The position numbers were made by a program, and so were the translations under genes. Positions 1 through 64,000 of a stretch of DNA of 64,000 nucleotides are shown here, in pieces. The notes under the pieces were generated by a model. That model was not told the origin of the DNA and made no database searches. It worked only from the letters and a program-made list of their open reading frames with translations. The stretch covers positions 27,897 through 91,896 of the forward strand of contig CAIJKW010000030.1 in assembly GCA_903821355.1 (NCBI GenBank). The letters run 5' to 3'. Origin of the DNA: an uncultured bacterium (GTDB taxonomy: Bacteria > Patescibacteriota > Minisyncoccia > Phycocordibacterales > CAIZLB01). Position 1 is the first letter of the stretch; the number at the start of each line of letters is the position of its first letter.

Positions 1-1
1 G

Positions 2-103
2 AAAGAGCTAAAAAAGATTGCCAAGAGGGTGGCGGAGGGGTTGCATGTGACTATTACAGAGGATAGGTTTAAGGCGATGAATAGTTTGAATACAAACAAT
101 TAA
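2..103 (+). CDS. 3' end of an unidentified protein-coding gene (partial, runs off window start)
   Basis: Open frame from window start to TAA at 101-103 (…KAMNSLNTNN*). No recognisable motif. Confidence 0.3.
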   Translation, partial: KELKKIAKRVAEGLHVTITEDRFKAMNSLNTNN

Positions 104-159
104 TTGGGTTTGGTGCAAAATCGTTTAGAGAAAATTTGGATGGAATAATTTATACGAAG

Positions 160-195
160 CAAAAACCGCCGCCAGCGTGGTGCTGGACGGCGGGG
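160..195 (-). terminator. Rho-independent terminator for minus-strand gene 225..812
   Basis: GC hairpin ccgccgcc…ggcggcgg. On the minus strand it is followed by a T-run (plus-strand A-run 161-165). Confidence 0.45.
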
Positions 196-224
196 TTGAG
201 GATTTGAACCTCGTTTTTGGCGGG

Positions 225-812
225 TCAGTAGCTCAAGCTGCAAGGGTTGCTACTTCCTTCCTGGATTTTCTCCCAGGTGAGATTTGATATCTCTCGATCC
301 TTGTCATGATAGGGTTGCAAGAGCTTGTCGCACTGGCTGGCCGACACTCTGCTAGCAAGGGAGATTTCGAAGCTGGTTTTGTCTCTTGCAAGGCTGCGAT
401 AGTTGGGATAGTCCTTAGACAATTCCGCGTCCTTCAACAGTTCTTGCGCGAACAAAACTTGGTCTATCGCAGAGTTGGCAGACCTGTCGATGTCCTCCAG
501 CTCCTCGACATATGGCCCAGAGCAGTACTTGCTGAAGCGGTATTCCACCACCGCAGGCAAGCACTCTTGGTCTATGACGCCAAGGTCATCAACTTTTCCA
601 ACCTTCTTTTCAAACGAGGACACTAGGCCCTTGAGAAGCAGCAGTTTTTCGGAGATAAGCTCCTTTTTCTTGCATTGCTTCTCCCAGGCCACAGCCTGAG
701 ATCTTTCATGGTTCAGCGTATCTTTCTGAACCGAGGTATAGGTGGAATAGGTGAGGAGGGCGAGTAGCACTAGAAGTAGCAAGCTCGCGACGAATTTGAT
801 TCTGTCTTTCAT
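225..812 (-). CDS. hypothetical membrane-anchored/secreted protein
   Basis: 195-aa ORF with N-terminal hydrophobic segment (LLLLVLLALLTY) and charged coiled-coil-like remainder. No known motif. Confidence 0.5.
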   Translation of the reverse strand: MKDRIKFVASLLLLVLLALLTYSTYTSVQKDTLNHERSQAVAWEKQCKKKELISEKLLLLKGLVSSFEKKVGKVDDLGVIDQECLPAVVEYRFSKYCSGPYVEELEDIDRSANSAIDQVLFAQELLKDAELSKDYPNYRSLARDKTSFEISLASRVSASQCDKLLQPYHDKDREISNLTWEKIQEGSSNPCSLSY

Positions 813-1211
813 GATGTGATGGTGGTGTTTGGTGTTGATCTCTTATGGTTTGGCAACTTCATCCAACCTGGATTTGATTGCACATGTCTTTGTATTAAAT
901 ATGCATAGACATGTACAATCAAAAACTTTGCCAAATAACACTTATTTCCAACCAAACATAATGTATCTATAAGGGGCTATACTGAGAAAAATACTAACAT
1001 ACAAATAGGGAATAGTCAACAGTGGTAAAATGAGCAGTGTCTGACATCAAAAACAACAAAACCCACACTTTCATGCGGGCTTTGTTGTTGTGCATCGTCG
1101 GCGCGCTTCACATCGTTTGTATAGCCAGCGTTAGCGTCAAACAGCAGTTTAACTCTAACATTGGCCGTACAAACTAGGTAAAATATGCACCTGCACTCCT
1201 TATTTTTAGTC

Positions 1212-2430
1212 TTATTTCTTGTTTTTGTCAACAAAGGCAAGAGCCATCTTTTGTTCCTTAGAATCAAATAGACTTATCTTGAATGTATAACTTTTACCAA
1301 GCTCAAGAGTTTCTTTTAGCTTTGCTTCACTACCAAATTCAGAAACGTGGACTAGTCCTGCGATTCCTTCTTCAATACTTGCAAGTGCTCCGTGCTTGTT
1401 GTACTTAATTACAACTCCAGTGACGACATCGTCTCTCTTGTATTTCTTCTCAGCATCTTTCCATGGGTTTGGCTTAAGAGCTTTGATCGATAGAGAAACT
1501 TTACCATCCTTAATTTCTATAACTTTAACTTTTATTTTTTCTCCAACCTTAAACATTGTACGAGGATCCTCTACAAGTGCCCAGTCAATTTCTGAAATAT
1601 GAACAAGACCTTCTAGGTTTTCTTCAAGTTTAACGAATACTCCAAAGTCAACTGCACCTGTGACAGTTCCTTCAACTTCATCGCCAACAACATACTTACT
1701 TGCAACTTTTTCTTTTTCTCCTCCAACACTTAAGTTTTTCTCTGAGAAAATAAGTTTACCTTCCTTAGGTGAAGCTGCAATGATTGTAACTGAAAGCTTT
1801 TGTCCAACTAGTTTTTTAAGTTCTTCAAGAATTCTATCCTTGTTTCCCTCTTCAACTCTTGGATAATTATCAGCCTTTAGTTGAGACGCTGGAAGGAATC
1901 CTTGAATTCCTTGCCATGCCATAAGAAGACCTCCCTTGTTTGCTTCAAGAACGGGAATATCATAAACAGTATTGTTTTTGATAGCACTTTCTGCTTCACT
2001 CCAAATAAGAGCCTGTTTAGCTTCTTTTAGAGAAAGTTCAATGTAACCATCTGCATTGTTAACTTCTACAACCTTTGCGGCAATACTATCGCCAATATTT
2101 ACTTTTCTTAGAATATCTCTAGCGCTTACATATTCTTTACCAAAAATAATTCCAGTTCCATATGGTTTAAGATCGATAAAAACACCCTTCTTATCAATTG
2201 CTATAACCTTACCCTCCACAATATCAGTTACACTTGGAGGAGTATGTGAGTCTGAAATAATTCTTCCCATCACACTTGCATTCATTTGTGCGATTTTTTG
2301 TGCAGTCTCTTCTTCCGCCTCAGTCATTTCTCTTTTAACCTTAACCTTTGTATCGTCTTTAGCGACACTTGTTGTTGCTTCTAATATTGTATCTTCTACG
2401 ACATTAGTTGCGTTTGTATCATTTGTCATG
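1212..2430 (-). CDS. rpsA: 30S ribosomal protein S1-like, multiple S1 RNA-binding domains
   Basis: Repeated S1-domain motifs (GKVIAIDKKGVFIDLKPYG…, GTVTGAVDFGVFVKLEENLEGLVHISEI, VVTGVVIKYNKHGALASIEEGIAGLVHVSEF). The first ATG is at 2428-2430; the ORF track's upstream TTG (2442-2444) is a less likely start. Confidence 0.8.
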
Positions 2431-2540
2431 AAATAAAAAAACAAGTACTGCTCCTGCTTGGGTCTCTGAATGGCACCGCAGGGGTTACAGTTCTTGGAAT
2501 TGCTAATAATCTGACTTAGGTATTATGCATGTTTTGGCGA

Positions 2541-2665
2541 ATAATTCAAGCCCCCAGCCCAAATACACGTCATCTGAGAGAACGGCGATTTCCTGCTGGA
2601 AATCGCCTCTGCTCACTGCAGTTCGCAAGTCTCTCAAATGACGTGTATTTGGGCTGGGGGACGGT
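2541..2665. repeat. Copy 1 of a ~120-bp imperfect-palindrome structured element (second copy at 16913..17050), upstream of rpsA
   Basis: Outer inverted repeat gcccagcccaaatac…gtatttgggctggg encloses a conserved core aacggcgatttcctgctggaaatcgcctctgctcactgcagttcgcaagtc. Copy 2 shares the outer arms and core. Confidence 0.6.
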
Positions 2666-2822
2666 AACGGTTTGCCAAAATATGCAGAATAAACCTGAGT
2701 TGGTGGGGTTTTAGGGCGGTTTGGAGATTGACAGTGGGGAGGTTGTTGTGGTATGGTTTTGGGGAACAAGCACCTTTAATAATCCAGCGACAGGTGCTTC
2801 AAACCTCAGACAACTCATTTAA

Positions 2823-3128
2823 ATGCACACTCACACAGTTCTTGTTAATGTATTGACATGTGTCTGGTACGTTTTTGTCATCATCTTTTGGATTATCAAT
2901 ACCAAGTTATGTTTACATGAAGACGGCGATGGTGGTGAATCTGATATCTTGTTCGCGTGTCGGTGTATTGGGTACACCTTTTTCACTATCGGACTCATCC
3001 TGATGCTTATCGGTGGTATCGACCGAAGTGATATGACAGCCACCATTAGCGGCTTTGTGCTTTTGACTTTTGGTCATGGCTTGATACTCTATGCACGCTT
3101 AAGACATCTGATGCCTAACGTACAATAA
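2823..3128 (+). CDS. hypothetical small membrane protein
   Basis: 101-aa ORF with 2-3 hydrophobic segments, followed by a terminator. No homology recognised. Confidence 0.35.
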   Translation: MHTHTVLVNVLTCVWYVFVIIFWIINTKLCLHEDGDGGESDILFACRCIGYTFFTIGLILMLIGGIDRSDMTATISGFVLLTFGHGLILYARLRHLMPNVQ

Positions 3129-3135
3129 CCAATAA

Positions 3136-3188
3136 CCCGTCCTGCGACGACACGTGGAAAATCCACCTGTCGCAGCAGGCGGGTTTTT
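3136..3188 (+). terminator. Rho-independent terminator
   Basis: cccgtcctgcgac…gtcgcagcaggcggg hairpin followed by TTTTT. Confidence 0.5.
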
Positions 3189-3274
3189 CAATTGAATAAA
3201 AATTTTATAAAATATTTGGTTATTCTTTATAAAAAATTTATAGAAATATCATCTCATTTTGATACTCTTGCGGG

Positions 3275-3829
3275 ATGGCAAAATCTAAGAAAAATAATAT
3301 TGCATATATTGATGGTGCAAATTTGCATAAGGGAATCAAAACACTTCCTTGGGATTTTGATCATGCAAAATTTAGAGTATGGCTTTTGGAGAAATATAAT
3401 GTAGTTGAAGCTTATATATTTTTAGGATTGGTAAGCAGTGATAAAAATATGGAGTTATATTTAAGACTTGAGTCTCAGGGTTACATACTTATTTTTAAAG
3501 AGGTTGTTGTTAATTCAAACGGAAGGACAAAAGGAAATTGCGATGCTGATTTAATAGTTCTTTTGATGCAACATCTTTATGGGGGTTTATTTGACAAAGC
3601 TATTTTGATTTCTAGCGATGGAGATTATATACCTTTAATTAAATTATTAATTCATGAGAACAAGATTGAGGTTTTGGTATCTCCGTATAACAGAAGTCTT
3701 TGTTCTATTATATTAAGAAGATCCAATGTAAGAATTGTCTATATCGATGATCAGAAATATTTACTTAAAATTGAGAATAATAATTATCTTGAAAATAAAA
3801 AAGCCGCCGATGAAGACGGAACATCATAA
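3275..3829 (+). CDS. NYN-domain (LabA/YacP-like, PIN-related) protein
   Basis: Motifs IAYIDGANLH…GNCDADL…ISSDGDY match the NYN/LabA-like acidic signature. Confidence 0.6.
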   Translation: MAKSKKNNIAYIDGANLHKGIKTLPWDFDHAKFRVWLLEKYNVVEAYIFLGLVSSDKNMELYLRLESQGYILIFKEVVVNSNGRTKGNCDADLIVLLMQHLYGGLFDKAILISSDGDYIPLIKLLIHENKIEVLVSPYNRSLCSIILRRSNVRIVYIDDQKYLLKIENNNYLENKKAADEDGTS

Positions 3830-3970
3830 GTAGCTTTTTTCTATTTGCGCGCGATGTATATATAATAGGTGCGTGCTTTTAAAAAGTCAAGAAAATGAGC
3901 AGCTTTACACCTTAATTATTTCATGTCTAAACTGAATGGGGGTTAAGTGGAGATTGAAAAAGGTTGGAAA

Positions 3971-4630
3971 ATGAGATATAATACTCCCATGATTATTACG
4001 TATTTGGGCCGTGAGGCTGTTAAAATTCAGTATGGAGATTTGGTTATAGCTTTTAATCCGCCAGCAAAGACATCGTCATATAAGATGAATAGATTTGGAG
4101 CTGATATTGCGCTTGAAACATTACCACATGAGGATATGTGTGGAGGATCTGAGATGGTTTATGGGGACAAGAAACCCTTCGTCATTTCTGGCCCTGGAGA
4201 ATATGAGGTGAATAGTATTTTTATAAAAGGTCTAGCAGGAGAGTCCTCATATGATATTGACAAAGATGATCCAAAACTTATTAACACAATATATGCATTA
4301 ACAGTTGAAGGCATTAATATGTTGTATCTTGGTGCGCAAGACGGTCCACTTCCAAAAGACACTGCGGATGCAATTGATTCTGTTGATATTCTATTTTTGC
4401 CAATAGGCGGAAACGGTGTTTTGGATGCAAAAACAGCTTACAAGCTTGCTATGAATTTGGAACCTAAAATTATTATTCCAATTCATTTTGATGGCAAGAA
4501 GGATGAGGCATTAACCTCGTTCTTAAAAGAAGCTGGAGAGCATGGTGACGCTATAGATAAATTAACAATCAAGAAAAAAGATCTTGATGGTAAAAATGGT
4601 GATATAATAGTTTTGTTACCACAACAATAA
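3971..4630 (+). CDS. metal-dependent hydrolase, beta-lactamase fold (UPF0173-like)
   Basis: N-terminus MRYNTPMIITYLGREAVKIQYGDLVIAFNP and C-terminal IIIPIHFD resemble MBL-fold UPF0173 hydrolases. The ORF may alternatively start at 3947. Confidence 0.6.
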   Translation: MRYNTPMIITYLGREAVKIQYGDLVIAFNPPAKTSSYKMNRFGADIALETLPHEDMCGGSEMVYGDKKPFVISGPGEYEVNSIFIKGLAGESSYDIDKDDPKLINTIYALTVEGINMLYLGAQDGPLPKDTADAIDSVDILFLPIGGNGVLDAKTAYKLAMNLEPKIIIPIHFDGKKDEALTSFLKEAGEHGDAIDKLTIKKKDLDGKNGDIIVLLPQQ

Positions 4631-4697
4631 AAGATTTTTAAGCTTAGAAATCACGTTAAAATCATTAGATTTTGACGAAAAAATAAAAAATAAAAAT

Positions 4698-5273
4698 ATG
4701 TTATCAAAACATTTTGAAAAAATAAGGCAAAAATCAGAAAACTATAGAATGGTCTATGCCTTTACTGTGTCCCTTGTTTTTACTGGGATTATTTCAGGTT
4801 TATGGGTCTTTTCAATGTTTATCCCCAATTTCAATAGTGATTCTAATATCGCAAATAGTGCCAATGTCTCTGGCGCAGTTGATGGAAAGGGTGTTGGTGA
4901 GAGTCAAAATTATTTAAGCCCAACTGGCGTTGTGAAGCAGGAAGGTGGAAATATCGTAGATTCTTTTTGGAATGCTATCAAAGGAATAAAAAGCAATCCT
5001 TATATGGGTGGTCAGTTTGAAGTAAGGTCTGACGGCACATCTGGATCAGAGAATTCAAATAAATTATCTACAACAACTGCAAGCGGTATCACAGTAGAAG
5101 TTGGTAATTCAAATAGTGTTGATTCAAGTGTTGGCATTATTGTTCCAAGCGGATCTACCGGTGGTGGTTATGTTAATACTGTGAATTCAGGTGGGGCGAG
5201 CGCAGGTGGTGCGAGTGCGAGCGCAGTTGACGCTGGTAACGTAAATGACACTGACAGCGCTTCAGGAAATTAA
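4698..5273 (+). CDS. hypothetical membrane-anchored Gly/Ser-rich protein
   Basis: N-terminal TM (VYAFTVSLVFTGIISGLWVF) followed by a low-complexity G/S/N-rich region. Confidence 0.45.
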   Translation: MLSKHFEKIRQKSENYRMVYAFTVSLVFTGIISGLWVFSMFIPNFNSDSNIANSANVSGAVDGKGVGESQNYLSPTGVVKQEGGNIVDSFWNAIKGIKSNPYMGGQFEVRSDGTSGSENSNKLSTTTASGITVEVGNSNSVDSSVGIIVPSGSTGGGYVNTVNSGGASAGGASASAVDAGNVNDTDSASGN

Positions 5274-5305
5274 TTATAAATTTAACAAGTAAATAAGACA
5301 AAACA

Positions 5306-7774
5306 ATGGCAAAAAAGATAGAAACTCCAGTAGAAGTGATTTCAGAAAACTCTGACAAAATCCAAGACAGAAATTTATCGCTTGAAATGAGGAAGTCATA
5401 TATTGACTATGCCATGTCTGTTATTACAGATCGTGCTCTTCCTGATATTAGAGATGGACTTAAACCAGTTCACCGTCGTATTTTGTATGCGATGAACGGT
5501 ATGCGTTTGACCGCATCTGCAAAAACAGTTAAGTCTGCCAAAGTTGTTGGAGAGGTTATGGGTAATTATCACCCACACGGAGATGCGGCTATCTATATGT
5601 CTATGGTCAACATGGCGCAAGATTTTACACTTCGTTATCCTTTGATTGTTGGTCAGGGTAACTTTGGAACTGTAGACGGTGATCCTCCTGCTGCTCAACG
5701 TTATACTGAAGCAAAAATGTCACGTCTTTCATCAGAGCTCTTAAGAGATATTAATAAGCAAACAGTTAATTTTGTTCCTAACTATGATGGATCAAGTAAG
5801 GAGCCCACAGTTTTACCTACTGCTGTTCCAAATCTGTTGTTGAACGGAGTTTTGGGTATTGCTGTTGGTATGGCTACAAACTTTCCTCCTCATAATCTAA
5901 GAGAGATTGTGGATGCCACAACTCACTTAGTTGATAATAACGATGCTTCATCGGAAGATTTGATGCAATTTATTAAAGGTCCAGATTTTCCACTTGGAGG
6001 AATTGCTTACAATGAAAAAGATATTGCAACCGCATGTATTCATGGAAGAGGCGGAGTTGTGGTTCGTGGTGAAGCTGAAATTATTGAAGAAAAAGCTGGT
6101 CAATCAAAAATTGTAATTACTTCAATCCCGTATCGCGTTAATAAATCGACTCTCATTGAAGCTATTGCTGATCTAGCTCGTGAAAAGAAACTTGAGGGTA
6201 TTAAAGATTTGCGCGATGAGTCAACAAAAGACATTAGAATTGTTATTGAATTAAAGAGTGGAAGTTATCCTCAAAATATTTTAAACTTCCTATACAAGCA
6301 CACGCAACTTGAATCAACTTTCCACTACAACATGGTCGCGCTCGTTGATGGTGTTCCGCAAACTCTCTCTATTAAGTCATGTTTGGAAGAATTTATTAAG
6401 CACAGAAAAGAAGTTATTAAGAGAAGGACAGAGTTTGATTTAAGAGAAGCACAAGAAAGAGAACACATTTTACTTGGTTTGAAGAAGGCGTTGGATCATA
6501 TCGATGCAATTATTAAAACCATTAAGGCTTCAAAAGATACTCCTACAGCTCATGTAAATTTGATGAAGGAGTTTAAGTTCTCAGATAGACAAACTACCGC
6601 TATTTTGGATATGAAGTTGCAAAGACTTGCGGGACTCGAAAGAAAGAAAATTGAAGATGAGTTGAAGGCCGTTCAAGCATTCATCAAAGAGTGTGAAGAC
6701 ATTTTGAAAAATCCAAAGAGAGTTTTGAAGATTATCAAAGATGAGCTTGCTGATATTAGAGAGCGTTTTGGTGATAATAGAAGGACAAAGATTATTAAGC
6801 ATGCAGCAAAGAACTTCTGTATAGAGGATGTTATCCCAGATGAGGAGAGCGTGCTTGTGCTTACAAGTGGCGGATATATTAAGAGAACTGATCCTGATGA
6901 ATACAGAAAGCAAAAAAGAGGTGGTGTTGGTGTAGTTGATTTGGATACTAAAGAAGAGGATTTTATAACTCATCTTATAACAACAACAACTCATAGTGAT
7001 TTGCTGTTCTTCACAGATAAAGGAAAGGCATATCAGATAAAGATGTACGATATTCCAGAGGGTAAGCGTGCTACTCGTGGAAAATCTATTATGAACTTTT
7101 TGTCTCTTTCTGATAATGAGAAAGTGACGTCTGTTCTGCCAATGCCAAAAGAAATTAAAAAGGGAAGTGGTCTTAGTTTGTTCTTGGTTACAAAGCAGGG
7201 AACTGGAAAGAAAGTATCAGTCGAGAGCTTCTTGGATGTTAGAAGAAGTGGAATCATTGCAATCAGACTTGATGCGGGAGATGAGTTGGTTTCCGCTTCA
7301 TTTGTTGAAAAGAAAGATTCTGTGATGGTTGTTGCATCTGATGGTCAGTCTATTAGATTTGACGAAGGTGATGTTAGAGAAATGGGTCGATCTGCTGGAG
7401 GTGTGCGTGTAATGAAATTGGATAAGGATGTGAGTGTCGTTGGAGCTGACACTATTGCAAAAGACGTAACTGATGCAACTGTGATGGTCATGTCTTCAAA
7501 TGGTTATGGAAAGAAAACTCCAATTAAGGAATATAAGATTCAAGGTCGCGGCGGAAGCGGAATCAAGACTGTGAAAGTCACTCCAAAGACAGGGGACTTG
7601 ATTTCTGCAAGAATTCTAACAGCAGGGCTTGAAGAGCTTGTTGCGATTTCAAAGAAGAGTCAAGTTATCAGATGTGATTTGAAAGAAGTTCCAACTCTTG
7701 GACGTGATACACAGGGTGTGAGAATTATGAAATTGCGCGAAGGGGATGGGTTGGCTTCATTGATTTGCTTATAG
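5306..7774 (+). CDS. gyrA: DNA gyrase subunit A
   Basis: Classic GyrA N-terminus ([33 protein letters not shown]), 822 aa, C-terminal beta-pinwheel repeats. Confidence 0.95.
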
Positions 7775-7808
7775 TCTTTATTTAAGTGTAAATAATATGA
7801 GACGTGGA

Positions 7809-7844
7809 AAGGGCCGCCGGACGAACGTCCGGCGGCCCTTTTGA
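7809..7844 (+). terminator. Rho-independent terminator after gyrA
   Basis: aagggccgccggacg-aacg-tccggcggccctt followed by TTTT. Confidence 0.7.
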
Positions 7845-7873
7845 TATCACGCAATTTGTTTCTGGATCAGGCT

Positions 7874-8377
7874 TTAACTCAGGCACAAGCTGAGGAGGTG
7901 GTGATGTGTGTTGTCGAGATCGAGTTCCCAGTCATATTTGACCATCACTCCATACTCCCTACGCAGTCCATGTGGTCCATCATCAATCTCCGGTGCAAAG
8001 TGCATAAGAATTGTACCCAGGAGGGTGCTCGATTCGTCCGTGTTATTAATCACAATCACATATGCACCGTTCTCAGCGGCGGACATGCGTTCTTTGATTA
8101 AAGAAGTAACACTTTCTTTGGTGAGTCCACCTCCATTCAGTTGAGAGACAATCTCGATTTCAGCGCCAAGCCCGGTAGATAAGATTTTGGTAGTCAGCCT
8201 ATCGTCTTTTCTTCCGGCCAAGAGGTGAAGCGGCATATCTCTCTTCTTGGTTTTGATTCTCTTCGCAAGCCTTCTGGTCCTTTCGCATATTGATGATTTG
8301 TAAAGATCCCGTTCCGTTATGTCAGATTCTTCTGGATTGGGGGCGCAAACTATTCCGTAAATTCTGATTTGGCTCAT
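7874..8377 (-). CDS. hypothetical protein (GC-rich, possibly acquired)
   Basis: 167-aa ORF with noticeably higher GC than its neighbours. No motif recognised. Confidence 0.45.
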   Translation of the reverse strand: MSQIRIYGIVCAPNPEESDITERDLYKSSICERTRRLAKRIKTKKRDMPLHLLAGRKDDRLTTKILSTGLGAEIEIVSQLNGGGLTKESVTSLIKERMSAAENGAYVIVINNTDESSTLLGTILMHFAPEIDDGPHGLRREYGVMVKYDWELDLDNTHHHLLSLCLS

Positions 8378-8596
8378 CTTGTGAAAATCTAGGTAACCGC
8401 CTAGTCGGGTTCAGGTTCTGAAATACAATATCACAAAAGTTCTTTGTGTAAAGAATTCAGCTTTGGAGAATCGTCCAAACGAAGATTCTGGTGACGATTT
8501 AGCAAAATCGCCACGGGGCTCGCCTACCGGGCGGTTTTGGAGAATCGTCCAAACGACGATTTTGGAGAATCGCCTACCGGGTGATATAATATTTAC

Positions 8597-9130
8597 ATGA
8601 GTTTTGTTCAACCAAAAAAGACATTGCATGATATGAATATTGCAGAAGGTATGACTGTTGTGGATTTTGATGCGGGTGCTGGATACTATACGATGGCACT
8701 TGCAGAAAAAGTTGGTTCACATGGAAAAGTTTTTGCAATTGATACCCGCGGAGATTTACTAACTAGGATTGCAAATGAAGCAAAAATTCTTCATCATAAA
8801 AATGTGGAAGTCATGAGGGGAGACATTGAGTCTCCAAATGGTTCAGGTCTTTTGAATGAAAGTGTAGACAGGGTTGTGATTGCAAATACATTATTTGTTT
8901 GTGACTATCCAGAGCGGGCAGTTAAGGAATCGATAAGAATATTGAAAAATAAGGGCAAAATTGCCGTCATTGACTGGTTAGATTCCTTTAATCATTTTGG
9001 TCCACACCCAGATTGTATAATTCCTAAAGAACATATCATTGCATGGTTTGCTAAAGATGGCATGGCACTAGAAAAAGAATTTGATGCAGGGGAATACCAC
9101 TATGGCCTAGTGTTTAAATTTAAAGATTAA
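8597..9130 (+). CDS. class I SAM-dependent methyltransferase
   Basis: VVDFDAGAGYYT is SAM-binding motif I (GxGxG). 177 aa is a typical size. Confidence 0.65.
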   Translation: MSFVQPKKTLHDMNIAEGMTVVDFDAGAGYYTMALAEKVGSHGKVFAIDTRGDLLTRIANEAKILHHKNVEVMRGDIESPNGSGLLNESVDRVVIANTLFVCDYPERAVKESIRILKNKGKIAVIDWLDSFNHFGPHPDCIIPKEHIIAWFAKDGMALEKEFDAGEYHYGLVFKFKD

Positions 9131-9146
9131 GTTATAATATTTATAT

Positions 9147-10493
9147 ATGAATAAATCATCGAGTCCTTTTCAAATCATTCTCATCGGAGTATTTATTTTT
9201 GCCGCTGTCGTTGGAGTTATAATTTTTGCCGCTTACACAAACTCTTCAAATAATTCTGCGGTAAAGGCAACAGTTTGGGGAACGGAGTCAGAAGATGACT
9301 TTAAAAATCTGATGGCTATTGTTGATCCACAAAAAAAAGCAATGGATGTAGTTTACGTACAAAAAAATGTTGATACATTTGAGTCAGAATTTGTTAATGC
9401 GCTTGCAGAGGGAAATGGTCCAGATCTTGTTTTGATCGATGATTCAAAATTGTTTTCTTGGAAGAACAAATTGCAACCCCTTTCTTTTAAGACTTTACCA
9501 CAAAGGACCTTCGCTGACACTTTTATTGATTCTGCTAACACTTTCATGACAGCTGACGGTGTTTACGCTTTACCATTTAACGTTGATCCTCTGGTGATGT
9601 ATTGGAATAAGACGATGTTTAGCGATGCTGGCATAGTTTTACCTCCAAAAACTTGGCAAGAAATGACTTCGGAGATTCCTAAACTAACACAGAGGACAGA
9701 TAGATCTGAAATAATAAAATCTACCGTTGCTTTGGGTGAGTCTTCAAACATCGATCATTCAAAAGAGATTTTTATTAACCTGATGCTTCAAGGGGGAAAT
9801 AATTTAATTCAATTTGATCCAAATACAAGCAGATATGTTTCTACGGCAAACACAGCTTCTGCTTCCGGAGTCAATGTTTTTGAAGCTGCAACAAATTTCT
9901 ACACTTCATTTTCTAATCCAAACAATGAAAGATATTCATGGAATAAGTCTCTTGTAAGTTCAAGGGATGCATTTGTTGCAGGAAATTTAGCAATATATTT
10001 TGGATATGCTAGTGAATATCCAGTTCTACAACGCAAGAATCCTAATTTAAATTTTGATGTTGCGGTTATGCCACAAGATGCAGATAGATCCTCCGGAGTT
10101 CAAGCGACTTCTTATGCAAAAATAAATGCCTTAGCTTTAGTTAAGCAATCTAAAAATCAATCAGCTGCAGTTAGTATGATGACACAATTAGTTGCATCTG
10201 GTGCACAAAAAGAATTAATAAAAATTACCAATTTACCATCAGCAAGAAGAGATCTTCTTTCTATTTCCGATGTAACTAATGCCTATACTGATGTCTTTGC
10301 TAGGGCAGCTATTCAGTCAAAGACATGGACTGATCCTAATCCAACAGCCACAGATTCAATGTTTAGAGAGTTGATTGATAATATTACGACAGGTAAGGTT
10401 TCGGGTAGTGAGGCAAGGAATACGCTAAATCAAAAACTCGAAGTTCTTATTGCTGGAGCAAATCCAAATAGTGTGAATTCCACAGGCAATTAA
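9147..10493 (+). CDS. extracellular solute-binding protein family 1-like, N-terminally membrane-anchored, no cognate permease/ATPase nearby
   Basis: N-terminal TM segment. GNGPDLVLIDDSKLFSWKNKL and YALPFNVDPLVMYWNKTMFSDAGIVLPPKTWQEM resemble SBP_bac_1 signatures. Confidence 0.55.
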   Translation: MNKSSSPFQIILIGVFIFAAVVGVIIFAAYTNSSNNSAVKATVWGTESEDDFKNLMAIVDPQKKAMDVVYVQKNVDTFESEFVNALAEGNGPDLVLIDDSKLFSWKNKLQPLSFKTLPQRTFADTFIDSANTFMTADGVYALPFNVDPLVMYWNKTMFSDAGIVLPPKTWQEMTSEIPKLTQRTDRSEIIKSTVALGESSNIDHSKEIFINLMLQGGNNLIQFDPNTSRYVSTANTASASGVNVFEAATNFYTSFSNPNNERYSWNKSLVSSRDAFVAGNLAIYFGYASEYPVLQRKNPNLNFDVAVMPQDADRSSGVQATSYAKINALALVKQSKNQSAAVSMMTQLVASGAQKELIKITNLPSARRDLLSISDVTNAYTDVFARAAIQSKTWTDPNPTATDSMFRELIDNITTGKVSGSEARNTLNQKLEVLIAGANPNSVNSTGN

Positions 10494-10511
10494 AATATTT
10501 AGTGTGGTATA

Positions 10512-10991
10512 ATGAAATTAATAACTTATATGATTAAAAATATGAAAATAACAAGGAATAAAAAGTTTTCTATGTTATTAGTTGCATTTACTATATTTGC
10601 TTCATTCTTTACTTTTATATCCAGTACTTCTGCTGCTACTACTGCCAATACAGCCGGTACAAATCCAGTCTCGGCTGTTCTGTTGAGATGTACTCAATCT
10701 GGAGTCGCTTGTGGTTTTAATGATTTTATAAGTCTAATAAATGGCATGATTCAGTATGGAATTGAATTAATAGGGATAGCATTTGTTATTGCCTTACTCT
10801 ACGCAGGTTTCTTGTATTTGACTTCGGGTGGTGACCCTTCAAAAGTCAAAAAAGTTAGAGATGTTCTCTACAAGATCATGTGGGGTATGGTATATACACT
10901 TTGTGGTTGGGTTATTGTATACTTTATAATAAAGAGTTTAGGTGTTCCAGTATCTTTTTACAATGGTCAATACGGACTTTTAAACATATAA
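10512..10991 (+). CDS. small secreted two-TM membrane protein (paralog family member 1)
   Basis: Signal peptide, then core IGIAFVIALLYAGFLYLTSGGDPSKVKKVRDVLYKIMWGMVYTLCGWVIVYF (TM, short charged loop, TM). Confidence 0.5.
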   Translation: MKLITYMIKNMKITRNKKFSMLLVAFTIFASFFTFISSTSAATTANTAGTNPVSAVLLRCTQSGVACGFNDFISLINGMIQYGIELIGIAFVIALLYAGFLYLTSGGDPSKVKKVRDVLYKIMWGMVYTLCGWVIVYFIIKSLGVPVSFYNGQYGLLNI

Positions 10992-10993
10992 AC

Positions 10994-11443
10994 ATGAAAA
11001 AAATTAGATTTATTTTATTTACGATTGTCGGTGCGGTAGTTTTGTTGTATGCAAGTAGTGCCAGTATAGCAAATGCAGAATTGTCTCTTCCTTGGGAACA
11101 AAGTAACGTTAATGCGTCTGCTGCTATAACACCTGTGCCGGTGACAGCCGCCGGATCATGCGCAACTGGAAAGATTTGTAATCCATTGGGTACAACAACA
11201 ACACTTAATCAAGTGTTAACTATTGTCATATCTACAGTCCAAGTCATTGCCGGTATATTGTCTGTTGTCTATCTTATTTTAGCCGGACTTAAGTTTGTGC
11301 TTGCAGCCGGCGACCCAGGAAAAATAACAAAAGCCAGAGCAATGCTTTTGTATGTCGTCATCGGTATAGCAATAATATTTGGCGCACAAGCCATATCCTT
11401 GGTCGTTCAGAATACAATTAAACAGGTGGGTAGTGGGCAATAG
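10994..11443 (+). CDS. small secreted two-TM membrane protein (paralog 2)
   Basis: MKKIRFILFTIVGAVVLLYASSASIANA signal peptide. Core VIAGILSVVYLILAGLKFVLAAGDPGKITKARAMLLYVVIGIAIIFGAQAI. Confidence 0.5.
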   Translation: MKKIRFILFTIVGAVVLLYASSASIANAELSLPWEQSNVNASAAITPVPVTAAGSCATGKICNPLGTTTTLNQVLTIVISTVQVIAGILSVVYLILAGLKFVLAAGDPGKITKARAMLLYVVIGIAIIFGAQAISLVVQNTIKQVGSGQ

Positions 11444-11494
11444 TTAATTGGACGAAGGATTATTCGTAAAAATTAGAAAAATAATAAGAAAAAA

Positions 11495-11809
11495 ATGCCA
11501 GATATAAAAAATTCTTTATCAGCTCAGGTTAGTAATGTTACAGACCTTAGAAGCTTGGTGGCTAGTTTGATCGATATGATCAGATACTACATCGTGCCGT
11601 TTATTATAGCCCTAGCTCTGATGTTCTTCTTGTGGGGATTATTTAAAACGATAACAGCAGCTGGCGACGGTAAAAAGAGGCAAGAGGGTATGGCTTACAT
11701 AACATATGGAATCATCGGCCTTGCTGTGATGGTTTCTGTTTGGAGTTTGGTATATCTTTTAACCTCAACGTTCTTCTCTAACGGCTTATTAATCCCTCAA
11801 CTTAATTAG
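11495..11809 (+). CDS. small two-TM membrane protein (paralog 3)
   Basis: FIIALALMFFLWGLFKTITAAGDGKKRQEGMAYITYGIIGLAVMVSVWSLVYLLTS. Confidence 0.55.
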   Translation: MPDIKNSLSAQVSNVTDLRSLVASLIDMIRYYIVPFIIALALMFFLWGLFKTITAAGDGKKRQEGMAYITYGIIGLAVMVSVWSLVYLLTSTFFSNGLLIPQLN

Positions 11810-11843
11810 TTTTCTTAAATTTAATTTTTTAATATAAAATAAA

Positions 11844-12137
11844 ATGACAAATGGACTTAGAGGTTTGATACTTTATCTAAATAGATTTATAGGTGCGATA
11901 ACGGCCTTTATCATTTCCTTGACGCTAGTATTTTTTCTCTGGGGTGTATTTAAATTGATTTTTTCAAACAAAGACTCAAAAGAGAGAGAGCAAGCAAAAG
12001 GGTTTATTGTTTGGGGACTAGTTGCTTTGTTTGTTATGATCTCTGTTTGGGGGTTGGTGAATTTGTTAACCAGTTCTTTTGGTTTTGGTAACGTCAATCC
12101 CATGTCTCCACAATTTCCAAATTCGCGCCTTATATAG
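11844..12137 (+). CDS. small two-TM membrane protein (paralog 4)
   Basis: FIISLTLVFFLWGVFKLIFSNKDSKEREQAKGFIVWGLVALFVMISVWGLVNLLTS. Confidence 0.55.
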   Translation: MTNGLRGLILYLNRFIGAITAFIISLTLVFFLWGVFKLIFSNKDSKEREQAKGFIVWGLVALFVMISVWGLVNLLTSSFGFGNVNPMSPQFPNSRLI

Positions 12138-12274
12138 TAACTTGAGGACAATTTGATTTATAAATATGTTTATATCTCTGTTTATATCTTTTGAATATTA
12201 AGGTATAATAGCGATAAGTGACATTACTGTTGCTTACATAAATATAAGCTTATCATTTAATAAAAAATTTAATT

Positions 12275-12592
12275 ATGAATAATCAACCTGGAATTAGTGG
12301 ACTTTACGCTCTATTGGCTCAAGTCACAGATTTCGTTAATAGACTGATTCCTTTTATCATCGGTCTTACAGTTCTATTCTTCTTGTGGGGAATTTTTAAA
12401 CTAGTTTTCTCAGCAGATTCTGATGCAAGAGCAGAAGCTAGAGGATACATCATTTGGGGAATCATCGGTCTTGCTGTAATGGTTTCTGTTTGGGGATTAG
12501 TAAACCTTTTGACAAGTACATTCAGTCTGAACTCAAACGTTCCTCCACCACCTGGTATTCCATCAGCAGGTGGAACAATTCAATTGAGATAG
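12275..12592 (+). CDS. small two-TM membrane protein (paralog 5)
   Basis: FIIGLTVLFFLWGIFKLVFSADSDARAEARGYIIWGIIGLAVMVSVWGLVNLLTS. Confidence 0.55.
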   Translation: MNNQPGISGLYALLAQVTDFVNRLIPFIIGLTVLFFLWGIFKLVFSADSDARAEARGYIIWGIIGLAVMVSVWGLVNLLTSTFSLNSNVPPPPGIPSAGGTIQLR

Positions 12593-12639
12593 TGTGTCAG
12601 TTTTGAATAGGTTTTTACTCTTGAATAATAAAAATAATC

Positions 12640-12930
12640 ATGTCAAATGTACCACCCGCATTGGCTTCTCTTATAAAAGGGATAGATAGATATGTCATAA
12701 ACCCTCTAATTGTTCTGGCTTTTGCTATTGCTATGGTAGTTTTTCTCTGGGGCGTTTTCAATTATGTAAGAGGAGCGGGGGATCCAAAAGCAAGAGAAAC
12801 AGGCAGAAGTCATATACTATGGAGTCTTATCGGTATGGCAATAATGTTTTCTGTTTTTGGGTTAATGACGATTATCTCAAATACGGTTGGTGGTCCAACA
12901 GGTAATATTACAAATATTCAGAAGCTCTAG
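12640..12930 (+). CDS. small two-TM membrane protein (paralog 6)
   Basis: LIVLAFAIAMVVFLWGVFNYVRGAGDPKARETGRSHILWSLIGMAIMFSVFGLMTIIS. Confidence 0.55.
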   Translation: MSNVPPALASLIKGIDRYVINPLIVLAFAIAMVVFLWGVFNYVRGAGDPKARETGRSHILWSLIGMAIMFSVFGLMTIISNTVGGPTGNITNIQKL

Positions 12931-12960
12931 TAGGTTAGGAAGCAACACGTTATAAGATGA

Positions 12961-12991
12961 AAAGCGCGAAGGGTTGTCCTTCGCGCTTTTT
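12961..12991. terminator. Bidirectional rho-independent terminator closing the small-protein array
   Basis: aaagcgcgaagg-gttgt-ccttcgcgcttt with A-run upstream and T-run downstream. Confidence 0.7.
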
Positions 12992-13042
12992 TCAGTGGTG
13001 GTGGAGATGAGATTAGCGCAGATCGTTGGTTCTCACATCCTC

Positions 13043-13465
13043 TTAGGAGTTGTTGACGAAAGGTTTCTCGTCTGTCACTCCCGTGAGGTAATCCTGCCAA
13101 GCACATCTTTGAATGTATTTTGACCTTGCCCACGATTGAAATAGATGGTTTTTCTGATCGTCCGTTGTGCATTTCTCCAGTGCTTTTTGCATCGATGGGG
13201 AGATGGAGTCACCCTTTAGACTGTTATTGTAGTTTCTGCCCTCTTCTTTTGAGAGCTCAGACAATCTTCGAAAGAACCTGAGCAGATATTCAAGTGCGTC
13301 AATCTTTGCTATCCGTTTTTTTGAATAGTGTTTTGATTCTGCAAGGTATCGGTCAATAATACCTGACATCTGCCTTAGACTTATGGGTTTATTCTTTGGT
13401 AGTGTAAAACTTTGGATTCTCGATTTCATCTTGCTTTCTGGTGGAAAGAACAGGTGCCCGAACAC
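13043..13465 (-). CDS. hypothetical protein
   Basis: 140-aa ORF with slightly elevated GC. No motif recognised. Confidence 0.4.
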   Translation of the reverse strand: MFGHLFFPPESKMKSRIQSFTLPKNKPISLRQMSGIIDRYLAESKHYSKKRIAKIDALEYLLRFFRRLSELSKEEGRNYNNSLKGDSISPSMQKALEKCTTDDQKNHLFQSWARSKYIQRCAWQDYLTGVTDEKPFVNNS

Positions 13466-13555
13466 CCATACTTAGTTGGTGTTGTGGAGCTTTCGGGAAC
13501 TCATTTGCTGGTAGTATAGCATAAGTGGGTGGAAGTCAAGCATGATAAATAAAAT

Positions 13556-13587
13556 AAAAAATATGCAGACTTGCGTCTGCATATTTT
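13556..13587 (-). terminator. Terminator downstream of the minus-strand tRNA cluster
   Basis: Palindromic hairpin atatgcagac-ttgc-gtctgcatat flanked by A/T runs. Confidence 0.55.
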
Positions 13588-13594
13588 TCATGTG

Positions 13595-13676
13595 TGGGCG
13601 AGGAGGGACTCGAACCCTCAATCCTTACGGAACTAGTTCCTAAGACTAGCGCGTATACCAATTCCGCCACTCGCCC
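13595..13676 (-). tRNA. tRNA-Leu (anticodon UAG)
   Basis: Reverse complement GGGCGAG…CTCGCCCA forms a cloverleaf with anticodon loop CTTAGGA, a long variable arm and T-loop GGTTCGAGTCC. Confidence 0.8.
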
Positions 13677-13791
13677 ATATTTTGACTTTGCTTTATATCA
13701 GCTTTTTGGTTTGCTGAAATTTAAGAATTCAATATCTATATGAAGTTTAAGATTCTGGCTTAAATGTCTTCATAGAGTTATCGAACTCTTG

Positions 13792-13864
13792 TCCGCCCGG
13801 TAGGATTCGAACCTACGACCGTTCACTTAAGAGGCGACTGCTCTACCAACTGAGCTACGGGCGG
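13792..13864 (-). tRNA. tRNA-Lys (anticodon CUU)
   Basis: Reverse complement CCGCCCGTAGCTCAGTTGGTAGAGCAGTCGCCTCTTAAGTGAACGGTCGTAGGTTCGAATCCTACCGGGCGGA. Anticodon loop CTCTTAA. The top pair of the anticodon stem is non-Watson-Crick (G·A). Confidence 0.7.
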
Positions 13865-13926
13865 ATATGTTCATTATAGTAGCAAAAAAAGGTATTTAAT
13901 ACAACTATTTACGATCATGTTTGTAA

Positions 13927-14241
13927 CTATAATTCTAAGAAGATTATTGAGCAAATTCCTAGAACCATACCGACAATTTGAAGCGGGCTTAATCCTTCGT
14001 GAAAGAATACGTAACTTACCAGCAGTAATGTAGCGACGTTAAATATAACAAATATTATTGAAGCGATAGCTATGTTTTTGTATTTGAAACTAAAAGATAG
14101 AAATATTAAGGCTATTACATAAATTATTAATCCAATGACAAAAAACCAAGTGTTATTTTTTGAAACCCATTCTTTCATAAAAATATCCCCAGCTGTTAGA
14201 ACTAAACCTCCCGCTAAAACTAAGATTATCCCAGTATTCAT
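13927..14241 (-). CDS. small multidrug-resistance/DMT-like 4-TM membrane protein
   Basis: 104 aa with four hydrophobic helices (SMR/EamA-half-like topology), embedded between tRNA genes. Confidence 0.45.
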   Translation of the reverse strand: MNTGIILVLAGGLVLTAGDIFMKEWVSKNNTWFFVIGLIIYVIALIFLSFSFKYKNIAIASIIFVIFNVATLLLVSYVFFHEGLSPLQIVGMVLGICSIIFLEL

Positions 14242-14249
14242 TTTATTGG

Positions 14250-14332
14250 TGCTCAGGGCGGGACTCGAACCCGCACAGGCTTTCGCCTACAACATTTTAA
14301 GTGTTGCGTGTCTACCATTCCACCACCCGAGC
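14250..14332 (-). tRNA. tRNA-Leu (anticodon UAA)
   Basis: Reverse complement GCTCGGGTGGTGGAATGGTAGACACGCAACACTTAAAATGTTG… Anticodon loop CTTAAAA, long variable arm, T-loop GGTTCGAGTCC. Confidence 0.8.
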
Positions 14333-14800
14333 TTTTTTATTTAAGCCTCTATGAGTTGGCTGTAAACTGTGACAATTTGGACAAAGTATCTGTAGGTTAG
14401 TTAGTCTATTGTCTCTACTATCACCGTTTATGTGATCTAACTCAAGAGGTAATCTACCATCTTTTGTGGTTTTGTTCCACCCGCACATCTCACACTTTTT
14501 TTCCTTTAAACCATCTTTAAATAATCTTTTCTTAAGTTTATAACTTTGAAATGAGCTGCCTTTTACTAAAATTTCTTTAGTTGGAATAAGTGGTATTTTA
14601 TTTTAAAATTTTTTGCCCTTACTCCAACCTCTGCCTGTAAAATGTTTTATGGATAGGCCGTATTCTAAAACATATTTCTTGATTTGAGAATAGTTTCCAC
14701 CAGCTTCAACTAATCCAAGTCTTTTCAAAACTTGTCTATAGCTTGTGGAATCAGCAACTGATTTTATTAAATTGTCTTTTGACCACTTTCTTTTTCTCAT
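14312..14800 (-). pseudogene. HNH endonuclease gene interrupted by a single in-frame TAA (plus 14603-14605); C-terminal part overlaps tRNA-Leu(UAA)
   Basis: Upstream ORF 14606..14800 (MRKRKW…SKGKKF*) is in the same frame as a downstream reading frame. That frame encodes …CEMCGWNKTTKDGRLPLELDHINGDSRDNRLTNLQILCPNCHS…, a canonical HNH motif. Confidence 0.6.
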
Positions 14801-14841
14801 TTAAGAATAACAAACAAATATGTAAAAACTACTTTTACATG

Positions 14842-14914
14842 AGGCGTAGGCCGGGATCGAACCGGCGTATAACGATTTTGCAGATCGCCGCGTTAACCAC
14901 TTCGCCACTACGCC
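14842..14914 (-). tRNA. tRNA-Cys (anticodon GCA)
   Basis: Reverse complement GGCGTAGTGGCGAAGTGGTTAACGCGGCGATCTGCAAAATCGTT…GGTTCGATCCCGGCCTACGCC. Anticodon loop CTGCAAA. Confidence 0.8.
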
Positions 14915-14956
14915 AAACCTCTACATTAAAGGGTCTATACTCACAACTAACTTTTG

Positions 14957-15292
14957 CTATTTTAGCATTCTGTCTATATTCTGTCTATTGATTTCGCCGA
15001 TATCTATTTTGAAATTAAAGAAGGGAATTATGCCCAACTTTGAATGACTTTTAACATAACTTCTGAATTCATTGCATTTTCTGTTGGCAAATTCTTCAAC
15101 CACAGGACCTTTGTCCTCAGGAAGAACACTAAGAAGAATTGTGGCCTTCTTGGCTCTATCGCCAAGAATAACATTGGTCACAGTTACAAGGGAAGTTCTA
15201 TTAGCTTCTCTTGCCATAAATTCCATCGCCAATTCTTTGACGATGTGAATTGTTCGCTCATCTCTATGTGGTTTTACTATTTTTTCTCTCAT
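14957..15292 (-). CDS. rbfA: ribosome-binding factor A
   Basis: 111 aa located immediately downstream of infB, the usual infB-rbfA order. Sequence is RbfA-like (…NRTSLVTVTNVILGDRAKKATILLSVL…). Confidence 0.7.
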   Translation of the reverse strand: MREKIVKPHRDERTIHIVKELAMEFMAREANRTSLVTVTNVILGDRAKKATILLSVLPEDKGPVVEEFANRKCNEFRSYVKSHSKLGIIPFFNFKIDIGEINRQNIDRMLK

Positions 15293-15313
15293 ATTTTTTG
15301 TGATCAGGTCGCG

Positions 15314-16894
15314 TTATTTAACAATCTTATGGAACGGCTCCAACTTATCTCCCGCAGCAATTTCCATTTTAGATTCAATCATTGTTCCAAATTCTTTTCC
15401 CTCCTCAACAGTACTAGTTTTTTCCTTTTGTTGTTGAAGCTCCCTTACTCTTCCTCGACCAATTTCAATATCTCTTCTTAAAATCTTAACTTCATCGTTA
15501 AAAGAAATTGAACCAGATTCAACTCTTCCTCCAATCACTTGTTTTTCTTTATTAACACTAAAAATCTTGAGGACCTTTATTGTTCCTTTAGATTCTTCAA
15601 TTTGAGTTCTGGGTCTATTCTCTTCAGCAAACTCCTGTAACCATTCTGTCATTTTATAGATGATGTCGAAGGTCATTATGTTGATACCATTTCTCTCCGC
15701 TAGGCTTTTTGCGCTACTATCAATCTTTGTATTAAATCCTAGGATAACGGTCCCCTCTTTTCCGGAGGCTAATTTGATGTCATTCTCTAATATATCGCCA
15801 ATACTTATTGCAACGATTTTTATTTCCACGTTATCAACCTTAATTTTATTTTCTATCTCATACACGACTGCGGCGGCAGATCCTGATGTATCGGCTTTAA
15901 TTATTACAGGTACAATGGCTGTCTGAATAATTTCTTGACCATTCTCAAAAGCAAGAGCGTTTGCTTTGTTTGTTGCAGCAATCTTTTCTGCTCCACGAAC
16001 TTTTTTGATAGCCTCTGCTCTTTCTCTTACTTTTTCTATTTCTTCTTCAACATAAGCTTCAGCAGCTTTCTTGCTTCCAAAAGTGAAGCAAATTCCACCG
16101 ACTTCTGGTTCATCTGTCCAACCAATAACCCTCACAGGTTTTGAAGGGCCAGCTTCTTTTAGTTGCTTACCCAAAAAATCTTCCATGATTCTAACAGGGG
16201 AGAGTGCTGTACCTGAAACAATGAAAGAACCGTTATATAATGTACCGTTTTTTACGATGAGAGTTGCTGAAATACCCCTTATCTTGTCTCTATTTGCCTC
16301 TATAACAACACATTCTGCTTCAGTGAAAGGATCACCACTTATGCCGTCAACCTCAGCTGTTAGAAGAATTAAATCAAGAAGATCATCAACACCTTCACCT
16401 GTCTTACCAGAGAATGCAATCCATGGAATATTTCCTCCGTAACCCTCAACATAGATTTCATTCTCTGCTAATGATAGCTTAACTCTATCAATATCTGCGT
16501 TTGGTTTATCGATTTTACTAATCCCAACAATGAATGAGAGCCCTGCATTTTTGATTGCGTTAAGGGCGTCTAATGTTTGCGGTTTAACACCATCTTCAGC
16601 AGATACTACAAGAATTGCAATATCAGCTGCTGTTGCTCCTCTTGCTCTGATTGCGCTAAAGGATTCATGCCCAGGAGTGTCAATAAAAACGATGGTCTTT
16701 TCATCTTCTTTACCATTAGCATCCATTGCCTTATGAACTACTTCATAAGAAGACATTCTTTGTGTAATTCCACCCACTTCTTTATCAACTACATTAGTTT
16801 TTCTGATGTAGTCAAGAAGTGTTGATTTACCGTGGTCAATGTGGCCCATTACGACAACTACCGGCGGTCTAGGATCTAATGTGGTGATTTCCAT
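15314..16894 (-). CDS. infB: translation initiation factor IF-2 (short form lacking N-terminal domains)
   Basis: GTPase G-domain VVVVMGHIDHGKSTLLD…DTPGHESF…; 526 aa; domain order matches IF-2. Confidence 0.9.
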   Translation of the reverse strand: MEITTLDPRPPVVVVMGHIDHGKSTLLDYIRKTNVVDKEVGGITQRMSSYEVVHKAMDANGKEDEKTIVFIDTPGHESFSAIRARGATAADIAILVVSAEDGVKPQTLDALNAIKNAGLSFIVGISKIDKPNADIDRVKLSLAENEIYVEGYGGNIPWIAFSGKTGEGVDDLLDLILLTAEVDGISGDPFTEAECVVIEANRDKIRGISATLIVKNGTLYNGSFIVSGTALSPVRIMEDFLGKQLKEAGPSKPVRVIGWTDEPEVGGICFTFGSKKAAEAYVEEEIEKVRERAEAIKKVRGAEKIAATNKANALAFENGQEIIQTAIVPVIIKADTSGSAAAVVYEIENKIKVDNVEIKIVAISIGDILENDIKLASGKEGTVILGFNTKIDSSAKSLAERNGINIMTFDIIYKMTEWLQEFAEENRPRTQIEESKGTIKVLKIFSVNKEKQVIGGRVESGSISFNDEVKILRRDIEIGRGRVRELQQQKEKTSTVEEGKEFGTMIESKMEIAAGDKLEPFHKIVK

Positions 16895-16912
16895 TTAAGT
16901 CTTAATATATAA

Positions 16913-17050
16913 TATTTTTTACGATTTGGCAAACCGCCCAGCCCAAAATACGGCCCATTGGGAACACGGAGATTTCTTGCTAGAAATCTCCTCTGCTCGT
17001 TGCAACTCGCAAGTTTCCCAATGGGCCATATTTTGGGCTGGGCAAACTAC
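16913..17050. repeat. Copy 2 of the ~120-bp structured palindromic element, immediately upstream of infB
   Basis: gcccagcccaaaatac…ggagatttcttgctagaaatctcctctgctcgttgcaactcgcaagtttc…gtattttgggctgggc. It shares the outer arms and core with the copy at 2541..2665. Confidence 0.6.
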
Positions 17051-17082
17051 CAATATCGTAAAAATCTATAGAGGTTTTATAA

Positions 17083-17571
17083 CTAGGCTTTTGGTAACAC
17101 CAACTTATCATGCGCCATGGCAATTGATTTTGCTTCTTCTTCTGTTAGTTCAAAACTGGACTTGAACTTTTGTAGGGGTTTTGCAAAGACGCTCATTCTG
17201 TCGCTTGAGTAGAGACTTGAGAATACGACTCCGTCTCCTTGTTCATTTATGAAAGCAGTTGAGAAACTTTGGTTTCCCCCAGCACCAGTTCCTTTGAAGG
17301 GGTTAAATCTAAGTGTGTCAACACCTTGAATTCCGTTTCTTAATCTTTTTTCAACTAATTTCAAATATTCTTGAGATTCTTTTTTGAATGACTCTAATTC
17401 GTCAACATGTTGGATTACAAGATTAATACTTTCCTCAAGAGATTTTGCGTTACCTTTTAGTAATCTTTTTAATCTAACTTGCAGTCTGATAACCAATATT
17501 AATAATATTAGGACTATGGCGGAAAGTGAAATTAGGCCAATAGATAGTACGTCAACGCTTAAATAAAACAT
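17083..17571 (-). CDS. DUF4446-like membrane-anchored protein
   Basis: N-terminal TM segment. Conserved-looking LRFNPFKGTGAGGNQSFSTAFINEQGDGVVFSSLYSSDRMSVFAKPL block is typical of the DUF4446 family. Confidence 0.5.
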   Translation of the reverse strand: MFYLSVDVLSIGLISLSAIVLILLILVIRLQVRLKRLLKGNAKSLEESINLVIQHVDELESFKKESQEYLKLVEKRLRNGIQGVDTLRFNPFKGTGAGGNQSFSTAFINEQGDGVVFSSLYSSDRMSVFAKPLQKFKSSFELTEEEAKSIAMAHDKLVLPKA

Positions 17572-17647
17572 ATTACTAAAGTATACAGAACCTTAGTTTT
17601 TTTGTATAGTGATGTTATCAACCTGTCGTTCAATATAAAATATAAGT

Positions 17648-18862
17648 ATGTCAAAAAGAATATATCTGGATTATGCTTCGGTTACACCAATTGACAAATC
17701 TGTGTCAAAGGAAGTTTTAAGAGTGTCAAAAAAATATATTGCAAATCCATCGTCAATTTATCAAGAGGGAGTTTTGGCTTCGGAATTTCTAGAATCATGT
17801 AGAAAGAGGGTGGCGAGTGTTCTTGAAGTTCATAGCGATGAAATTATTTTTACCTCAGGTGGTACAGAGTCAAATGCTCTAGCAATTAACGGGGTGATTG
17901 ACGGATATAAAAATTCTAAGAAAGATTTAGGAGAAGTAGAAATAAATATTCCGCACATTGTAAGTTCAACAATTGAGCACCCGTCAATCAGAGAACTTTT
18001 ATTTTCACTTGAAAAATCTGGAGAAATTGAAATCTCTTTGATTTCACCAAACGAAGAGGGAATTATTGAGCCAGAAAAAATTGCACAAGCTCTAAAGCCA
18101 AATACGCTTTTGGTCAGCATCATGTACGCCAACAATGAGATTGGAACAATTATGCCACTTATTGCAATCGCAAAGAAGCTGCGTGAATACAAGAAAAATC
18201 AAGGTAGAACTGAATTTGAGATGCCATTTTTACACACTGACGCGTCTCAGGCTGTTGCTTATTTATCCGTAAGAGTCCCATCACTCCATGTTGATTTAAT
18301 GACGATGGATGCTGGAAAAATCTATGGTCCAAGAGGTGTTGGCGCTCTGTTTGTTAAAAGAATTGTTCCATTTAAATCAATTACAAGTGGTGGCAGTCAA
18401 GAGAGTGGAAGGCGAGCGGGAACAGAAAATCTACCAGGGATTGCCGGTTTTGCTTTGGCACTTGAAAAAGTTGAAAAAGAAAAAGCAAAAGAATTTAAAA
18501 AAGTTGAGGCACTTCGCGACCTGCTTTTAGTGAATTTAAAATCGTCAAAAATAAAAAATAGATTTACGATAAATGGTAGCATGTTAGATGGTGAGCGTTT
18601 GCCAAATAATTTGAATATTTGCATTCCAGAGATTGATGCTGAGTTTTTAGTTTTGACATTGGATGCAATGGGTCTCTGTGTGTCATCCGTAACAAGTTGC
18701 AGAACACTCTCTGAAGATTCGTATTCATATGTTGTTGCTGAAATTTCTGGCGATGAATGTTCAAGATCATCTCTGCGTATTTCGCTTGGAAAATATACAA
18801 CTAAATCTGAAGTTTTGAAGGCGGGGAAAATGATTGCTGAGGCGACGGAGAGAATTATGTAG
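17648..18862 (+). CDS. cysteine desulfurase (class V aminotransferase, IscS/NifS family)
   Basis: IYLDYASVTPID…FTSGGTESNALAINGV… and PLP-lysine region DLMTMDAGKIYGPRGVGALFV. Confidence 0.8.
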   Translation: MSKRIYLDYASVTPIDKSVSKEVLRVSKKYIANPSSIYQEGVLASEFLESCRKRVASVLEVHSDEIIFTSGGTESNALAINGVIDGYKNSKKDLGEVEINIPHIVSSTIEHPSIRELLFSLEKSGEIEISLISPNEEGIIEPEKIAQALKPNTLLVSIMYANNEIGTIMPLIAIAKKLREYKKNQGRTEFEMPFLHTDASQAVAYLSVRVPSLHVDLMTMDAGKIYGPRGVGALFVKRIVPFKSITSGGSQESGRRAGTENLPGIAGFALALEKVEKEKAKEFKKVEALRDLLLVNLKSSKIKNRFTINGSMLDGERLPNNLNICIPEIDAEFLVLTLDAMGLCVSSVTSCRTLSEDSYSYVVAEISGDECSRSSLRISLGKYTTKSEVLKAGKMIAEATERIM

Positions 18863-19006
18863 TGGCCACAAATCGGCCTATATAAAGAATATTTTAAATG
18901 GATTGACAGCCAAAAGTTTGTCATTATATAATTAACAAGTCGGTAGGTAGTATCTGCAATCTGCATTATTACTGATATTTCACTAACAATAAAAAGGAGG
19001 AGACAA

Positions 19007-19390
19007 ATGCAAACGAGAAAGAGACTGTATTTGATTCAAGGGACATTTTTTCAAGGTGGTCGACATCATCAGTTTACTGGAATGATTTATCCGTCTTCGG
19101 ATAATGATGGTGTTTACGAAGGTTTGATTCACGATGACTTTGGTTACTCTAAAGTAATGGGCGTCATAATCACGGAAGGGTGTATTTCATTTAACAAGCG
19201 ATATTGCGATTGTGATAGGGGCCGTAGGGCTCGCTACACAATTAGTCAAATCTCTGGAAAAAATATTTGGGTTGGTAGACATGGTAAGGATCGTGTTGAG
19301 TCTGGCCGTGTCAACGCCCTCGTAACTGAGATATCGCCGGATTTTTTAAATACAAGAATAGTTTGTGCGGCCGATGTGATGTCGGTCTAA
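19007..19390 (+). CDS. hypothetical protein (GC-rich; strong SD AAAGGAGGA 6 nt upstream)
   Basis: 127-aa ORF with an excellent ribosome-binding site (18993-19001) and elevated GC. No motif recognised. Confidence 0.5.
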   Translation: MQTRKRLYLIQGTFFQGGRHHQFTGMIYPSSDNDGVYEGLIHDDFGYSKVMGVIITEGCISFNKRYCDCDRGRRARYTISQISGKNIWVGRHGKDRVESGRVNALVTEISPDFLNTRIVCAADVMSV

Positions 19391-19458
19391 CAGTATTCAA
19401 CCCTAAGTATTTAGTCCTAACTTTGGAAACAACCATCCGTCGCAAAACAAAAAACAAT

Positions 19459-19500
19459 GCCCGCTGAAGAGCCTAGCACCTCCGGCGGGCTCTTCATATA
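19459..19500 (+). terminator. Probable terminator after 19007..19390
   Basis: Inverted repeats gaagagcc…ggctcttc nested with cccgc…gcggg. The T-run is weak. Confidence 0.35.
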
Positions 19501-19568
19501 TCTATTTTGTCGTGGCTCAGAGAGGGCTACGTCGTTTATTCATTCGTAAGACTTTCTTTGTAATCTAT

Positions 19569-19577
19569 GCTATAATG
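19569..19577 (+). promoter_or_regulatory. Extended -10 promoter (TGcTATAAT) 8 nt upstream of the clpB ATG (near-leaderless transcript)
   Basis: aTGcTATAATgacgcccatATG. No good -35 hexamer is present, as is typical for extended -10 promoters. Confidence 0.4.
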
Positions 19578-19585
19578 ACGCCCAT

Positions 19586-22276
19586 ATGCCACCATTACAC
19601 CATTTTACAACCAAAGCTAAGGATGTCATCAAAAAAGCCCATGAGTTAGCCATAGAGCGTGGCCAAAACCATGTGAATCCGCTTCATTTGCTGACAGCTC
19701 TAGTAGTCCAAGAAGACGGTATTGTCTTGGCTATTTTGGATAAATTGGAAGTTGATACAATTCTCTTGGCAGACAATCTAATTGAAGAGATTGAGACTGA
19801 TGGAACACCAAGTAACACAATGTCTACTTCGTACCAATTGTACTTAACACCAGAGCTCGCTCAAGTTATTGAAGCGTCAGGCAGGGTCTCAGCAAGCCTC
19901 AAGGATGAATTTGTTTCAGTTGAGCACTTATTGCTTGCGCTTTTTGATGTAGCTTCATCGGCTCGTGAACTTTTGTTTAAATTCAAATTAGAGAAAGCGA
20001 TGGTTATTGATGCCTTGGAGGCGTTGAAGTCAAATAAGGGGGCATCAGCTGACATTGTTCCAAAGAAAATGAAGGCAATAATTAAATTCACTCGTAATTT
20101 AACTATGCTTGCGCGTGAAAATAAATTGGATCCTGTCATAGGACGCGATGCAGAAATTGCCAGAGTAATTCAAATACTCTCAAGGAGGACAAAAAATAAC
20201 CCCATGCTTATTGGTGAGGCTGGAGTTGGAAAAACTGCAATTGCAGAAGGGTTGGCTAACAGAATTGCAATGGGTGATGTTCCGGAGTCTTTGAAAGATA
20301 AAGATTTGGTATCGCTAGATATGGGTCTTTTGGTTGCAGGTACAAAATACAGAGGAGAATTTGAAGAGCGTCTAAAAAATATTTTAAAAGAAATTGAAAA
20401 GTCAGATGGAAAGATAATTCTTTTTATCGATGAAATTCACACTATCGTTGGAGCGGGTGGTGCAGATGGTGCGCTTGATGCTTCAAATATGTTGAAGCCT
20501 GCACTTTCTCGTGGAGAGTTACATGCAATTGGTGCAACCACACTTAAAGAATATCAAAAACATATAGAGAAAGATCCTGCGCTTCAAAGACGTTTCCAAC
20601 CAATTTATATTAACGAGCCATCAGAGGAAGATGCTATTGCAATTCTTCGTGGACTAAAAGAAAAATATGAACTTTATCACGGTGTACACATTACAGATGA
20701 TTCATTGATTGCTGCTGTAAAATTTTCTTCAAGATACATTTCTGACAGATTCTTGCCAGATAAGGCAGTTGACTTGATTGATGAGGCGGCGTCCGCTTTG
20801 AAAATATCGTTAGAGAATAAGCCACCAGAGCTCGAGGAGGCCCATCGTAAAATAATGCGTTTGGAAATTGAAAGACAAGCTCTACTTAAGGAGGCGGGAA
20901 CAAATAAGGTTGCAAAGGCTAGGGTTAAAGAAATTGAAGCTGATATTGCAAATCAAAAAGAGGGAACAAAAGAAACAGAAGCAAAATGGATTAATGAAAA
21001 AGAAACACTGTCCAGCATTAAAGAGATTAAAAAACAATTAGAGGGATTAAGACAGGATGCGGAGAGGGCAGAGGCGTACGCTGATTTATCAAAAGCGGCT
21101 GATATTAGATATGTAAAAATTCCCGCGCTTGAAAAAGATTTGGATTCAAAAATGAAGCGCCTAAAGAAATTACAAAGCTTTCGTAGAATAATAAAAGAGG
21201 AGATTACAGAAAATGACATTGCTGGTGTTGTTTCAAGATGGACTGGAATTCCAGTTTCTAGAATGTTAGAAGAAGAGGCAAGAAAGATTTCAAGAATTGA
21301 AGATGATCTTAAAAAACAAGTTGTTGGTCAAGACTCTGCGGTTAAGAAAGTTGCGGACACCATTAAACGCTCACGTGCTGGTATTAATGATCCGCAAAAG
21401 CCAATCGGTTCTTTCATTTTTCTTGGCCCAACTGGTGTTGGAAAAACTGAGTTAACAAAGGCGCTTGCCAAGTTTATGTTCGATGATGACAAGTCGCTAA
21501 TTAGAGTTGATATGTCTGAGTATATGGAAAAGCACTCAGTTTCAAAAATTATCGGTGCACCTCCAGGATACGTTGGCCATGATGAGAGTGGAACGCTGAC
21601 GGACACTGTAAGACATCGTCCATACTCTGTAGTATTGTTTGATGAAATAGAAAAGGCTCATCCTGAAATATTTAACATTTTACTTCAAGTGCTTGATAAC
21701 GGACGTTTAACTGACTCAAAAGGTAGGACTGTAAACTTCAAAAATACTATTATTATAATGACGTCAAACATTGGCGCTCAATATATCGATAATATGCAAA
21801 AGATCGGATTTGCTATTGAAAAGTCTGACAAGTCAAACTATGAGGATGCAAAAGTTAGAGTTATGAGTGCCCTCAAGGATAACTTTAGACCAGAGTTCTT
21901 GAATAGAATCGATGAAATTGTAATCTTTGATATTTTGAGTCCTGAAGCAATCAAAGAGATTGTTAAGATTGAAGTTCAAAAAGTCATTGATCGTCTTCTA
22001 GAGAAAGAAATCAAACTTATTATTTCCGACGGCGTTTACGAGTACTTGGCAAAAGAGGGCTATAATCCTCAATACGGAGCACGTCCTTTGAAGAGAATTA
22101 TTCAATCTAAGATTTTGACAGCCGTTGCATCTCTAATTATTGATCAGGGGGTTATTAAGGGTGGAACGATTAATGTTGGGATTGATCCTAAAACAACTGA
22201 GTTTACTTTTGATGTCAAGAAGGTGGTTGCCAAGAAAGGTAAAATTGTTACCAAGGAAAAGGTTTCGATAAAATAA
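19586..22276 (+). CDS. clpB: ATP-dependent chaperone ClpB
   Basis: Clp N-domain, two AAA+ modules (GEAGVGKT…, GPTGVGKTE…) and a long coiled-coil M-domain. 896 aa. Confidence 0.9.
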
Positions 22277-22329
22277 GTTACCTGAGGTAAATTTGGAAAA
22301 AACAGAAATATCTGATATGATACTTCTAC

Positions 22330-22412
22330 GCGCAGGTGGCAGAGTGGTCAATTGCATCTGACTGTAAATCAGACGCCTTCGGGCTACGTAGGTTCAAATC
22401 CTACCCTGCGCA
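22330..22412 (+). tRNA. tRNA-Tyr (anticodon GUA)
   Basis: GCGCAGGTGGCAGAGTGG…TCTGACTGTAAATCAGA…(long variable arm)…GTAGGTTCAAATCCTACCCTGCGCA. Confidence 0.8.
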
Positions 22413-22471
22413 CAAGTCCGAGAATCGGGGTTTACCCACAATTATTAGATCGGGCCAATATATATAAAAAC

Positions 22472-22627
22472 ATGTCACAAACTAGATTAGTTAAGGTAGC
22501 AAACAAAAAGACAGGTGAGGTCTACCACACAAGTAAAAACAAGAAAAAGGTAGAGCGTAAGCTAAAGCTTATGAAATACAGCCCAAAGCTTCGCAAGCAC
22601 GTGGAGTTTAGTGAGATTAAAAAATAA
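22472..22627 (+). CDS. rpmG: 50S ribosomal protein L33 (non-zinc, C- form)
   Basis: MSQTRLVKVANKKTGEVYHTSKNKKKVERKLKLMKYSPKLRKHVEFSEIKK resembles L33 (YITTKNKRN…LELKKY.P..RKH…E.K). The upstream part of track ORF 22352..22627 overlaps tRNA-Tyr and is not coding. Confidence 0.7.
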   Translation: MSQTRLVKVANKKTGEVYHTSKNKKKVERKLKLMKYSPKLRKHVEFSEIKK

Positions 22628-22692
22628 TCTTCGTTATATTTATATTTCTAATTTAAGATAAGTCTTGATCTATAGAATTAATACAAAAAACG

Positions 22693-22720
22693 CCCAATTT
22701 GTGGGTGTTTTTTGTATATA
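22693..22720. terminator. Bidirectional terminator between rpmG and the minus-strand small proteins
   Basis: aaaaaacgcccaa-atttg-tgggtgtttttt. Confidence 0.5.
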
Positions 22721-22752
22721 GTCTCTTGTATTTTGTGATTCTGTATATGATT

Positions 22753-23034
22753 CTATAATATGCCGATAATCAAATCGTAAGCAGGCTCACTTATTTCACC
22801 GTTGTCTTTTTTACGATTCAGTTCCGCAATAAGTTCTTCAGAGCTTGTTGGTTTTGTTGCCGAGTCTTTTATACTATCCAACACCGAAATAGCCTCATTT
22901 TGGCATGAGAGCATGTCCTTAGACATTTGTTCTTTGTAGGTCTGATTAAATTGACTTATGATAGCGCGCAGGTCATCGCAAACCACCTGCATGCTAAAAC
23001 TCATCTCCATAGACATTGGTCCTTCTTTTCCCAT
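22753..23034 (-). CDS. small hypothetical protein with C-terminal SHOCT-like motif (paralog A)
   Basis: C-terminus SSEELIAELNRKKDNGEISEPAYDLIIGIL, pattern L..L…G.IS/T..EY..L. Confidence 0.4.
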   Translation of the reverse strand: MGKEGPMSMEMSFSMQVVCDDLRAIISQFNQTYKEQMSKDMLSCQNEAISVLDSIKDSATKPTSSEELIAELNRKKDNGEISEPAYDLIIGIL

Positions 23035-23049
23035 TGTATTTTGTATTAG

Positions 23050-23385
23050 TTAGTAATAAGTTTGAGCCATTATTAGTCTGTAGGCTTTTTCACTCAAGGT
23101 GCCGTCTTTTTTGGCTTCATCTAACTTTCTCATAAGTTCTTCGGAGCTAATCTTGGGGCTAGTTGCTTTAATTGATTCAAGAGCTTCTGTTGCAGATCTT
23201 TGTATCTCAATTTCTTCTGCAGATAATTCTTTTTCAAATTTTTCATAACTTTCGTTGTAGCTGTGTATTGCATTATTTAGCCTGAAAGATATTTCATCCA
23301 CGTCAAAAAATGTTTCGGGTGTCTGATGTTTTTCGTTCATATTTTTGTGGTTAGTTGATAACACCCTAATTATAACAAAAGCCAC
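23050..23385 (-). CDS. small hypothetical protein with C-terminal SHOCT-like motif (paralog B)
   Basis: C-terminus SSEELMRKLDEAKKDGTLSEKAYRLIMAQ. Paralogous to 22753..23034. Confidence 0.4.
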   Translation of the reverse strand: MAFVIIRVLSTNHKNMNEKHQTPETFFDVDEISFRLNNAIHSYNESYEKFEKELSAEEIEIQRSATEALESIKATSPKISSEELMRKLDEAKKDGTLSEKAYRLIMAQTYY

Positions 23386-23524
23386 AGTATTAACAATCCG
23401 TTTCTAAGGGGGTGTAATAGGTGGGTTTATGCACGAACAGGTTGGCTTTTTGGCTAAAATAGATTAAGATAGGAGAACAAAACCAGATTTTGCAGGGGTG
23501 GTTTTGAAGATAGAGAACATAAAT

Positions 23525-23596
23525 GGGCCTATAGTTTCAATGGTAAAACGACGGTCTCCAAAACCGCAGTTCGAGGTTCGAGTCCTCGTGGGCCCG
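23525..23596 (+). tRNA. tRNA-Trp (anticodon CCA)
   Basis: GGGCCTATAGTTTCAATGGTAAAACGACGGTCTCCAAAACCGCAGTTCGAGGTTCGAGTCCTCGTGGGCCCG. Anticodon loop CTCCAAA. Confidence 0.8.
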
Positions 23597-23620
23597 CTAG
23601 AATAATGAGCGGAGCGAATA

Positions 23621-23722
23621 TATTCTAGCAGGGTGCCGCAGCGAAGCTGTGGCCCCGCGGATACCAAACTCTCAGCGAAGGGTGCCGACAGCTTGGCTGT
23701 GGCCCCGCGGAAACTAAACGTT
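23621..23722. repeat. Two tandem ~48-bp direct repeats immediately 3' of tRNA-Trp, in the leader of the MFS gene
   Basis: gggtgccgcagcgaagctgtggccccgcggataccaaac… // gggtgccgacagcttggctgtggccccgcggaaactaaac…. Confidence 0.6.
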
Positions 23723-23745
23723 AAACGAAGGAAGGTTCTACATAA

Positions 23746-25015
23746 TATGACCCCCAAACCATTTTCACTACCAAAATACAAACAAACCTTCAAAAGCACC
23801 TTTGTCTCGCTTAGAAATCGCAACTACAGACTATTCACAATTGGACAAACAATCTCAAACACTGGAAACTGGCTTACAAACATCGCTCTTACTTTACTTG
23901 TACTTAAAATTACTGGAAGCGGACTCGCAGTTGGAATAGTTTCCGCACTTCAATTTGGTCCAATACTTTTTCTTTCAATGAGTGCGGGATCTATAGCAGA
24001 CAAATCAGATAAGCGACGTTTACTATTTTGGACTCAGGGTTTAGAGATGGCGCAGTCCGTAGGCCTGGCTATTTTAGCTTTTATGCCACATCCACCACTT
24101 GCTGGATTGTATATACTCGCAATAATTAGTGGAATTCTACTTTCATTAGATAATCCACTTCGTCGTTCCTTTGTAAGTGAAATGGTTCCAAAAGAAGATA
24201 TCCCCAATGCTGTTGTTTTATATAGCACGAGTGTTAATGTGGCAAGAATATTGGGACCGGCATTAGCAGGACTATTAATTGTTACGATGGGTTTTGGTTG
24301 GTGTTTTACCTTTGATGCTATTTCATACATTGCTGTTCTAATTTGCCTTAGGATGATTCGGCCAGCTGAACTTTATAGAAAACCAAAAAGTTGTAAAACA
24401 AATGAGGGCGTACGTGAGGGAATAAAATACATCTTTTCCATGCCATTATTGTTGGTCAACTTTGCTATGCTCGCCCTAATTGGAACGCTCGCATATAATT
24501 TTACCGTTACACTTTCACTATTTGTTACGAATTCCTTGCATGGTTCCATCGATAAATTTACTCTCCTTTATTCTGTTTTCAGTTTTGGTGCCATAGTCAG
24601 TGCACTTGTTGTTGCTCGCCGAGGTTTAGTAAATATTTCTCATATTATGTTTGGTGCTACTATGCTTGGAATTTCCATGCTTATGCTTGCGCTGGTACCT
24701 AGCATAATAGTTGCCATACCGATTATTTTTCTTGTTGGCGTATCAAGTATTCTATATATGACTGCAACAACCACTATGATTCAAGTTGAAGCAAAACAAG
24801 AAATGCATGGAAGATTAACAGGATTACAAAGTGTCTTTTTAATTGGCACAGGAGTGATTGGAGGGCCTCTTTCTGGATGGGTAGCGGATGCCATGGGTGC
24901 GAGAGTTCCAATTATATTTGGTGGAATAGCATGCCTTTTTGCTGCTCTTTTTTCTTATATTGCGATGTGGTATTTTAATCGTGCGAATGCGAAGGTATTA
25001 AATCCAGCGGAATAG
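23746..25015 (+). CDS. MFS transporter (EntS/MFS_3-like)
   Basis: 12-TM profile. SD AAGGAAGG is 10 nt upstream of ATG 23746. The earlier in-frame M of the track ORF lies inside the tandem repeat. Confidence 0.75.
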
Positions 25016-25125
25016 CGCACTATAATATTATATGTTTACTTTCATAATCTTATATATTTGATATGTAAGATTATATGAGGTAAATCAAGCCCTATTGGGG
25101 AAAGGTGACATGTTTAAAAAAGTAC

Positions 25126-25150
25126 ACCCCAGCCAAAGCTGGGGTTTTTA
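25126..25150 (+). terminator. Rho-independent terminator after the MFS gene
   Basis: accccagc-caaa-gctggggt followed by TTTTT. Confidence 0.6.
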
Positions 25151-25204
25151 GAGCTAAATACGCGCCCAGCGGATGCTGGGCGCGCGCGGACTTGTAACCA
25201 CCAC

Positions 25205-25873
25205 CTATCGCTTGTTTGCCAGTAGCGACGGTGCGAGAACAGATTCCACCTCTTCAATCCGACGCCGAAGATTTCTAAGTGGCTCCAGGTTGTCTTCACG
25301 CTTTTGGACGAGCGTTTTGATGGCCGCCGAAAGACCGTACCAAATATCTTTTGCGGTGAATCCTGTGAAATCCAAGAGAGATGATTGATCAAGTCTTGTG
25401 GGCTTAATCGAAACATACTTTGGAGTCCAGCGATGGTAGAAACCGCCCGGGGTAGTCAACATGTGAGCGATCTTCGTGATGTTTCCCAAAATCTCAATGG
25501 TAACTAATTTCATGTCACGACTTAACCCGAAGGTTTTTTGAGTTAGGCCTGTCGGCTCTTCTTTGTCATCCGGGTCATCGTAATTGAACTTTCGTTGGGC
25601 CATGACGTTTCTCCCAGACTCTGGGCAAATAACCCGTAGGTCTAGTGGTAGGCCGTCGATAACTAACGACCCATCTTCGGGCTTGGATTTTTTTATCGTG
25701 CGGCTTCCAAAGTAGTCCCAGTAAAGTTCAACATCCTCGATTGATTGGAGTGTCAAACTATGCATGAGCTGTGGAGTCAAAAGGTCCAATTGGGCCTTAA
25801 CGAGTTCCATCCACTCTTCATCTGTTAACGCGACAATATGGCGGGCCATAATCGCTTGTGCTTTCGATTTCAT
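25205..25873 (-). CDS. hypothetical protein (GC ~50%, likely horizontally acquired)
   Basis: 222-aa ORF with strongly elevated GC relative to the window. No recognisable motif. Confidence 0.5.
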   Translation of the reverse strand: MKSKAQAIMARHIVALTDEEWMELVKAQLDLLTPQLMHSLTLQSIEDVELYWDYFGSRTIKKSKPEDGSLVIDGLPLDLRVICPESGRNVMAQRKFNYDDPDDKEEPTGLTQKTFGLSRDMKLVTIEILGNITKIAHMLTTPGGFYHRWTPKYVSIKPTRLDQSSLLDFTGFTAKDIWYGLSAAIKTLVQKREDNLEPLRNLRRRIEEVESVLAPSLLANKR

Positions 25874-26228
25874 GCGTTTCGTTTTTTGTTGTTGTCTCTA
25901 CCTTTTGGCGTGCCATGGTAGAGTTGTTTGTTCAGATGCAAACCATCGGGTCTGCAAGTACGCCCTGAGTTGAGCGTTCTGTATAAAACGATACCAGACA
26001 TCTAGTTAAATGTCTAGGGGGTATGTATGTGCGGGGACTTAGCCGCAGCCACGTTTCCATAGCTTGGAAATTCTTTGGCGAAGAGCTAACTAAGCGGAAA
26101 ATTATATTTATTCTTGTCGCAGTTGATGCGGTGATATTGATTGGGTTGAGCTAGTTAAGTGGTTAAGGTGATCTATAAGAAATAGGGGAGAGAGTTGTTT
26201 AACATCTTATTTAATATATGAAAACAAT

Positions 26229-27347
26229 TTAAACAAAATCCAAAAAGTTATCTTTATTTACAACACTAAATTGTGCATCTTTATAATTCTCTAAAAAAGT
26301 AAACTTATGTTTTGATCTAGTATCATTCCATTTACATTCATATCCTTGCAACTTTCCGTCCTGCTCTATTACGATATCAACTTCTTCACCTTTTTTACTT
26401 CTCCAAAAATATATTCCAAATAGTTTTCCAGAAAATACATTCTTTTTGAAAATCTCCATAAATATGAAGTTTTCAAATAGCTGTCCAAAGTCATTTCTAA
26501 CCTCCAATTTGTTTAAGTTTTGAATCAAAGCATTTCGTACTCCCAAATCATAAAAATAATACTTTTTCTTTTGAGTGATTTCACTTCTTGGATTGCTACT
26601 ATAAGGACTTACGGACTTTATGATGAAGGTCTTTTCAAGTAGGTCCAAATATTTTTTAACAGTTTTTTGATCACAGTTTGCTGTGTTTGCTATCTCGTTA
26701 TAAGAAACTTCATTACCAATTTGAAATGCAACACATCTAGTGATGTCTAGAAGTAGTTTTGATGATTTTAGCTTATCAAAAGACAAAACATCCTTGAAAA
26801 GGTAAGAGGAGACCAATTCTCCAAGTAGTTTTTCTTTTATGCTTGTATCATCAGTACTTAATATCTCTGGATATGAACCATAAATTAATAGATTCTCCAA
26901 GTTGTTTTTCTTATCAAAATCATTACCTTCACATTCTTTGGTGCTGATTGGGAGTAGTGTCATTGTAAAATGTCTTCCAGTGAGAGGCTCTCCAACCTTT
27001 TGCATAATTTCAAAAGAGGAGGACCCTGTGAGGATGATCGTTTTGTCTTTATACTCATCTATCATCATTTTTACTCCAATTCCAATATCCTCAATCATTT
27101 GTGCTTCATCAATGACGATAATTTCATAAGGTAGACAATATTGTAAAAGCTCAGCACGATTTTGCCTTTTAAACATTGAACGCAAAACCAGATCATCTCC
27201 AACATCATATCTGACCTTTTTGTCTTTATTTGAATTAAGAAAATTTTTGGCCATGGTAGTTTTACCTATACGTCTTGGACCGTATATTATTAAGACTCTA
27301 CCAGGATAGAGTACGTCTTCAATCTTCTGTATTCTTTGAAAATTCAT
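26229..27347 (-). CDS. AAA+ family ATPase (COG1373 / DUF4143-type)
   Basis: Walker A VLIIYGPRRIGKTT, Walker B IIVIDEAQ, and C-terminal DUF4143-like region. Confidence 0.7.
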   Translation of the reverse strand: MNFQRIQKIEDVLYPGRVLIIYGPRRIGKTTMAKNFLNSNKDKKVRYDVGDDLVLRSMFKRQNRAELLQYCLPYEIIVIDEAQMIEDIGIGVKMMIDEYKDKTIILTGSSSFEIMQKVGEPLTGRHFTMTLLPISTKECEGNDFDKKNNLENLLIYGSYPEILSTDDTSIKEKLLGELVSSYLFKDVLSFDKLKSSKLLLDITRCVAFQIGNEVSYNEIANTANCDQKTVKKYLDLLEKTFIIKSVSPYSSNPRSEITQKKKYYFYDLGVRNALIQNLNKLEVRNDFGQLFENFIFMEIFKKNVFSGKLFGIYFWRSKKGEEVDIVIEQDGKLQGYECKWNDTRSKHKFTFLENYKDAQFSVVNKDNFLDFV

Positions 27348-27512
27348 AGCAGTATACTATCAAAATCCCTAAAAAAGTCAAGTTTTAGAGATTGATAATC
27401 CCTAAAATAGCAATTTTATGTGGATTTTAATGGAATTTGCTCAATCATTGGTTGATTGTAAATCTTATATAATCTCACACGTTGGATATGTAGGATTCTA
27501 TCGCATAATTGC

Positions 27513-28271
27513 CTACCCCAACCCAACCACCCGCTCAAAATCCCTACTTTGCTCATACCTCTTGCCGTACGCCTTGCTCGCCTGATACAGCGCCATCAAA
27601 AGATGATTGATATTTTGATTTTCAATTTTTATGGCGACCTCCCTGAACCAATCGATAAAAAAAGAAAAATTACCAATCATAAACATCTCAGATTTTTCAT
27701 CCATAAAATCTGCAGAAACCTTAACCATGTCCTCCAGCCTCCCCGTGAATGCCTTGGCAACCAACTTAGCGTCAACTCCACTATATTGATTAAAAACACT
27801 TCTCGTCAGGTCTCCATGGACAATACTGTCTACGATAAATCTTTTATCGGTTATTGTTTGGCTAACTTCCTGAACAATCTTCTTTGAAGATCTCTTAATT
27901 GCTTCTCTAAAAGAAAGGCTTGGCTGAATACCGGTAAGCCTGCTTCCGATGGGCTCTTTAGTCACTTCCTGCCAAAGCGTCTCTATTGCTTTAGAACCAG
28001 AATATATTGTTATGGAACCAATTTTGACGATGGGGGACGGTGGCGGAATTGTTTGTTTGGTGGGGGTTTTTGAGGTGGGTAATTTATATATTTTTCTTTT
28101 CTTGTGAAGGGAGAAGGTTATTAGTTTTTTGCTGAGGAGTTTATTAATATTGTATTCGATGGTGCTTCTGGAGGTGGAGAGGCGTTTTGCGAGTGCCGCG
28201 AGGGTTCCGGGGAGAGTGAGGGAGAGGAGGATTTTTCTCTCGTGGGATGATAGATCGAGGTGGGTGGTCAT
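27513..28271 (-). CDS. putative winged-helix DNA-binding protein with uncharacterised C-terminal domain
   Basis: N-terminal HTH-like segment SSHERKILLSLTLPGTLAALAKRLSTSRSTIEYNINKLLSKKLI. The N-terminal coding DNA is G-rich. Confidence 0.4.
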   Translation of the reverse strand: MTTHLDLSSHERKILLSLTLPGTLAALAKRLSTSRSTIEYNINKLLSKKLITFSLHKKRKIYKLPTSKTPTKQTIPPPSPIVKIGSITIYSGSKAIETLWQEVTKEPIGSRLTGIQPSLSFREAIKRSSKKIVQEVSQTITDKRFIVDSIVHGDLTRSVFNQYSGVDAKLVAKAFTGRLEDMVKVSADFMDEKSEMFMIGNFSFFIDWFREVAIKIENQNINHLLMALYQASKAYGKRYEQSRDFERVVGLG

Positions 28272-28324
28272 GTGGGTATTATATCAATAGATTATGCAAA
28301 TAACCAAATTTAGTTATTTTAATA

Positions 28325-28747
28325 TTGATAATAATATTATTTCAAGCCATATTATTTAAATATTATTTTTTACATAGCAATCAAAATATCTTCCATGAGA
28401 TACTTGTTTATGTGAAAAAGATATCGATAATAATTTTAATTGGCATTTTGATTTTAATTGCTATATTATATTGGAGCAAGAAATTTAATGAAATATCTTT
28501 GACCCCTGGTCCCAGTTGTTTATATTATCAAGAAGAAATAACTTCACTACATAAAGAAAAGAGTACTGCAACAATCACTGATAGTTTCAAAGAAATTATT
28601 AAAGAAAATAATACTCCAGTGTATACAAAGCATGTTACAGAACTTCCCACTACGATACCTGTTGAGAGAATGTATCTTCGTGTTCTGGTAGTTTTAATGG
28701 AAGTTTTGGTACTGTATTTTACTTATGTTAAAGGCCAGCAATATTGA
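28325..28747 (+). CDS. possible small membrane protein
   Basis: AT-rich ORF with two hydrophobic segments. Weak. Confidence 0.2.
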   Translation: MIIILFQAILFKYYFLHSNQNIFHEILVYVKKISIIILIGILILIAILYWSKKFNEISLTPGPSCLYYQEEITSLHKEKSTATITDSFKEIIKENNTPVYTKHVTELPTTIPVERMYLRVLVVLMEVLVLYFTYVKGQQY

Positions 28748-28891
28748 TACGCCGCCGAATTATGAATAAAAATAGTTATTAGATAAGACGCTTTTTTTAT
28801 ATTGTCATGATATAATACCAAACATGAATTGTTAGAGATGATTACTGAAGCTTATATAAGATAAAATATTGTAGAAAAATAAGATAAATAC

Positions 28892-29386
28892 ATGATAATA
28901 AACGACTCCTACACATCAAAAAGAACTGGCATAACCCAAAGTATTCAATATGAAGAACTAGATAGTTTTGACGCCATTCGTTCCTTACCTGTTGGAGCGG
29001 CTGGGTCTTTTTGCTTTTACGAAAATAAGCTTGTGCTTGTATATGCCAAGGGCAGGAATTCTTGGGAGACACCCGGAGGAGGGTGTGAACCAGGAGAAAC
29101 TTTTGAAGAGAGCATCATTAGAGAAATCAGAGAAGAATCCAACATGAAAGTCCTTAAGCTTGTTCCGTTGGGTTGTGACACATTTACAAACAATGAGACA
29201 AAAGAAATTAATTACGTTCTTCGATTTGCTGCAAAAGTTGAACCGTACGGCCCATTTGTCGAGGAAACTGCTGATGGAGAAATTACAGAAATGAAGCTTA
29301 TCGATCCCAAGGATTATAAGCAGTATTTTGATTGGGGTGAGAGAAGCGATGCAATGATTAAAAAAGCTCTTGATATTCTTAAATAA
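28892..29386 (+). CDS. NUDIX hydrolase
   Basis: Nudix box TPGGGCEPGETFEESIIREIREESN (Gx5Ex7REuxEExGu). Confidence 0.7.
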   Translation: MIINDSYTSKRTGITQSIQYEELDSFDAIRSLPVGAAGSFCFYENKLVLVYAKGRNSWETPGGGCEPGETFEESIIREIREESNMKVLKLVPLGCDTFTNNETKEINYVLRFAAKVEPYGPFVEETADGEITEMKLIDPKDYKQYFDWGERSDAMIKKALDILK

Positions 29387-29388
29387 AA

Positions 29389-30210
29389 ATGAAACTCATC
29401 TCCTGGAACGTCAACGGAATACGCTCAGTCTTCAAAACCACCTTTAAGGATTGGCTTAAAAACTCGTCGCCAGATATTCTTTGCTTACAAGAAACAAAAG
29501 CAACTCACACAGAGTTGAGCAAGGAATTTAGCGAAATAGACGGATACTATTCATATTTCAATTCCTCATCGCTCAGGAAGGGTCACTCAGGTGTTGCGAT
29601 TTATACAAAAGTAAAACCGATTTCAGTTGAGACAAAACTTGGTATAGAAAGATTTGACGATGAAGGCAGGTGTCTGAAGCTCACCTTCGACAATTTTATT
29701 TTGTTCAATTTTTATATTCCAAACGGTTCAAGAGATCAGCACGATATTCCATACAAACTAGAAGTCTACAAAAAACTTTTGCAAATCATAGCCCTGATAA
29801 AAGATAAAAAAGTAATTTTGACTGGCGATTTTAACATCGCTCATACTGAACTTGATGTTTTTAACGCAAAGCAAAATTATAATAATACAATGTTTACCAA
29901 GGCGGAGCGAGAGCAAATCACTAAACTTCTGCAGGCTGGATATACTGATACCTTCAGATACAAATATCCGGAGAAAAGTGCTTACACCTGGTGGCCTTAT
30001 ATGAACGATTTACGTGAGCGTGACATTGGTTGGAGAATAGATTATTTTTTCATCACCAATTCATTATTACCAGATTTAGCAGATGCTTTTACTGAGCGAG
30101 AAAGCTTGGGCTCGGATCATGGTCCTTGCGGAATAATTTTAAATATGGATTTTAAAATTGACGAAGTCCCAATTTACGAAAAGGATGAGGTGCAGGGTTT
30201 GTTGTTCTAA
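29389..30210 (+). CDS. xth: exodeoxyribonuclease III (AP endonuclease, Xth/APE1 family)
   Basis: MKLISWNVNGIRSV…LCLQETK…LTGDFNIAHTELD…WRIDYFF…GSDHGP motifs. Confidence 0.85.
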   Translation: MKLISWNVNGIRSVFKTTFKDWLKNSSPDILCLQETKATHTELSKEFSEIDGYYSYFNSSSLRKGHSGVAIYTKVKPISVETKLGIERFDDEGRCLKLTFDNFILFNFYIPNGSRDQHDIPYKLEVYKKLLQIIALIKDKKVILTGDFNIAHTELDVFNAKQNYNNTMFTKAEREQITKLLQAGYTDTFRYKYPEKSAYTWWPYMNDLRERDIGWRIDYFFITNSLLPDLADAFTERESLGSDHGPCGIILNMDFKIDEVPIYEKDEVQGLLF

Positions 30211-30226
30211 ATTGCAGAACGAAAAT

Positions 30227-30260
30227 CCCGCGCAAGCCATTCTGGCTTGCGCGGGTTCTT
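30227..30260. terminator. Bidirectional terminator between xth and the gtrA-like gene
   Basis: cccgcgcaagcc-attc-tggcttgcgcggg followed by ttctt. Confidence 0.6.
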
Positions 30261-30651
30261 AGGTGGTGAAAATTTTGCGTGTTATGAAGTAGCTCAAGAT
30301 GCTCAAAATCAGCGTGAGTATCACTTGCGAAATGTAAAGCTGGATGTGAACCCATTCGACAAGCATGTACAGCAGTGTCGTATTCAGTAGGAGGAATAAA
30401 AGCCCCATACCTATGTATTTGATTGCTTGTACATGAACGTCCTTTGTGTCACCGTTCTCGAATGTCCACAATTTCTGCAAGATGAAATTTGTCACTTGAT
30501 TTATCACATACGCGGAAATGGCCGAAGCCACATACCACACATGAACTAATTCAGTTAAAGAGTAAAGTGTGATGTAGTACAAACCCACACCGACTCCACC
30601 CGACAAACAAAATTTAGCCACCCGTTTCAATGTTTTTGATCTGATGTTCAC
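30259..30651 (-). CDS. GtrA-family membrane protein
   Basis: 130 aa, 4 TM segments, N-terminal KFCLSGGVGVGLYYITLYSL typical of GtrA-like proteins. Confidence 0.55.
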   Translation of the reverse strand: MNIRSKTLKRVAKFCLSGGVGVGLYYITLYSLTELVHVWYVASAISAYVINQVTNFILQKLWTFENGDTKDVHVQAIKYIGMGLLFLLLNTTLLYMLVEWVHIQLYISQVILTLILSILSYFITRKIFTT

Positions 30652-30817
30652 GGGTACCTCCTTGGTTGGTTGTTCTGTCTATATATTATCTAAAATTGAA
30701 AGTTAAGCAATGTTCACCCTCAGAATATTTTCCAAATCAAAAACCCGCCGGCCACGCTCTGTATGAGAGCGGACCAAGCGGGGTTTCTAACCATTTATTG
30801 GGGTGGTTTACCCTGAA

Positions 30818-31290
30818 TCAGCCTTTGGCGTCGGATGGCGCTGTAGCTGGTGTTGTGGCTGGCGGTGTCGTCGGTGCTGTCGCAGACGGTGGTGTCGCGG
30901 GTGGTGGAGGGGTGACTGGAATCACGACAGGTTGGACTTTTTCTTCTTCGACGAAGAGGTAGACAATGGCCTTATCGTAAAGCGCGGTTTTCTCAATCTT
31001 GACCCACACGTGGTCCTTCTTGTCGTGCCTGTAGATGTTGATTGAGTTGCCTTTCTTACAGGCAATATCAACGCTGGTAGGCCATGACTCGGTATGCCCA
31101 AAGTCTTGGACCCTGAGCATTCCACCGTCCTTAACGCACCTGTCCGCCTGGCCGATCTTCATCGGCAGGTAAATTCCCCTGTCGCAATCGTGGCGCACAA
31201 TCTTGTCGCCGTTGATGTACATGGCGAGCCCGTAGCCTCCCCATATGGAAGCGGCGATGATGACTAAAATGAAGGCGTAGAAACTTTTCA
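30818..31290 (-). CDS. secreted/membrane-anchored Cys-containing protein with Pro/Thr-rich C-terminal tail (GC-rich)
   Basis: Signal-like MKSFYAFILVIIAASIWG. C-terminus PVTPPPPATPPSATAPTTPPATTPATAPS. GC is markedly above background. Confidence 0.45.
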
Positions 31291-31571
31291 TGGTGATGTT
31301 GTTGTTGTATTGTTGGTTGTTCACCCTCTTGCCCTACGGCACCTAAAGAGAGAGTGACTATTCAGCTACCAATAGGGAATTGGAAGTTCAATATTCACTC
31401 TCTCAAGCCAAATTTAAAGGATCTTTATTTGCATCAAACATAACACCTTATATGTAATAAGTCAAGTTTTATATACGCAAAATTTTGACAAAACTGTTCA
31501 TCTATGAGATGATGTCTTTGGATACATGAAGAGACGGTTCTCTTTATGGTTCAGAAGAATCAAAACAATCT

Positions 31572-31994
31572 GTGAATATGAAAACGAAAGAACCACAAGA
31601 ATCTAACATGAAACCTAGAAAAAGATCCAAGCCACAGCCCCCGAAGCCGGTGTTGGTAGTCACACGAGGGTCTACAGCTACCAAAATGGTTGGAACTCTG
31701 TGGCTAAGGGACATGGAGACGGGCGCCATGACGGAGCCGGCGGAGCCGGCGATTCGTTTTGGCGATACCGCTGAAGAGGCTTTGGGCAGTCTCGTGCTGG
31801 GTCCTTGCAGTAGCCTCTTTGAATTGAGGGAGTTCATCAAACTGAATCGCGGGTTAGTCCCCGAAACAGTTGGGAGAAATCTTCTTCAATCAGCTAGGCT
31901 TCCCAACGGTTGTCTAGTGGGTATTGAGATAGATACCCTGCAAAACCTAAACGAGTGGACTTACCACAAGGGCATTCAACCGGTGCATTCGTAG
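31572..31994 (+). CDS. hypothetical protein (GC-rich)
   Basis: 140-aa ORF with a Lys/Pro-rich N-terminus and elevated GC. No motif recognised. Confidence 0.4.
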   Translation: MNMKTKEPQESNMKPRKRSKPQPPKPVLVVTRGSTATKMVGTLWLRDMETGAMTEPAEPAIRFGDTAEEALGSLVLGPCSSLFELREFIKLNRGLVPETVGRNLLQSARLPNGCLVGIEIDTLQNLNEWTYHKGIQPVHS

Positions 31995-32047
31995 CACCGC
32001 GGTCTATATCTGAAACAAAGACCATCTGCTGGGGAAACAATATGGTC

Positions 32048-32074
32048 AAAACTCAAACTCAAACTCAAAAACAC
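32048..32074. terminator. Bidirectional terminator
   Basis: cctccg-tacccag-cggagg followed by tgtttttt; A-run upstream. Confidence 0.6.
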
Positions 32075-32139
32075 AAAACCCTCCGTACCCAGCGGAGGTG
32101 TTTTTTATTTTGACGATTTTATCTTGCAACCTTTAAAGT

Positions 32140-32616
32140 TTATTTTGTCGATCCTGAACCTTGTGGCATAACCTGCACTGGCGCTCCACCTGGTTGTATA
32201 TTAGGTCTCTGGTTGATTGTTGTAGCATTAATACTGCCATCGGCATTTGCTTGACCGTTAGCTGTTATTTGGCTTCCGACAACAATATCAGCAATTGTCC
32301 CCGCAGATGTTTTTTGTACCGCTGTACTTGAAGCGACAAAGATTATTTTTGATCCGCCGTTAGCTAGTTTAACCGTTATGCTTGTCGCGTCTTTGCTAAG
32401 TACTTCTCCAAAAACATTGCCTGCGCCACCGGCTTGTCCTCCTCGTCCACCTCTCATTCCACCTGCACCACCTGCTCCATTCAATCCTACGGCTCCAAAT
32501 TGTCCGCCTCTGTTTGCACCAGCATTTCCGGCCCCAACTTTTGTTCCTGCGTAAAATGATATTCCACCAACAAGAACCAAAACTATTATTGATATTATTA
32601 TTTGATTTTTTTTCAT
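32140..32616 (-). CDS. membrane-anchored Gly-rich protein, paralog of 36483..37055
   Basis: TM anchor, G-rich linker, and C-terminal domain with a GEVLSK…ITVKLANGGSKIIFVASSTAV… block shared with the protein at 36483..37055. Confidence 0.5.
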   Translation of the reverse strand: MKKNQIIISIIVLVLVGGISFYAGTKVGAGNAGANRGGQFGAVGLNGAGGAGGMRGGRGGQAGGAGNVFGEVLSKDATSITVKLANGGSKIIFVASSTAVQKTSAGTIADIVVGSQITANGQANADGSINATTINQRPNIQPGGAPVQVMPQGSGSTK

Positions 32617-32631
32617 ATTATTTATTATTAT

Positions 32632-33852
32632 TTATTCATACTTCAGCGCATCTATTGGATTCAACCCTGCTGCACGCCTTGCGGGATAGTATCCAAAGAC
32701 GATGCCGATGACCGCTGAAACCGTGAAGGAGAGGATAATAGAAAACCACGAGACCTGCGTTGCAATTAATCCAAAATAATTTATTAAGAACGATATTAGC
32801 CAACCCAAAATTATTCCAATTCCTCCACCAATAAATGTTAGCATCAGTGCTTCAATCAAGAATTGCAAACTGATATCTTTGTTTCTTGCGCCAATCGCTT
32901 TTCTTAAACCTATTTCACGAGTTCTCTCTGTCACTGTTGTAAGCATCATATTCATAATTCCAATTCCACCAACCACAAGTGAAATTCCTGCAACGGAACC
33001 AAGCAAAATCGTAAAAATTTGTGTAATACTTGTTGCGGTTGCGGCAATGTCTGCTTGATTGAGTACGCTAAAATCTAGCACGCCATTTTTGATATTATGT
33101 TTTGTGGTTAAAATATCTGTAATTTGAGCTTGAATACCTGCGCTAGAATTTGAGTCTGGAGCTTGCACGCTGATTGTCGTCACATATTCATCGCCAGACA
33201 GTAGTCTTTGTGCAGTTGAGAGTGGCATCCAAATTAAATCGTCCTGACTACCAAAACCGGATCCTCCTTTTGCAACTGTCATTCCGATGACAGTAAAATC
33301 CACCTTATTAATTCTAATTTTTTTACCAATCGCATCAACGTCTACGCCAAAAAGATCATCTCTTACGTTTGGCCCAATTACAGCAACCTTACTTCCAGCC
33401 TGTAAATTTTGATCTGTGATAAAGGTACCTTCTGCGATGGATACATTTCTGACCGATTGATAATCTGGCACGGTACCTGTAATTGTTGTGTTTGTGTTTT
33501 GTCCTTGAGCTGTTACTTGATAACGTCCAGAAACTTCAGGGGCGATTGCTTTAATATTTGTGGCCTGCTGTTGAATTGCAGTGACGTCTTCAAGTGTTAA
33601 TGTTTTTGCACTTCCTCTTCCGGCGCTAATTTGAACTCCAGGACCACGTTGTGCTCCAGGAGTAATCAAAATCAAGTTCGAACCGATAGATTGAATACTT
33701 GATTGAATAGAATTCTGCGCCCCTTGTCCAATTGAAAGCATGGCGATAACAGAGCTTATTCCAATCACAATTCCAAGCATCGTTAAACCTGAACGCACTT
33801 TGTTTGCGAAGATTGCTGAATATGTTTCGTGTAGTATGTCAAATATTGTCAT
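32632..33852 (-). CDS. ABC transporter permease, MacB/FtsX-like
   Basis: N-terminal TM, large extracytoplasmic MacB_PCD-like domain, and C-terminal FtsX 3-TM bundle. Confidence 0.8.
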   Translation of the reverse strand: MTIFDILHETYSAIFANKVRSGLTMLGIVIGISSVIAMLSIGQGAQNSIQSSIQSIGSNLILITPGAQRGPGVQISAGRGSAKTLTLEDVTAIQQQATNIKAIAPEVSGRYQVTAQGQNTNTTITGTVPDYQSVRNVSIAEGTFITDQNLQAGSKVAVIGPNVRDDLFGVDVDAIGKKIRINKVDFTVIGMTVAKGGSGFGSQDDLIWMPLSTAQRLLSGDEYVTTISVQAPDSNSSAGIQAQITDILTTKHNIKNGVLDFSVLNQADIAATATSITQIFTILLGSVAGISLVVGGIGIMNMMLTTVTERTREIGLRKAIGARNKDISLQFLIEALMLTFIGGGIGIILGWLISFLINYFGLIATQVSWFSIILSFTVSAVIGIVFGYYPARRAAGLNPIDALKYE

Positions 33853-33896
33853 ATGTTTTTATTTTGTTATAGCGATTTTTCGTCTTCGCCATTTAT

Positions 33897-34631
33897 TTAT
33901 TGTTTTAACGAATTTATCTTTGCAAGCTCCAAAACGGCATCTTTCTTCTTGTGATTTTTTCTGTCTTCTGTAATTTTTCCATCTCTAATAACAATTATTC
34001 TGTCTGCGTGTTCTGCAACGTCTGGCTCGTGGGTAATTAAAATAATTGTTCTACCTAATTCTTTATTTAACTTTTGAAACGTCCCCAAAACAATTTCTCC
34101 AGTTTTGCTGTCTAAGTTTCCGGTTGGTTCATCGGCCAAAATTAAACTTGGATTGTTTACGAGCGCGCGAGAAATTGCTACACGTTGAATTTGACCACCA
34201 GAAAGTTGATTGGATAGGTGAGTGAAGTGGGTTTCATCTAATCCTGATGCATGTAGAGCTTCTCTTGCCCGCCTGTCTCTTTCTTCTTCGCCAACACCTG
34301 AATAAATAAGGGGGAGCATTACGTTTCTAAGAACTGTGCTTCTGGGTAGTAGGTTGAACGATTGAAAGACAAAGCCAATTTTATCTCTCCTTATATCTGC
34401 CAGCTCGTCATCCGTTAGGGAAGAGACATCCTTGCCGTCCAAAAAGTATGTTCCTGTTGTTGGAGTGTCTAAGGCACCTAGAATATGCATCAGAGTTGAT
34501 TTACCAGATCCAGATGGACCCATGATGGCAACAAACTCGCCGTCTTCAATTTTAAAGCTAACACCATCAAGCGCAAGAAATGCGTTGGCGTCCGGGTCAT
34601 ATATTTTTGTAATGTTTTTTACGTCAATCAT
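33897..34631 (-). CDS. ABC transporter ATP-binding protein (MacB/LolD-type)
   Basis: Walker A GPSGSGKST, signature LSGGQIQR, Walker B LILADEPT. Confidence 0.85.
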   Translation of the reverse strand: MIDVKNITKIYDPDANAFLALDGVSFKIEDGEFVAIMGPSGSGKSTLMHILGALDTPTTGTYFLDGKDVSSLTDDELADIRRDKIGFVFQSFNLLPRSTVLRNVMLPLIYSGVGEEERDRRAREALHASGLDETHFTHLSNQLSGGQIQRVAISRALVNNPSLILADEPTGNLDSKTGEIVLGTFQKLNKELGRTIILITHEPDVAEHADRIIVIRDGKITEDRKNHKKKDAVLELAKINSLKQ

Positions 34632-34701
34632 GTTTTTAGGTTTTTATAGGTCAAGAAACAGTTTTTGAATATTTGTGTGATCAACACTACGATCCCAATT
34701 G

Positions 34702-36477
34702 CTATCTGCCGGCCGGTGCGCCACCACCTGTCCTTATAATACTACTTCCAGTTGAACCACTTCTATTTCCACCTGAACCAAACAGACTTGGCGCCGCCGC
34801 TGTCTTTGCAGCGGTCGCGCTTGCTGTTGATGTTTTGGTAACGATTCTATCGCCAACATTTAAACCAGAAACAATTTCTGTTGAAGTGTCATTAGATAGT
34901 CCAACCGTTATTTCTTGTTGCACCGGAGTTTCATTAACGACAACTGGTGTAGTTGAAGTTGCAACATTTGCGCTAAATACTTCAACATATTGAACACCAT
35001 TTTTTATTTTTACCGCACCATTTGGGATAACAATCACATCCTGTTTGTTGTTTGTGATTACAGAAGCGCTAACGCTCATGCCGGATTTGACTCTATCGTC
35101 CTGAACATCAAAAGTAATTTTTACATTATAATTTACGACACCTTGTGTAACAGTTCCAATCAAGTCAATTGATTGAACAACGCCGGAAATATTTAGGCCA
35201 TCAATAGCATCAAATGTGAGCGACGCCTTTTGCCCAGCGGATATCTTAGCAGCATCAACTTCATTCACTGTTATATCAGCCACTTTATTTTTTGTGATAA
35301 TTGTTCCAATAGAGCCACCGGAAGAAACCGTATCAGACGGCTTGGCTGTTATTTGCGCAATTACACCATCAAATGGAGCTGTAATAAATATATTTTGATA
35401 TGCCAATTGCGCTTGAGCAAGATTTATTTTTTGAGACGCGACATCAAGGCTGTCTGCCCCAGTTGTAATTTTATCCAGGCTCGCTTGTTTTTGCGCAAGT
35501 GTTTGAGGACCATTTTGAATAGTATTTTTTAGATCAGAAATATTATTCATCGAGCTTGATAGGCTGGATAAGTCTGAGTTAATTTTTCCAATCCAACTCG
35601 TCAAGTTGCTTGATGCTGTGTTTGCAGCGGCGCTTGCTGATGAGCTGGGTGTGCTATTAGGATCTGTGTTCTTTACATAATCCACTGTATTTTTTAATTC
35701 AACTAATACACTAGAAAGTTGCTTTGATACGTCGTAAGTTTTTTTAATTAATGAATCGGCTGAGCTTGTGGAGTCTAATCTTGACGAGCTTCTATAAGTT
35801 TGCAACACATTATTGTATGCGCTTTTTGCCTTATCGAAATTTATTCCATTGCTATTCTTTTGATTTTTTGTTTCGTTAGATCTTCCTATAAGATTTTGGT
35901 CTGACAAAAAACCAGTGCCAGAATATAACATATCATTTGATCCGTTTATGATATCTGACAAATCTATGTATGTTGAGGCAATAGAACTGTAGGCTGTGTC
36001 GTACGCACTACTTAAATCATCCGCCGATTTTGTCAGGCTTTGCTTTGTACTATTAAAATCATTTTGCGCTTGAATCAAAGTTGATTGATCTGCTGGCTGA
36101 ACAAGTTTTTGATAAGCAATTTGTGCACTTTGTAAATCCAAATACGCCCCTGGATTATCTATTTGTGCGATAACTTGCCCCGCCTTAACCTCTTGTCCCG
36201 TAGTCACATTTATTTTCAAAATATTTCCAGAAGATTTTGCTTTTAGATCAATTTGATTTGAAGCTGAAACTTGGCCACTTCCTGTGACATTGGTGACGAT
36301 TGCGCCTTTTTGAACATCAGCAATGGCATAAGTTGTAATGGTGCTTGCTGGAAAAAGAACTTTGTATAACTCATAGATTATCAAAATCAAAATAATAGCC
36401 ACCGCTATGCTAGTTTTCTTATGCTTTATTACGTATTGCTTAAATTTTGGATAATTATTTTTCATATTTGTTTTCAA
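34702..36477 (-). CDS. HlyD/MacA-family periplasmic adaptor (membrane-fusion protein), unusually long at 591 aa
   Basis: N-terminal TM and biotinyl-lipoyl-like segments (VTGSGQVSASNQIDLKAKSSGNILKINVTTGQEVKAGQVIAQID; ITAKPSDTV…) flanking a long coiled-coil/low-complexity insert. Confidence 0.6.
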   Translation of the reverse strand: MKTNMKNNYPKFKQYVIKHKKTSIAVAIILILIIYELYKVLFPASTITTYAIADVQKGAIVTNVTGSGQVSASNQIDLKAKSSGNILKINVTTGQEVKAGQVIAQIDNPGAYLDLQSAQIAYQKLVQPADQSTLIQAQNDFNSTKQSLTKSADDLSSAYDTAYSSIASTYIDLSDIINGSNDMLYSGTGFLSDQNLIGRSNETKNQKNSNGINFDKAKSAYNNVLQTYRSSSRLDSTSSADSLIKKTYDVSKQLSSVLVELKNTVDYVKNTDPNSTPSSSASAAANTASSNLTSWIGKINSDLSSLSSSMNNISDLKNTIQNGPQTLAQKQASLDKITTGADSLDVASQKINLAQAQLAYQNIFITAPFDGVIAQITAKPSDTVSSGGSIGTIITKNKVADITVNEVDAAKISAGQKASLTFDAIDGLNISGVVQSIDLIGTVTQGVVNYNVKITFDVQDDRVKSGMSVSASVITNNKQDVIVIPNGAVKIKNGVQYVEVFSANVATSTTPVVVNETPVQQEITVGLSNDTSTEIVSGLNVGDRIVTKTSTASATAAKTAAAPSLFGSGGNRSGSTGSSIIRTGGGAPAGR

Positions 36478-36482
36478 TTATT

Positions 36483-37055
36483 TTATTGTGCTATTGATGA
36501 GGTAGTTGCTGGATTTGCTGAATTCACCGAATTAGCATTACCAGTAGATGTTGCTGTCCCTGTTGTTGGTGGGGGAGGAATTAATCTAATTAATCTTGCG
36601 TTTATTGTACCGTTGTCTGTTGAAGAAGCTTCGCCTAGGACGATGATGTAATCGCCAATTTTTAAATCTTGTGTATTTAAAGTATTTCTAAATTGTCTAA
36701 TTAATGTATCGCTTGAAATACTAATTGTTTTTTCAACGTTATCAGTTGAAGCTACAATAATATTTGGTAAATTAATTGATACGATTTTTCCAACCGCTCC
36801 ATGTCCGCCAGGTAGATTTGCATCTTGCATCATGTTTCCAAAAACTGGTTGTCTGCCCATCATTCCACCTCGTCCACGATTTTCATTAAATGAATTATAA
36901 TAATTACCTTCTATGGATCCGTAGAACCTCGCTTTGTGATATCCAACAAAAATTCCAGCTTGGAAAACTGTAAAAATAATGATTAGAATGATTAAAAACT
37001 TAATTATTCCAAATCTGTCTATTTTTTCTTTTATTTTTTTGATATGTTCTTTCAT
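36483..37055 (-). CDS. membrane-anchored Gly-rich protein, paralog of 32140..32616
   Basis: TM, Gly/Met-rich linker, then GKIVSINLPNIIVASTDNVEKTISISSDTLI…GTINARLIRLIP domain. Confidence 0.5.
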   Translation of the reverse strand: MKEHIKKIKEKIDRFGIIKFLIILIIIFTVFQAGIFVGYHKARFYGSIEGNYYNSFNENRGRGGMMGRQPVFGNMMQDANLPGGHGAVGKIVSINLPNIIVASTDNVEKTISISSDTLIRQFRNTLNTQDLKIGDYIIVLGEASSTDNGTINARLIRLIPPPPTTGTATSTGNANSVNSANPATTSSIAQ

Positions 37056-37107
37056 GTCTTTAATATTTTTTTATTATTTGAAATTTGAATTTACTAAGTT
37101 GAATTTA

Positions 37108-37515
37108 TTAAGCCGTTATAAGTACTTTCTTTGCTTCGTTCATTGCCTTAAGTGTTGACCATGCAAAAACGGCTAGAATAACCAATAGCGATATTATGCT
37201 AATTGTAGGTATTGACTCTACAAGTGTAACCAGTATCTCTTTCCAATATATAATTGCCACATCAGAATCTGAGAAAATAAGAGAAAGATAATTATAAATA
37301 CCAGATTGAGTAAATGAGGCGATGACTTGAAAGATAACGGGGATAGATACTATTAATGAGACCATGGAGATAAAACTTAAGCCAAGAGTTTTAATCTTGG
37401 ATTTTTCACGATCTTTTTGGTCTAATTTCAAGATAATACTATTCACAAAGTCTTTTGGTATAGATATGTCTTGATTCTCTACTTTATTTAATAATCTTTT
37501 GAATTCACTAGTCAT
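37108..37515 (-). CDS. putative anti-sigma factor (membrane protein downstream of ECF sigma)
   Basis: 135 aa with a cytoplasmic N-terminus and two TM segments, immediately downstream of the sigma factor gene. Confidence 0.35.
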   Translation of the reverse strand: MTSEFKRLLNKVENQDISIPKDFVNSIILKLDQKDREKSKIKTLGLSFISMVSLIVSIPVIFQVIASFTQSGIYNYLSLIFSDSDVAIIYWKEILVTLVESIPTISIISLLVILAVFAWSTLKAMNEAKKVLITA

Positions 37516-37564
37516 ACTAACTCTATACGAGGTGGGGGAGGGTTTTGGTGCACATCACTGTTTA

Positions 37565-38128
37565 CTATAATATTCCCCTTAATTTTTTCAACGATCTTCC
37601 ATATTGGCTCTTAACAGTATTCATCGGCCTATCTATGATTTCCGCTATCTCTTCAAAAGTTAAATCTTCACTAATATGCAGGTGAATTATAAGTCTTTGA
37701 TTATCAGATAATTGAGCAAGAGCTTTCTTTAGGTTTTCTTCAGATTCTTTTTGCAAAAATACTTCATCAGGCAATGGTTCTTTGTCTACCAGGCTTGCTT
37801 CGAAATCAAAATTTTCTTCATCGCTTTCAGTGTCCAAGCTGGAAAAATTTATAGACTTTTTCTTTCTCAACTTATCTATTGCTGTATTTCTAGCGATGCT
37901 GAATAGCCAGGTTTTAAAATTTAAATCTGTATCAAATTTTGATAACTTCTGCCAAGCTTTTATAAATGTTTCTTGAGTAATATCCTCCGAGTCATCTTTG
38001 TTTCCAACCAACCTGAAAATAAAAAAATATACTGACTTTGCATGACGCTCTACAAGTACATTAAATGAAGCCCTACCTTGTGTGAGGTAAATAGATTCTT
38101 CAATTAATTGTAGATCTGTTTTTTCCAT
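37565..38128 (-). CDS. ECF-type RNA polymerase sigma-70 family factor
   Basis: Region 2 (FIFRLVGNKDDSEDITQETFIKAWQKL) and region 4 (LTFEEIAEIIDRPMNTVKSQYGRSLKKL). The start is taken at MEKTD; the track ORF extends to 38179 and would overlap miaA. Confidence 0.75.
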   Translation of the reverse strand: MEKTDLQLIEESIYLTQGRASFNVLVERHAKSVYFFIFRLVGNKDDSEDITQETFIKAWQKLSKFDTDLNFKTWLFSIARNTAIDKLRKKKSINFSSLDTESDEENFDFEASLVDKEPLPDEVFLQKESEENLKKALAQLSDNQRLIIHLHISEDLTFEEIAEIIDRPMNTVKSQYGRSLKKLRGIL

Positions 38129-39185
38129 TATTTTTTCGACTGAGTATTTTGTCACCTTTGTCCTTTTTGTTTTTGCCAACTAGATTCTTGCCGGTCGCGT
38201 CTTCATTACCTATAAACTTTTTGACTATATTTTCAATCTTCTTAAAGTTTGCGGGGGATGGCTTAAACCATACAATCCCTTGCCTTCTTTTGAACCAAGT
38301 TCTTTGTCTTTTAACAAAATGCCAAATGTCGTTTGCAAGCATTTGTTCAAATTCCTCCTTTGAAATTTTACCCTCAAGAACACTCGCCATATGGCCATAT
38401 TCTAGGCCAAGCTCATGCATTCTTTTATATTTTAAACCATTTTCATGTAATTTACGACCCTCAGCCAACATTCCTTTTTTCATCCTCGATCTTATTCGCA
38501 AAAGTATTCTTTCCTTGATGGTTTTATCGTCAAAATCTAAACCAATAAAAACAGCCTCAAAGTTTGCTTTGTTTATAAGAGGTGGAACTCTGCCAATTTT
38601 TGTAGCAATCTCAATTGACCTAATGAGTCTTACTCTGTTGAATTGACCGCCACCATCGTTCTTAAGTTGGTTGGCTCTATTTTGATCTAGAGACATTAAT
38701 TTTTTATAAAGATTTTCTGTAGTAACTGTGGATAACTCCTTACGTAATTTTTTATCAGGCAAAACTTGTGGAAATTGAATTCCATCGACAAGAGCATCAA
38801 TATACATTCCAGTTCCACCGCAAATTATTGGAATTTTATTTTTCTTTATGATTTCCTGCGCTACCTTTAACGCGTCCTTACTAAACTTATCCGCAGTATA
38901 AGTTTTTTTAGGATCTGCAATGTCCAACATAAAATGGGGTACACCCCGCATTTCTTTTTTCGTTATTTTACCAGAGCCAAGATCAAGACCTTTATAGACC
39001 TGTCTAGAATCAGCAGATATAATTTCACCTCCAAACTTCTTAGCAATCAAAACTGCCAAATCACTTTTACCCGTTGCTGTCGGACCACAAATTACAACAA
39101 CCTTTTTCAGTTTTTCCGAGCTTTTTTGGTGCTCTTTCTTTGTGTTTTGCTCCTTCACATCGTCCATCTTTTTAGCCTTTTCCAT
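38100..39185 (-). CDS. miaA: tRNA dimethylallyltransferase
   Basis: VVVICGPTATGKSDLAVLIAKKFGGEIISADSRQVYKGLDLGSGKIT is P-loop plus MiaA signature. Lys-rich N- and C-terminal extensions. Confidence 0.8.
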   Translation of the reverse strand: MEKAKKMDDVKEQNTKKEHQKSSEKLKKVVVICGPTATGKSDLAVLIAKKFGGEIISADSRQVYKGLDLGSGKITKKEMRGVPHFMLDIADPKKTYTADKFSKDALKVAQEIIKKNKIPIICGGTGMYIDALVDGIQFPQVLPDKKLRKELSTVTTENLYKKLMSLDQNRANQLKNDGGGQFNRVRLIRSIEIATKIGRVPPLINKANFEAVFIGLDFDDKTIKERILLRIRSRMKKGMLAEGRKLHENGLKYKRMHELGLEYGHMASVLEGKISKEEFEQMLANDIWHFVKRQRTWFKRRQGIVWFKPSPANFKKIENIVKKFIGNEDATGKNLVGKNKKDKGDKILSRKNNGKNRSTIN

Positions 39186-39188
39186 TTT

Positions 39189-39269
39189 GTGCCAGAGGTG
39201 GGACTTGAACCCACAAACCTTGCGGCGCTCGATTTTGAGTCGAGTATGTTTACCATTTCATCACTCTGG
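39189..39269 (-). tRNA. tRNA-Leu (anticodon CAA)
   Basis: Reverse complement GCCAGAGTGATGAAATGGTAAACATACTCGACTCAAAATCGAG…(long variable arm)…GTGGGTTCAAGTCCCACCTCTGGCA. Confidence 0.75.
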
Positions 39270-39384
39270 CCTATATTTTGTATAAATTGTACTACTAACC
39301 CCATCCAGTAGTAGATAGTATTATTCAATATCAACACGATGTCAACACTTTTGGCTATTTTCGGGGGTTAAATAATAAATATTT

Positions 39385-40617
39385 ATGATACAATCTAACC
39401 ATATGCAACCACAGTCACAATATTTCAATAACTCTATTTTCTGGATAGAAATAGAGAAAATCGTTCCAAACCCATATCAACCTCGTAGAGACTTTGACCC
39501 AGTTGCTCTAAAAGATTTGTCTGAATCAATTAGAATGTATGGCCTATTACAGCCAATCGTTGTTACTCGTAATGAAATAATTAAAGAGGATGGCGGGCTT
39601 GCAGTTCAATATGAGCTTATCTCAGGAGAGCGACGTCTTCGTGCATCAAAGCTCGCAGGCCTTACACAGCTTCCTGTAATTATTAGATCTGGCGATGATG
39701 ACAACAGGGTCAAGCTTGAACTGGCTATAATTGAGAACTTGCAAAGAGAGGACTTGAATGCGGTAGATAGGGCAAGAGCATTCCAACAGTTATCAGAAGA
39801 ATTTGGACTTAAGCATGTGCAAATTGCCATGAAGGTGGGGAAGAGTCGTGAATATGTTACAAACACAATTAGACTTTTGGCTTTACCTGAACACATGCTT
39901 CAAGCACTTTCAGAGAGAAAAATTAGCGAAGGGCATACTCGTCCACTTTTAATGTTGGCTGACAAACCTGAAGAGCAAGAGGTATTGTTTAAGGAGATTT
40001 TAATTAAAAAAATTACAGTTAGAGAGGCGGAGAGAATTGCAAGAAATGTTGCTGTTGATCGCGCAAGAAGAAAAGAAACATTGGAGAAAGATTCTGAGAT
40101 GACAGAAATTGAAGGAAAATTGAACGAAGCTCTTGGAACAAGAGTGATGATTGAAAGACGAGAGGTTGGTGGAAAGATTGTGATTGATTTCTTTAATAAC
40201 GAAGACTTGCATCACCTGCTTCAAATTTTGGAAGGACAAGAAAAAATGCAGGGATTTTCACAAAAGTTGAAGAGTGAATTGGCAAAAGCTGATAGCGATA
40301 AATTAACTTCAGTCTCCGAAGATTCTGCAAGCAAAAAGTGGACGGTTGAAAATTTGGTAAATGCTCCAAATTCTGAGTTTGTTCAAAATCAAAAAGCGCA
40401 AGAGGTGGAGGATGATCAAACCACACAGCTAGACCAGCTCGCTCGACCCACTCAAGCAAATTTAGATGAGCAAAACGAGAAAATGATTCAAGATCTAATT
40501 GAGAGCGATTCTGATGTTGGTTTAACTGAAAGTGGAGCACCCATCGATGATTCTAGTCCAGCGGACAGAAATGAAGACGATGAGGACTTGTATTCAATTA
40601 AGAATTTTTCACTTTAG
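39385..40617 (+). CDS. parB: ParB/Spo0J-family partition protein with long acidic C-terminal extension
   Basis: ParB box IEIEKIVPNPYQPRRDF…GLLQPIVV…GERRLRASKLAGL and HTH region. The true start may be an internal Met. Confidence 0.7.
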   Translation: MIQSNHMQPQSQYFNNSIFWIEIEKIVPNPYQPRRDFDPVALKDLSESIRMYGLLQPIVVTRNEIIKEDGGLAVQYELISGERRLRASKLAGLTQLPVIIRSGDDDNRVKLELAIIENLQREDLNAVDRARAFQQLSEEFGLKHVQIAMKVGKSREYVTNTIRLLALPEHMLQALSERKISEGHTRPLLMLADKPEEQEVLFKEILIKKITVREAERIARNVAVDRARRKETLEKDSEMTEIEGKLNEALGTRVMIERREVGGKIVIDFFNNEDLHHLLQILEGQEKMQGFSQKLKSELAKADSDKLTSVSEDSASKKWTVENLVNAPNSEFVQNQKAQEVEDDQTTQLDQLARPTQANLDEQNEKMIQDLIESDSDVGLTESGAPIDDSSPADRNEDDEDLYSIKNFSL

Positions 40618-40721
40618 TCTCATTTCCACCTTACACCTTTCTTTTCAACTTTAAGTAAAATTTGGGTTTTCTTTAGAATTTCTTTATATATTCTTAATGT
40701 CAATTTGCTAGGATTTTTCTC

Positions 40722-41348
40722 ATGAAAGAAAAAGAAACAAATGAAGTCTCATTAAGTATGGAGACTATAAGAGAAAATATTTATATTATAAGAGGACAGA
40801 AGGTAATGTTGGATAGGGATTTAGCCATGTTGTATGGTGTTACTACAAAAAGACTAAATGAAGCTGTAAAAAGAAATATCCGCAGATTTCCTGAGGATTT
40901 TATGTTCCAATTAACAAAGGAGGAGGTTGAAATATGTTCAAGGTCGCAATTTGCGAAATTGAATGATGAGGAAAACTATGAAAACTTGAAGTCGCAATTT
41001 GCGACTTCAAGTTTTAGCCCTACAAACAAAGATAACTTGAAGTCACAAATTGTGACTTCAAGTTGGGGAGGTAGTAGAAAGGGTTCTTTAGCTTTTACAG
41101 AACAAGGTATAGCCATGCTCTCAAGTGTTCTTAATAGCGACAGAGCAATACAAGTAAATATTCAAATCATAAGAGTTTTTACCAAACTTCGTGAAATGAT
41201 TGATGCTTATAAAGATTTAAGAGAGAAAATTGAAGAAATGGAGATAAATAATGAAGCAAACTTCACTGAAATATTCAGAATTATTAAGTTGTTAATCACT
41301 GAGAAAGAAAAACCAAAAGGCCAATTTGGCTTTATTGTTGATAAGTAA
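40722..41348 (+). CDS. ORF6N-domain (KilA-N-like, phage anti-repressor-type) DNA-binding protein
   Basis: IRGQKVMLDRDLAMLYGVTTKRLNEAVKRNIRRFPEDFMFQLTKEE… and SQIVTSSWGG…AFTEQGIAMLSSVLNSDRAIQVNIQIIRVF are hallmark ORF6N blocks. An internal triple repeat encodes LKSQ(F/I)(A/V)TSS. Confidence 0.65.
   Translation: MKEKETNEVSLSMETIRENIYIIRGQKVMLDRDLAMLYGVTTKRLNEAVKRNIRRFPEDFMFQLTKEEVEICSRSQFAKLNDEENYENLKSQFATSSFSPTNKDNLKSQIVTSSWGGSRKGSLAFTEQGIAMLSSVLNSDRAIQVNIQIIRVFTKLREMIDAYKDLREKIEEMEINNEANFTEIFRIIKLLITEKEKPKGQFGFIVDK
40985..41011. repeat. 27-bp perfect palindrome cttgaagtcgcaa-t-ttgcgacttcaag (inside ORF6N CDS)
   Basis: Exact reverse-complement symmetry. A partial copy lies at 40938-40960. 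Confidence 0.8.
41026..41052. repeat. 27-bp perfect palindrome cttgaagtcacaa-a-ttgtgacttcaag (inside ORF6N CDS)
   Basis: Exact symmetry. Encodes LKSQIVTSS. Confidence 0.8.
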
Positions 41349-41375
41349 AATTTTTTTAACGGCAAATAATAAAGC

Positions 41376-41410
41376 TCTCTCTAAGGTCACATATTGTGAC
41401 CTTAGAGAGA
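41376..41410. repeat. 35-bp palindrome tctctctaaggtcaca-tat-tgtgaccttagagaga (downstream of ORF6N)
   Basis: 16-bp arms with a 3-nt centre. Same core GTCACA/TGTGAC as the intragenic copies. Confidence 0.75.
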
Positions 41411-41431
41411 CGGCTAACAATAATGATCTGT

Positions 41432-41456
41432 TTGATATCACAAATTGTGATATCAA
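41432..41456. repeat. 25-bp perfect palindrome ttgatatcacaa-a-ttgtgatatcaa
   Basis: Exact symmetry; same family. Confidence 0.75.
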
Positions 41457-41483
41457 GTTTGAGGCTAAAAATATACCTAAATT

Positions 41484-41508
41484 TTGAGGTCGCAAATTGC
41501 GACCTCAA
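41484..41508. repeat. 25-bp perfect palindrome ttgaggtcgcaa-a-ttgcgacctcaa
   Basis: Exact symmetry; same family. It lies about 35 bp from the topA stop. Confidence 0.75.
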
Positions 41509-41541
41509 GATTTCGAATATGTATAAGGTAATGAGCAGGAT

Positions 41542-43749
41542 CTATTTCACCACCGGAGCTTCCTTCTTCTTAAATCCACCACGCCTTCCAACTACTTTTG
41601 GCAACGCAAGAATTTCAAGCGCACGTTCTAGTGTGATTGTATAAACATCGTCAGTTTTTAGTGATCTAAAATCAGCATCATGAACAATATAAGGACCAAA
41701 TCTTCCGATGCTTGCAGTTATATTTTTGCCGCTCTCTGGGTGCTTTCCTAAAACTCTAGGAAGTGAAAGATAAACTAGGGCCTGCTCAACAGAAACGTTG
41801 CTTGGATCAACCTCTTTAGGAATTGATGCCATTCTTGGTTTTTTGTTTTCTGGGGTTTTTTCACCAAGCTGAACATAAGGACCAAATCTTCCAATTTTTG
41901 TAAAAATAGAAAGGCCTGTTGCTGGGTCAATGCCAATCGGCTCATCGGTCTTAATCAAAACTCCTTCCATTGTTAGCGCCCCATCACATTCTGGATATTT
42001 TGAACAACTCAAAAACTTTCCAGTTCTTGCGAGTTTGATAATCATGCTTGCTCCACATTTTGGACATTTGAGCGATGGGTCAGCGTCGCCAAGATTTGTA
42101 ACTTTTTCAATATCAATTTTTTCTCCAATAATTTTTGTTAGAGGATCATAAAACTTTTTAATTGTAGGAATATATTTTGCGGTACCGGCTGCAATATCGT
42201 CCAATTCATTTTCCATTTCAGCTGTGAAATCGTAATCAACATATTTACCAAAATGCTCTTCCAAAAAAGAAATCACAACTTCTCCTGTGTCAGTTGGCTT
42301 AAGTGATTTATTTATTTTCTCAATATACTGTCTTGTCTCAAGTGTTTTTATAATACTTGCATAAGTTGAAGGACGGCCAATACCTTTTTTGTCCAACTCT
42401 TTAACAAGACCCGCTTCAGAATATCTACTTGGTGGTTCTGTGAACTTTTCAATCCAGACCATTTTTTCAAGTTTCAATTTTTCATCTTTTTCTGTTTTTG
42501 GCAAAATGACATCTTCTCCAACTGCATCAGGATCTGCCCTTAGCCATCCATCGAAAATTACACGTGATCCTGTGACAGCAAAATTTGGAAGCTTGTTGTT
42601 TGTATTTGTGTCGCCATCCGCGCATGCAATTATTTTTGTTCTAGCAATTCTTGCGTCCGCCATCTGAGACGCTAGGGTTCTTGCTCGAATAAGTGCATAT
42701 AATTTCTTTTCGTCCTCATTTACACCTGCTTTTGCAATACTTAGATGAGTTGGTCTAATGGCTTCATGGGCTTCTTGTGCATTTTTGCTTGTTGATTTGA
42801 AAGCTTTTTTCTCGGCGTATTTATCGCCAAATTCTTTTTTGATAACCTCCTCAGCTTCTTTAATTGCGAGTGAGCTTAGGTTTGTACTGTCTGTACGCAT
42901 ATAAGAAATATGTCCGCTTTCATATAGCTTTTGTGCAATACCCATTGTTCTTGAAGGAGTAAATCCAAGTCTTGACGATGCAGCTTGTTGCAAAGTTGAA
43001 GTCGTGAATGGTGGGCGAGAGGTCCTTTTCATTTCAGTTTCTTCTATATCTTTCACTTTCCAGTTAGTTTTTTCACCAAGTGCGGTAATTTCTTCCGCTC
43101 TAACTTTATCTTTTATTTCCTCCGTGCAGTTCATCTGCAACAGTGCGCCGTCTTTGTTTTTAAAATCAGCCGAGATTGGATAATAGGCCTCAGGAATAAA
43201 AGCTCTGATTTCTCTTTCGCGTTCAACAAGAATACGGAGGGCGGGGGACTGAACTCTACCAGCTGAAAGACCATATCTAACCTTTTTCCAAATGACGCCA
43301 GAAAGATCGTATCCAACAAGTCTATCAAGTACACGTCTAGCTTCCTGAGCTGTTCTCAAGTTATCATCAATTTCTCTTGGATGAGCGATAGCTTCTCTGA
43401 TAGCTTCTTTTGTAATTTCATAATAGACAACACGCTTTGGATTTTTAAGACCAAGCGCTTCTTTTAGGTGCCATGCAATGGCTTCACCTTCACGGTCGGG
43501 GTCAGTTGCTAGAAGTATTGCCGATGCTTTTTTTGCGCGAGCTCTTATATCGGCAATAACTTTTTCTTTTCCAGGAGAAACTTCATAGTGAGGGACGAAG
43601 CCTGCAGGTATATCAATTGCGATTCTGTTACTCTTTGGCAAGTCTCTAATATGGCCAACTGATGCGACAACATCAAATTCACCTTCCAAATATTTGGAAA
43701 TGATTTTTGCTTTTGAAGGAGACTCAACGATCAGAAGTGTTTTGGACAT
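41542..43749 (-). CDS. topA: DNA topoisomerase I
   Basis: TOPRIM N-terminus MSKTLLIVESPSKAKIISKYLEG…, C-terminal Zn-finger CPKCGASMIIK…CSKYPEC and tail repeats. The start is taken at the internal M; the track ORF extends to 43833. Confidence 0.9.
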   Translation of the reverse strand: MSKTLLIVESPSKAKIISKYLEGEFDVVASVGHIRDLPKSNRIAIDIPAGFVPHYEVSPGKEKVIADIRARAKKASAILLATDPDREGEAIAWHLKEALGLKNPKRVVYYEITKEAIREAIAHPREIDDNLRTAQEARRVLDRLVGYDLSGVIWKKVRYGLSAGRVQSPALRILVEREREIRAFIPEAYYPISADFKNKDGALLQMNCTEEIKDKVRAEEITALGEKTNWKVKDIEETEMKRTSRPPFTTSTLQQAASSRLGFTPSRTMGIAQKLYESGHISYMRTDSTNLSSLAIKEAEEVIKKEFGDKYAEKKAFKSTSKNAQEAHEAIRPTHLSIAKAGVNEDEKKLYALIRARTLASQMADARIARTKIIACADGDTNTNNKLPNFAVTGSRVIFDGWLRADPDAVGEDVILPKTEKDEKLKLEKMVWIEKFTEPPSRYSEAGLVKELDKKGIGRPSTYASIIKTLETRQYIEKINKSLKPTDTGEVVISFLEEHFGKYVDYDFTAEMENELDDIAAGTAKYIPTIKKFYDPLTKIIGEKIDIEKVTNLGDADPSLKCPKCGASMIIKLARTGKFLSCSKYPECDGALTMEGVLIKTDEPIGIDPATGLSIFTKIGRFGPYVQLGEKTPENKKPRMASIPKEVDPSNVSVEQALVYLSLPRVLGKHPESGKNITASIGRFGPYIVHDADFRSLKTDDVYTITLERALEILALPKVVGRRGGFKKKEAPVVK

Positions 43750-43793
43750 GTCTATAATTAATACTACATATATTGCGATTGTGCAAATTTTGA

Positions 43794-43834
43794 CAAAAAA
43801 AATGGTTGAGCGCAGCACCTTGCGCCCAACCATT
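43794..43834 (-). terminator. Strong rho-independent terminator on the minus strand, upstream of topA
   Basis: On the minus strand: GGUUGGGCGCAAGGUGCUGCGCUCAACC followed by UUUUUUUU. Confidence 0.7.
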
Positions 43835-44155
43835 CTGTGTTCGGAGTGCGGACACGAAGTCCGCCATCTTATTGAGCACGCACGCCTCCACCTGGTGGAA
43901 CGTACACCCTTCGAAGATTTTTTCTCCTCTCTGATATTTATTGCCTAAACGGCCTGTGGCATCAGATTGACCACGTAGTTCAGCCAAGATAACGAGGCTA
44001 GCTTTTACATAAGGTGCTAAGTCAAAAAGTAAGCTTACAAGGAGGCCGAGGACTGAGACAGTCCGAAGACCGGCCGGGTTTGTTTTAAACTTTTTGACAC
44101 CAATTGGGGGATACGACCGCCGCTGAACTCATTGCCATGATTTCATTGGTTTCTA
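43797..44155 (-). ncRNA. Candidate ~360-nt structured small RNA gene (identity unresolved) between dprA and topA
   Basis: ORF-free, GC-enriched. Minus-strand promoter-like TTGAAT-N17-TACTAT (plus ~44158-44190). Stable hairpins (GGACUG-UCU-CAGUCC; GCGGAC-UUCGU-GUCCGC) and the strong terminator at 43794..43834. Confidence 0.35.
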
Positions 44156-44200
44156 TATAGTATATTTTTTTACGATTTTATTCAACTCTAACTCTTTACC

Positions 44201-45223
44201 TCAGGAATTATCTTTGAAATTAACATTAGAACTACTGGTTGGTCTAGATTGAAATTCTACACTCAGCTTTGAATAAACTTTTCCATATCTCTCTTCCACC
44301 AGTCCTCGCATTTGAAGCATTGAGACAGTAACGAGGACTTTTGAAATATTGAATCCCGTTTTGTGACAAATTTCATCAGGGGTGATGGGGGATTCTAATA
44401 AATCTAAGATCTCCTTTTCTTCGCTAGAGCATGAGTCAAAAAGCGACTTAGAAACTTCTTTGATTGAGTATTCTGTAATACCAAGAGCGTCCGTTATGTC
44501 TACAGCTGAAGAAATCGGAACAGCACCTTGTTTAATTAATTCCCTTGGTCCTTCTGAATGAACACTAAAGATAGAACCGGGGACGGCTAAGACGTCTCTA
44601 TTGTATTCTGCCGCAAGCCTTGCAGTAATCATTGTTCCAGAATCTCTCTTTCCTTCTATCACAACAGTAAGATCTGAAATTCCCGCCATGATTCTATTGC
44701 GTAACGGAAAAGTCCAAACATTGGCACGAGCTTCGGGTTCAAATTCTGAAAGTAAGACGCCGCCACTTTCATAAATTTGTTCAGCAAGCCTTAGATTGGT
44801 TCTGGGATACAGAACATCCACATGCAGACCTGACCCTGGAATTGCAATACACGGAATGCCGTGCCTTAGACATAATCTATGTACAATACTATCTATGCCA
44901 ATTGCTAAGCCTGAAACTACCGCAATCTTCTCCTTATATAGTGCAAGTCCCTCGATTAACTTTTCACATGCCAATTGTCCATACTCTGTATAAGAACGTG
45001 AACCTACAATACATATGATTTTTAGGTTTTCATCATGGGAAATACGCCAGAGCAAGTTTTTATCACTTGACCTTGTGGGTTGAGTAATGTCAGCCTGCTT
45101 CTGATAATCTAGCTCTGTAGAGGGATCAGACCCTATATAATAAAGCGTCCTTGGCGGGTCACTAATTTGTCTTAATAATCTTGGATAATCCGTTGCTTTT
45201 AATTGTTTTGTTTGCATGGTCAA
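44201..45223 (-). CDS. dprA: DNA-processing protein DprA (Smf)
   Basis: Rossmann-like DprA core (IVGSRSYTEYG…VVSGLAIGIDSIVHR…) plus C-terminal winged-helix domain. Confidence 0.85.
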   Translation of the reverse strand: MTMQTKQLKATDYPRLLRQISDPPRTLYYIGSDPSTELDYQKQADITQPTRSSDKNLLWRISHDENLKIICIVGSRSYTEYGQLACEKLIEGLALYKEKIAVVSGLAIGIDSIVHRLCLRHGIPCIAIPGSGLHVDVLYPRTNLRLAEQIYESGGVLLSEFEPEARANVWTFPLRNRIMAGISDLTVVIEGKRDSGTMITARLAAEYNRDVLAVPGSIFSVHSEGPRELIKQGAVPISSAVDITDALGITEYSIKEVSKSLFDSCSSEEKEILDLLESPITPDEICHKTGFNISKVLVTVSMLQMRGLVEERYGKVYSKLSVEFQSRPTSSSNVNFKDNS

Positions 45224-45293
45224 ATTGTACTTATGTGATATGATATTTCTATAAATTATTTATAAAGAAAAACCAAAGAAAAACCACAAAATC

Positions 45294-46583
45294 ATGTTAG
45301 ATATTAAATTTATACGGGAAAACAAAGATCTTATCGATGCTGGTGCCAAAAAAAAGCATATAAACTTTGATGTAAATAAATTACTAGAGGTAGATGACGC
45401 AAGAAGATCCTTATTAACATCCATTGAAAACAAAAAAGCAGAGCAAAATAAGGTGGGGGAAAGCATAACTCGTCCAACAGCAGATCAAGCTGAAAAAGAT
45501 CGTCTAATAGGGGAAATGCGTGATCTTAAGGAGTTGATAAAAATAGAAGAAGATAGATTTGGAGAAATTATGAAAGAGTGGCAACAATTAATGGTTGCTG
45601 TTCCTAATATTCCGGACATGTCTGTTCCCGAAGGTGTTGACGATAATGATAATGTAGAAATTAGAACTTGGGGAGAAATTCCTAAATTTGATTTTACACC
45701 CAAAGGTCACATAGATTTAATGCTTGAAAATGACATGGCTGACTTTGAACGAGGAACAAAGGTTGCTGGTTTTCGTGGGTATTTTCTAAAAAACGCAGGA
45801 GCAAGACTTGAGTTTGCAGTTTGGCAAGCAGCAATGGATTTTTTCACAAAGCGTGGTTTTGATCCAATGATTGTGCCTTCACTCGTTAGAAGAGAGACCT
45901 TGCTTGGTACAGGGTACATTCCTCAGGGAGAAGATGATCTATATAAGACACAAGACACAGATTATCTAGCTGGAACAGGTGAGGTTGCAACAATGTCATA
46001 TTATTCCGATGAAGTGATTGATCTAAAAGAGCTACCAAAAAGAATGTTGGCTTTTTCTCCATGTTTTAGAAGAGAGGCTGGAAGTCACGGTAAGCAAACT
46101 AAAGGAGTATACAGAGTCCATGAGTTTTTCAAGCTAGAACAAGTCATCTTATGTGAAGCCTCACATGAAATGTCTGTAACTTTCCACGAGGAGCTTACAA
46201 AAAATGCTGAAGAATTTCTGCAAGCTTTAGGTATTCCACACCATGTTGTAATTAACTGTGGAGGAGATATTGGTCTTGGACAAGTAAAAAAGTATGATAT
46301 TGAGGCTTGGATGCCATCGGAAAATAAATATGGAGAGACACATTCATCGTCATATTTCCACGATTTTCAAACAAGAAGATTAAATATCAGATATAGAGAT
46401 GCGGAAGGAAAATTGCGATTTGCCCATTCGTTAAACAACACCGCAATTGCAACTCCTCGCGTTCTTATTTCAATCATAGAAAACAACCAACAGGCCGATG
46501 GTTCAATTGTCGTACCAGAAATCCTTAGACCATACATGAGTGGAGTCTCTGTCATTGAAAAAGGAGATGCAAAGAAACTTTAG
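45294..46583 (+). CDS. serS: seryl-tRNA synthetase
   Basis: N-terminal coiled-coil arm. Class II motifs (…FRREAGSHGKQTKGVYRVHEF…; GETHSSSYFHDFQTRRLNIRY; NNTAIATPRVL). Confidence 0.9.
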   Translation: MLDIKFIRENKDLIDAGAKKKHINFDVNKLLEVDDARRSLLTSIENKKAEQNKVGESITRPTADQAEKDRLIGEMRDLKELIKIEEDRFGEIMKEWQQLMVAVPNIPDMSVPEGVDDNDNVEIRTWGEIPKFDFTPKGHIDLMLENDMADFERGTKVAGFRGYFLKNAGARLEFAVWQAAMDFFTKRGFDPMIVPSLVRRETLLGTGYIPQGEDDLYKTQDTDYLAGTGEVATMSYYSDEVIDLKELPKRMLAFSPCFRREAGSHGKQTKGVYRVHEFFKLEQVILCEASHEMSVTFHEELTKNAEEFLQALGIPHHVVINCGGDIGLGQVKKYDIEAWMPSENKYGETHSSSYFHDFQTRRLNIRYRDAEGKLRFAHSLNNTAIATPRVLISIIENNQQADGSIVVPEILRPYMSGVSVIEKGDAKKL

Positions 46584-47619
46584 ACATACAAAAGATGTTC
46601 TTAAATATTCTGCTGTTTACAAAAAACGCAGGAAGGTAAAAATCGTGAAGATGGTCTTTTTTGGTGTTTTGTTCTTGTTTATTTTGATTGGTTTGATTTT
46701 CATTGTTAGACTTTCCACTTTTACCATATCTGATATTCAGGTAAAGGGTTTGCAGTCTGCAGACACACAGGATGTTATGAATGAAATAAATTCAAACATA
46801 AATGGAAGTTATGCCCTCGTCTTGCCAAAGAAAAATATTTTCTTTTATCCAAAAGATAAAATAAAGAATGATTTGCTGAAGAAGTTTAGTACTTTTGCTG
46901 ATGTCCAAATCAAGACCATCGATACAAATAAGCTTGAAGTAACAGTAGTTGAAAAAAACGCCATGGCTGTTAATTGCAAAACAGAGCAAACAATCATTGA
47001 TAAGACTTTTTCAGATTGTTTTTTTATCGATTCTAACGCCCGCGCCTTTCAAGCCGTTACTGGGGAGCCAGATCAGAGTCTGGACAAATACGTCGACTTT
47101 AATGTAAACACAGCATCATCAACTCTATCGGCGACTACAATGGAACAATTGCAAAAGGTTAAAATAAATTTGACTAGTAAAAATTTAATTACCCAGTTTA
47201 TTAAGATTGTCGATCTTAAGAGCGCAGAATTTCAAATAGTTGATAATGGAAAAATTAAGATTTCCATACCTGTTTCTGATGATTTTACAAGTATTCTCGA
47301 TACAGCTTTAGGTACAGATCTTCTGTTGAATTCAGTTAAATTTGAATATATTGATGCAAGATTTGGTAATAAGGTATTTTTTAAAGCAAAGGGTGCGAAT
47401 GACGAGAAGGGAATTACAAAGAATTCAACAAGCACAAGCTCATCTACATCAGCATCTCTTGTGGTTAAAAGTCTCACTACAAAGGGTGCAACCACAACAA
47501 TGAGCATTAAAAATCATGCTTCCACTTCAGCCTCCACTTCTGTACCCACAACAGTCAGAGCTGCGACCAAAAACACCAAGTCAACCACAACCAGTAAGAC
47601 TAGGGTTAAAAAAATATAA
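46540..47619 (+). CDS. FtsQ/DivIB-like cell-division protein with Ser/Thr-rich tail (assignment tentative)
   Basis: Basic cytoplasmic N-terminus, single TM (MVFFGVLFLFILIGLIFIV), and POTRA-like ISDIQVKGLQSADTQDVMNEI. The start is uncertain and the ORF overlaps the serS end. Confidence 0.45.
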   Translation: MESLSLKKEMQRNFRHTKDVLKYSAVYKKRRKVKIVKMVFFGVLFLFILIGLIFIVRLSTFTISDIQVKGLQSADTQDVMNEINSNINGSYALVLPKKNIFFYPKDKIKNDLLKKFSTFADVQIKTIDTNKLEVTVVEKNAMAVNCKTEQTIIDKTFSDCFFIDSNARAFQAVTGEPDQSLDKYVDFNVNTASSTLSATTMEQLQKVKINLTSKNLITQFIKIVDLKSAEFQIVDNGKIKISIPVSDDFTSILDTALGTDLLLNSVKFEYIDARFGNKVFFKAKGANDEKGITKNSTSTSSSTSASLVVKSLTTKGATTTMSIKNHASTSASTSVPTTVRAATKNTKSTTTSKTRVKKI

Positions 47620-47682
47620 ACAACTATAAATATCCTTTCCCTAATTTAACTATATCTGTTATAATTCAAGTAAGTTATTTTT

Positions 47683-49116
47683 ATGAACGATGAATTAGAC
47701 CAGCAAAATTCGCAAAAAAATATTTATCAAGGTAATTATGAAAATGATTACAAAGATAGTTTAAAAACCAGCACTGATTTTTCTGTTGGTAGTTTACCAA
47801 GCTCTGATCCTGTTGAGGCTCCAAATGAAGCTCCAAAATACATGAATCTCGGCGCGCCAAGAGAGAGAAACGAGGAAGATTTTGCTCATCATGAAAACAA
47901 CATGAGGTCTCTTTTTGGAGAAGATTTTAAAAAAGATTTTTCATCCCTGGGTTTTAGCTCAAAGAAAAAAATGGGCATTGTTGTGGCGCCAAGTGAGAAC
48001 GGCTCAATCTCAAGATTTTTTGCTAGATATTTTAACCTATATTTGCACGGCCCTCATTTCAAGTTAACAAAAACAAGTTCTTCAGCTACCCACACCATTT
48101 CATCAAAAATAAAATGGGGAGTTATAATGCTATTTTTGGCTGTGTCTGTCTCTTCGTTTACAATTCAATCCACTTTATTTTTGAAAGATTATTTTTTTGG
48201 TAATAAGAGTGTTGCGGTGGCTGATATAAATAATCCTCTGCAAGGTAAGGGTGCGATACAAACTGGCTCGATCAATGAATTCAAAGGATCTGACGATGGC
48301 ACAAATGCAAACGGTAGTTCTACAGGACAAAAAATTAATAGAGCTCCACAATATAGATTAAATGATATCTCACATTTTCCTACACTTTCGGCCAAATCTT
48401 TTTTGGTGGCAGATTTAAAGACTGGAGAAATTATCAAAGAAAGCCAGGATGTTGGCGTCTATCCTTTAGCCTCTGTTTCAAAATTGATGACAGGCGTGAT
48501 TGCGTACGAGCAAATGGATCCAAAACAAATGGCAACAGTATCAAGAAGTTCATATAATACATTTGGTACTGAAGGTGAACTTTTACTTGGAGAAACTATT
48601 AGAGTAAGTGATTTAATGTACCCACTACTTATGGAATCAAGCAATGATGGTGCAGAAGTTTTGGCTGATTCATATGGTCACGATAAGTTCATGTCGGAGA
48701 TGAACAAGAAGGCCCATGCGCTAGGGATGAATGACACTTACTACAATGATCCAAGCGGACTTGATCCAAAAAACGTTTCAAATGTTGAGGATCAATTTAA
48801 GCTAGCAAGATATATTTACGAAAAGGACCCCGTGATTTTTGATCTCACAAGAGTTAGACAATTTGAAATTCTAAACCACAGATGGTATAGCAAAAATGCC
48901 ATGCTCAATATAGATTCTTTTATAGGTGGAAAAAATGGTTTTATCGATGAATCAAAGCAAACCACAACTTGTTTGTTTGATATTCAGATGGCAAAAGGTG
49001 GTAAAAGAAAGATTGCAATCATGTTGCTTCGTACAAGTGACAGGGAGGGGGATGTGGTTAAGATACTCAATTTCTTAAAGAAGAACGGGTACTATGACGA
49101 GAGTTTGAATCAATAA
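47683..49116 (+). CDS. D-alanyl-D-alanine carboxypeptidase (peptidase S11, PBP5/6-like) with long N-terminal extension
   Basis: SxxK (ASVSKLMT) and SxN (SSNDG) motifs. A TM segment precedes the catalytic domain. Confidence 0.7.
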   Translation: MNDELDQQNSQKNIYQGNYENDYKDSLKTSTDFSVGSLPSSDPVEAPNEAPKYMNLGAPRERNEEDFAHHENNMRSLFGEDFKKDFSSLGFSSKKKMGIVVAPSENGSISRFFARYFNLYLHGPHFKLTKTSSSATHTISSKIKWGVIMLFLAVSVSSFTIQSTLFLKDYFFGNKSVAVADINNPLQGKGAIQTGSINEFKGSDDGTNANGSSTGQKINRAPQYRLNDISHFPTLSAKSFLVADLKTGEIIKESQDVGVYPLASVSKLMTGVIAYEQMDPKQMATVSRSSYNTFGTEGELLLGETIRVSDLMYPLLMESSNDGAEVLADSYGHDKFMSEMNKKAHALGMNDTYYNDPSGLDPKNVSNVEDQFKLARYIYEKDPVIFDLTRVRQFEILNHRWYSKNAMLNIDSFIGGKNGFIDESKQTTTCLFDIQMAKGGKRKIAIMLLRTSDREGDVVKILNFLKKNGYYDESLNQ

Positions 49117-49140
49117 TTGCAACGCTTTCAGCCAGCTAGT

Positions 49141-49240
49141 CTATGTGGGTCAGATCATCTGGTTAACCTGTGCGGGCCAAATCAGCTAGCTAACCTATGC
49201 GGGTCAGATAACCATCGCTATCGTGCAATATATCACATGT
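49141..49240. repeat. Three degenerate ~30-bp direct repeats (acctatgcgggtcagat…)
   Basis: ctatgtgggtcagatcatc / cctgtgcgggccaaatcagc / cctatgcgggtcagataacc at ~30-bp spacing. Located directly upstream of a promoter. Confidence 0.5.
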
Positions 49241-49251
49241 GATATATTGTA

Positions 49252-49285
49252 TTTGACATAAAAATGCGTATAGTTTAAAATATAA
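49252..49285 (+). promoter_or_regulatory. Sigma-70-like promoter TTGACA-N17-TAAAAT
   Basis: ttgacataaaaatgcgtatagtttaaaat. It drives a ~200-nt GC-rich leader before ORF 49498. Confidence 0.45.
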
Positions 49286-49292
49286 GTGTCAG

Positions 49293-49497
49293 AGTAAAGG
49301 TCCTTGACAATCCACCACCCAGTAGGCGATTGTGCTCAATCGCCCCTCCCGGGAAGGTCAGATTGCAAGGGCCTTTCTCTATTCCCAATATTCCAAAATT
49401 TAAATCCGATTTTCTCAGGGGGGATGAGTTAGCAATGAGCTGACAGTCTGCGTCTAGTCAACGCATACCTAAGGTCCCCCTTAATTTACAAACCCAT
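49293..49497 (+). ncRNA. Candidate structured 5' leader / cis-regulatory RNA upstream of small ORF and ZIP transporter
   Basis: GC-rich segment with hairpins (ggcgattg-tgctc-aatcgcc; GGGGGG…CCCCC enclosing a complex stem) between the promoter and ATG 49498. Confidence 0.3.
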
Positions 49498-49719
49498 ATG
49501 TTTAAAGCAATAGGTTTGGTTGTCCTGCTCATTGCGATTAAGATGTTGATGCCTGACATGTTTGGTTCGATGAATCAGGCTGGCACAAAGTTCTTTAATG
49601 CGATTGGTCGCACTGCGGATGTGGTTGATCCGGCAAACTTCAAGCTTTCTGGATTAGCAAATCCAGCCGGAGTAAATTATATTCCAAAGCCGGCACCATT
49701 CGTAAATAGCTTTCAATAG
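49498..49719 (+). CDS. small secreted/membrane protein
   Basis: 73 aa with signal-peptide-like MFKAIGLVVLLIAIKMLMP. Weak terminator-like hairpin downstream. Confidence 0.35.
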   Translation: MFKAIGLVVLLIAIKMLMPDMFGSMNQAGTKFFNAIGRTADVVDPANFKLSGLANPAGVNYIPKPAPFVNSFQ

Positions 49720-49864
49720 CTAAAGCCAATTTTCATAACAGGCTGAATAAGCCAAAATAAAACCTTATTGCACAGTGCATTAAGTGCCGCTCCATTGGGG
49801 CGGTTTTTGATTGTGAATATATTTCAATAGCCAAATCGGCAAAAATATTGTATGCTACTTCAAT

Positions 49865-50677
49865 ATGTCAATAATCTTTATTAGTATTCTTGCCTGTGCT
49901 TTCACCTTTCTTGGTGGTTTTTTTGCCTTGAAATATAAGGATAAATTACATCTTATAATAGGCTTTAGCGCCGGCGCCATCTTGGGCGTTGCTTTTTTTG
50001 ATTTAATACCAGAGGCTATTGATTTGGCGGGCGATTCTTTCGAAACAAAATCAATTGTCTCAGTTGTTGCTTTTGGTTTTCTATTATATATGCTCGCAGA
50101 TAGATTTATTATTTCTCATCATCACAAAAGCGGAGAGTATTGTGAATGTGAAAATGACGAGGATGATCACGCGCACGATCATGACGATCATGACGATCAT
50201 GGTCACGAACACAACGAGCCAGAGCAAGATGAAAATCAAAGACGCAAAGGCATGCTTGGTGCGGCCAGCCTTTCAGTCCACAGTTTTCTAGATGGACTTT
50301 CAATTGGAATCGCATTTCAAGTGTCGTCTGCCGTGGGAATAATTGTTGCCGTTGCAGTTTTGATTCACGATTTTGCAGACGGTCTCAACACCGTTAACAT
50401 GATTCTAAAAAATAACGGAGAAAGAAAACAAGCTCTGAAATGGCTGGCTGTTGATGCCCTTGCTCCGGTTTTGGGAGTTATCTCAACTTTATTTTTTACG
50501 ATTCCAAAAACGGCGCTCGGATTGATTCTAGCAATGTTTGCTGGATTCTTTATCTACATTGCATCAAGTAACATGATTCCAGAGAGTCACCACGCCCATT
50601 CCACAAAATGGACAACCATAATGACAATTCTAGGAGCCTTTGTTTTATACGTTGCAATAACTTTGGCTGGCATCTAG
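49865..50677 (+). CDS. ZIP-family metal (Zn/Fe) transporter with His/Asp-rich loop
   Basis: ZIP topology. Central loop HHHKSGEYCECENDEDDHAHDHDDHDDHGHEH. Conserved HDFADG. Confidence 0.75.
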   Translation: MSIIFISILACAFTFLGGFFALKYKDKLHLIIGFSAGAILGVAFFDLIPEAIDLAGDSFETKSIVSVVAFGFLLYMLADRFIISHHHKSGEYCECENDEDDHAHDHDDHDDHGHEHNEPEQDENQRRKGMLGAASLSVHSFLDGLSIGIAFQVSSAVGIIVAVAVLIHDFADGLNTVNMILKNNGERKQALKWLAVDALAPVLGVISTLFFTIPKTALGLILAMFAGFFIYIASSNMIPESHHAHSTKWTTIMTILGAFVLYVAITLAGI

Positions 50678-50742
50678 GTTTTTAAGGCAAAGCCCGTACG
50701 TAAATTCAAAAATGTTGTAGTAAATTTATCGATAAAATATAA

Positions 50743-52020
50743 ATGAAAAAAAATTTCTCTTTTAAAATTGAAAAGGAATTGGAACAAGGCACCATGGCGC
50801 GTGCTGGTGTTTTAAGTACGCCTCATGGAGAAATTAAAACTCCGGCGTTTGTTACAGTTGGAACAAAAGCTACAGTAAAAGCGGTTCCACCTGAGATGCT
50901 AAAAGATTTGGGTGCACAGGTTGTGCTTGCAAATACATATCACTTATATTTACAACCTGGAGAGGAAACAATAAAAAATCACGGAGGAATTCATAAATTT
51001 ATGAACTGGAGTGGTCCAACGATGACAGACTCGGGAGGCTTTCAAGTTTTTTCACTAGGTAGCGCATTTGGAAAGGGGATTTCAAAGTTGATAAAAGGCA
51101 GAAACGCTAACAAAAATTTTGGATCAGATTTTGAGAATGAAATTCCACTTCCACAACAAACTGAGCTTTCTAAAACTGAGGCGGAGGAGCAAGCAATGAA
51201 GGTTGCAAAAATTGATGCACAAGGCGTGATGTTTCGCTCAATCATAGATGGAAGTGCACATTATTTTACGCCAGAGAAATCTATTCAAATTCAGAACGAT
51301 ATTGGTGCGGATATTATTTTTGCTTTCGATGAATGCACTTCTCCCCACGAGTCTCTTCATTATCAAGCGGAAGCATTGGATAGAACTCATAGATGGGCAA
51401 AGCAGTGCTTGGGCTATCACTTGCAAAGCGGACATGCGGAGGATCAGGCGCTTTTTGCAGTTGTACAAGGAGGAAGGCATGAAGGATTGCGTCGTGAAAG
51501 TGCCAAGGCGCTTGCGGAAATGAATGTCGATGGAGAGCATTTTGACGGCTATGGAATTGGCGGTTCATTTGAAAAGGAAGATATGGGCGAAGCGGTTTTG
51601 TGGTGCAATAGTGAACTACCAAAAGATAAACCAAGACACTTGCTTGGAATTGGTGAACCTGAGGATTTGTTTGATGCGGTAGAGAATGGTTGCGATTTAT
51701 TTGATTGCGTGATGCCAACAAGAAATGCAAGGAATGGCGGAATTTTAACTCGTGCTGGAAAAATAAATATTTTAAATACGGAGTATAGGGAAGACCTTCG
51801 TCCAGTTGAAGAGGGTTGCGGTTGTTATACTTGTAAAAATTATACGAGAAGTTATGTTGCACATTTGTTCCGCGCAAAGGAAATGTTAGCAGGGACACTT
51901 GCGAGCGTTCACAATTTATACTTTTTAATACATTTGGTAGACGAGATGCGTTTGGCAATTTTGGACGGGACTTTTGTGGAACTTAAGAGTGATTTTTTGA
52001 AAAAATGGAGGGGTTTTTAG
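50743..52020 (+). CDS. tgt: queuine tRNA-ribosyltransferase
   Basis: TPHGEIKTPAFVTVGTKATVK…VLANTYHLYL… and Zn site C.C..C…H (EGCGCYTCKNYTRSYVAHL). Carries a ~50-aa insertion. Confidence 0.85.
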   Translation: MKKNFSFKIEKELEQGTMARAGVLSTPHGEIKTPAFVTVGTKATVKAVPPEMLKDLGAQVVLANTYHLYLQPGEETIKNHGGIHKFMNWSGPTMTDSGGFQVFSLGSAFGKGISKLIKGRNANKNFGSDFENEIPLPQQTELSKTEAEEQAMKVAKIDAQGVMFRSIIDGSAHYFTPEKSIQIQNDIGADIIFAFDECTSPHESLHYQAEALDRTHRWAKQCLGYHLQSGHAEDQALFAVVQGGRHEGLRRESAKALAEMNVDGEHFDGYGIGGSFEKEDMGEAVLWCNSELPKDKPRHLLGIGEPEDLFDAVENGCDLFDCVMPTRNARNGGILTRAGKINILNTEYREDLRPVEEGCGCYTCKNYTRSYVAHLFRAKEMLAGTLASVHNLYFLIHLVDEMRLAILDGTFVELKSDFLKKWRGF

Positions 52021-52029
52021 GTGCGTGCG

Positions 52030-52615
52030 GGGTCTTGACAGACTTGAATAGTATGCTATCCTATTCAGGTCGACGCAGTTAAGTCTGCTTCCGCCACGGT
52101 ACCGCCGACGCCCCATTATGTGTCACCCAGGTTGGGTTACCTTGAGGGCGGTGCGCCCTTTACCCGCGGATTGACCGACATAAAATAGAGACTTTCCAAA
52201 TTGCTTCTATCGGGCGCAGGCTTGATTTGAAGGGGTTTAGGAAAATCCTCGTTTATATCCCGCTGCAGAATGGGTTCGCCTGCAGGAAACGGAAGAGTGA
52301 AGCGAAACCTAGCCGATGGGGGAATGCATGATGAAAGCAGGTGAAATCTGCGATGCGGGACATCCCCGCTATATCTAGTTCAGTGCGATGTTGCTTCTGA
52401 GACCAGAACATCGTTTACCCACTGGGACACCGATAACAGCTAAAGTATCGGAGAAAGGCTCCCTGTGTATGCAATAGCAGGAACTCCACCGCTAACCTAG
52501 AATGCGGAAAGGAGAGAGGTTTTGCCGAGATCACGGTATTACTTTGATAAAATATTGCAATTGGTCCACCCCTATGTGGGTGATCCTCCGGTTCGCTACG
52601 TGCGGCCGGGGGATT
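52030..52615 (-). ncRNA. Candidate RNase P RNA (rnpB)-like structured RNA; strand and ends tentative
   Basis: ORF-free, GC-enriched 637-bp gap. The minus strand carries GGUCAAUCCGCGGGUAAAGGGCGCACCGCC, CAAGGUAACCCAACCUGGGUG, …CAUAGGGGUGG… and GGAAAGUC. These resemble E. coli/Bacillus RNase P RNA (GGUGAAAGGGUGCGGUAAGAGCGCACCGC; CAAGGCCAAAUAGGGG; CCAUAGGGCAGGGUG; GGAAAGUCC). The plus strand also shows short matches (GGUGAAA, AACUCCACC). Confidence 0.35.
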
Positions 52616-52657
52616 TTTGTTTTTGTATTTTGAACCTCTAAATGCTATCATCAATAC

Positions 52658-54904
52658 ATGAAATTATCGGAAAAATCTAACCCGGCGGACAAAAAATCTA
52701 GTGGAAAGTCCAAAAAGGAGTCTGGTCTAAAAAACACCGGCGTTTTTGACTTGTCTACAGAATACACTCCTGCTGGTGATCAGCCACAGGCTATTTCAAA
52801 GTTGCTTACTGGGCTGGAAAAAGGCCTAAGATACCAAACACTTTTTGGTGTTACAGGATCTGGAAAGACATACACGATGGCAAATGTCATTGCAAAAGTT
52901 GGAAAGCCAACGCTTGTGATTGCACACAACAAAACCTTGGCAGCACAGCTTGCGCAGGAGTATAGAGAATTTTTTCCAAATAACGCGGTGCATTACTTCG
53001 TATCATATTATGATTACTATCAACCGGAGGCATACATTTCTTCATCGGATACATATATAGAAAAAGAGGCGCAAATAAATGAGGAAATTGAGCGTCTTCG
53101 TCATGCTTCAACTCAGGCGCTTTTGACACGCAAGGATGTAATTATTGTTGCATCAGTTTCTTGTATTTATGGATTGGGTTCGCCAAAAGAATATGAGAAA
53201 GTAAATTTTAAAATTGAAAAAGGGATGAAAGCGGACAGGTCAGAATTTGTTAGACGTCTTGTCGGAATGTATTTTGAAAGAACAAATGCGGATTTAAATC
53301 CGGGAAATTTTAGAGCGGTTGGTAATTCAATTGAAATAATGCCGGTGAGTGAGCGAGTGGTTTATAGATTAAAGATCGATGGAGCTGGTGGGGATGAAAC
53401 TGTTTCTGAAATTACAGTTATTGATGCTATTACAAGAAATATTATAGAAGAAACAAACGCATTATTTTTGTTCCCCGCAAAGCACTTCGTTACACCGGAA
53501 AATGAAAGAGCTCGTGCGGTGAAAGATATCAAGGCTGAGCTTGATGCACGTCTGAAAGTTTTGGATGCGGAGGGAAAAATTATTGAAGCGGAGAGATTGC
53601 GCAGGAGAACCACATATGACTTGGCGCTTATCAAAGAAGTTGGATATTGTAACGGAATTGAAAACTATTCCCGTCATTTTTCTGGAATGGCACCAGGGGA
53701 GGCACCTGATACTTTGCTTTCATATTTTCCACACAAGGAAGATGGTAGCCCTGATTTTTTGACAGTGATTGATGAATCGCACGTCGCTGTTCCACAGCTT
53801 AATGGAATGTACGCAGGGGATGCATCGAGAAAAAAGAATTTAATTGATTATGGTTTTAGGCTTCCTTCAGCGGCGGACAATAGGCCTTTAAAGTTTAACG
53901 AATTTGAACAGCGCGTCGGTCAAGTCGTCTTTACCACGGCGACTCCTGGAAAATTTGAGTTTGAAAATAGTAAGCAGATTGTCGAGCAAATTATTAGACC
54001 AACTGGTTTGATTGATCCTGTTCTAGTAGTGAAGCCTGTGACGGCTGTTGCCAAAGTAAAAGCTGGCAAGGGCATGGTCGGCAAAAAAGAGGGCGCCAGC
54101 AATGGCAGTAAAGACAGCGATGGAAACACCGGCCAAATTTTTGATTTCATAGAAGAAGCAAAAAAAGTTATTAAGAAAAATCAACGCGCTATTGCTACAA
54201 CTCTGACTAAAAAAATGGCAGAGGATTTAACAGAATATTTGAAAGAGCAGGGAATTAAGACAAATTATATTCACAGTGACATTCAAACACTAGAGCGTAT
54301 TCAAATTTTGACGGATTTTCGTCGAGGAGTTTTTGATATTCTAGTTGGTGTCAACTTACTTCGTGAAGGCTTGGACTTGCCAGAAGTTTCTCTGATTGGA
54401 ATTTTGGATGCGGACAAGGAAGGATTTCTAAGATCTGAATCTGCATTGATCCAAACAATTGGCCGTGCCGCTAGAAACGTTGATGGTAAAGTTATTTTAT
54501 ACGCTGACCATATGACAGGCTCACTTGAGCGAGCGATGAGAGAGACGGAAAGAAGGCGCGTCTTGCAACTCGCATATAATAAAGAACACGGAATCACTCC
54601 TCAAACTATTATAAAAAGAATTAACGATATTACTGACCACATAAAGAGTGAACACCAAAAAACTGTCGGCAAATTGATTTTGCTTGATGAGTTAGAATTT
54701 GCAAAAAATCCAGATAAGCTAATCAAGTCTAAAGAAAAACAGATGGAAGAGGCCGTGAAGATTTTGGATTTTGAAACTGCTGCAATTTTGCGCGATGAGA
54801 TAAAGGAGTTATCAGAGCGAACACTGAAGAAGTTGAAGAAAGAAGCCAAGGAGAAGCGCGATGTGAATAAGGGTTCAAGAGCGAGGAAACAGATGTTGGA
54901 GTAG
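52658..54904 (+). CDS. uvrB: excinuclease ABC subunit B
   Basis: PAGDQPQAI…GVTGSGKT…YYDYYQPEAY, helicase motifs and C-terminal UVR domain. Small low-complexity insert. Confidence 0.95.
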   Translation: MKLSEKSNPADKKSSGKSKKESGLKNTGVFDLSTEYTPAGDQPQAISKLLTGLEKGLRYQTLFGVTGSGKTYTMANVIAKVGKPTLVIAHNKTLAAQLAQEYREFFPNNAVHYFVSYYDYYQPEAYISSSDTYIEKEAQINEEIERLRHASTQALLTRKDVIIVASVSCIYGLGSPKEYEKVNFKIEKGMKADRSEFVRRLVGMYFERTNADLNPGNFRAVGNSIEIMPVSERVVYRLKIDGAGGDETVSEITVIDAITRNIIEETNALFLFPAKHFVTPENERARAVKDIKAELDARLKVLDAEGKIIEAERLRRRTTYDLALIKEVGYCNGIENYSRHFSGMAPGEAPDTLLSYFPHKEDGSPDFLTVIDESHVAVPQLNGMYAGDASRKKNLIDYGFRLPSAADNRPLKFNEFEQRVGQVVFTTATPGKFEFENSKQIVEQIIRPTGLIDPVLVVKPVTAVAKVKAGKGMVGKKEGASNGSKDSDGNTGQIFDFIEEAKKVIKKNQRAIATTLTKKMAEDLTEYLKEQGIKTNYIHSDIQTLERIQILTDFRRGVFDILVGVNLLREGLDLPEVSLIGILDADKEGFLRSESALIQTIGRAARNVDGKVILYADHMTGSLERAMRETERRRVLQLAYNKEHGITPQTIIKRINDITDHIKSEHQKTVGKLILLDELEFAKNPDKLIKSKEKQMEEAVKILDFETAAILRDEIKELSERTLKKLKKEAKEKRDVNKGSRARKQMLE

Positions 54905-55059
54905 TCGTAGACTATTCCAATAGTCGGCTGAGACTGTTTGAATAACTTTTGTTGAGTAATTAACCTTTGTGTGCTATTTTGTCTTGGTCTTGTCCGAGTG
55001 GACAGTGGACAATTTGATCTTTACATTGTTGTTAAAATTCGAACCCCCAAATTGAAGTC

Positions 55060-55758
55060 ATGGATAATTACAAGAGATTGAGAACGGCCTTTGCCATTGT
55101 TGGTGCACCTTCGTGCGCAAAAGGAACATGCGTTAAGTATGTTTTTGAAGACTTCTGCAAAAAAGCTGGCATCACGATGATCGACATTTCGGTTGGCCAG
55201 CTATTGAAGCGACACGTCAGCGAGATGAAGGACAGAAGACTTGCTGCGCAAATCTTGGACGATATGAATTCTGGACGCTTGGTATCTGACAGCGTTGTCA
55301 ACGCTGTCTTTGCTGACGCGATGGAAGATGCCGCCTCTCTGTATGGCGACACAGACGACCCGTTGATGATCGTCCTCGATGGTGTTCCAAAGACGGCTGG
55401 CCAAATCAAGCCTTCCGTCTCCTCTGTGACAGACAAGTTCAATGTTCCGGTGTCGGAATTCAACATCGTTCACATTTCCACCCCTCCGCATATCTGTGCT
55501 TACCGCATGGGGATTCAAGGGAGGAGAGACGGTATTGTGGAAGCCATTGTCGCCACTCGTTTCAAGGAATATTTCGAGAAGATTCTTCCGGCAATCAAGT
55601 TGCTGAAGGATTTTACCGACAACTCCGAATCCGAGTTCTATGAAATCAACGGTCAGTTCATGATTGATGAAGCCTACAGTTACCAGAAAAAACTCTTCAG
55701 TCACTTGTGGCCAGAGTACTTTCCGGGAATGGTTCGGCGGATTCCAATCACTGCCTGA
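55060..55758 (+). CDS. adenylate/nucleoside-monophosphate kinase-like protein with degenerate P-loop (GC ~50%, likely acquired)
   Basis: IVGAPSCAKGTCVKYVFEDF… against the adk consensus ILGPPGAGKGTQA. The LID/NMP-bind-like region SVGQLLKRHVSE…LDGVPKTAGQ is present. GC is far above background, so an antisense ORF also appears. Confidence 0.5.
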   Translation: MDNYKRLRTAFAIVGAPSCAKGTCVKYVFEDFCKKAGITMIDISVGQLLKRHVSEMKDRRLAAQILDDMNSGRLVSDSVVNAVFADAMEDAASLYGDTDDPLMIVLDGVPKTAGQIKPSVSSVTDKFNVPVSEFNIVHISTPPHICAYRMGIQGRRDGIVEAIVATRFKEYFEKILPAIKLLKDFTDNSESEFYEINGQFMIDEAYSYQKKLFSHLWPEYFPGMVRRIPITA

Positions 55759-55778
55759 TCTTTGTTTGCGATTCTGCA

Positions 55779-55808
55779 GCCGCCGCCCTTCCAGGGCGGC
55801 GGCATTTG
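55779..55808 (+). terminator. Rho-independent terminator after the adk-like gene
   Basis: gccgccgccc-ttcca-gggcggcggc followed by attt. Confidence 0.5.
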
Positions 55809-55888
55809 CTTTGCCAATAACCCTAAAATGTTCTATACTTACCCTAACGGCCAACACGCCGGTTTTTGTCGTTTCAATATTTTAAAAC

Positions 55889-58816
55889 ATGCCTAAACTA
55901 CCCAAAAAACCTAAAAAAAGCTTGAAAAAGCATATAGAGAGTCTGACTAAAAAGAAGACTGCAGATACGCAGGTTCATAAAGAGTTGCCCGCACATGACA
56001 TAAATCACGGAGCTCTTCATGGAACTTTAAACAATCCTGCTCTCACTGGAGACATAATAAGCATAAGAGGTGCCAGAACTCACAATTTAAAAAACATTAC
56101 CGTTGATATGCCCCGTAATAAAATGGTGGTAATAACGGGATTATCTGGTTCTGGAAAGTCATCGCTCGCATTTGATACAATTTTTGCAGAAGGACAACGC
56201 AGATACATAGAATCACTTTCCTCTTATGCTCGTCAATTTTTGCGTCAATTACAAAAACCAGATGTTGATGAAATTATAGGACTTTCTCCAGCAATTTCCA
56301 TTGATCAAAAATCTCGATCAAATAACCCTCGTTCAACTGTTGCAACTATCACAGAAATTTATGACTATCTCAGAATTCTTTTTGCAAGAATTGGAAAGCC
56401 GCACTGTTTAATTTGCGGAAGAGAAATTAAAAAACTTTCTAAGGAAGAAATTCTTTCAACAATTTTTAACACAGTTACAAATTCGTCAACAACAGACGGC
56501 GCCGGTGCAAACGGATCCGTCGCAGGTACAACGACAAGTAAAGTCATGGGTGTTGATATTGATAAAGCAATGTTCAAAATTTATGCGCCTGTTGTAATTG
56601 GTAGAAAGGGTGAATATTATCAAATGCTTTATGATTTACTCGGCAAAGGTTATGAAGAAGTGCGCGTTGACGGCGCTATCAAAAACCTGCGTAGCCAAAT
56701 TATTCTTTCGAAAACAAAAAAACACAATATTGATGTTTTGGTTGATCAATTTTATATTTCAGAAATAGGAGACAACTCTGCAAGTTTCAGGGAGCGTCTT
56801 AATGAAGCGGTAGAAAAAGCACTGCATGAAGCTGATGGACTAATTAGAATTATTAGTGATGCCGATGAAGCAATTGCAAGTGGTTTTATAAACGTAGACG
56901 GCAAGGTTGTTGGTCCGGATGGCAAGAAAAGAAAAGCAAAACCTAAGGGTGATGCAGCAGAGGCTCAAGTTGGACATCTTATTTCTTCAAAATTTATGTG
57001 TCCACACGATGGATTTTCTTTTCCTGAAGTTGAACCTCGTCTATTTTCTTTCAACTCTCCATATGGAGCGTGTCCTGAATGTAATGGACTTGGAACAAGG
57101 GAGTTTTTTGTAAAAGATCCTTGTAAGGTTTGTCATGGCGCAAGACTCCGACCTGAAGCCCTTCATGTTTTTCTAAAATCGGCTGTGCCAATGCCTTCAA
57201 TAATCGATACGATTGGTGAAATAAAAAGAGGGGATAGTAAGAATATAAATATCGTTGATCTGACAAAGATGACAATTCAAAATTCTATTAAATTCTTTGA
57301 GACGCTACCTTTAACACCAACTGAAGAAGATATTTCAAGAATCGTAATTAAGGAAATTGTTTCAAGATTGCGCTTTATGGAGAATGTTGGAATAGAATAT
57401 CTATCGCTTGATAGACGTGCAAACACTCTCTCGGGAGGTGAAGCACAGCGTATCAGGCTTGCATCACAACTTGGATCAGGTCTTGTTGGTGCTATGTATG
57501 TTTTGGATGAACCAACAATCGGTCTTCATCAGCGTGATAATGACAGATTGATTCACACACTTTTGCAACTGCGTGACATGGGTAACTCTGTGATTGTTGT
57601 TGAACATGATGAAGATACTATTTTTGCAGCAGATTATATTGTCGATATAGGCCCCGGCGCTGGAGTTCATGGTGGACATGTGGTGGCCGCTGGATGGCTT
57701 GATAAACTACTTACCGCAAAGACAAATCAATCAAGCTCTGTTACTCTTGAATATTTAAGAGGAGAAAAAGTTATTGAGTTACCTGAGCGGAGACGTGATG
57801 AAAATAACGGCTGGATAAAAATTGTTGGAGCAACAGTAAATAATCTTAAAAATGTAAATGTGGATGTTCCTCTTGGCAGAATGACATCTGTTACAGGTGT
57901 GTCTGGTTCAGGAAAATCATCTTTTGTTTATGAAGTCTTGCACAAAAACTTGTTAGCCCGCCTTGATCGAGATCACAGAAGTGCAAACATTTATAATTGC
58001 GCAAGTTTTTCTGGAACAGAATATTTGGGAAGAACTGTGCTGATTGACCAATCGCCAATTGGAAGAACTCCAAGATCAAATCCCGCAACATACACTGGTG
58101 CTTTCACGCATATCAGAGATCTCTTTGCAGAGACAATAGAATCACGCGCTCGCGGATGGAAATCAAGTAGATTTAGCTTCAACGTCAAAGGCGGACGATG
58201 CGAGAACTGCCAAGGAAATGGAATGATTGAAGTTGAAATGCATTTCTTGCCAACGGTCTATGTGACATGTGATATCTGTAATGGAAAAAGATTCATGAAA
58301 GAGACTTTGGAAGTTAAATATAAAAATAAAAATATTTACGATGTTTTGAAGATGACGGTTGAAGAAGCTATCACGTTCTTTGAAGAGGTTCCTTCAATTT
58401 ATGATCGTCTAAAGACCTTGCAAGAAGTTGGTCTTGGATATTTGGAACTCGGCCAGTCCGCGACAACACTTTCTGGTGGAGAGGCACAACGTGTAAAAGT
58501 TTCTTCTGAACTTTATAGAGAGCATATTCAAAAAACAATCTATCTTTTGGATGAACCAACAATTGGTCTGCATTATGAAGATGTGCGCAAGTTAATTGAA
58601 ATCCTTAAACGCCTTGTAAGAAAGGGGAATACGGTTGTGATAATCGAACACAATATGGATATTATAAAATGTTCAGATTATATAATTGATATTGGTCCCG
58701 AGGGTGGAGATAAGGGTGGTAAGATTGTAGCTGTTGGAACTCCAGAGGAAGTTGCAAAAAATACTAATAGTTATACGGGGCAGCACTTGAATAAAGTTCT
58801 GAAGAAATGGGACTAG
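55889..58816 (+). CDS. uvrA: excinuclease ABC subunit A
   Basis: Two ABC modules (GLSGSGKSS…, GVSGSGKSS…), LSGGEAQR signatures and Zn-finger cysteines. 975 aa. Confidence 0.95.
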
Positions 58817-58925
58817 ACGTCAGATACCATACACTAATTTAAAAATATGTTGTAATATTTTGTCAAATGTATTCACCTCACAGTTTTGCTATGCTTTAAA
58901 GGTAATTTTGCAAAAAAGTACTGAA

Positions 58926-60362
58926 ATGCTAAAAAAAGACTTCGAAAAATTAATAGCGTCAAAACTGCCAGAAGCTCCTGGAATCTATCTTTTCAAAAAA
59001 GGAAAAGATCTTCTTTATGTTGGCAAGGCAACAAGCTTGCGTCAGCGTGTTCGTAGTTATTTTTCTAATGACTTAATGAAAACTCGCGGGCGGCTTTTGG
59101 TTGACATGATTGCAACAGCCGACAAAATTGATTTTCAAAAAACGGATTCTGTTTTGGAAGCTCTGATTCTGGAGGCTCAATTCATAAAAGAACATCAACC
59201 AAAATATAATACTAAAGATAAGGACAATAAAAGTTATAATTATGTTGTGATAACGGAAGAAGACTTTCCTTGCGTGCTTGTGGTGCGTGGTAGAAACCTA
59301 GAACAAAACTTGAAAAACTTGAAGCAAAATCTTGGCGAGGAAAAATACAAATACACATTTGGTCCATATCCTTATGGAGGAGAATTAAAAGAGGCGTTAA
59401 AACTTATTAGAAAAATATTTCCATTCAGAGATAAATGTACTCCATTTTCAGAAATTAAAATAAATACTAAGTCGCATTCAGGCCAGTATCTAAGGCTATC
59501 TCCAAGGCCATGTTTTAACAGAACAATTGGTCTTTGCCCAGGGGTTTGTACTGGTGAAATATCAAAAAAAGATTACGCGACGCAGATAAAAAATATTAAA
59601 ATGTTTTTTGAGGGTAAAAAACCTGCGCTTCTCAAGTCTCTAACCAAACAAATGTCGGCATTTGCCAAAGAAAAAGAATTTGAAAAAGCTGGCCAAATTA
59701 AAAAAACAATTTTTGCGTTGAATCATATTCAAGATGTATCTTTAATGAAAAGAGTCGAGTCTGAAAGAATAAGAGTGGTTACTTCTGACGAAACAAATTC
59801 AACTAGTTTGGCAAAAAACCAAAGTCTTAGAATTGAAGCTTATGATATAGCCCACATGTCGGGGCAAAATATGGTTGGAGCTATGGTTGTGATGGAAAAT
59901 GGGGAACTAGTAAACGGCCTTTATAGAAAATTTATAATTAAAGGTTTCGATAAAGCAAATGACCCCGGCGCCCTTGCTGAAACAATTAAAAGAAGAGTAA
60001 ATCATCCAGAATGGGGCTTACCAGATATTATTGTGCTTGATGGAAATCAAATTCAACTCAAGCGTGCCGTTGAGACATGGAAAGAAATATTAGGCAGTGA
60101 ATCACTAAATCGAAAATATTCAGTAAATCAAAACGTCCTGTTTTGTAGTGTGGTAAAAGACCAGTCTCATAAAGCAAGAGAAGTATTGTTTTTTGATGAA
60201 GAAATGTGGAAAAAATCGCAAATGGAAATAGAAGAAAAATTTGGAATATCAAAAAAGACCCTGCAGGAGCAGATCGTTAAAATTAATACTGAGGCACATA
60301 GGTTTGTGATTGCTTTTCATAAAAAAAGAAGAGGTAAAAACTTTTTAAGTAATGTGCTTTAA
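58926..60362 (+). CDS. uvrC: excinuclease ABC subunit C (short form; C-terminal HhH region apparently absent)
   Basis: GIY-YIG domain (PGIYLFKKGKDLLYVGKATSLRQRVRSYF…) and UvrC homology region. About 480 aa against the typical ~600. Confidence 0.8.
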   Translation: MLKKDFEKLIASKLPEAPGIYLFKKGKDLLYVGKATSLRQRVRSYFSNDLMKTRGRLLVDMIATADKIDFQKTDSVLEALILEAQFIKEHQPKYNTKDKDNKSYNYVVITEEDFPCVLVVRGRNLEQNLKNLKQNLGEEKYKYTFGPYPYGGELKEALKLIRKIFPFRDKCTPFSEIKINTKSHSGQYLRLSPRPCFNRTIGLCPGVCTGEISKKDYATQIKNIKMFFEGKKPALLKSLTKQMSAFAKEKEFEKAGQIKKTIFALNHIQDVSLMKRVESERIRVVTSDETNSTSLAKNQSLRIEAYDIAHMSGQNMVGAMVVMENGELVNGLYRKFIIKGFDKANDPGALAETIKRRVNHPEWGLPDIIVLDGNQIQLKRAVETWKEILGSESLNRKYSVNQNVLFCSVVKDQSHKAREVLFFDEEMWKKSQMEIEEKFGISKKTLQEQIVKINTEAHRFVIAFHKKRRGKNFLSNVL

Positions 60363-60402
60363 ATCGTGGACACTAATTGTAAAGTCATTTATAATTAAAG
60401 GC

Positions 60403-63400
60403 ATGAAAATTTCCTTTAAAAAGCCCTTGATGCTTTCTCTTGTTTTGTTTGTTTTTTTATTTTCTTTCTCCTTATGGACACAAAAAGCTAATGCGGAAGA
60501 TGAAGATATAGATACCTACTTTGCCACAACAACAAACGCCAGCTGTGCTGATTACTATCACTTCAATGGTGTACAAATTGATGTAAAGCCAAGCATAATT
60601 CAATCTGTTGCAGGTGCTGATATGAACTTTTCCGGATCGATATTGAACAATAATGAATATCCAGTAGTCTCAGGCAGATTATTCGTAAAAATTTTCAGAG
60701 ATAGATCTACTAAAGATAATAATGGCCCTGATGTCTTAGACGCTTTTGTTGCACAAGATGGCTTATCTATAAAAGCCGGAGAGAAAATACCAGTCAATTT
60801 TAAATGGAAAATACCTGCTTATGCCTTGGGTGGAGATTATAAGATTGCCACATATTTTATTACTAGCGATAAATTCAACTTGGCTGGTCTTAGTTTTACG
60901 GACGATGTTGTTGCCGGTCTTTCAAGTTTTAAAGTTCTAGGACAACAAGATAAAGGGGTTTTTTTGAAAAAAGACGGAGTCAAAGTAAATAACAGCACCT
61001 ACGCTTTTGCTGCATATCCTCCAATACAAAGCCCTATTGATCCCGTAACAATAACAGTGCCTGTGACAAATACTACAGCAGAAAGAGTTGCTGTAAAAGT
61101 AGAATTCAACGTTTATAAATGGGATGCGCAGTCTTCTGAAAATAAAATAGATACTAGCACCAAAGTCGCAGTGATTGAGCCTGGAAAGACAATTTACATG
61201 CCGATGGTCATAAATGATAATAAGTCTTCGGTCTACTATACTGAAGTTGTATTGAAATATATGGATAGCAAATCCATATTGGGTATTAGATTTGTTAGAA
61301 ACGGCGTCACAATGCCAAGGATTAACTTTCCATCGATAAGTTCATATCCACTAGTTTCTGGACAAAAAAATAATATATTTGCTTGTTTTCATAATGCATC
61401 AAATAGCAACGCTCCAATTGACGGTAAATTAAAGATTGATATTTTGGGAGAAGATAATAACCCAATTTTATCATATGAGTATGATGGAAAAATTATAGGG
61501 GAGATGAGTGCTGTAAAACAAGAATTTGTTCCGCGTTCAACATACAAAGATTTTAAAATTCACGCGTCTTTATTTGAAGGATCGAAATTGGTAGATGAAG
61601 TATATATTCCATACAGCTGTAAGGAAATAGATCCAAATAATTGCGGATTTAACTTTGGTGATATATCTTCAAGTAAATGGCTGAAGCTTGTATTAGAGAT
61701 TGTTGGTCTACTAATATTGATTGGATTAATTGTTTTGTTTGCAAAGAGATCTAATAAGTTCAAGGAGTGGTATTCAAAATTAAGGATAAACAGAGTGAAG
61801 ACTTTCTTGTTTGTGTTACTTTTGATTATGTTTATGGGTTCAGGGTCTAGAGCTCATGCGGCCGCTCAGTTCACATTGACGGTTACAAATTATAATCCTT
61901 CATCAGGTACGGTCTCATACACTCCTAATCAAGCTAATTATGCTAATGGTACTAATGTGACGATTACTGCTTATCCAAATAGTGGTTATTCCGTTTCTTA
62001 TTTTAATGGTGGAGGGTGTCCAACGAATCCCGCTAATAACACTTGTGTTGTTAAGGTGACCGGAAATATAACTGTGTATGTTAGTATGAATCAAACAGCC
62101 AGTGGTAGTGGCAGCTCTAGCGGCAACTCTAGCGGTAGTGCCAGTGGTAGTTCTGGTAGTGGTGTTGCTGCTGGTTGCTTTACAATTAGTACTACAAACC
62201 CACAGAATACGACGACTTGTAATTTATGGCACTCAACTCTGAATCCAACAAATGATTGTAGTGTCAATAATCAAGTTACAGTCGATGTCACTGGTACAAA
62301 CTTGATGAAGGTTGGATATTCTAGTATGGGAGGGTACCCGGTTAAAATATTTAATCAAACAGATAATTCGATGAGTATCTCGTTTGAGAGATTGTCAGGT
62401 GAATTGGCTCAAAAGATAAGTTTTGCTGATACAAAGTTTTTTTCAAAATGTACTGGGTTTGGGGCGATTACTTTTGCTTGCAAGATGCCAACAATTACGA
62501 GTATAACTCCAGTCTTTGGTCCTACATCTGGAGGTACTCTTGTCACAGTCACTGGTACAAATTTTAATAATGCCAAATCTGTAAAAATTGGCCACGTCAC
62601 TGTGAGTAAGGCAAACACTACAATAATCAATGATAATACTTTAACTTTTGTAACTCCAGCTGAAGCCCCAGGATGGAAGAGCGTCAGTGTTCAGGGTAAT
62701 TGTTGGCAGAGTAAGTTTAGAAATTCAGATGCTGTGTTGCCTAATGCGTTTAATTATCAAAAAAATCTTAAAAATCCACCCTTTCCACCTGATGATGTTT
62801 GGAATTGGGACGGGAACTATAATACCGGAAGTGTATCCATTACCAATCCATACCTTTATTATTGGGCAACAACTTCACTGACTAGTAATTTAGATGGTGG
62901 TAGTTGGGCTAAGGCACTTGGAGATAATAATGCACAAATAAATTACGATTCATCCGTTACTTATTCTGATAGTGGTGTTGTTGTGCAAGATCAAGCGGTA
63001 ATACCCGCTGGAACAAAACTTCATTTTAATTTTGATGGAAGCACAATATCATCATCTCCATCACATGCATCACAGAAGATATCTTGGAATGGAACAGGCT
63101 TTACAGAAGACACACCTTATGGCAGTTGGGTAGATGATGCGGCATATCCTGATCAAGTCTGTACCAATGACAATTTTGTCACAAGTCAAACGGTTATCGA
63201 TCCATCAAGTGGCTTAATGAGGTCTGCGGATATATTTATACCACTTTCTGTTAATCCACCAGGTCAAGAACTTTCTTTCACTACAAGCACATACAGCGTT
63301 AATACAGACACTACTGAATGGGGTGCTCCACCTATAAAAAGTACTGATTCAGCAAGTTGGAGTTGTGATTCTCCAGATTCTTCATCCCCAATCTGTACTC

Positions 63401-64000
63401 CAGTGGTTGGTGGAATAAAGAAAATTAATATGTTTTATGCTCCTACTTATGGGTATTATTACTATGGATGGAGATGGACAAATCAACCAAGTGGAGTTTG
63501 TCACACAAACAATATTGCCCTAAATCAAAAGAAACAGTTGGTTGTTAATAATGGTGCTCTGCCTCAATATGATCTTGGCTCGGGTACTTGTATAGCCGGC
63601 GCCCTTGGTTGTACTAAAACATTTTCAGATTCATATGGAAACGTAGTCATGTGTTCTAAAACATATCCATATTATAATCCAGAAACTAATCACTGTTACT
63701 CAAATATTTCTGATTGGGTGGCATCTCTTCATACAGACTTAAATATTCCTGGCCAAAATTTTTTAGCTGATTATTACTACCCATACAAGTTAAAATTTAG
63801 AGAGTCAGTCTATAGTCTAAATTTAAGTGTTATTGCAACATCAACTACTGAAAACAGAACTCCCTCAGAGCCAGTGATTACAGGACCAAAAACAATAAGT
63901 GCCAATGTTCCTGCAACCTTTAGTGCTGTGTCCAACCTAGTTGTTGCAAAAAGTAAGTCAAATTCAATGTTAGCATCGGCAATATTTGCTATTAAAAAAT
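60403..64000 (+). CDS. very large cell-surface protein (at least 1,199 aa; partial, runs off window end) with IPT/TIG domain
   Basis: Uninterrupted frame from ATG 60403 to the window end. N-terminal signal peptide. Internal TM plus a second signal-like hydrophobic segment near 61690-61850. GS-rich linker. IPT/TIG-like block PTITSITPVFGPTSGGTLVTVTGTNFNNAKSVKIGHVTV at ~62490-62620. Cys-rich repeats further on. Confidence 0.6.
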   Translation, partial: MKISFKKPLMLSLVLFVFLFSFSLWTQKANAEDEDIDTYFATTTNASCADYYHFNGVQIDVKPSIIQSVAGADMNFSGSILNNNEYPVVSGRLFVKIFRDRSTKDNNGPDVLDAFVAQDGLSIKAGEKIPVNFKWKIPAYALGGDYKIATYFITSDKFNLAGLSFTDDVVAGLSSFKVLGQQDKGVFLKKDGVKVNNSTYAFAAYPPIQSPIDPVTITVPVTNTTAERVAVKVEFNVYKWDAQSSENKIDTSTKVAVIEPGKTIYMPMVINDNKSSVYYTEVVLKYMDSKSILGIRFVRNGVTMPRINFPSISSYPLVSGQKNNIFACFHNASNSNAPIDGKLKIDILGEDNNPILSYEYDGKIIGEMSAVKQEFVPRSTYKDFKIHASLFEGSKLVDEVYIPYSCKEIDPNNCGFNFGDISSSKWLKLVLEIVGLLILIGLIVLFAKRSNKFKEWYSKLRINRVKTFLFVLLLIMFMGSGSRAHAAAQFTLTVTNYNPSSGTVSYTPNQANYANGTNVTITAYPNSGYSVSYFNGGGCPTNPANNTCVVKVTGNITVYVSMNQTASGSGSSSGNSSGSASGSSGSGVAAGCFTISTTNPQNTTTCNLWHSTLNPTNDCSVNNQVTVDVTGTNLMKVGYSSMGGYPVKIFNQTDNSMSISFERLSGELAQKISFADTKFFSKCTGFGAITFACKMPTITSITPVFGPTSGGTLVTVTGTNFNNAKSVKIGHVTVSKANTTIINDNTLTFVTPAEAPGWKSVSVQGNCWQSKFRNSDAVLPNAFNYQKNLKNPPFPPDDVWNWDGNYNTGSVSITNPYLYYWATTSLTSNLDGGSWAKALGDNNAQINYDSSVTYSDSGVVVQDQAVIPAGTKLHFNFDGSTISSSPSHASQKISWNGTGFTEDTPYGSWVDDAAYPDQVCTNDNFVTSQTVIDPSSGLMRSADIFIPLSVNPPGQELSFTTSTYSVNTDTTEWGAPPIKSTDSASWSCDSPDSSSPICTPVVGGIKKINMFYAPTYGYYYYGWRWTNQPSGVCHTNNIALNQKKQLVVNNGALPQYDLGSGTCIAGALGCTKTFSDSYGNVVMCSKTYPYYNPETNHCYSNISDWVASLHTDLNIPGQNFLADYYYPYKLKFRESVYSLNLSVIATSTTENRTPSEPVITGPKTISANVPATFSAVSNLVVAKSKSNSMLASAIFAIKK

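Follow-up and report, generated by a model that had tools for sequence, protein, structure and literature searches.

Gene content downstream of tRNA-Trp

The window analysed here, a 64-kb stretch of DNA, carries a tRNA-Trp gene followed by an MFS_3 exporter gene, a lineage-restricted gene (orf222), an AAA+ ATPase gene and a winged-helix (wHTH) regulator gene (Table 1). An earlier note on this DNA had proposed that 23596–28271 is a single integrated island, and every feature that it listed, including the COG1373/DUF4143 ATPase, was found in its place. The tRNA-Trp flank is indeed a zone of variable gene content, as the spacing from tRNA-Trp to miaA ranges from 13 nt to ~2 kb in relatives compared to 14.5 kb here. 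The GC jump held up for orf222, but it is modest, with other 1-kb windows reaching 45–47%, and GC calculation showed that the deviation is confined to orf222 and the wHTH gene.

Table 1. Features of the tRNA-Trp locus and of the adjoining backbone
Feature	Position	Strand	Evidence and remarks
tRNA-Trp (anticodon CCA)	23525–23597	+	ARAGORN; Rfam RF00005, 58.7 bits; CCA end not encoded
Hairpin H0	23597–23628	+	Fold; 8–9 bp AU-rich stem, loop GAGCGGAGCGA, begins at tRNA 3′ end
Tandem repeat	23630–23731	+	Tandem Repeats Finder and second repeat search; period 50, 2.1 copies, 81% matches
Hairpin H1, first repeat unit	23631–23657	+	GGGUGCCGCAGC-GAA-GCUGUGGCCCC
GTGGCCCCGC, 3′ strand of H1	23649–23658	+	One mismatch to tRNA-Trp 3′ end GTGGGCCCGC (23588–23597)
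Hairpin H2, second repeat unit	23680–23707	+	GGGUGCCGACAGC-UUG-GCUGUGGCCCC
GTGGCCCCGC, 3′ strand of H2	23699–23708	+	Second one-mismatch copy of tRNA-Trp 3′ end
MFS_3 efflux permease, DHA3-type, EntS/Mef-like, 422 aa	23747–25015	+	Pfam PF05977, E 4e-53
Direct repeat, left copy	25046–25072	+	AATCTTATATA..GATATGTAAGATT
Terminator-like hairpin between convergent MFS gene and orf222	25126–25145		Scan: minus strand, T run after stem
GC-rich hairpin	25161–25190		After terminator-like hairpin
orf222, lineage-restricted protein	25205–25873	−	GC 47.1%, GC3 51% (window GC 38.3%)
AAA_14 + DUF4143 ATPase, candidate defence family PDC-S01	26229–27347	−	Pfam; PADLOC PDLC04789, E 8e-127, full length
Direct repeat, right copy	27461–27497	+	AATCTTATATA..(10-nt insert)..GATATGTAGGATT; 15 nt from wHTH stop codon
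TrmB/TrmBL2-like regulator (wHTH), N-terminal winged helix + C-terminal domain	27513–28271	−	AlphaFold pLDDT 80; Foldseek TrmBL2 5bpd, E 3e-7
Second variable block	28272–32139		AT-rich divergent promoter region, doubtful 140-aa ORF, NUDIX, xth, GtrA, GC-rich 30.7–32.1 kb
Conserved backbone	32140–39270	−	Pfam; o158, MacB/ABC/HlyD operon, two small ORFs, sigma factor, miaA, tRNA-Leu(CAA)

Sequence searches with the wHTH protein, for which comparison with defence and phage databases had been suggested, returned only a weak HTH_20/Csa3-type winged-helix match, in keeping with its earlier description as a winged-helix protein. Its predicted whole-protein fold resembles TrmBL2 and, at E 2e-4, TrmB (3qph), although sequence identity is 9–13% and the TM score only reaches ~0.4 because the domain orientation differs. 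An orthologue in the related locus L210 is 75% identical and syntenic from MacB to miaA. L210 shares the order MacB operon, sigma factor, miaA, tRNA-Leu and parB, and its synteny with the window begins at the wHTH gene. By synteny, the wHTH gene is thus part of the conserved backbone rather than the right-hand gene of an island. The backbone further downstream is collinear with L210 (57–95% aa identity) and with other relatives, and the second variable block in between is replaced by ~0.9 kb in L210.

A three-hairpin element follows the tRNA

The DNA directly 3′ of tRNA-Trp folds into a 120-nt element of three hairpins, H0–H1–H2 (23597–23716), and the tandem repeat corresponds to H1 and H2 with their spacers. 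The earlier description of this repeat (~48 bp units at 23621–23722) was essentially right, as was the observation that it runs into the SD of the MFS gene; the array ends at GGAAGG (23730–23735), ahead of the ATG at 23747. A longer ORF could begin at GTG-23633, but this start is not conserved among MFS homologues. Two occurrences of the pattern GGGTGCCG..GTGGCC were counted in the window, with none expected. Against its AT-rich genome, the element stands out as GC-rich and structured (fold, z = −3.9), and no Rfam family matches it even at E = 10.

Full instances were found in three loci, i.e. the window (23594–23713), L004 (563–686) and L210 (19161–19292). Across these, 96% of 26 pairs remain paired and 5/26 are compensatory with both sides changed, compared to none in slid-register control alignments; the covariation statistics are thin because there are only three instances. 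H0 has three compensatory pairs across the three loci. H1 is identical in L004 and carries a G–C to A–U change with the pair retained in L210, while H2 is nearly identical in L210 and has its distal stem re-paired using different bases in L004. Neither L004 nor L210 has an intact tRNA 5′ of the element, and a conserved promoter-like block with a weak tRNA-3′-like stretch is found there instead.

Tandem imperfect palindromes 5′ of an efflux pump gene have the look of MarR/TetR-type operators, and H1 and H2 might accordingly be read as DNA operators for a repressor of the efflux gene, e.g. the TrmB-like protein. This winged-helix regulator is encoded 2.5 kb away, and in L210 and the P0125 contig the orthologous regulator has a convergent gene beside it (another MFS in the case of L210). 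However, the outer half-sites of the palindromes are conserved while the inner stems vary, and these changes preserve pairing, which argues for a folded strand rather than base-specific contacts. H0 also covaries, no promoter-like site overlaps the palindromes, and the L210 regulator, adjoining its non-homologous MFS, lies 8.4 kb from its element copy. An operator function is therefore very improbable in our assessment.

Copies of the tRNA end and related units in Paceibacteria

H1 and H2 each have a degenerate copy of the tRNA-Trp 3′ end as their 3′ strand. Allowing up to one mismatch, GTGGGCCCGC has only three sites in the 64 kb on both strands (tRNA end, H1 and H2), and a repeat search across the window revealed no longer repeat of the tRNA-Trp 3′ end. 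The direct repeat of the tRNA end that the earlier note suggested looking for thus exists as two degenerate copies (23649 and 23699), but they do not flank the 4.7-kb segment or mark its ends; both lie within 112 nt of tRNA-Trp, 5′ of the MFS gene.

In related Paceibacteria, 46 of 317 tRNA genes are followed by a structured unit whose end repeats the 3′ end of that same tRNA exactly or nearly so, as defined by the tRNA's own 3′ 16-mer recurring 40–400 nt downstream. A permuted control gave a mean of 5.75 such downstream copies, and the 16-mer recurred upstream of the tRNA in 0/317 cases. The units are 109–191 nt long and match no Rfam family. Their covariation is strong, the class A alignment having compensatory changes at 18 of 25 predicted pairs. 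These tRNA-flank units are apparently a family of small folded elements undescribed so far.

A typical unit would start with an H0- or terminator-type hairpin and end in the copy of the tRNA's own 3′ end, paired to an upstream complementary strand; H1 and H2 may retain the terminal pairing only, as an acceptor-like stem with a small loop cap. Using a covariance model from H0–H2, we found that tRNA-Gly, Cys, Leu and Tyr in relatives are directly adjoined by hairpins of the H0 type. L007 repeats 20 nt of the tRNA-Trp 3′ end exactly, 170 nt downstream of the tRNA, and an H0 and H1-like pair comes right after this copy. By the strict definition of the family the window element would lie outside it, as its copies are only 10–11 nt with one mismatch and it has none of the class A–D cores; its assignment to the family therefore rests on the similarity of H0, its position and the L007 intermediate. 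Judged from these sequence features, it looks like a reduced, core-less relative of the tRNA-flank units.

The units share an acceptor-like stem with the t-elements of plant mitochondria, tRNA punctuation, the tRNA-like domain of tmRNA and bacterial Y RNAs. In the predicted fold, this stem has the 3′ strand and discriminator of the tRNA itself at its end and is stacked on a T-stem-like helix, and like tRNA-like processing signals the units are interposed between a tRNA and the gene after it. In contrast to such signals, cleavage of the units by RNase P or RNase Z has no support, and neither sequence nor covariance-model searches matched them to tRNA, tmRNA or Y RNA. To our knowledge, an arm copying the neighbouring tRNA is not a feature of t-elements, the tmRNA domain or Y RNAs.

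The hairpins as a possible leader of the MFS gene

The NCBIfam matches of the exporter fall short of equivalog cut-offs, and its homologues, 60–68% identical, are spread over many phyla; by this distribution the exporter is one exchanged widely between phyla. The gene is 88.6% identical in nucleotides to L004, over 23763–25030 only (91% aa), and homology to L004 is otherwise restricted to 23594–23658; the DNA of the MFS region is common to one metagenome contig only across the gene and the hairpins. As no plus-strand promoter-like or terminator-like site was predicted in 23400–23750, tRNA-Trp probably shares a transcript with the MFS gene. After 3′ processing of the tRNA, the MFS mRNA would then carry the hairpins as its 5′ leader.

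The earlier note had offered a regulatory leader as its alternative. A cis-regulatory leader dedicated to the MFS gene (a tandem riboswitch, attenuator or 5′ stabiliser) would suit a structured, GC-rich element that lies within the 5′ UTR, ends 20 nt before the SD, keeps its stems by compensatory changes and is co-inherited with the closest MFS gene (L004). Two similar GC-rich tandem hairpins in a transporter 5′ UTR also recall guanidine-II mini-ykkC, but the window hairpins lack the ACGR loop, an Rfam match and a conserved link to a transporter. In L210 the element precedes an inositol-phosphatase gene, and in L004 it is followed by the MFS gene only after 310 nt that include a strong terminator-like hairpin. 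L001, L003 and L208, with MFS proteins 74–79% identical, lack the element, and many tRNAs are followed by H0-type hairpins with no transporter nearby. The gene that comes after the element differs between loci, so the element is no MFS riboswitch; its loops are also just 3–5 nt, leaving no evident ligand pocket. We thus regard a dedicated leader as unlikely, and the hairpins are less likely a ligand sensor than a relic of tRNA-end events doubling as a structure for processing or stabilisation.

A repeat-flanked segment carries orf222 and the ATPase

Direct repeats of 27 and 37 nt, AT-rich and partly palindromic, flank a 2.4-kb segment holding orf222 and the PDC-S01 ATPase-nuclease. Their motif has two matches (25046 and 27461) compared to zero expected, and is absent from L210. 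The terminator-like hairpin between the MFS gene and orf222 has an A run on the plus side, suggesting that it could act bidirectionally. In wHTH relatives (90% and 75% identical), a convergent gene ends 66 and 20 nt beyond the stop codon of the wHTH gene, whereas here the neighbour is the co-directional ATPase. The segment was probably inserted later, separating the MFS gene from the TrmB-like regulator.

The 222-aa protein had been called a GC-rich orphan, and it has no match in Pfam, PHROGs, PADLOC or NCBIfam; two homologues share 59% identity, so that it is no orphan in the strict sense. The orf222 homologues occupy other contexts, one of them between xth and miaA in another relative, and identical copies occur on 0.8–1.0 kb contigs with breaks at 25107/25166 and 25998/26114, i.e. 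orf222 assembles alone in other samples. Given this and the GC contrast between orf222 (47%) and the ATPase (31%), the 2.4 kb may be two pieces. The ATPase matches the HMM of PDC-S01, an AAA ATPase fused to a PD-(D/E)xK-type DUF4143 and a candidate family from genomic embedding that awaits experimental proof (PMC12988326). No other defence gene adjoins the ATPase here.

A patchwork of exchangeable genes

The attL/attR partial tRNA duplications of tyrosine-integrase elements occupy the same tRNA 3′-end position as the units in relatives, which resemble them in their direct copies of 16–27 nt from T-loop to discriminator, in tandem arrays and in the patchy occupation of orthologous tRNAs. Unlike attL/attR, the units, at the lengths given above, have no gene or integrase, also hold the strand complementary to the tRNA end, and show a conserved multi-helix fold with covariation; one core can be found at different tRNAs of one locus with arms matching each (Lys and Tyr in L031). 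The 10–11-nt copies in the window lie before the cargo, not around it.

The segment could still be a decayed classical tRNA-integrated element that has lost its integrase and distal att, with the hairpins holding the proximal att copies. Its location at a tRNA 3′ end, the degenerate tRNA-end copies, the accessory genes (a cross-phylum exporter and a candidate defence gene) and the gene content varying among relatives would all fit. However, Pfam matches from 19.5 to 44 kb include no recombinase and no integrase, the latter absence having also been remarked in the earlier note, and the window has no distal repeat. The wHTH gene is backbone, an orf222 homologue sits in the xth–miaA neighbourhood of another relative, the pieces have separate histories, and GC deviates in orf222 and the wHTH gene only. 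We consider such a decayed element improbable, and a single island at 23596–28271, with neither integrase nor bounding tRNA-end copy and with a backbone gene at its right end, is not supported.

The variable parts are the MFS_3 exporter, the 2.4-kb segment and the second block at 28.3–32.1 kb. With moderate confidence, we favour as the best joint explanation a patchwork with a hairpin element tied to the tRNA-flank family, cargo swaps, a later insertion and a conserved backbone. The cargo beside the hairpin element would differ by lineage, being the MFS_3 exporter here and in L004 and another gene set in L210. In summary, the DNA 3′ of tRNA-Trp is a patchwork of swappable genes, in which three or more pieces were exchanged separately, and not one element.

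The flank of tRNA-Trp is a variable zone

An earlier note had proposed, from the sequence alone, that 23.6-28.3 kb is a possible island integrated 3' of tRNA-Trp. The tRNA gene (ARAGORN and Rfam), the tandem repeats (Tandem Repeats Finder) and the genes it listed were confirmed, and the features are collected in the Table. The organism belongs to the Patescibacteria (Paceibacteria/Parcubacteria group), its closest ClpB match being 79% identical. The island itself stands in part: there is a variable zone beside the tRNA gene, with repeats resembling the tRNA end, but no discrete element is seen and the proposed bounds are wrong. In relatives a frequent gene order is ClpB, tRNA-Tyr, rpmG, tRNA-Trp, miaA (minus strand), tRNA-Leu, parB and topA. 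The distance from tRNA-Trp to miaA is 13 nt to ~2 kb in those relatives and 14.5 kb in the window, so the variable zone is much larger than the segment first delimited. As the note had stated for the integrase, neither an integrase nor another recombinase gene was found among the Pfam-scanned ORFs of at least 90-100 aa in 19.5-44 kb. The attL/attR pair that it had envisaged was not recovered, as no distal (attR) repeat of the tRNA-Trp 3' end or flank of 12 nt or more exists within the 64 kb window. Relatives differ at this site piece by piece and not by presence or absence of one block.

Features of the tRNA-Trp flank and related elements (positions without a locus name are window positions; window GC, 38%)
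Feature	Position	Strand	GC	Content or identification
ORF pair, between tRNA-Cys and tRNA-Leu(UAA)	14312-14800	-		65 and 58 aa, adjacent
Paralogous proteins, between rpmG and tRNA-Trp	22753-23385	-		93 and ~96-111 aa
tRNA-Trp(CCA)	23525-23597			ARAGORN, Rfam
H0 (hairpin)	23597-23628			AU-rich stem, loop GAGCGGAGCGA
Tandem array	23630-23731			Tandem Repeats Finder; period 50, 2.1 copies, 81% matches
H1 (hairpin)	23631-23657			GGGUGCCGCAGC-GAA-GCUGUGGCCCC
H2 (hairpin)	23680-23707			GGGUGCCGACAGC-UUG-GCUGUGGCCCC
MFS_3 permease	23747-25015		39%	PF05977, 181 bits (Pfam cut-off 27)
Direct repeat, copy 1	25046-25072			AATCTTATATA..GATATGTARGATT
orf222 (222 aa)	25205-25873	-	47%	no match in Pfam, PHROGs, PADLOC, NCBIfam
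Non-coding gap orf222/ATPase	25874-26228			355 nt
ATPase (AAA_14 + DUF4143)	26229-27347	-	31%	Pfam
Direct repeat, copy 2	27461-27497			AATCTTATATA..GATATGTARGATT
wHTH (winged-helix), 252 aa	27513-28271	-	43%	predicted model, pLDDT 80
GC-rich stretch	30700-32100		44-53%	ORFs of 168 and 140 aa
H0-H1-H2 in L004	563-686
H0-H1-H2 in L210	19161-19292	-
Block before H0 in L004	452-562
Block before H0 in L210	19293-19402	-
Part of block in L064	14243-14284
Unit example, L007	15039-15331
Unit example, L048	12621-12729	-
Unit examples, L031	12838-13004; 2451-2611	second, -
Unit examples, L052, L078, L083

A closer relative, L210, was found via the wHTH protein (75% aa identity) and is collinear with the window through wHTH, o158, a MacB/ABC/HlyD operon, two small ORFs, a sigma factor, miaA, tRNA-Leu and parB, with proteins 57-95% identical. 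The wHTH gene therefore belongs to the syntenic backbone and not to the cargo. One stretch that differs between the two is the interval from the hairpins to wHTH: the window has MFS_3, orf222 and the ATPase there, L210 ten other genes. A second stretch, 28.3-32.1 kb, differs too, with NUDIX, xth, GtrA and a GC-rich stretch in the window and ~0.9 kb in L210. The two ORFs of the GC-rich stretch have no Pfam match, the stretch is absent from L210, and Rfam gave no match even at E = 1.

The predicted wHTH model aligns with TrmBL2 (E 3e-7) and TrmB (E 2e-4) over ~270 columns in Foldseek, and the protein is thus predicted to have the two-domain TrmB fold. By sequence it has no match to the TrmB family profile; its only matches are a sub-threshold HTH_20 (20.5 bits) and the Csa3 HTH (20 bits). 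On this model, the conserved winged-helix gene codes for a TrmB-like regulator.

Two further observations concern the tRNA genes of the window. Between rpmG and tRNA-Trp lie two paralogous proteins with a common C-terminal motif (..SSEEL..K(K)DG..SE.AY.LI..), which match nothing in Pfam, PHROGs or PADLOC and stand beside tRNA-Trp in 0 of 80 relatives. Inside the tRNA cluster, the 58-aa ORF of the adjacent pair carries an HNH-type motif (..DHINGD..NLQILCPNCH), and the pair resembles an HNH endonuclease gene that has been split or has decayed.

Several probable exchanges at one site

The MFS_3 permease falls below the NCBIfam equivalog cut-offs for EntS (129 bits, cut-off 324), Mef(A) (47, cut-off 675) and Tap (46, cut-off 625). 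Its closest relative, at 91% aa identity, lies on the metagenome contig L004, which shares with the window only the DNA of 23594-23658 and 23763-25030; the flanks of L004 are unrelated. Homologues at 60-68% identity are annotated from Thermoleophilia, Gemmatimonadaceae, Armatimonadota, Cloacimonadota and Patescibacteria, and this conservation across phyla suggests frequent horizontal transfer. Elsewhere, an MFS_3 gene is again found near a tRNA, starting 34 nt after tRNA-Gln (L003). In L001 and L002, which carry a 79% homologue, the exporter again has island-like surroundings, amid three RhuM-family genes (PF13310), a polysaccharide deacetylase and an MliC-like gene.

The direct repeat AATCTTATATA..GATATGTARGATT occurs exactly twice, against an expectation of 0, and its copies flank orf222 and the ATPase on either side. 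Taking 25073-27460 out of the window would leave 72 nt, and in the wHTH relatives at 90% and 75% identity a convergent gene comes after the wHTH stop, its end lying at a distance of 66 and 20 nt. L210, inspected as an empty site for a 2.4-kb insertion, is without the repeat motif, and the MFS gene there is non-homologous. Copies of orf222 (99.7-100% identical) stand alone on contigs of 0.8-1.0 kb in two other metagenome assemblies (L206 and L207), which end at positions equivalent to 25107/25166 and 25998/26114 (window 25107-26114). Such contig breaks would be expected if the flanks of orf222 vary among co-occurring strains. A 59% homologue of orf222 is located between xth and miaA in another relative, which argues that the gene belongs to this lineage's neighbourhood. 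Searched against defence and phage databases, as the earlier note had suggested, orf222 matched nothing in PADLOC or PHROGs. The gap between orf222 and the ATPase contains GC-rich hairpin-forming stretches, e.g. GCGGGGACTTAGCCGCAGCCACG, and has no RNA family match.

The ATPase matches the PADLOC model PDC-S01 (PDLC04789, E 8e-127) over residues 6-372 of 372, i.e. its full length. PDC-S01, an ATPase fused to a PD-(D/E)xK-type domain, comes from genomic embedding and is a candidate awaiting validation (PMC12988326); the gene in the window is accordingly a candidate defence gene of this type. Taken together, the piecewise sharing, the syntenic wHTH, the direct repeats and the lone orf222 contigs point to several separate exchanges and not to one integration. 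The result for the window itself is mostly a correction: its gene set is a patchwork, and 23.6-28.3 kb should not be annotated as a tRNA-integrated island.

A conserved array of hairpins follows tRNA-Trp

Read directly, the 150 nt from tRNA-Trp to the MFS start contain three hairpins (H0, H1 and H2), then GGAAGG, then the ATG at 23747. The hairpin region folds better than 200 of 200 shuffles (z = -3.9), and H0-H1-H2 was also found in L004 and L210. When the three are aligned, pairing holds in 96% of the 78 pair cells, and compensatory (both-side) changes occur in 5 of 26 pairs, all slid-register controls giving 0, on three sequences only. H2 is almost alike in the window and L210, indicating that H1 and H2 are old and not a recent duplication. 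The 3' strands of H1 and H2 (GTGGCCCCGC) resemble the 3' end of tRNA-Trp (GTGGGCCCGC): a decamer within one mismatch of this end occurs at three window sites only, namely the tRNA end, H1 and H2, and the near-copies at 23649 and 23699 (10-11 nt, one mismatch) precede the first cargo gene.

Rfam 15, searched at gathering and with E relaxed to 10, gave no family for the window element, L210, the relative locus L048 or six whole loci, and viral contigs scanned for H1 gave no match. A metagenome scan for GGGTGCCG..GTGGCC..GGGTGCCG returned at least 120 matches, nearly all by chance, in contigs of 60-80% GC, and was uninformative. Known systems of similar appearance were rejected. Type III toxin-antitoxin repeats do not fit, the gene downstream being a transporter and not a ToxN/AbiQ nuclease; nor does an integron attC, with neither intI nor a cassette array among the ORFs scanned and hairpins of 25 nt. 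A leader peptide was dismissed as well, ATG 23605 within H0 being without an equivalent in L004 and L210. Likewise, the ORF from GTG-23633, which would extend the MFS protein at its N-terminus, shows no conservation among homologues and was discarded.

Before H0, the two loci without a tRNA at this position (L004 and L210) share a conserved block of ~110 nt containing GTCACTTTTGTCACTTTTTGA, a -10-like TGATACAAT, ACGGACGTTACAGG and GGTTCTAGC. Part of it, with ACGGACGTTACAGG..GGTTCTAGC, recurs in L064, 800 nt beyond tRNA-Trp. In L004 and L210 the stretch that precedes H0 is 67% identical to the 3' part of tRNA-Trp by manual count, and a tRNA search of it at E = 10 gave no match. The block appears promoter-like, and may combine a promoter with the tail of a further unit of the kind described below, or be a decayed part of a tRNA.

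The earlier note had offered as an alternative that the tandem repeats are a regulatory leader for the MFS gene. With neither a promoter-like nor a terminator-like site predicted from tRNA-Trp to the MFS start, the two would be co-transcribed, and the hairpins would then lead the MFS mRNA once the tRNA 3' end is processed. Conserved structure with covariation, as in a riboswitch, is also present, on three sequences. A riboswitch would in addition be consistently associated with its gene family, and no such association with MFS_3 was seen: of 5 distinct MFS_3 genes for which the DNA upstream was read, 2 have H0-H1-H2 there, and MFS genes 74-79% identical are preceded by no such hairpins. In L210 the element adjoins an inositol-phosphatase gene and not MFS_3, and in L004 a strong terminator-like hairpin lies between it and the MFS gene. 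As judged from these sequence comparisons, H0-H1-H2 is not tied to the MFS gene, and the case for a leader is weak.

Structured units at tRNA 3' ends in relatives

A covariance model of H0-H1-H2 (R1) was searched over 1.49 Mb of relatives. Weaker matches start at the 3' ends of tRNA-Gly, Cys, Leu and Tyr, and in the relative L007, where an exact duplicate of the tRNA-Trp 3' end lies 170 nt past the intact gene, the match comes after that duplicate. We defined units by recurrence of the tRNA's own 3'-terminal 16-mer at 40-400 nt downstream, allowing up to 2 mismatches. Such a copy follows 46 of 317 tRNA genes (Tyr, Leu with three anticodons, Trp, Lys and Cys); a slightly larger set, with 47 sites listed, also took in one tRNA-Glu. 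An upstream copy is present at none of the 317, and the mean for permuted tails is 5.75. At least one unit is present in 29 of 75 loci, with a length of 109-191 nt (median 157), and two double units and several tandem arrays occur.

The units share an order of parts. The first is a hairpin, which is of the terminator type with a GNRA loop or resembles H0 (loop consensus GAGCRAAGCGA); it is followed by a copy of the acceptor 5' strand and a short hairpin, often GCAAACUGCUUUGC, and then by a complement of the T-stem/T-loop, a core, and a copy running from the T-loop to the discriminator. The cores fall into at least four classes (A-D). In an RNAalifold consensus drawn from 15 class A units, compensatory changes are seen at 18 of the 25 pairs. 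In L031 a single core is found at both tRNA-Lys and tRNA-Tyr, with arms fitting each tRNA. No Rfam family matches the units. A hammerhead or twister reading of the class A core was rejected, as its linker order and conserved bases misfit by eye and Rfam gave no match. Viral contigs have no class B core and a single class A match, at the end of a coding region and not in a comparable context. A full-text literature search found no published description of such units.

The window element begins as these units do, with H0 at the tRNA-Trp 3' end and the loop GAGCGGAGCGA, and H0 is the counterpart of their first hairpin. None of the 7 window tRNAs has a 16-nt copy of its own end (at most 2 mismatches), and a motif scan of the window found no core of classes A-D; in H1 and H2, 3-nt loops stand in the place of a core. 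With neither the 16-nt copy nor a core, we regard the window element as a reduced relative of the family and not a member. H1 and H2 resemble units worn down to their terminal pairing, i.e. a small loop between an acceptor-like 5' strand and a 3' strand like the tRNA end. The order in L007 (class A unit, exact tRNA-Trp end copy, H0, H1-like hairpin) reads as an intermediate between full units and the window element.

What the units may be

The tRNA-flank element family is the most interesting outcome of this analysis. We tentatively consider, as a possibility we would not yet favour, that the hairpin array is an eroded member of an undescribed class of small (~110-190 nt), mobile, tRNA-mimicking structured elements of Paceibacteria. 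Each unit carries both strands of its tRNA's acceptor/T-stem and folds about them into a conserved multi-helix core; the units occupy ~15% of the examined tRNA genes and form tandem arrays. As members of such a class they would spread by a process that fits the arms to each target tRNA. This might go through an intermediate, either RNA or a small circle, that recombines within the segment of identity between T-loop and 3' end, or through a tRNA-primed copying step. An origin as simple integrase attachment sites would leave the complementary strand and the shared cores unexplained, while a function as tRNA mimics alone would leave over the patchy occupancy and the tandem arrays.

As mobile elements, the units would mark tRNA flanks with cargo exchange, such as that of this MFS exporter. 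If they are indeed mobile tRNA mimics, they would bear on how tRNA flanks turn into gene-exchange hot spots in the small patescibacterial genomes, on the origin of partial-tRNA calls in these genomes, and on whether recruited tRNA-processing enzymes punctuate tRNA-mRNA co-transcripts.

Follow-up and report, generated by a model that had tools for sequence, protein, structure and literature searches.

The window, i.e., the whole stretch of 64 kb of DNA that was analyzed, contains a gene encoding an ORF6N-domain protein in the gene order miaA-parB-ORF6N-topA-dprA. This neighborhood of housekeeping genes is conserved and chromosomal in the clade. The original prediction had described five perfect palindromes and one partial copy inside and just downstream of the gene. 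The sequence as well as a repeat finder confirmed these numbers: five of the palindromes within 40938-41513 are perfect, and one copy is decayed (Table 1). Copies 1-3 are in frame with the ORF, and copies 4-6 are situated in the gap of 193 nt between the ORF6N stop (41348) and the convergent topA stop (41542). This lineage has 2.5 in-gene and 3 downstream copies, which are spaced by about 51 bp.

Table 1. The ORF6N gene, predicted elements of its protein, and the six palindrome copies (positions within the window)
Feature	Position	Strand	Description
ORF6N-domain gene	40722-41348	+	208 aa; predicted N-terminal winged-helix DNA-binding domain, repeat loop, C-terminal coiled coil
Predicted recognition helix	40845-40877	+	T42-N52 (TKRLNEAVKRN), including Arg51; AF2 helix 42-51
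C-terminal long helix	41139-41306	+	residues 140-195, predicted coiled-coil oligomerization region; single helix in the AF2 model
Palindrome copy 1	40938-40962	+	in-gene, TCAAGGTCGCAATTTGCGAAATTGA, decayed (10/12 pairs); encodes (S)RSQFAKL
Palindrome copy 2	40981-41015	+	in-gene, 35 nt, perfect, 17-nt arms, 1-nt center; encodes NLKSQFATSSF
Palindrome copy 3	41034-41064	+	in-gene, 31 nt, perfect; encodes NLKSQIVTSS
Palindrome copy 4	41376-41410	none	downstream, non-coding, 35 nt, 16-nt arms, 3-nt center
Palindrome copy 5	41432-41456	none	downstream, non-coding, 25 nt, perfect
Palindrome copy 6	41479-41513	none	downstream, non-coding, 35 nt, one mismatch (17-nt arms, 94%); perfect 25-nt core at 41484-41508

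Perfect palindromes with arms of 11 nt or more occur five times between 40700 and 41550, where 500 dinucleotide shuffles gave 0.002 on average, and the whole window contains nine. A scan for the dyad had been proposed as a way to find additional targets. With at most two mismatches, GTCRCAANTTGYGAC was found six times in the window (0.68 expected from shuffles), and every match was at the ORF6N locus (40943-41503). Thus, no dyad sites that could form a regulon were found elsewhere in the window. The repeat units of 48-52 nt were not detected by Tandem Repeats Finder, because they are too diverged.

Copy 3, which adjoins WGG...AFTEQ, is the ancestral copy. Copy 2 belongs to an extra repeat unit of ~51 nt, and exactly this one unit is missing from the orthologue L122. 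The proposed expansion by slippage fits these changes of copy number by whole units, and unequal exchange would fit them as well. Copy 1 is perfect in the orthologous loci L122, L001, and L124, and the differences between copy 4 and its orthologues in L122 and L001 are compensatory double changes. The triplication of the peptide motif was also verified, the three in-gene copies encoding RSQFAKL, LKSQFATSS, and LKSQIVTSS, but the comparison of orthologues revealed that it is not unique. Homologues contain 0-5 copies of the motif (regex count), and on the DNA level there are 0-5 in-gene palindromes per locus.

The assignment of the gene to the ORF6N family holds, with a PF10543 score of 115.5 bits (gathering threshold 27.8; E 1.4e-33). 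Residues 19-136 are aligned to profile positions 2-86 of 86, and thus the protein has an insertion of ~33 aa. The PHROG match is annotated as anti-repressor, and three PADLOC models of PDC-S05 were matched (PDLC04856, E 5.1e-56; PDLC04869, E 3.2e-54; PDLC04849, E 5.3e-38). A PDB sequence search and NCBIfam yielded no matches. ORF6N is a very large family, with 31,242 cluster representatives (50% identity) at E<=1e-3 and 16,477 at E<=1e-10. The family bears the annotation anti-repressor and is on record as the defense candidate PDC-S05. In the AF2 model, in which the protein has a DNA-binding fold, the N-terminal head appears to be a winged helix of the MerR/Par/RacA-like type, albeit with a modest fold match. 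The single-copy homologue P0095 has an equivalent long helix at residues 105-164, and in both models the confidence is low for the loop that is encoded by the repeats.

The palindrome turned out not to be restricted to this locus but to be a near-universal feature of the ORF6N family. It is present at the same position within the gene in 79 of 81 loci; these homologues cover more than 10 phyla and GC contents from 29 to 65%. Further copies are found at most 150 nt upstream in 17 of the 81 loci and at most 350 nt downstream in six, while only three sites in ~385 kb are more than 400 nt away from the gene. In Segatella, two complete plasmids of 2.9 and 4.1 kb carry rep and ORF6N, and their sole perfect palindrome with 10-bp arms is the one inside ORF6N. 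Copies within the coding sequence of other genes are rare exceptions, as in a helicase-like ORF in the viral contigs L099, L102, and L104. In hosts with 56-65% GC the GC3 of the gene is 0.57-0.74, and the palindrome still has a GC content of 28-48%. Relatives of the parB-topA locus without ORF6N are also devoid of palindromes. The sites belong to the gene and not to the host. A parS site for ParB was rejected, as the palindromes bear no relation to parS and are associated with ORF6N rather than with parB or topA. A search of the literature on ORF6N, PDC-S05, RhuM, KilA-N inverted repeats, and coding palindromes retrieved no description of the element.

The codon usage indicates that selection acts on the DNA. 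At 86 motif sites 10.8 of 12 positions are paired, compared to 5.0 expected for the same peptides with local codon usage, and 148 of 168 codon pairs are fully paired, compared to 45 expected. The amino acids covary according to the Watson-Crick rules: Ser TCA is accompanied by Val GTG in 59 cases and Ser TCG by Ala GCG in 53 cases, followed by TTC-GGA (10) and TGC-GGC (8), and only two pairs are mixed. An unbiased anchor test resulted in 29 AT, 29 GC, and one GT. Furthermore, the core GTCGCAAATTGCGAC is read in two different frames: the main family has SQIAT, and L154 and L157 have VANCD. Other subfamilies have the peptides VVENFDH and EVIKKFDNL, and yet a perfect palindrome in the same loop. 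These sequence comparisons show a conservation on the DNA level that is independent of the reading frame. As had been asked for LKSQIVTSS, the codons at this position are indeed palindromic also in the homologues (79 of 81 loci), but the view that the peptide comes first has to be reversed. Synonymous codon choice, Watson-Crick covariation, and the second reading frame together show that LKSQIVTSS is largely an imprint of the DNA element and conserved largely because of it. Conservation in the ORF6N family has to be re-read, as its hallmark peptide is for the most part a translated palindrome. The gene clearly exemplifies how a cis element and a protein code can be superimposed and co-evolve.

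The extragenic copies retain the specific half-site TTGA(G/a/t)(G/a)TC(A/G)CAA, and the innermost AA/TT is conserved and symmetric in the non-coding copies. The very center often switches between A and T. In all 103 unique genes with a recognition helix that ends with RN, a C is present at +-3 of the palindrome center. In contrast, the C:G at +-3 is lost in the seven genes from three clades in which the helix ends with KNN or KHN. Recognition helix and site center thus change together, and Arg51 is predicted as a candidate contact for the C:G at +-3. The predicted binding site of the ORF6N protein is TTGARGTCRCAA-W-TTGYGACYTCAA.

Based on these results, we think with a probability of about one half that the palindromes are cis-acting DNA sites of the ORF6N gene that are read by its own product. 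The product would be a winged-helix protein that has a coiled coil and forms dimers or higher-order assemblies. Since nearly all members carry one copy at a constant position in their coding sequence, the binding site would travel with the gene to any site of insertion, and a mobile gene may thus carry its own regulation. The bound protein could act as a roadblock or as an auxiliary operator, and extra copies within, upstream, and downstream of the gene could be cooperative or looping sites. We infer that the protein physically binds these sites and represses, and that it does so as a roadblock or by looping. Selection on the DNA would set the codon choice and let the loop peptide LKSQ[IF][AV]TSS follow the palindrome, while the copy number would shift via slippage or unequal exchange between copies. 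The original prediction of an autoregulatory operator for a dimeric protein is therefore the best-supported reading with respect to the modeled winged helix and coiled coil and the co-change of helix and site center. A plain operator, however, leaves the strict covariation from arm to arm unexplained.

This covariation would be accounted for if the palindromes were extruded as DNA hairpins or cruciforms that are recognized by their structure, either by ORF6N or by host enzymes of replication, recombination, or topology. They could then be a cis element for the movement or copying of a cassette of ~0.7-1 kb, or a switch that is sensitive to supercoiling. The arms covary strictly and have differing sequences within one locus, only Watson-Crick pairs are used, as expected if both strands were to fold, and the RCSFST clade keeps perfect 10-bp stems despite a changed center. 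Extrusion would be favored by the AT-rich center (AAWTT) between GC-richer arms, and energies of -8.5 to -17 kcal/mol are predicted for the DNA hairpins (copy 2: -17 kcal/mol, z -7.5). In addition, several copies adjoin integrases, and the cassettes have no fixed ends, which leaves the in-gene palindrome as their sole conserved cis feature. Nevertheless, we regard recognition by structure as unlikely. The non-coding copies hold a specific half-site of 12 nt, which goes beyond mere pairing, and the site center tracks a residue of the recognition helix. Another argument against cruciforms is that arms of 12-17 bp are barely long enough to be extruded in a stable form. Lastly, the cassette junctions are without palindromes, and neither a recombinase nor an HUH enzyme shows a consistent linkage.

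The ORF6N genes do look like inserted cassettes. Stretches of host DNA of 16-267 nt are directly duplicated on both sides of them, their ends are not fixed, and neither palindromes nor common termini were found at the junctions of these duplicated-target insertions. For the gene in the window, a direct repeat of 12 nt on its two sides, TAAGTAAAATTT, was rejected as target duplication, since it is within chance expectation and missing from L001. A rather doubtful proposal is that the gene is a complete one-gene module, i.e., a DNA-binding protein with its site encoded in its own ORF. As a cassette of ~0.7-1 kb it would enter operons, plasmids, and mobile elements of diverse bacteria and duplicate long target stretches upon insertion. 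The site would then be a cruciform-capable anchor, centromere-like as for pSK1 Par and RacA, or a sensor, more than the operator of a repressor. If true, this would account for the symmetry of the arms and the ~51-bp arrays beside parB in this clade, for ORF6N as the only non-rep gene on plasmids of 3-4 kb, and for the status as defense candidate.

RNA hairpins in the ORF6N transcript, which could serve as 5' or 3' stabilizer, RNase III site, attenuator or terminator, or as a pause site for ribosomes, would fit that the copies are mostly within the likely transcript, i.e., shortly before the start, in the gene, and shortly after the stop. In the window, the downstream copies are situated between convergent genes, a place at which one would expect terminators, and a consensus scan flagged copies 2, 3, and 4 as terminator-like, though on the minus strand. 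We consider RNA hairpins very unlikely, because no tolerance of G·U pairs is seen: on the sense strand, A·C mismatches outnumber G·T mismatches in coding copies (61 versus 28), and the numbers are nearly equal in extragenic copies (21 versus 20). This lack of a G·U bias among the mismatch types argues against RNA hairpins, and so does the conservation and symmetry of the innermost AA/TT in non-coding copies, which would form the loop in RNA. The earlier suggestion of termination sites was also not borne out. No family palindrome was flagged on the plus strand, and on the strand of ORF6N the hairpins are not followed by a T-run, so they do not resemble canonical intrinsic terminators for this transcript. 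Copies 1-3 are inside the ORF, and a terminator within the ORF of nearly all members would be self-defeating. The sole terminator-like match on the plus strand was an unrelated quasi-palindrome at the 3' end of the gene (41317-41333). In the consensus scan promoters were found no more often than by chance, and an Rfam scan of 40400-41700 yielded only sub-threshold look-alikes of miRNA precursors.

Intrastrand template switching converts quasi-palindromes to perfect palindromes. The palindromes could therefore be a by-product of such correction together with replication slippage, with selection acting only on the peptide or a short core and the long palindrome itself being without function. This is in accordance with the whole-unit indels between orthologues, the frequent A/T flips of the center, and the low confidence with which the repeat-encoded loop is modeled. 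A mere mutational origin is nonetheless highly doubtful, as it leaves unexplained why the palindrome occurs at this position in nearly all loci across phyla and against the GC pressure, why it is conserved in two reading frames with unrelated peptides, and why non-coding copies beside the gene have the same consensus. That the intragenic repeats are an artefact of collapsed or expanded repeats in the assembly, for which the metagenome-type source and the presence of the identical protein on one contig only might speak, is practically excluded, because the copies differ from each other and would not collapse or expand, the reading frame is open, and independent assemblies of orthologues (L122 and L130; L001; L115-L120; L124) have the same design with 1-3 in-gene and 1-6 downstream copies.

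Several known systems resemble the ORF6N locus in part. In lambda O, the iterons of ori-lambda form an array of dyad-symmetric sites within its own coding sequence, which is translated into a repeated linker peptide, and the copy number varies among relatives. The likeness would be a DNA-binding protein with putative binding sites, the dyads, inside its own ORF. In contrast to lambda O, ORF6N has no replication-initiator C-terminal or helicase-loader domain, the small Segatella plasmids bear a separate rep gene beside ORF6N, and its site, with long perfect arms, is maintained throughout the family, in different phyla and in two frames. At the ORF6N locus there was neither an adjacent AT-rich unwinding region or origin signal nor a switch of the GC skew. 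Intragenic operators that act by looping or by blocking elongation are lac O2 in lacZ, gal OI in galE, and the PurR operator in purB. They show that a repressor site in a coding region is compatible with the peptide, but they are lineage-specific, lie in target genes, define no family motif, and lack covariation of the arms.

A head and coiled-coil architecture together with site arrays near the gene is typical for pSK1 Par (PDB 8csh), B. subtilis RacA with its ram sites (5i41), KfrA (PMC7783346, PMC7821693), and F sopB-sopC. These proteins have no sequence homology to ORF6N, the fold match is modest, and their sites are outside of the coding sequence. The long C-terminal coiled coil is predicted also for ORF6N, and dyad sites near the gene that covary with the helix are present as candidate binding sites; a role of ORF6N in partition is only putative.

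Inverted repeats are also tolerated in other ORFs, where the DNA shapes the peptide. The in-frame Rickettsia palindromic elements are perfect inverted repeats within coding sequence, and mitochondrial genes of Nematomorpha contain coding palindromes (PMC6649704). Those elements are found in many unrelated genes per genome and look selfish or structural, whereas the ORF6N element is tied to one family across phyla. An element of the Rickettsia type was rejected, as the copies are confined to ORF6N genes and their flanks. REP/RAYT, IS200/IS605, and integron attC sites share short hairpin palindromes with covarying arms that are tied to a particular gene. However, the ORF6N palindromes are perfect instead of imperfect or strand-specific, they are not dispersed, and no integron integrase is linked. 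REP/RAYT or IS200/IS605 elements were also rejected, since all copies in the 64 kb are at one locus and a Y1 transposase is near only one relative (L013). Two more candidates did not apply. A CRISPR array disagrees with the differences among the copies, with a motif that is shared by the spacers, and with the coding nature of half of the array; for a shufflon, inversion of the segment between copies 2 and 3 would create a stop codon (manual reading). The spacings between copies have peaks at 42, 48-51, and 63 nt in a broad distribution that is confounded by relatedness, and they point only weakly to a helical phasing.

The label phage anti-repressor turned out to be an annotation label only. 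The immediate neighbors and the conserved chromosomal synteny are not those of a phage or prophage, and relatives are rare among deposited phage genomes, with only five records. With respect to defense, a representative of PDC-S05 reduced the plating of T7 and T5 about 1000-fold in E. coli (10.1101/2024.09.26.614923). The likeness to PDC-S05 and RhuM/DinD-like proteins consists of the three model matches and of relatives near R-M genes, Abi genes, and integrases. In contrast to the ORF6N architecture in the window, the representative tested with phages had a RhuM domain. The palindrome is not mentioned in the PDC-S05 papers that were found. For PDC-S05 a setting among defense genes or on mobile elements would be expected, whereas the gene in the window has the housekeeping neighbors miaA, parB, topA, and dprA. 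Some relatives adjoin integrases, and a defense setting was seen for a relative in a type I R-M operon of Treponema and for another one with an Abi neighbor in Alistipes.

The original prediction of a palindrome family at the ORF6N gene (40722-41348) was borne out: a reading of positions 40500-41800 together with a repeat finder revealed six related copies, which are listed in the table. Copies 1, 2 and 3 lie in frame within the ORF and encode the peptides RSQFAKL, LKSQFATSS and LKSQIVTSS, and copies 4-6 lie between the end of the ORF and the stop of the convergent topA gene (41542-43833). When up to two mismatches were allowed, the dyad GTCRCAANTTGYGAC had six matches in the 64 kb window, all at the ORF6N locus, with 0.68 expected. 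Within 850 bp there were five perfect palindromes whose arms measured 11 nt or more, compared with 0.002 in dinucleotide shuffles, and the entire window contains just nine. A perfect 24-nt palindrome, CAATATATCACATGTGATATATTG, was seen at 49226-49249 in non-coding DNA past a 477-aa ORF (47683-49116); its core (TCACATGTGA) differs, and it is probably an unrelated operator. The quasi-palindrome AAGGCCAATTTGGCTTT (41317-41333) at the 3' end of the ORF6N gene encodes KGQFGF and was flagged as terminator-like; it is probably due to chance, because it is not kept in the related Patescibacteria-type assembly L001. The exact 12-nt direct repeat TAAGTAAAATTT on either side of the gene (40652-40663 and 41342-41353) is at chance level for AT-rich DNA and was not seen in L001.

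Palindromes and flanking duplications at the ORF6N loci (L numbers denote fetched loci encoding homologues or related contigs)
Locus	Feature	Position	Detail
Window	Copy 1	40938-40962	10/12 pairs; sequence reading and repeat finder
Window	Copy 2	40981-41015	35 nt, perfect
Window	Copy 3	41034-41064	31 nt, perfect
Window	Copy 4	41376-41410	35 nt, 3-nt centre
Window	Copy 5	41432-41456	25 nt, perfect
Window	Copy 6	41479-41513	25-nt core at 41484-41508 perfect
Window	Palindrome number		in gene 2.5; downstream 3; upstream 0
L122	Palindrome number		in gene 2; downstream 3 (one decayed)
L001	Palindrome number		in gene 3; downstream 6; upstream 1 (imperfect)
L115/L124	Palindrome number		in gene 1; downstream 1; upstream 0 detected
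L024	Flanking duplication	2665-2792 / 3524-3651	5' end of ComF-like gene
L071	Flanking duplication	2688-2853 / 3569-3734	3' end of convergent HAD-like gene
L049	Flanking duplication	190-446 / 1142-1402	
L025	Flanking duplication	2891-2906 / 3635-3650	kinase-stop/regulator-start junction
L036, L013, L014, L050, L062	Flanking duplication		

The LKSQIVTSS codons proved to be palindromic in ORF6N homologues elsewhere as well. For this comparison 80 loci (81 including the window, 29-65% GC) were taken from one-genome-per-species contigs of Patescibacteria, Omnitrophota, Bacteroidota, Planctomycetota, Acidobacteriota, Chloroflexota, Verrucomicrobiota, Nitrospirota, Desulfobacterota, Margulisbacteria and other phyla. 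In 79 of the 81 loci the gene contained at least one family palindrome, some 170-250 nt after its start. Nearly all of about 110 unique genes had at least 10 of 12 pairs at this loop, while the mode of the best of the region was 8 in shuffles. At 86 motif sites 10.8 of 12 positions were complementary, versus 5.0 expected from back-translation of the same peptides by local codon usage. The gene is host-like in GC-rich hosts, with a GC3 of 0.57-0.74, but the palindrome still has 28-48% GC. The palindrome is a property of the ORF6N gene family, which has over 30,000 cluster representatives. In some loci two to four ORF6N genes stand in tandem (L017 2953-5313, L029 3001-4698, L020, L076), with an in-gene palindrome in each gene. 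A second architecture (L131, L133, L141, L151) joins ORF6N to a C-terminal domain of about 170 aa with the motif HDRFLI.D...YHIGAS.KD.GKK and without a Pfam match; its upstream, in-gene and downstream palindromes are arranged as in the main family.

The residue three positions after the Ser of the motif is predicted by the third base of the Ser codon. TCA-GTG (Val) occurred 59 times and TCG-GCG (Ala) 53 times, the mixed pair TCG-GTG twice and TCA-GCG never; further pairs were TTC-GGA (10), TGC-GGC (8) and TAC-GGT (2). In total, 148 of 168 codon pairs were fully paired, versus 45 expected, and AGG (Arg) with ACC, AAG (Lys) with ACT, and ATA (Ile) with ATA were likewise paired. When CAA-N-TTG and the flanking TC/GA served as the only anchor, the counts were AT 29, GC 29 and GT 1 within genes, and AT 15, GC 13 and others 4 outside genes. 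The sequence GTCGCAAATTGCGAC is read in two frames, as SQIAT in the main family and as VANCD in Legionella fallonii (L154) and Segatella hominis (L157), and further subfamilies encode the unrelated peptides VVENFDH and EVIKKFDNL, yet have a perfect palindrome in the same loop. These second-frame and unrelated-peptide subfamilies were found on plasmids, and they are the strongest evidence that base pairing governs the peptide. A Treponema member located in a type I R-M operon contains CTTGAGGTCGAAAATTTCGACCTCAAG, which encodes LRSKISTS. Codon-pair covariation, the second reading frame and the unrelated-peptide subfamilies argue that the conserved motif LKSQIVTSS is largely an imprint of the DNA element.

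The window ORF encodes an ORF6N-domain protein (PF10543, E 1.4e-33), the domain of which is about 33 residues longer than the profile, corresponding to two extra repeat units. It matches PHROG anti-repressor families and three models of the PADLOC single-gene phage-defence candidate PDC-S05 (E down to 5e-56); searches of NCBIfam and, by sequence, of the PDB gave no match. AlphaFold2 models of this protein and of a single-copy homologue (P0095) both have a helix-turn-helix with beta strands at the N-terminus and one long helix of coiled-coil type in the C-terminal part. The motif-bearing loop is ill-defined, with a pLDDT below 50 for window residues 76-119 and around 60 for P0095. The site sequence tracks the protein subfamily, not the host phylum, and ORF6N itself is the only gene that always accompanies the site. 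In 103 unique genes the predicted recognition helix (T42-N52, TKRLNEAVKRN) ends with RN, and all 103 have a C at positions ±3 from the palindrome centre (CAA-W-TTG or CA-NNN-TG). In seven genes from three separate clades the Arg is replaced by Asn or His, and in these the C:G pair is gone (centres GAAA-A-TTTC, CAAA-AAA-TTTG and GCAG-TTT-TAGC). This pattern would be expected if Arg51 contacts the guanine at ±3, and, together with the dimer-type architecture, it supports the view that the protein binds its own palindromes.

If an mRNA hairpin were selected, G·U would be expected as the tolerated mismatch. On the sense strand of the coding copies A·C mismatches numbered 61 versus 28 for G·T, and the numbers were 21 versus 20 in extragenic copies oriented with the gene. 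On the ORF6N strand the hairpins were not followed by a T-run, and no Rfam family was matched. The lack of a G·U preference, of a T-run and of an Rfam match argues that the element acts, or is maintained, as DNA. A homodimer bound to a duplex needs neither covariation of the arms at degenerate positions nor symmetry that is perfect over 31-35 bp. One possibility is that the sites must additionally form hairpins or cruciforms, as favored by their AT-rich centre, by the predicted DNA hairpins (-8.5 to -17 kcal/mol) and by the perfect 10-bp stems that the 'RCSFST' clade retains despite its changed centre; the other is homogenisation of the arms by intrastrand template switching.

Among known systems, lambda O, with dyad iterons within its own gene that encode a linker, is the closest analogue in logic, the intragenic roadblock or looping operators purB, lacO2 and galOI are closest in mechanism, and pSK1 Par, RacA and KfrA in architecture. 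Further related cases are the palindromes in mitochondrial coding sequences of Nematomorpha (PMC6649704) and the in-frame Rickettsia elements. None of the systems compared brings together a site in the ORF of its own presumed binder, conservation across a family with over 30,000 cluster representatives, conservation in two reading frames and strict covariation of the arms, and full-text literature searches retrieved no description of the ORF6N in-gene palindrome.

Outside the gene, a family palindrome was present within 150 nt upstream of the start in 17 of the 81 loci and within 350 nt downstream of the stop in six; only three sites in about 385 kb were more than 400 nt away from the gene. 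The non-coding copies have retained a specific half-site, TTGA(G/a/t)(G/a)TC(A/G)CAA, and their centre is W. When 2.9 million viral contigs were scanned for the pattern, the exact 25-mer was detected in 31, 18 of which have an ORF6N gene in the stored flank; in the remainder the sites are non-coding or, in three contigs, within a helicase-like ORF. In the latter (L099, L102, L104; e.g., L099 centre 6511) the palindrome is in frame (FLKSQFATSK) in an ORF of 412 aa. The viral contig L097 has three adjacent palindromes (4401-4513) directly downstream of a Gp49/HTH_3 toxin-antitoxin-like pair, with a TnpB gene nearby; the stored flanks of these four contigs contain no ORF6N gene. Two complete Segatella copri plasmids, L145 (NZ_CP152354.1, 2,955 bp) and L146 (NZ_CP152486.1, 4,140 bp), carry just rep and ORF6N, which hints at a role in stability or partition. 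The sole perfect palindrome with 10-bp arms on each replicon is the one within ORF6N, and these plasmids are convenient experimental systems.

ORF6N genes are found as solitary, co-oriented insertions at very different places, e.g., between split metH parts, histidine kinase and response regulator, or glutaredoxin and tgt; others follow integrases, adjoin an Abi gene or lie within a type I R-M operon. Direct duplications of host DNA (16-267 nt, 76-100% identical) flank about 10 of 99 gene blocks; the inserts of 695-987 nt have no common ends and no palindromes at the junctions. The gene thus flanked appears to behave as a small mobile cassette, and a site in the coding sequence would enable it to carry its own control wherever it is inserted. 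In two unrelated genomes the ORF6N stop overlaps the start of the downstream host gene as ATGA (L021 3516-3519, metH part; L024 3531-3534, ComF-like), which suggests translational coupling with host operons. Treponema saccharophilum pTS1 (L151) has the order hsdM-wHTH-ORF6N-hsdS in a type I R-M operon, a relative in Alistipes indistinctus (L156) lies beside a KilA-N gene and an abortive-infection gene, and relatives in Legionella and Bacteroides (L147-L149, L154, L155) adjoin tyrosine integrases. These settings fit a defence-island or mobile-element status of the family.

The order miaA-parB-ORF6N-topA-dprA is kept in related Patescibacteria-type assemblies (L001, L115-L120, L122, L124, L130); more distant relatives of the locus (ParB 65%) have neither ORF6N nor palindromes. 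Orthologous non-coding copies differ by compensatory double changes, i.e., TCTCTC...GAGAGA versus TCTGTC...GACAGA and AAGGTC...GACCTT versus AAGATC...GATCTT. The downstream spacers and the in-gene spacer share a GGCTAAYAATAA-like motif, which argues for homology of the downstream array with the repeat unit in the gene. The triplication is not unique to the window gene, since a regex count gave 0-5 motif copies among 120 close homologues and L001 also has three in-gene copies; in a loop alignment all 70 homologues retained at least one motif. The proposed expansion by slippage agrees with the absence of one unit of about 51 nt from L122, and the triplication looks like a product of slippage or of unequal exchange between copies. 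In the close relative L121 (ParB 86%) an extra ORF of 472 aa without a Pfam match (3831-5249) lies between parB and ORF6N, which suggests that the gap between parB and topA is a site of variation within the clade.

Follow-up and report, generated by a model that had tools for sequence, protein, structure and literature searches.

What kind of gene, if any, occupies the gap between dprA and topA in the window (the whole stretch of 64,000 nt analysed here)? An earlier note, made from the letters of this DNA, had proposed an independent structured RNA gene of about 360 nt on the minus strand. This proposal holds: six homologues with compensatory base changes exist. As far as sequence can tell, the gap carries a real and conserved gene for a stand-alone, structured non-coding RNA with a predicted promoter and terminator of its own. 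The RNA matches no known family, and standard searches leave the gene unannotated. We consider it probable that it represents a new, lineage-restricted, dispensable RNA gene of ~355 nt, whose product acts in trans and works through its shape. The features of the locus are listed in table 1.

Table 1. Features of the dprA-topA region in the window, with the mini-ORFs of the RNA region and its homologues.
Feature	Position	Strand	Details
TopA gene	41542-43749	(-)	
topA promoter region and very short leader	43750..43794	(-)	AAATTTGCACAA..TATATGTAGTATTAATTATAGAC, ATG at 43749; outside the RNA
Whole RNA	43795..44150	(-)	~355-356 nt, predicted start to end of U run
Intrinsic terminator	43795..43833	(-)	AUGGUUGGGCGC 43833-43822, loop AAGGUGCU, GCGCUCAACCAU 43813-43802, then U8 43802-43795
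Kissing-loop 3' partner	43821-43815	(-)	AAGGUGC, terminator loop bases
P7 domain	43843..43927	(-)	GGAG 43927-43924 pairs with CUCC 43846-43843; then GAAC
Pseudoknot B 3' strand	43930..43935	(-)	AUCAGA, after A-rich linker AAUAAAU
P6 small hairpin	43943..43953	(-)	GCC-GUUUA-GGC
P5 hairpin	43956..43974	(-)	GUGGU 43974-43970, GCCAC 43960-43956
P4 hairpin	43982..43999	(-)	AGCC..GGCU
P3	44000..44035	(-)	AGCUU 44035-44031 pairs with AAGCU 44004-44000
Kissing-loop 5' partner	44011..44017	(-)	GCACCUU in loop L3; complementary to terminator loop
P2 variable hairpin	44044..44075	(-)	GGCCGG..UCGGCC, inner hairpin GGACUG-UCU-CAGUCC; from MFE fold
Pseudoknot A 5' strand	44089..44096	(-)	CAAAAAGU; partner 44030-44023
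P1 domain	44099..44150	(-)	ACCAAU 44150-44145 pairs with AUUGGU 44104-44099
Promoter-like site	44157..44185	(-)	TTGAAT 44185-44180, 17 nt, TACTAT 44162-44157
DprA gene	44201-45223	(-)	
Mini-ORF, window			MAMSSAAVVSPNWCQKV
Mini-ORF, L091			MWFIANEFYKGQIPNWCQEV
Mini-ORF, L002			MISWQLSSAGACVPCWCQMS
Mini-ORF, L001			MSLGGIRSPCWCQQS
Mini-ORF, L127			MGIYPHCWCQTCSK

The G+C enrichment reported for the gap is present (0.44-0.58 in the RNA region versus 0.26-0.42 in the flanks), and the region folds with a minimum free energy of -125.7 kcal/mol, compared with -102.5 +/- 5.9 for shuffled sequences (z = -3.9), none of 100 shuffles being as stable. The terminator described before topA is likewise where it was said to be; read off the sequence, it has a 12-bp stem with an 8-nt loop (43833-43802) and a U8 run, the terminator scan gives a slightly longer hairpin (43836-43799, 16 pairs), and it lies 45 nt ahead of the topA start. 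At the opposite end, a start of the RNA near 44150 is predicted from the promoter-like boxes. The claim of a promoter stands in part: the boxes with their 17-nt spacer exist, but the site agrees with the consensus in 8 of 12 positions and, with a scan threshold of 9 of 12, is unlisted. All six homologues have a -35-like box ((T)TGACA-like or TAGACA), a 16-17-nt spacer and a TAnnAT box, and the distance from the boxes to P1 is constant in all seven members. Because the boxes are kept at this fixed distance in all homologues, we credit a predicted promoter of the sigma-70 type just 3' of the dprA stop codon. The description of the gap as free of ORFs is loosely true: two mechanical ORFs of 84 and 87 aa with TTG starts overlap the region, but neither recurs among the ATG ORFs seen on the RNA strand in the homologues. 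A UUCG-type loop is also roughly right, since both GGUC-UUCG-GACU and GCGGAC-UUCGU-GUCCGC can form, each in a segment that varies between homologues.

Conservation and covariation in related genomes, which the earlier note had named as a check, both proved demonstrable. Homologues were recovered by syntenic-gap alignment, followed by nhmmer and a covariance model, and extend over the full length of the RNA (L091 865-1189, L002 2608-2951, L001 1905-2244, L127 2651-2964, L081 11013-11306 and L128 5985-6287), the relatives' versions measuring 294-344 nt. The nhmmer and covariance-model searches place the RNA 3' of dprA in L091/L124/L125, L002, L001, L127, L081-L084/L094 and L128/L129; dprA is its immediate upstream neighbour in all of these but L127, in which a 391-aa ORF stands between the two. 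The promoter box, P1, P3-P7, the well-supported pseudoknot B, a probable pseudoknot A and the kissing pairing are common to all seven members. The RNA evolves very fast, conserved blocks being kept and many segments replaced between genomes whose TopA proteins are 92% identical, and because of this divergence BLASTN of the RNA against 80 topA loci returned no match. When about 70 other Patescibacteria loci were searched beside topA with the covariance model of the core, no further member emerged; the gap from dprA to topA is occupied there by small ORFs or by short, unrelated elements. One pattern scan of metagenomic sequence gave 36 matches, only L091 and L094 being real, and nhmmer on 120 chance pattern-match loci was negative; in L121-L123 a downstream ATCAGA lies in AT-rich DNA devoid of other features of the RNA and was judged to be due to chance. 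The RNA is restricted to one narrow clade of Paceibacteria, ultra-small Patescibacteria from lakes.

The fold that we propose would begin with a 5' domain closed by P1, followed by a first H-type pseudoknot (pseudoknot A and P3, with the variable hairpin P2 in the first loop), the hairpin P4, a second H-type pseudoknot (P5 and pseudoknot B, with P6 and an A-rich strand in the last loop), a variable domain closed by P7 and, finally, the terminator hairpin. The terminator loop, AAGGURC, would pair with GYACCUU in the loop of the first pseudoknot, tying the 3' end onto the core.

The strands of P1 are complementary in all seven members. Its closing pair is U-A in two and C-G in three of them when registered by hand, whereas the MAFFT alignment counts two of each and leaves L127 gapped. 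The interior, with two small hairpins in the window (UCAU-GGCA-AUGA, 44140-44129, and GCGGCGG..CCCCC, 44123-44106), is variable and far shorter in L081 and L128. Pseudoknot A is also complementary in 7/7, with bulges in three members, and its cognate duplexes are on average more stable than non-cognate ones (-5.1 versus -2.6 kcal/mol), its strands being an A run and a U run for which pairing across members is possible too; it is the least secure helix, and a second knot is only probable. At the position of P2, L001, L002 and L127 have instead a short hairpin, GGG-AUCUACUAYG-CCC. P3 encloses loop L3 and the 3' strand of pseudoknot A (ACUUUUUG, 44030-44023), which its 5' strand abuts with no linker, as in an H-type pseudoknot; 88.6% of its positions are paired, and two pairs are changed on both sides (U-A/G-C, and C-G/U-A in L081). 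P4 (89.3% paired, two pairs changed on both sides) is much longer in L128 (CCUAAC..GUUAGG).

The P5 block is the most conserved part of all members (96% paired; outer pair G-C, A-U or C-G), and its loop holds UCUGAU (43966-43961), the 5' strand of pseudoknot B. This second pairing, UCUGAU with AUCAGA, is complete in all seven (100% paired), with both sides changed in L127 (UCUGGU with ACCAGA) and a G-U in L081, and pseudoknot B is a well-supported prediction. P6 is 95% paired, with G-C replaced by A-U in L001 and L002, where it encloses an extra hairpin. The interior of the P7 domain is variable and contains hairpins, and the closing helix occurs as GGAG/CUCC, GGUAA/UUACC, GGAUAUC/GAUAUCC, GGUA/UACC, GGUUU/AAACC and GGUA/UGCC, all complementary (cognate mean -4.1 versus non-cognate -1.35 kcal/mol). 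The terminator strands (91.8% paired, five pairs changed on both sides), like those of P7, fit their own partner far better than those of other members, and the terminator loop CAAGGURC is conserved in 7/7. All seven base pairs of the kissing pairing between this loop and L3 are intact in every member, with C-G at position 2 in three sequences and U-A in the other four.

Two sets of helices were evaluated separately. For the core, P3-P6 and pseudoknot B, 94.1% of cells are paired, compared with 20-43% when the partner is slid; seven pairs are changed on both sides, and 0 of 500 shuffles match the covariation score. For P1, the kissing loop and the terminator, in a plain MAFFT alignment, the corresponding values are 91.2% and 28-45%, again with seven pairs changed on both sides and no match to the score in 500 shuffles. 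Together this amounts to 91-94% paired versus 20-45% slid and 14 double-sided changes, counted in seven distinct sequences from one clade and with a shuffle control that ignores relatedness, and several of these compensatory changes may represent single events inherited by several members.

Lineages with and without the RNA interleave on the DprA tree. At the dprA-topA locus, which was examined rather than whole genomes, it is absent from L003, L004, L085, L086, L130 and L131, of which L085 and L130 retain remnants (the -35 box together with the 3' end and terminator, and nothing else) and L004 only a GGCUUUUUUUU tail. This interleaving and the deletion remnants at three loci argue against an essential housekeeping RNA; the gene is, to judge from this locus, one that has been lost repeatedly and hence a dispensable accessory RNA. 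The groupings of the RNA look broadly congruent, by eye, with the DprA tree (the window with L091, L001 with L002, L081 and L128 divergent), and this congruence together with the fixed position suggests vertical inheritance, not transfer.

Could the RNA belong to a known family? Rfam 15 (4227 models; region search space of 701 nt) gave no match to the RNA region at the gathering threshold or at E <= 10, and none to five homologous loci at E <= 1; ARAGORN found no tmRNA, standard or permuted. Across the window, the region and the five loci, the two programs returned only tRNAs and junk matches. The earlier failure to find hallmarks of tmRNA and RNase P thus agrees with both programs, and the search with the tmRNA, 6S, SRP and RNase P models that had been suggested comes out blank. 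Among the identities considered at that time, a lineage-specific sRNA fits, whereas 6S RNA, a long-form SRP RNA and a divergent tmRNA are not supported, giving no signal and lacking the defining features.

The tmRNA (ssrA) is similar in length and also has consecutive H-type pseudoknots with hairpins in loops. The RNA described here, however, has neither a tRNA-like domain nor a CCA context: the partner of its 5' end is at positions 47-52 (P1) instead of at the 3' end, an acceptor stem and a T-arm GGUUCGA are lacking, and the hairpins before the terminator are variable and are not T-loop sequences. A tag frame is also missing, only about 26 nt, mostly P4, separating the pseudoknots, with no conserved ORF there, and the gene appears to be dispensable. 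The RNase P RNA (rnpB) shares a similar length and compacting long-range pairings, but neither GGAAAGUCC nor an ACAGAA..CGGCUUA P4 motif is found (the ACAGAA of the window is not conserved in homologues), the CR-I/CR-V sequences and any Rfam signal are lacking, P1 is not built from the two ends, and the gene is lost from this locus in close relatives. There is no rod of ~180-200 nt with a central bubble as in 6S RNA, the molecule being multi-domain with a local P1 and pseudoknots, and for SRP RNA no model match, domain IV motif or conserved candidate hairpin appears in the alignment. OLE, ROOL, GOLLD, raiA, HEARO, cobalamin and other riboswitches gave no credible covariance-model match. A resemblance of the P5 loop to the hammerhead CUGAUGA was dismissed by eye, as only CUGAUGC or CUGAUCC occur, with no matching core. 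Mimicry of Shine-Dalgarno and anti-Shine-Dalgarno sequences by AAGGUG and CACCUU was rejected because the two motifs covary with each other and not with 16S rRNA, four members carrying AAGGUAC and GUACCUU.

A typical base-pairing sRNA is far simpler than this RNA, with its two predicted pseudoknots and the kissing contact that it would make with its own terminator loop. Nearly all conserved bases are used in helices or long-range pairings, and since no free conserved single strand (no 'seed') is left, we infer that it acts in trans through its three-dimensional shape rather than as an antisense sRNA. It might bind a protein partner, as a stable scaffold or as a decoy, or it might associate with itself, and the 3' hairpin locked to the body would shield it from 3' exonucleases. 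In this proposed mode of action, and in this respect only, it would resemble 6S RNA, CsrB-type RNAs and Y RNA, abundant, stable and structured RNAs that bind protein in trans; the central-bubble rod, the repeated GGA motifs and the Ro-binding stem of these RNAs are not found here.

Among the alternatives to a lineage-specific RNA of this kind, the one that survives best, though we regard it as unlikely, is that the RNA is accessory cargo of a variable genomic hotspot and plays some role when the cell is in conflict with phages or mobile elements, for instance that of a decoy, an antitoxin-like RNA or an anti-defence RNA. The dprA-topA gap is indeed hypervariable among close relatives, where it contains orphan ORFs of 61-183 aa, a NUDIX gene and the 391-aa protein. 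The family of the latter carries the Pfam label PF26125 'AcrVA2-like' (known for this ORF only via precomputed annotation of homologues), and a homologue in another patescibacterium sits in a mobile-element-like insertion beside RhuM, Bro-N and PIF1 genes. The patchy presence and absence of the RNA would also fit. However, the groupings of the RNA, compared by eye with the DprA tree, and its fixed position favour vertical inheritance; phage and plasmid collections contain no match to the RNA, nor does IMG/VR when scanned with an extended motif pattern that had been checked on the loci; and the neighbouring ORFs have no PADLOC match, the orphan ORFs no Pfam or NCBIfam match either. The AcrVA2-like gene adjoins the RNA only in L127 (the contig of DprA P0002, with the same 391-aa ORF after dprA, lies outside the comparison), no RNA accompanies homologues of the 391-aa protein elsewhere, and no repeats flank the RNA gene.

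An improbable alternative is a cis-acting element: dprA might end in a long structured 3' UTR with its terminator, or a riboswitch-like leader might use the kissing contact to tune read-through into the genes that follow. The RNA always lies 3' of dprA on the same strand, and the same terminator is kept directly after dprA in L085 and L130, so that the hairpin would also serve as the dprA terminator; small ORFs, moreover, occur 3' of the RNA in L001, L125 and L081. Contacts between an aptamer loop and the loop of the expression platform are known from cobalamin riboswitches and offer a precedent, an internal loop there, as here, pairing with the loop of a downstream expression or termination hairpin. 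Yet the promoter-like site between the dprA stop and P1 is kept in 7/7, and the L127 RNA retains its boxes although the 391-aa gene separates it from dprA. In the window and L002, only topA lies downstream, with its own conserved promoter block, which is also found directly upstream of topA in L004, L086, L003 and L085, where the RNA is absent, so topA does not seem to depend on the RNA as a leader; nor can the RNA be a general topA leader, because other genes separate the two in L001, L125 and L081. Since the kissing pairing takes loop bases only and spares the terminator stem, there is no evident antiterminator. In contrast to the cobalamin riboswitch, the terminator stem faces no competition, no regulated gene follows, and no riboswitch family, cobalamin included, matches.

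Very doubtful is a small protein gene, consisting of an ORF of 14-20 codons in the P1 domain that ends in ..(N/C)WCQ.., with the remainder as untranslated region. ATG ORFs do run through the conserved UUGGUGUCAA in five of the seven members, but L081 and L128 lack them, the N-terminal parts are unrelated and begin at different ATGs, and the frames are joined by 1-nt indels. The common C-terminus is nothing more than the P1 3' strand, conserved and covarying with its 5' partner; there is no Shine-Dalgarno sequence, the ATG being 6-22 nt from the predicted transcript start and inside a helix; and ~280 nt of conserved, covarying structure follow 3' of the mini-ORF. No ORF is common to all seven members and the indels are not multiples of three, so the RNA appears not to be protein-coding. 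Finally, a divergent tmRNA, RNase P RNA, 6S RNA or SRP RNA is scarcely credible: Patescibacteria often carry unusual versions of conserved molecules, ~300-355 nt would suit tmRNA or RNase P RNA, a promoter-like site and strong terminator are present, the series of H-type pseudoknots recalls tmRNA, and in the window, only 64 kb of the genome, no gene for tmRNA, RNase P RNA, SRP RNA or 6S RNA can be recognised, but Rfam and ARAGORN are blank, the family-defining features are absent, the gene is deleted at the locus in several close relatives with remnants left, and the RNA evolves very fast.

The genomes of Patescibacteria (the candidate phyla radiation) are tiny and contain very little non-coding DNA. 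Regulatory or structural RNAs from this group are, to our knowledge, hardly characterised at all, and a literature search found no described Patescibacteria RNA of this kind. That an elaborate fold is kept while sequence and neighbourhood change quickly indicates that selection notices the RNA, yet its loss appears to be tolerated. The RNA is a compact candidate for structural work and for a search for RNA-binding partners in organisms not yet grown alone, and it carries a warning for annotation, as both Rfam and ARAGORN miss the gene.

The closest analogues of the trans-acting RNA favoured here are the raiA motif RNA, OLE, ROOL and GOLLD, which are likewise stand-alone non-coding RNAs of a few hundred nucleotides with many helices, pseudoknots and covarying loop-loop contacts, poorly conserved in sequence with the structure kept, and patchily distributed. 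For ROOL and GOLLD, loop-loop pairings that covariation had first revealed, and that had been read as tertiary contacts, proved to link separate RNA chains (PMC12286853). By analogy, the kissing pairing might conceivably be intermolecular and build head-to-tail dimers or larger RNA-only complexes, encoded in a hotspot of accessory and mobile-element genes and possibly serving in conflict between cell and phage or cell and host; we hold this to be a long shot, but if true, it would give the ultra-small Patescibacteria their first known ornate RNA that self-assembles. The RNA differs from all four in matching none of their Rfam models and in occurring at a single genomic position within a single narrow clade of Paceibacteria, and it is smaller than OLE, ROOL and GOLLD. 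A further difference from all four is that here one of the kissing partners is provided by the intrinsic terminator of the RNA itself, in its loop.

The dprA–topA gap spans 451 nt and has a G+C content of 0.44-0.58, against 0.26-0.42 in its flanks, and the minus-strand RNA region within it folds more stably than all of 100 shuffled sequences (z = -3.9). These properties, together with a promoter-like site and a terminator of the textbook form that the earlier note had described (table), confirm its observation of a structured gap at 43794-44200; the promoter it proposed is present, but is weak by itself, scoring 8/12, under the threshold of the consensus scan. The true start of TopA is the ATG at 43749 (MSKTLLIVESPSKAK...). 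The mechanical ORF of DprA begins with a TTG at 45223 (LTMQTKQ...), and the ATG two codons inside, at 45217 (window 45217-45223), is the more likely start.

Features of the dprA–topA locus, pairings of the RNA and putative remnants in relatives (L numbers denote compared loci from other genomes; other positions are those of the window)
Feature	Position	Strand	Form	State in homologues
DprA	44201-45223	minus		
TopA	41542-43749	minus		
RNA	43795-44150	minus		
Promoter-like site	44185-44157	minus	TTGAAT-17 nt-TACTAT, directly past dprA stop	
Intrinsic terminator	stem 43833-43802 (43836-43799 in the scan listing)	minus	12-bp stem, 8-nt loop, U run of 8	
topA promoter block	43750-43795		AAATTTGCACAA-N-ATATATGTAGTATTAATTATA	nearly invariant across clade
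17-codon ATG ORF	44085-44138	minus	MAMSSAAVVSPNWCQKV, inside P1 domain	
P1	44150-44145 with 44104-44099		ACCAAU / AUUGGU	closing pair U-A or C-G
P3			AGCUU / AAGCU	AGCUG / CAGCU or AGUU / AACU
P4, P5, P6			hairpins	compensatory changes
P7			GGAG / CUCC	GGUAA / UUACC; GGAUAUC / GAUAUCC; GGUA / UACC; GGUUU / AAACC; GGUA / UGCC
Pseudoknot A (probable)			CAAAAAGU with ACUUUUUG	complementary in 7/7
Pseudoknot B			P5 loop UCUGAU with downstream AUCAGA	paired in 7/7; UCUGGU with ACCAGA in L127
Kissing loop	44017-44011 with 43821-43815		GCACCUU with AAGGUGC	GUACCUU with AAGGUAC in four members
Putative remnant	L085 10945-11020		-35-like box fused to last ~45 nt of RNA and terminator; loop mutated to CAAAGUGC	
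Putative remnant	L130 4988-5063		-35-like box fused to last ~45 nt of RNA and terminator	
Putative remnant	L004 2930-2965		GGCTTTTTTTT only	

TopA and DprA assign the window to the Patescibacteria (class Paceibacteria-like), the nearest genomes being uncultured lake bins with a TopA identity of 90-92%. For DprA, some 15 close relatives share 72-92% identity, beyond which the value falls to 48%; the clade is thus narrow and isolated. BLASTN returned no match to the RNA. The element became visible in L002 and L001 when syntenic gaps were aligned, and searches with nhmmer and a covariance model, supplemented by visual inspection, added the groups of L081 (also in L082-84 and L094), L091 (also in L124 and L125), L127 and the more divergent L128 (also in L129). 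The conservation analysis proposed in the earlier note thereby yielded seven distinct, related sequences of 294-357 nt with compensatory changes. Each copy follows dprA in the same orientation; in L127 a 391-aa ORF intervenes. In every one a -35-like box is separated by 16-17 nt from a TAnnAT box ~7 nt ahead of the first helix, and the 3' end is formed by a G+C hairpin, its loop being CAAGGURC, with a U run behind it. A single metagenome pattern scan yielded just two genuine members, each located at dprA; the covariance model detected none beside topA in ~70 other Patescibacteria loci, and phage, plasmid and IMG/VR collections gave no match.

The 5' two-thirds of the RNA are conserved in blocks, the remainder being variable, and the variation is compensatory. 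Its most striking feature is the kissing pairing: the first pseudoknot carries in its loop a conserved GYACCUU, the exact complement of the AAGGURC loop of the terminator hairpin. None of the seven sequences breaks any of the seven pairs, and three members have the variant of the window. In a plain MAFFT alignment, P1, the kissing loop and the terminator are paired in 91.2% of cells, compared with 28-45% when the partner is slid, with seven two-sided pair changes and a covariation score reached by none of 500 shuffles. The core helices and pseudoknot B give 94.1% against 20-43%, likewise with seven two-sided changes and 0/500 shuffles, the alignment here having been adjusted to the model and so being biased towards the structure; with seven related sequences, neither tally counts independent events. 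The 3' strand of pseudoknot A lies within the P3 loop, abutting the P3 5' strand on its 3' side. We regard this pseudoknot as only probable, because it opposes an A run to a U run and its strands also pair between different members.

Could the element be something more familiar? A protein-coding gene might be suspected from an ATG ORF of 14-20 codons ending in ..(N/C)WCQ.. in 5/7 members, but L081 and L128 are without it, no ORF is common to all members and indels are not multiples of three; the conserved part of the mini-ORF is the P1 3' strand, its N-termini are unrelated between members, and we judge it a by-product of the conserved helix strand. A topA leader is contradicted by the pre-ATG block AAATTTGCACAA..TAGTATTAATTATA, kept in relatives without the RNA, and by the other genes between the RNA and topA in L001, L125 and L081. 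As for the classes named in the earlier note, Rfam 15 (4227 models) found only tRNAs in the window and no credible match to the RNA region at E <= 10 or to five homologous loci at E <= 1, tmRNA, 6S, SRP and RNase P included; ARAGORN found no tmRNA, there is no T-arm or tag frame, and the 5' end has a local pairing partner instead of the 3' end, while the P4 motif of RNase P RNA, the 6S rod and domain IV of SRP RNA are all absent.

The topA promoter block leaves few bases ahead of the ATG and there is no Shine-Dalgarno sequence, so that the topA mRNA may be translated leaderless or nearly so.

Among close relatives the dprA–topA gap is a hypervariable hotspot of ~70 nt to 1.5 kb. It is reduced to ~70 nt in L004 and L086, and holds a 183-aa orphan ORF in L003, an oppositely oriented NUDIX gene in L085 and L130, a minus-strand ORF 73 nt past dprA in L131, and the RNA, with or without orphan ORFs, in the window, L002, L001, L125, L081 and L127. 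RNA-bearing and RNA-lacking lineages interleave in a rough neighbour-joining tree of DprA, and three RNA-lacking loci contain what look like deletion remnants of the gene (table); given both, the RNA is probably ancestral to the clade and was lost at least three times at the loci compared. It may instead have moved elsewhere in the genomes lacking it here. Under the preferred reading of repeated loss, the RNA is judged dispensable from its absence at this locus in relatives.

The orphan ORFs (61-183 aa) have no Pfam, PADLOC or NCBIfam match. The 391-aa ORF adjoining the RNA (L127 1287-2462) belongs to a Patescibacteria family annotated as PF26125 'AcrVA2-like', a weak, precomputed label for which the local Pfam copy gives no match. 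A homologue (L256 5001-6167) is found together with genes for RhuM, Bro-N and PIF1 helicase in an apparent mobile-element insertion within the ribosomal-protein operon; its C-terminus is rich in Arg, Trp and Cys. No RNA stands beside homologues of this protein elsewhere. Filled gaps, none related to the RNA, also occur in other Patescibacteria, with repeated GCGACCTGCCTCTAACGGGATGA-like units (L035 2563-3001), a common ~220-nt gap with a hairpin terminator (L010 1566-1782, L012 2781-3001, L013 2771-3001) or a small Gly-rich membrane-type peptide (MKTLIFIGITVGG...; L051, L052, L075).

Sequence comparison thus establishes a conserved, compactly pseudoknotted, apparently non-essential RNA gene with its own predicted transcription signals. 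We consider it likely to be a new stand-alone structured trans-acting RNA, and would place far less confidence in any specific partner or role. Since hardly any conserved base lies outside the helices, the pseudoknots and the kissing pairing, and no conserved strand is left free, the RNA would probably function by virtue of its shape, either associating with itself or serving a protein as a stable scaffold or decoy, and not as an antisense regulator. Anchoring of the terminator hairpin on the core would be expected to shield the 3' end as well. The kissing pairing may form within one molecule or between molecules, both fitting the covariation; in ROOL and GOLLD, covarying loop contacts of this kind turned out to be bridges between chains (PMC12286853). 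With no Rfam match and no published description found in our literature search, it is a new family among orphan structured bacterial RNAs, unusual in its genome-reduced candidate-phyla-radiation host, its narrow, patchy distribution and its terminator-loop contact. The finding is solid and new, its reach limited by seven sequences from one clade.

Some minor observations concern other features of the window. A 26-nt part of the P1 interior (44123-44148; plus-strand sequence CTGAACTCATTGCCATGATTTCATTG) shares 73% identity with a dprA-coding stretch (44674-44699), probably by chance. A minus-strand cluster of four tRNAs (13594-14914: Leu-tag, Lys-ctt, Leu-taa, Cys-gca) has gaps of ~110-510 nt with short mechanical ORFs only and nothing in Rfam at the gathering threshold; they are perhaps of interest because group I introns and undetected tRNAs have been reported in Patescibacteria (PMC13011429). 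Directly after tRNA-Trp (23525-23597), a G+C-rich 50-nt unit (AGGGTGCCGCAGCGAAGCTGTGGCCCCGCGGAAACCAAACGCTAAACGA) is present in 2.1 copies (23630-23731) and may represent two hairpins or terminators, or a small repeat element.
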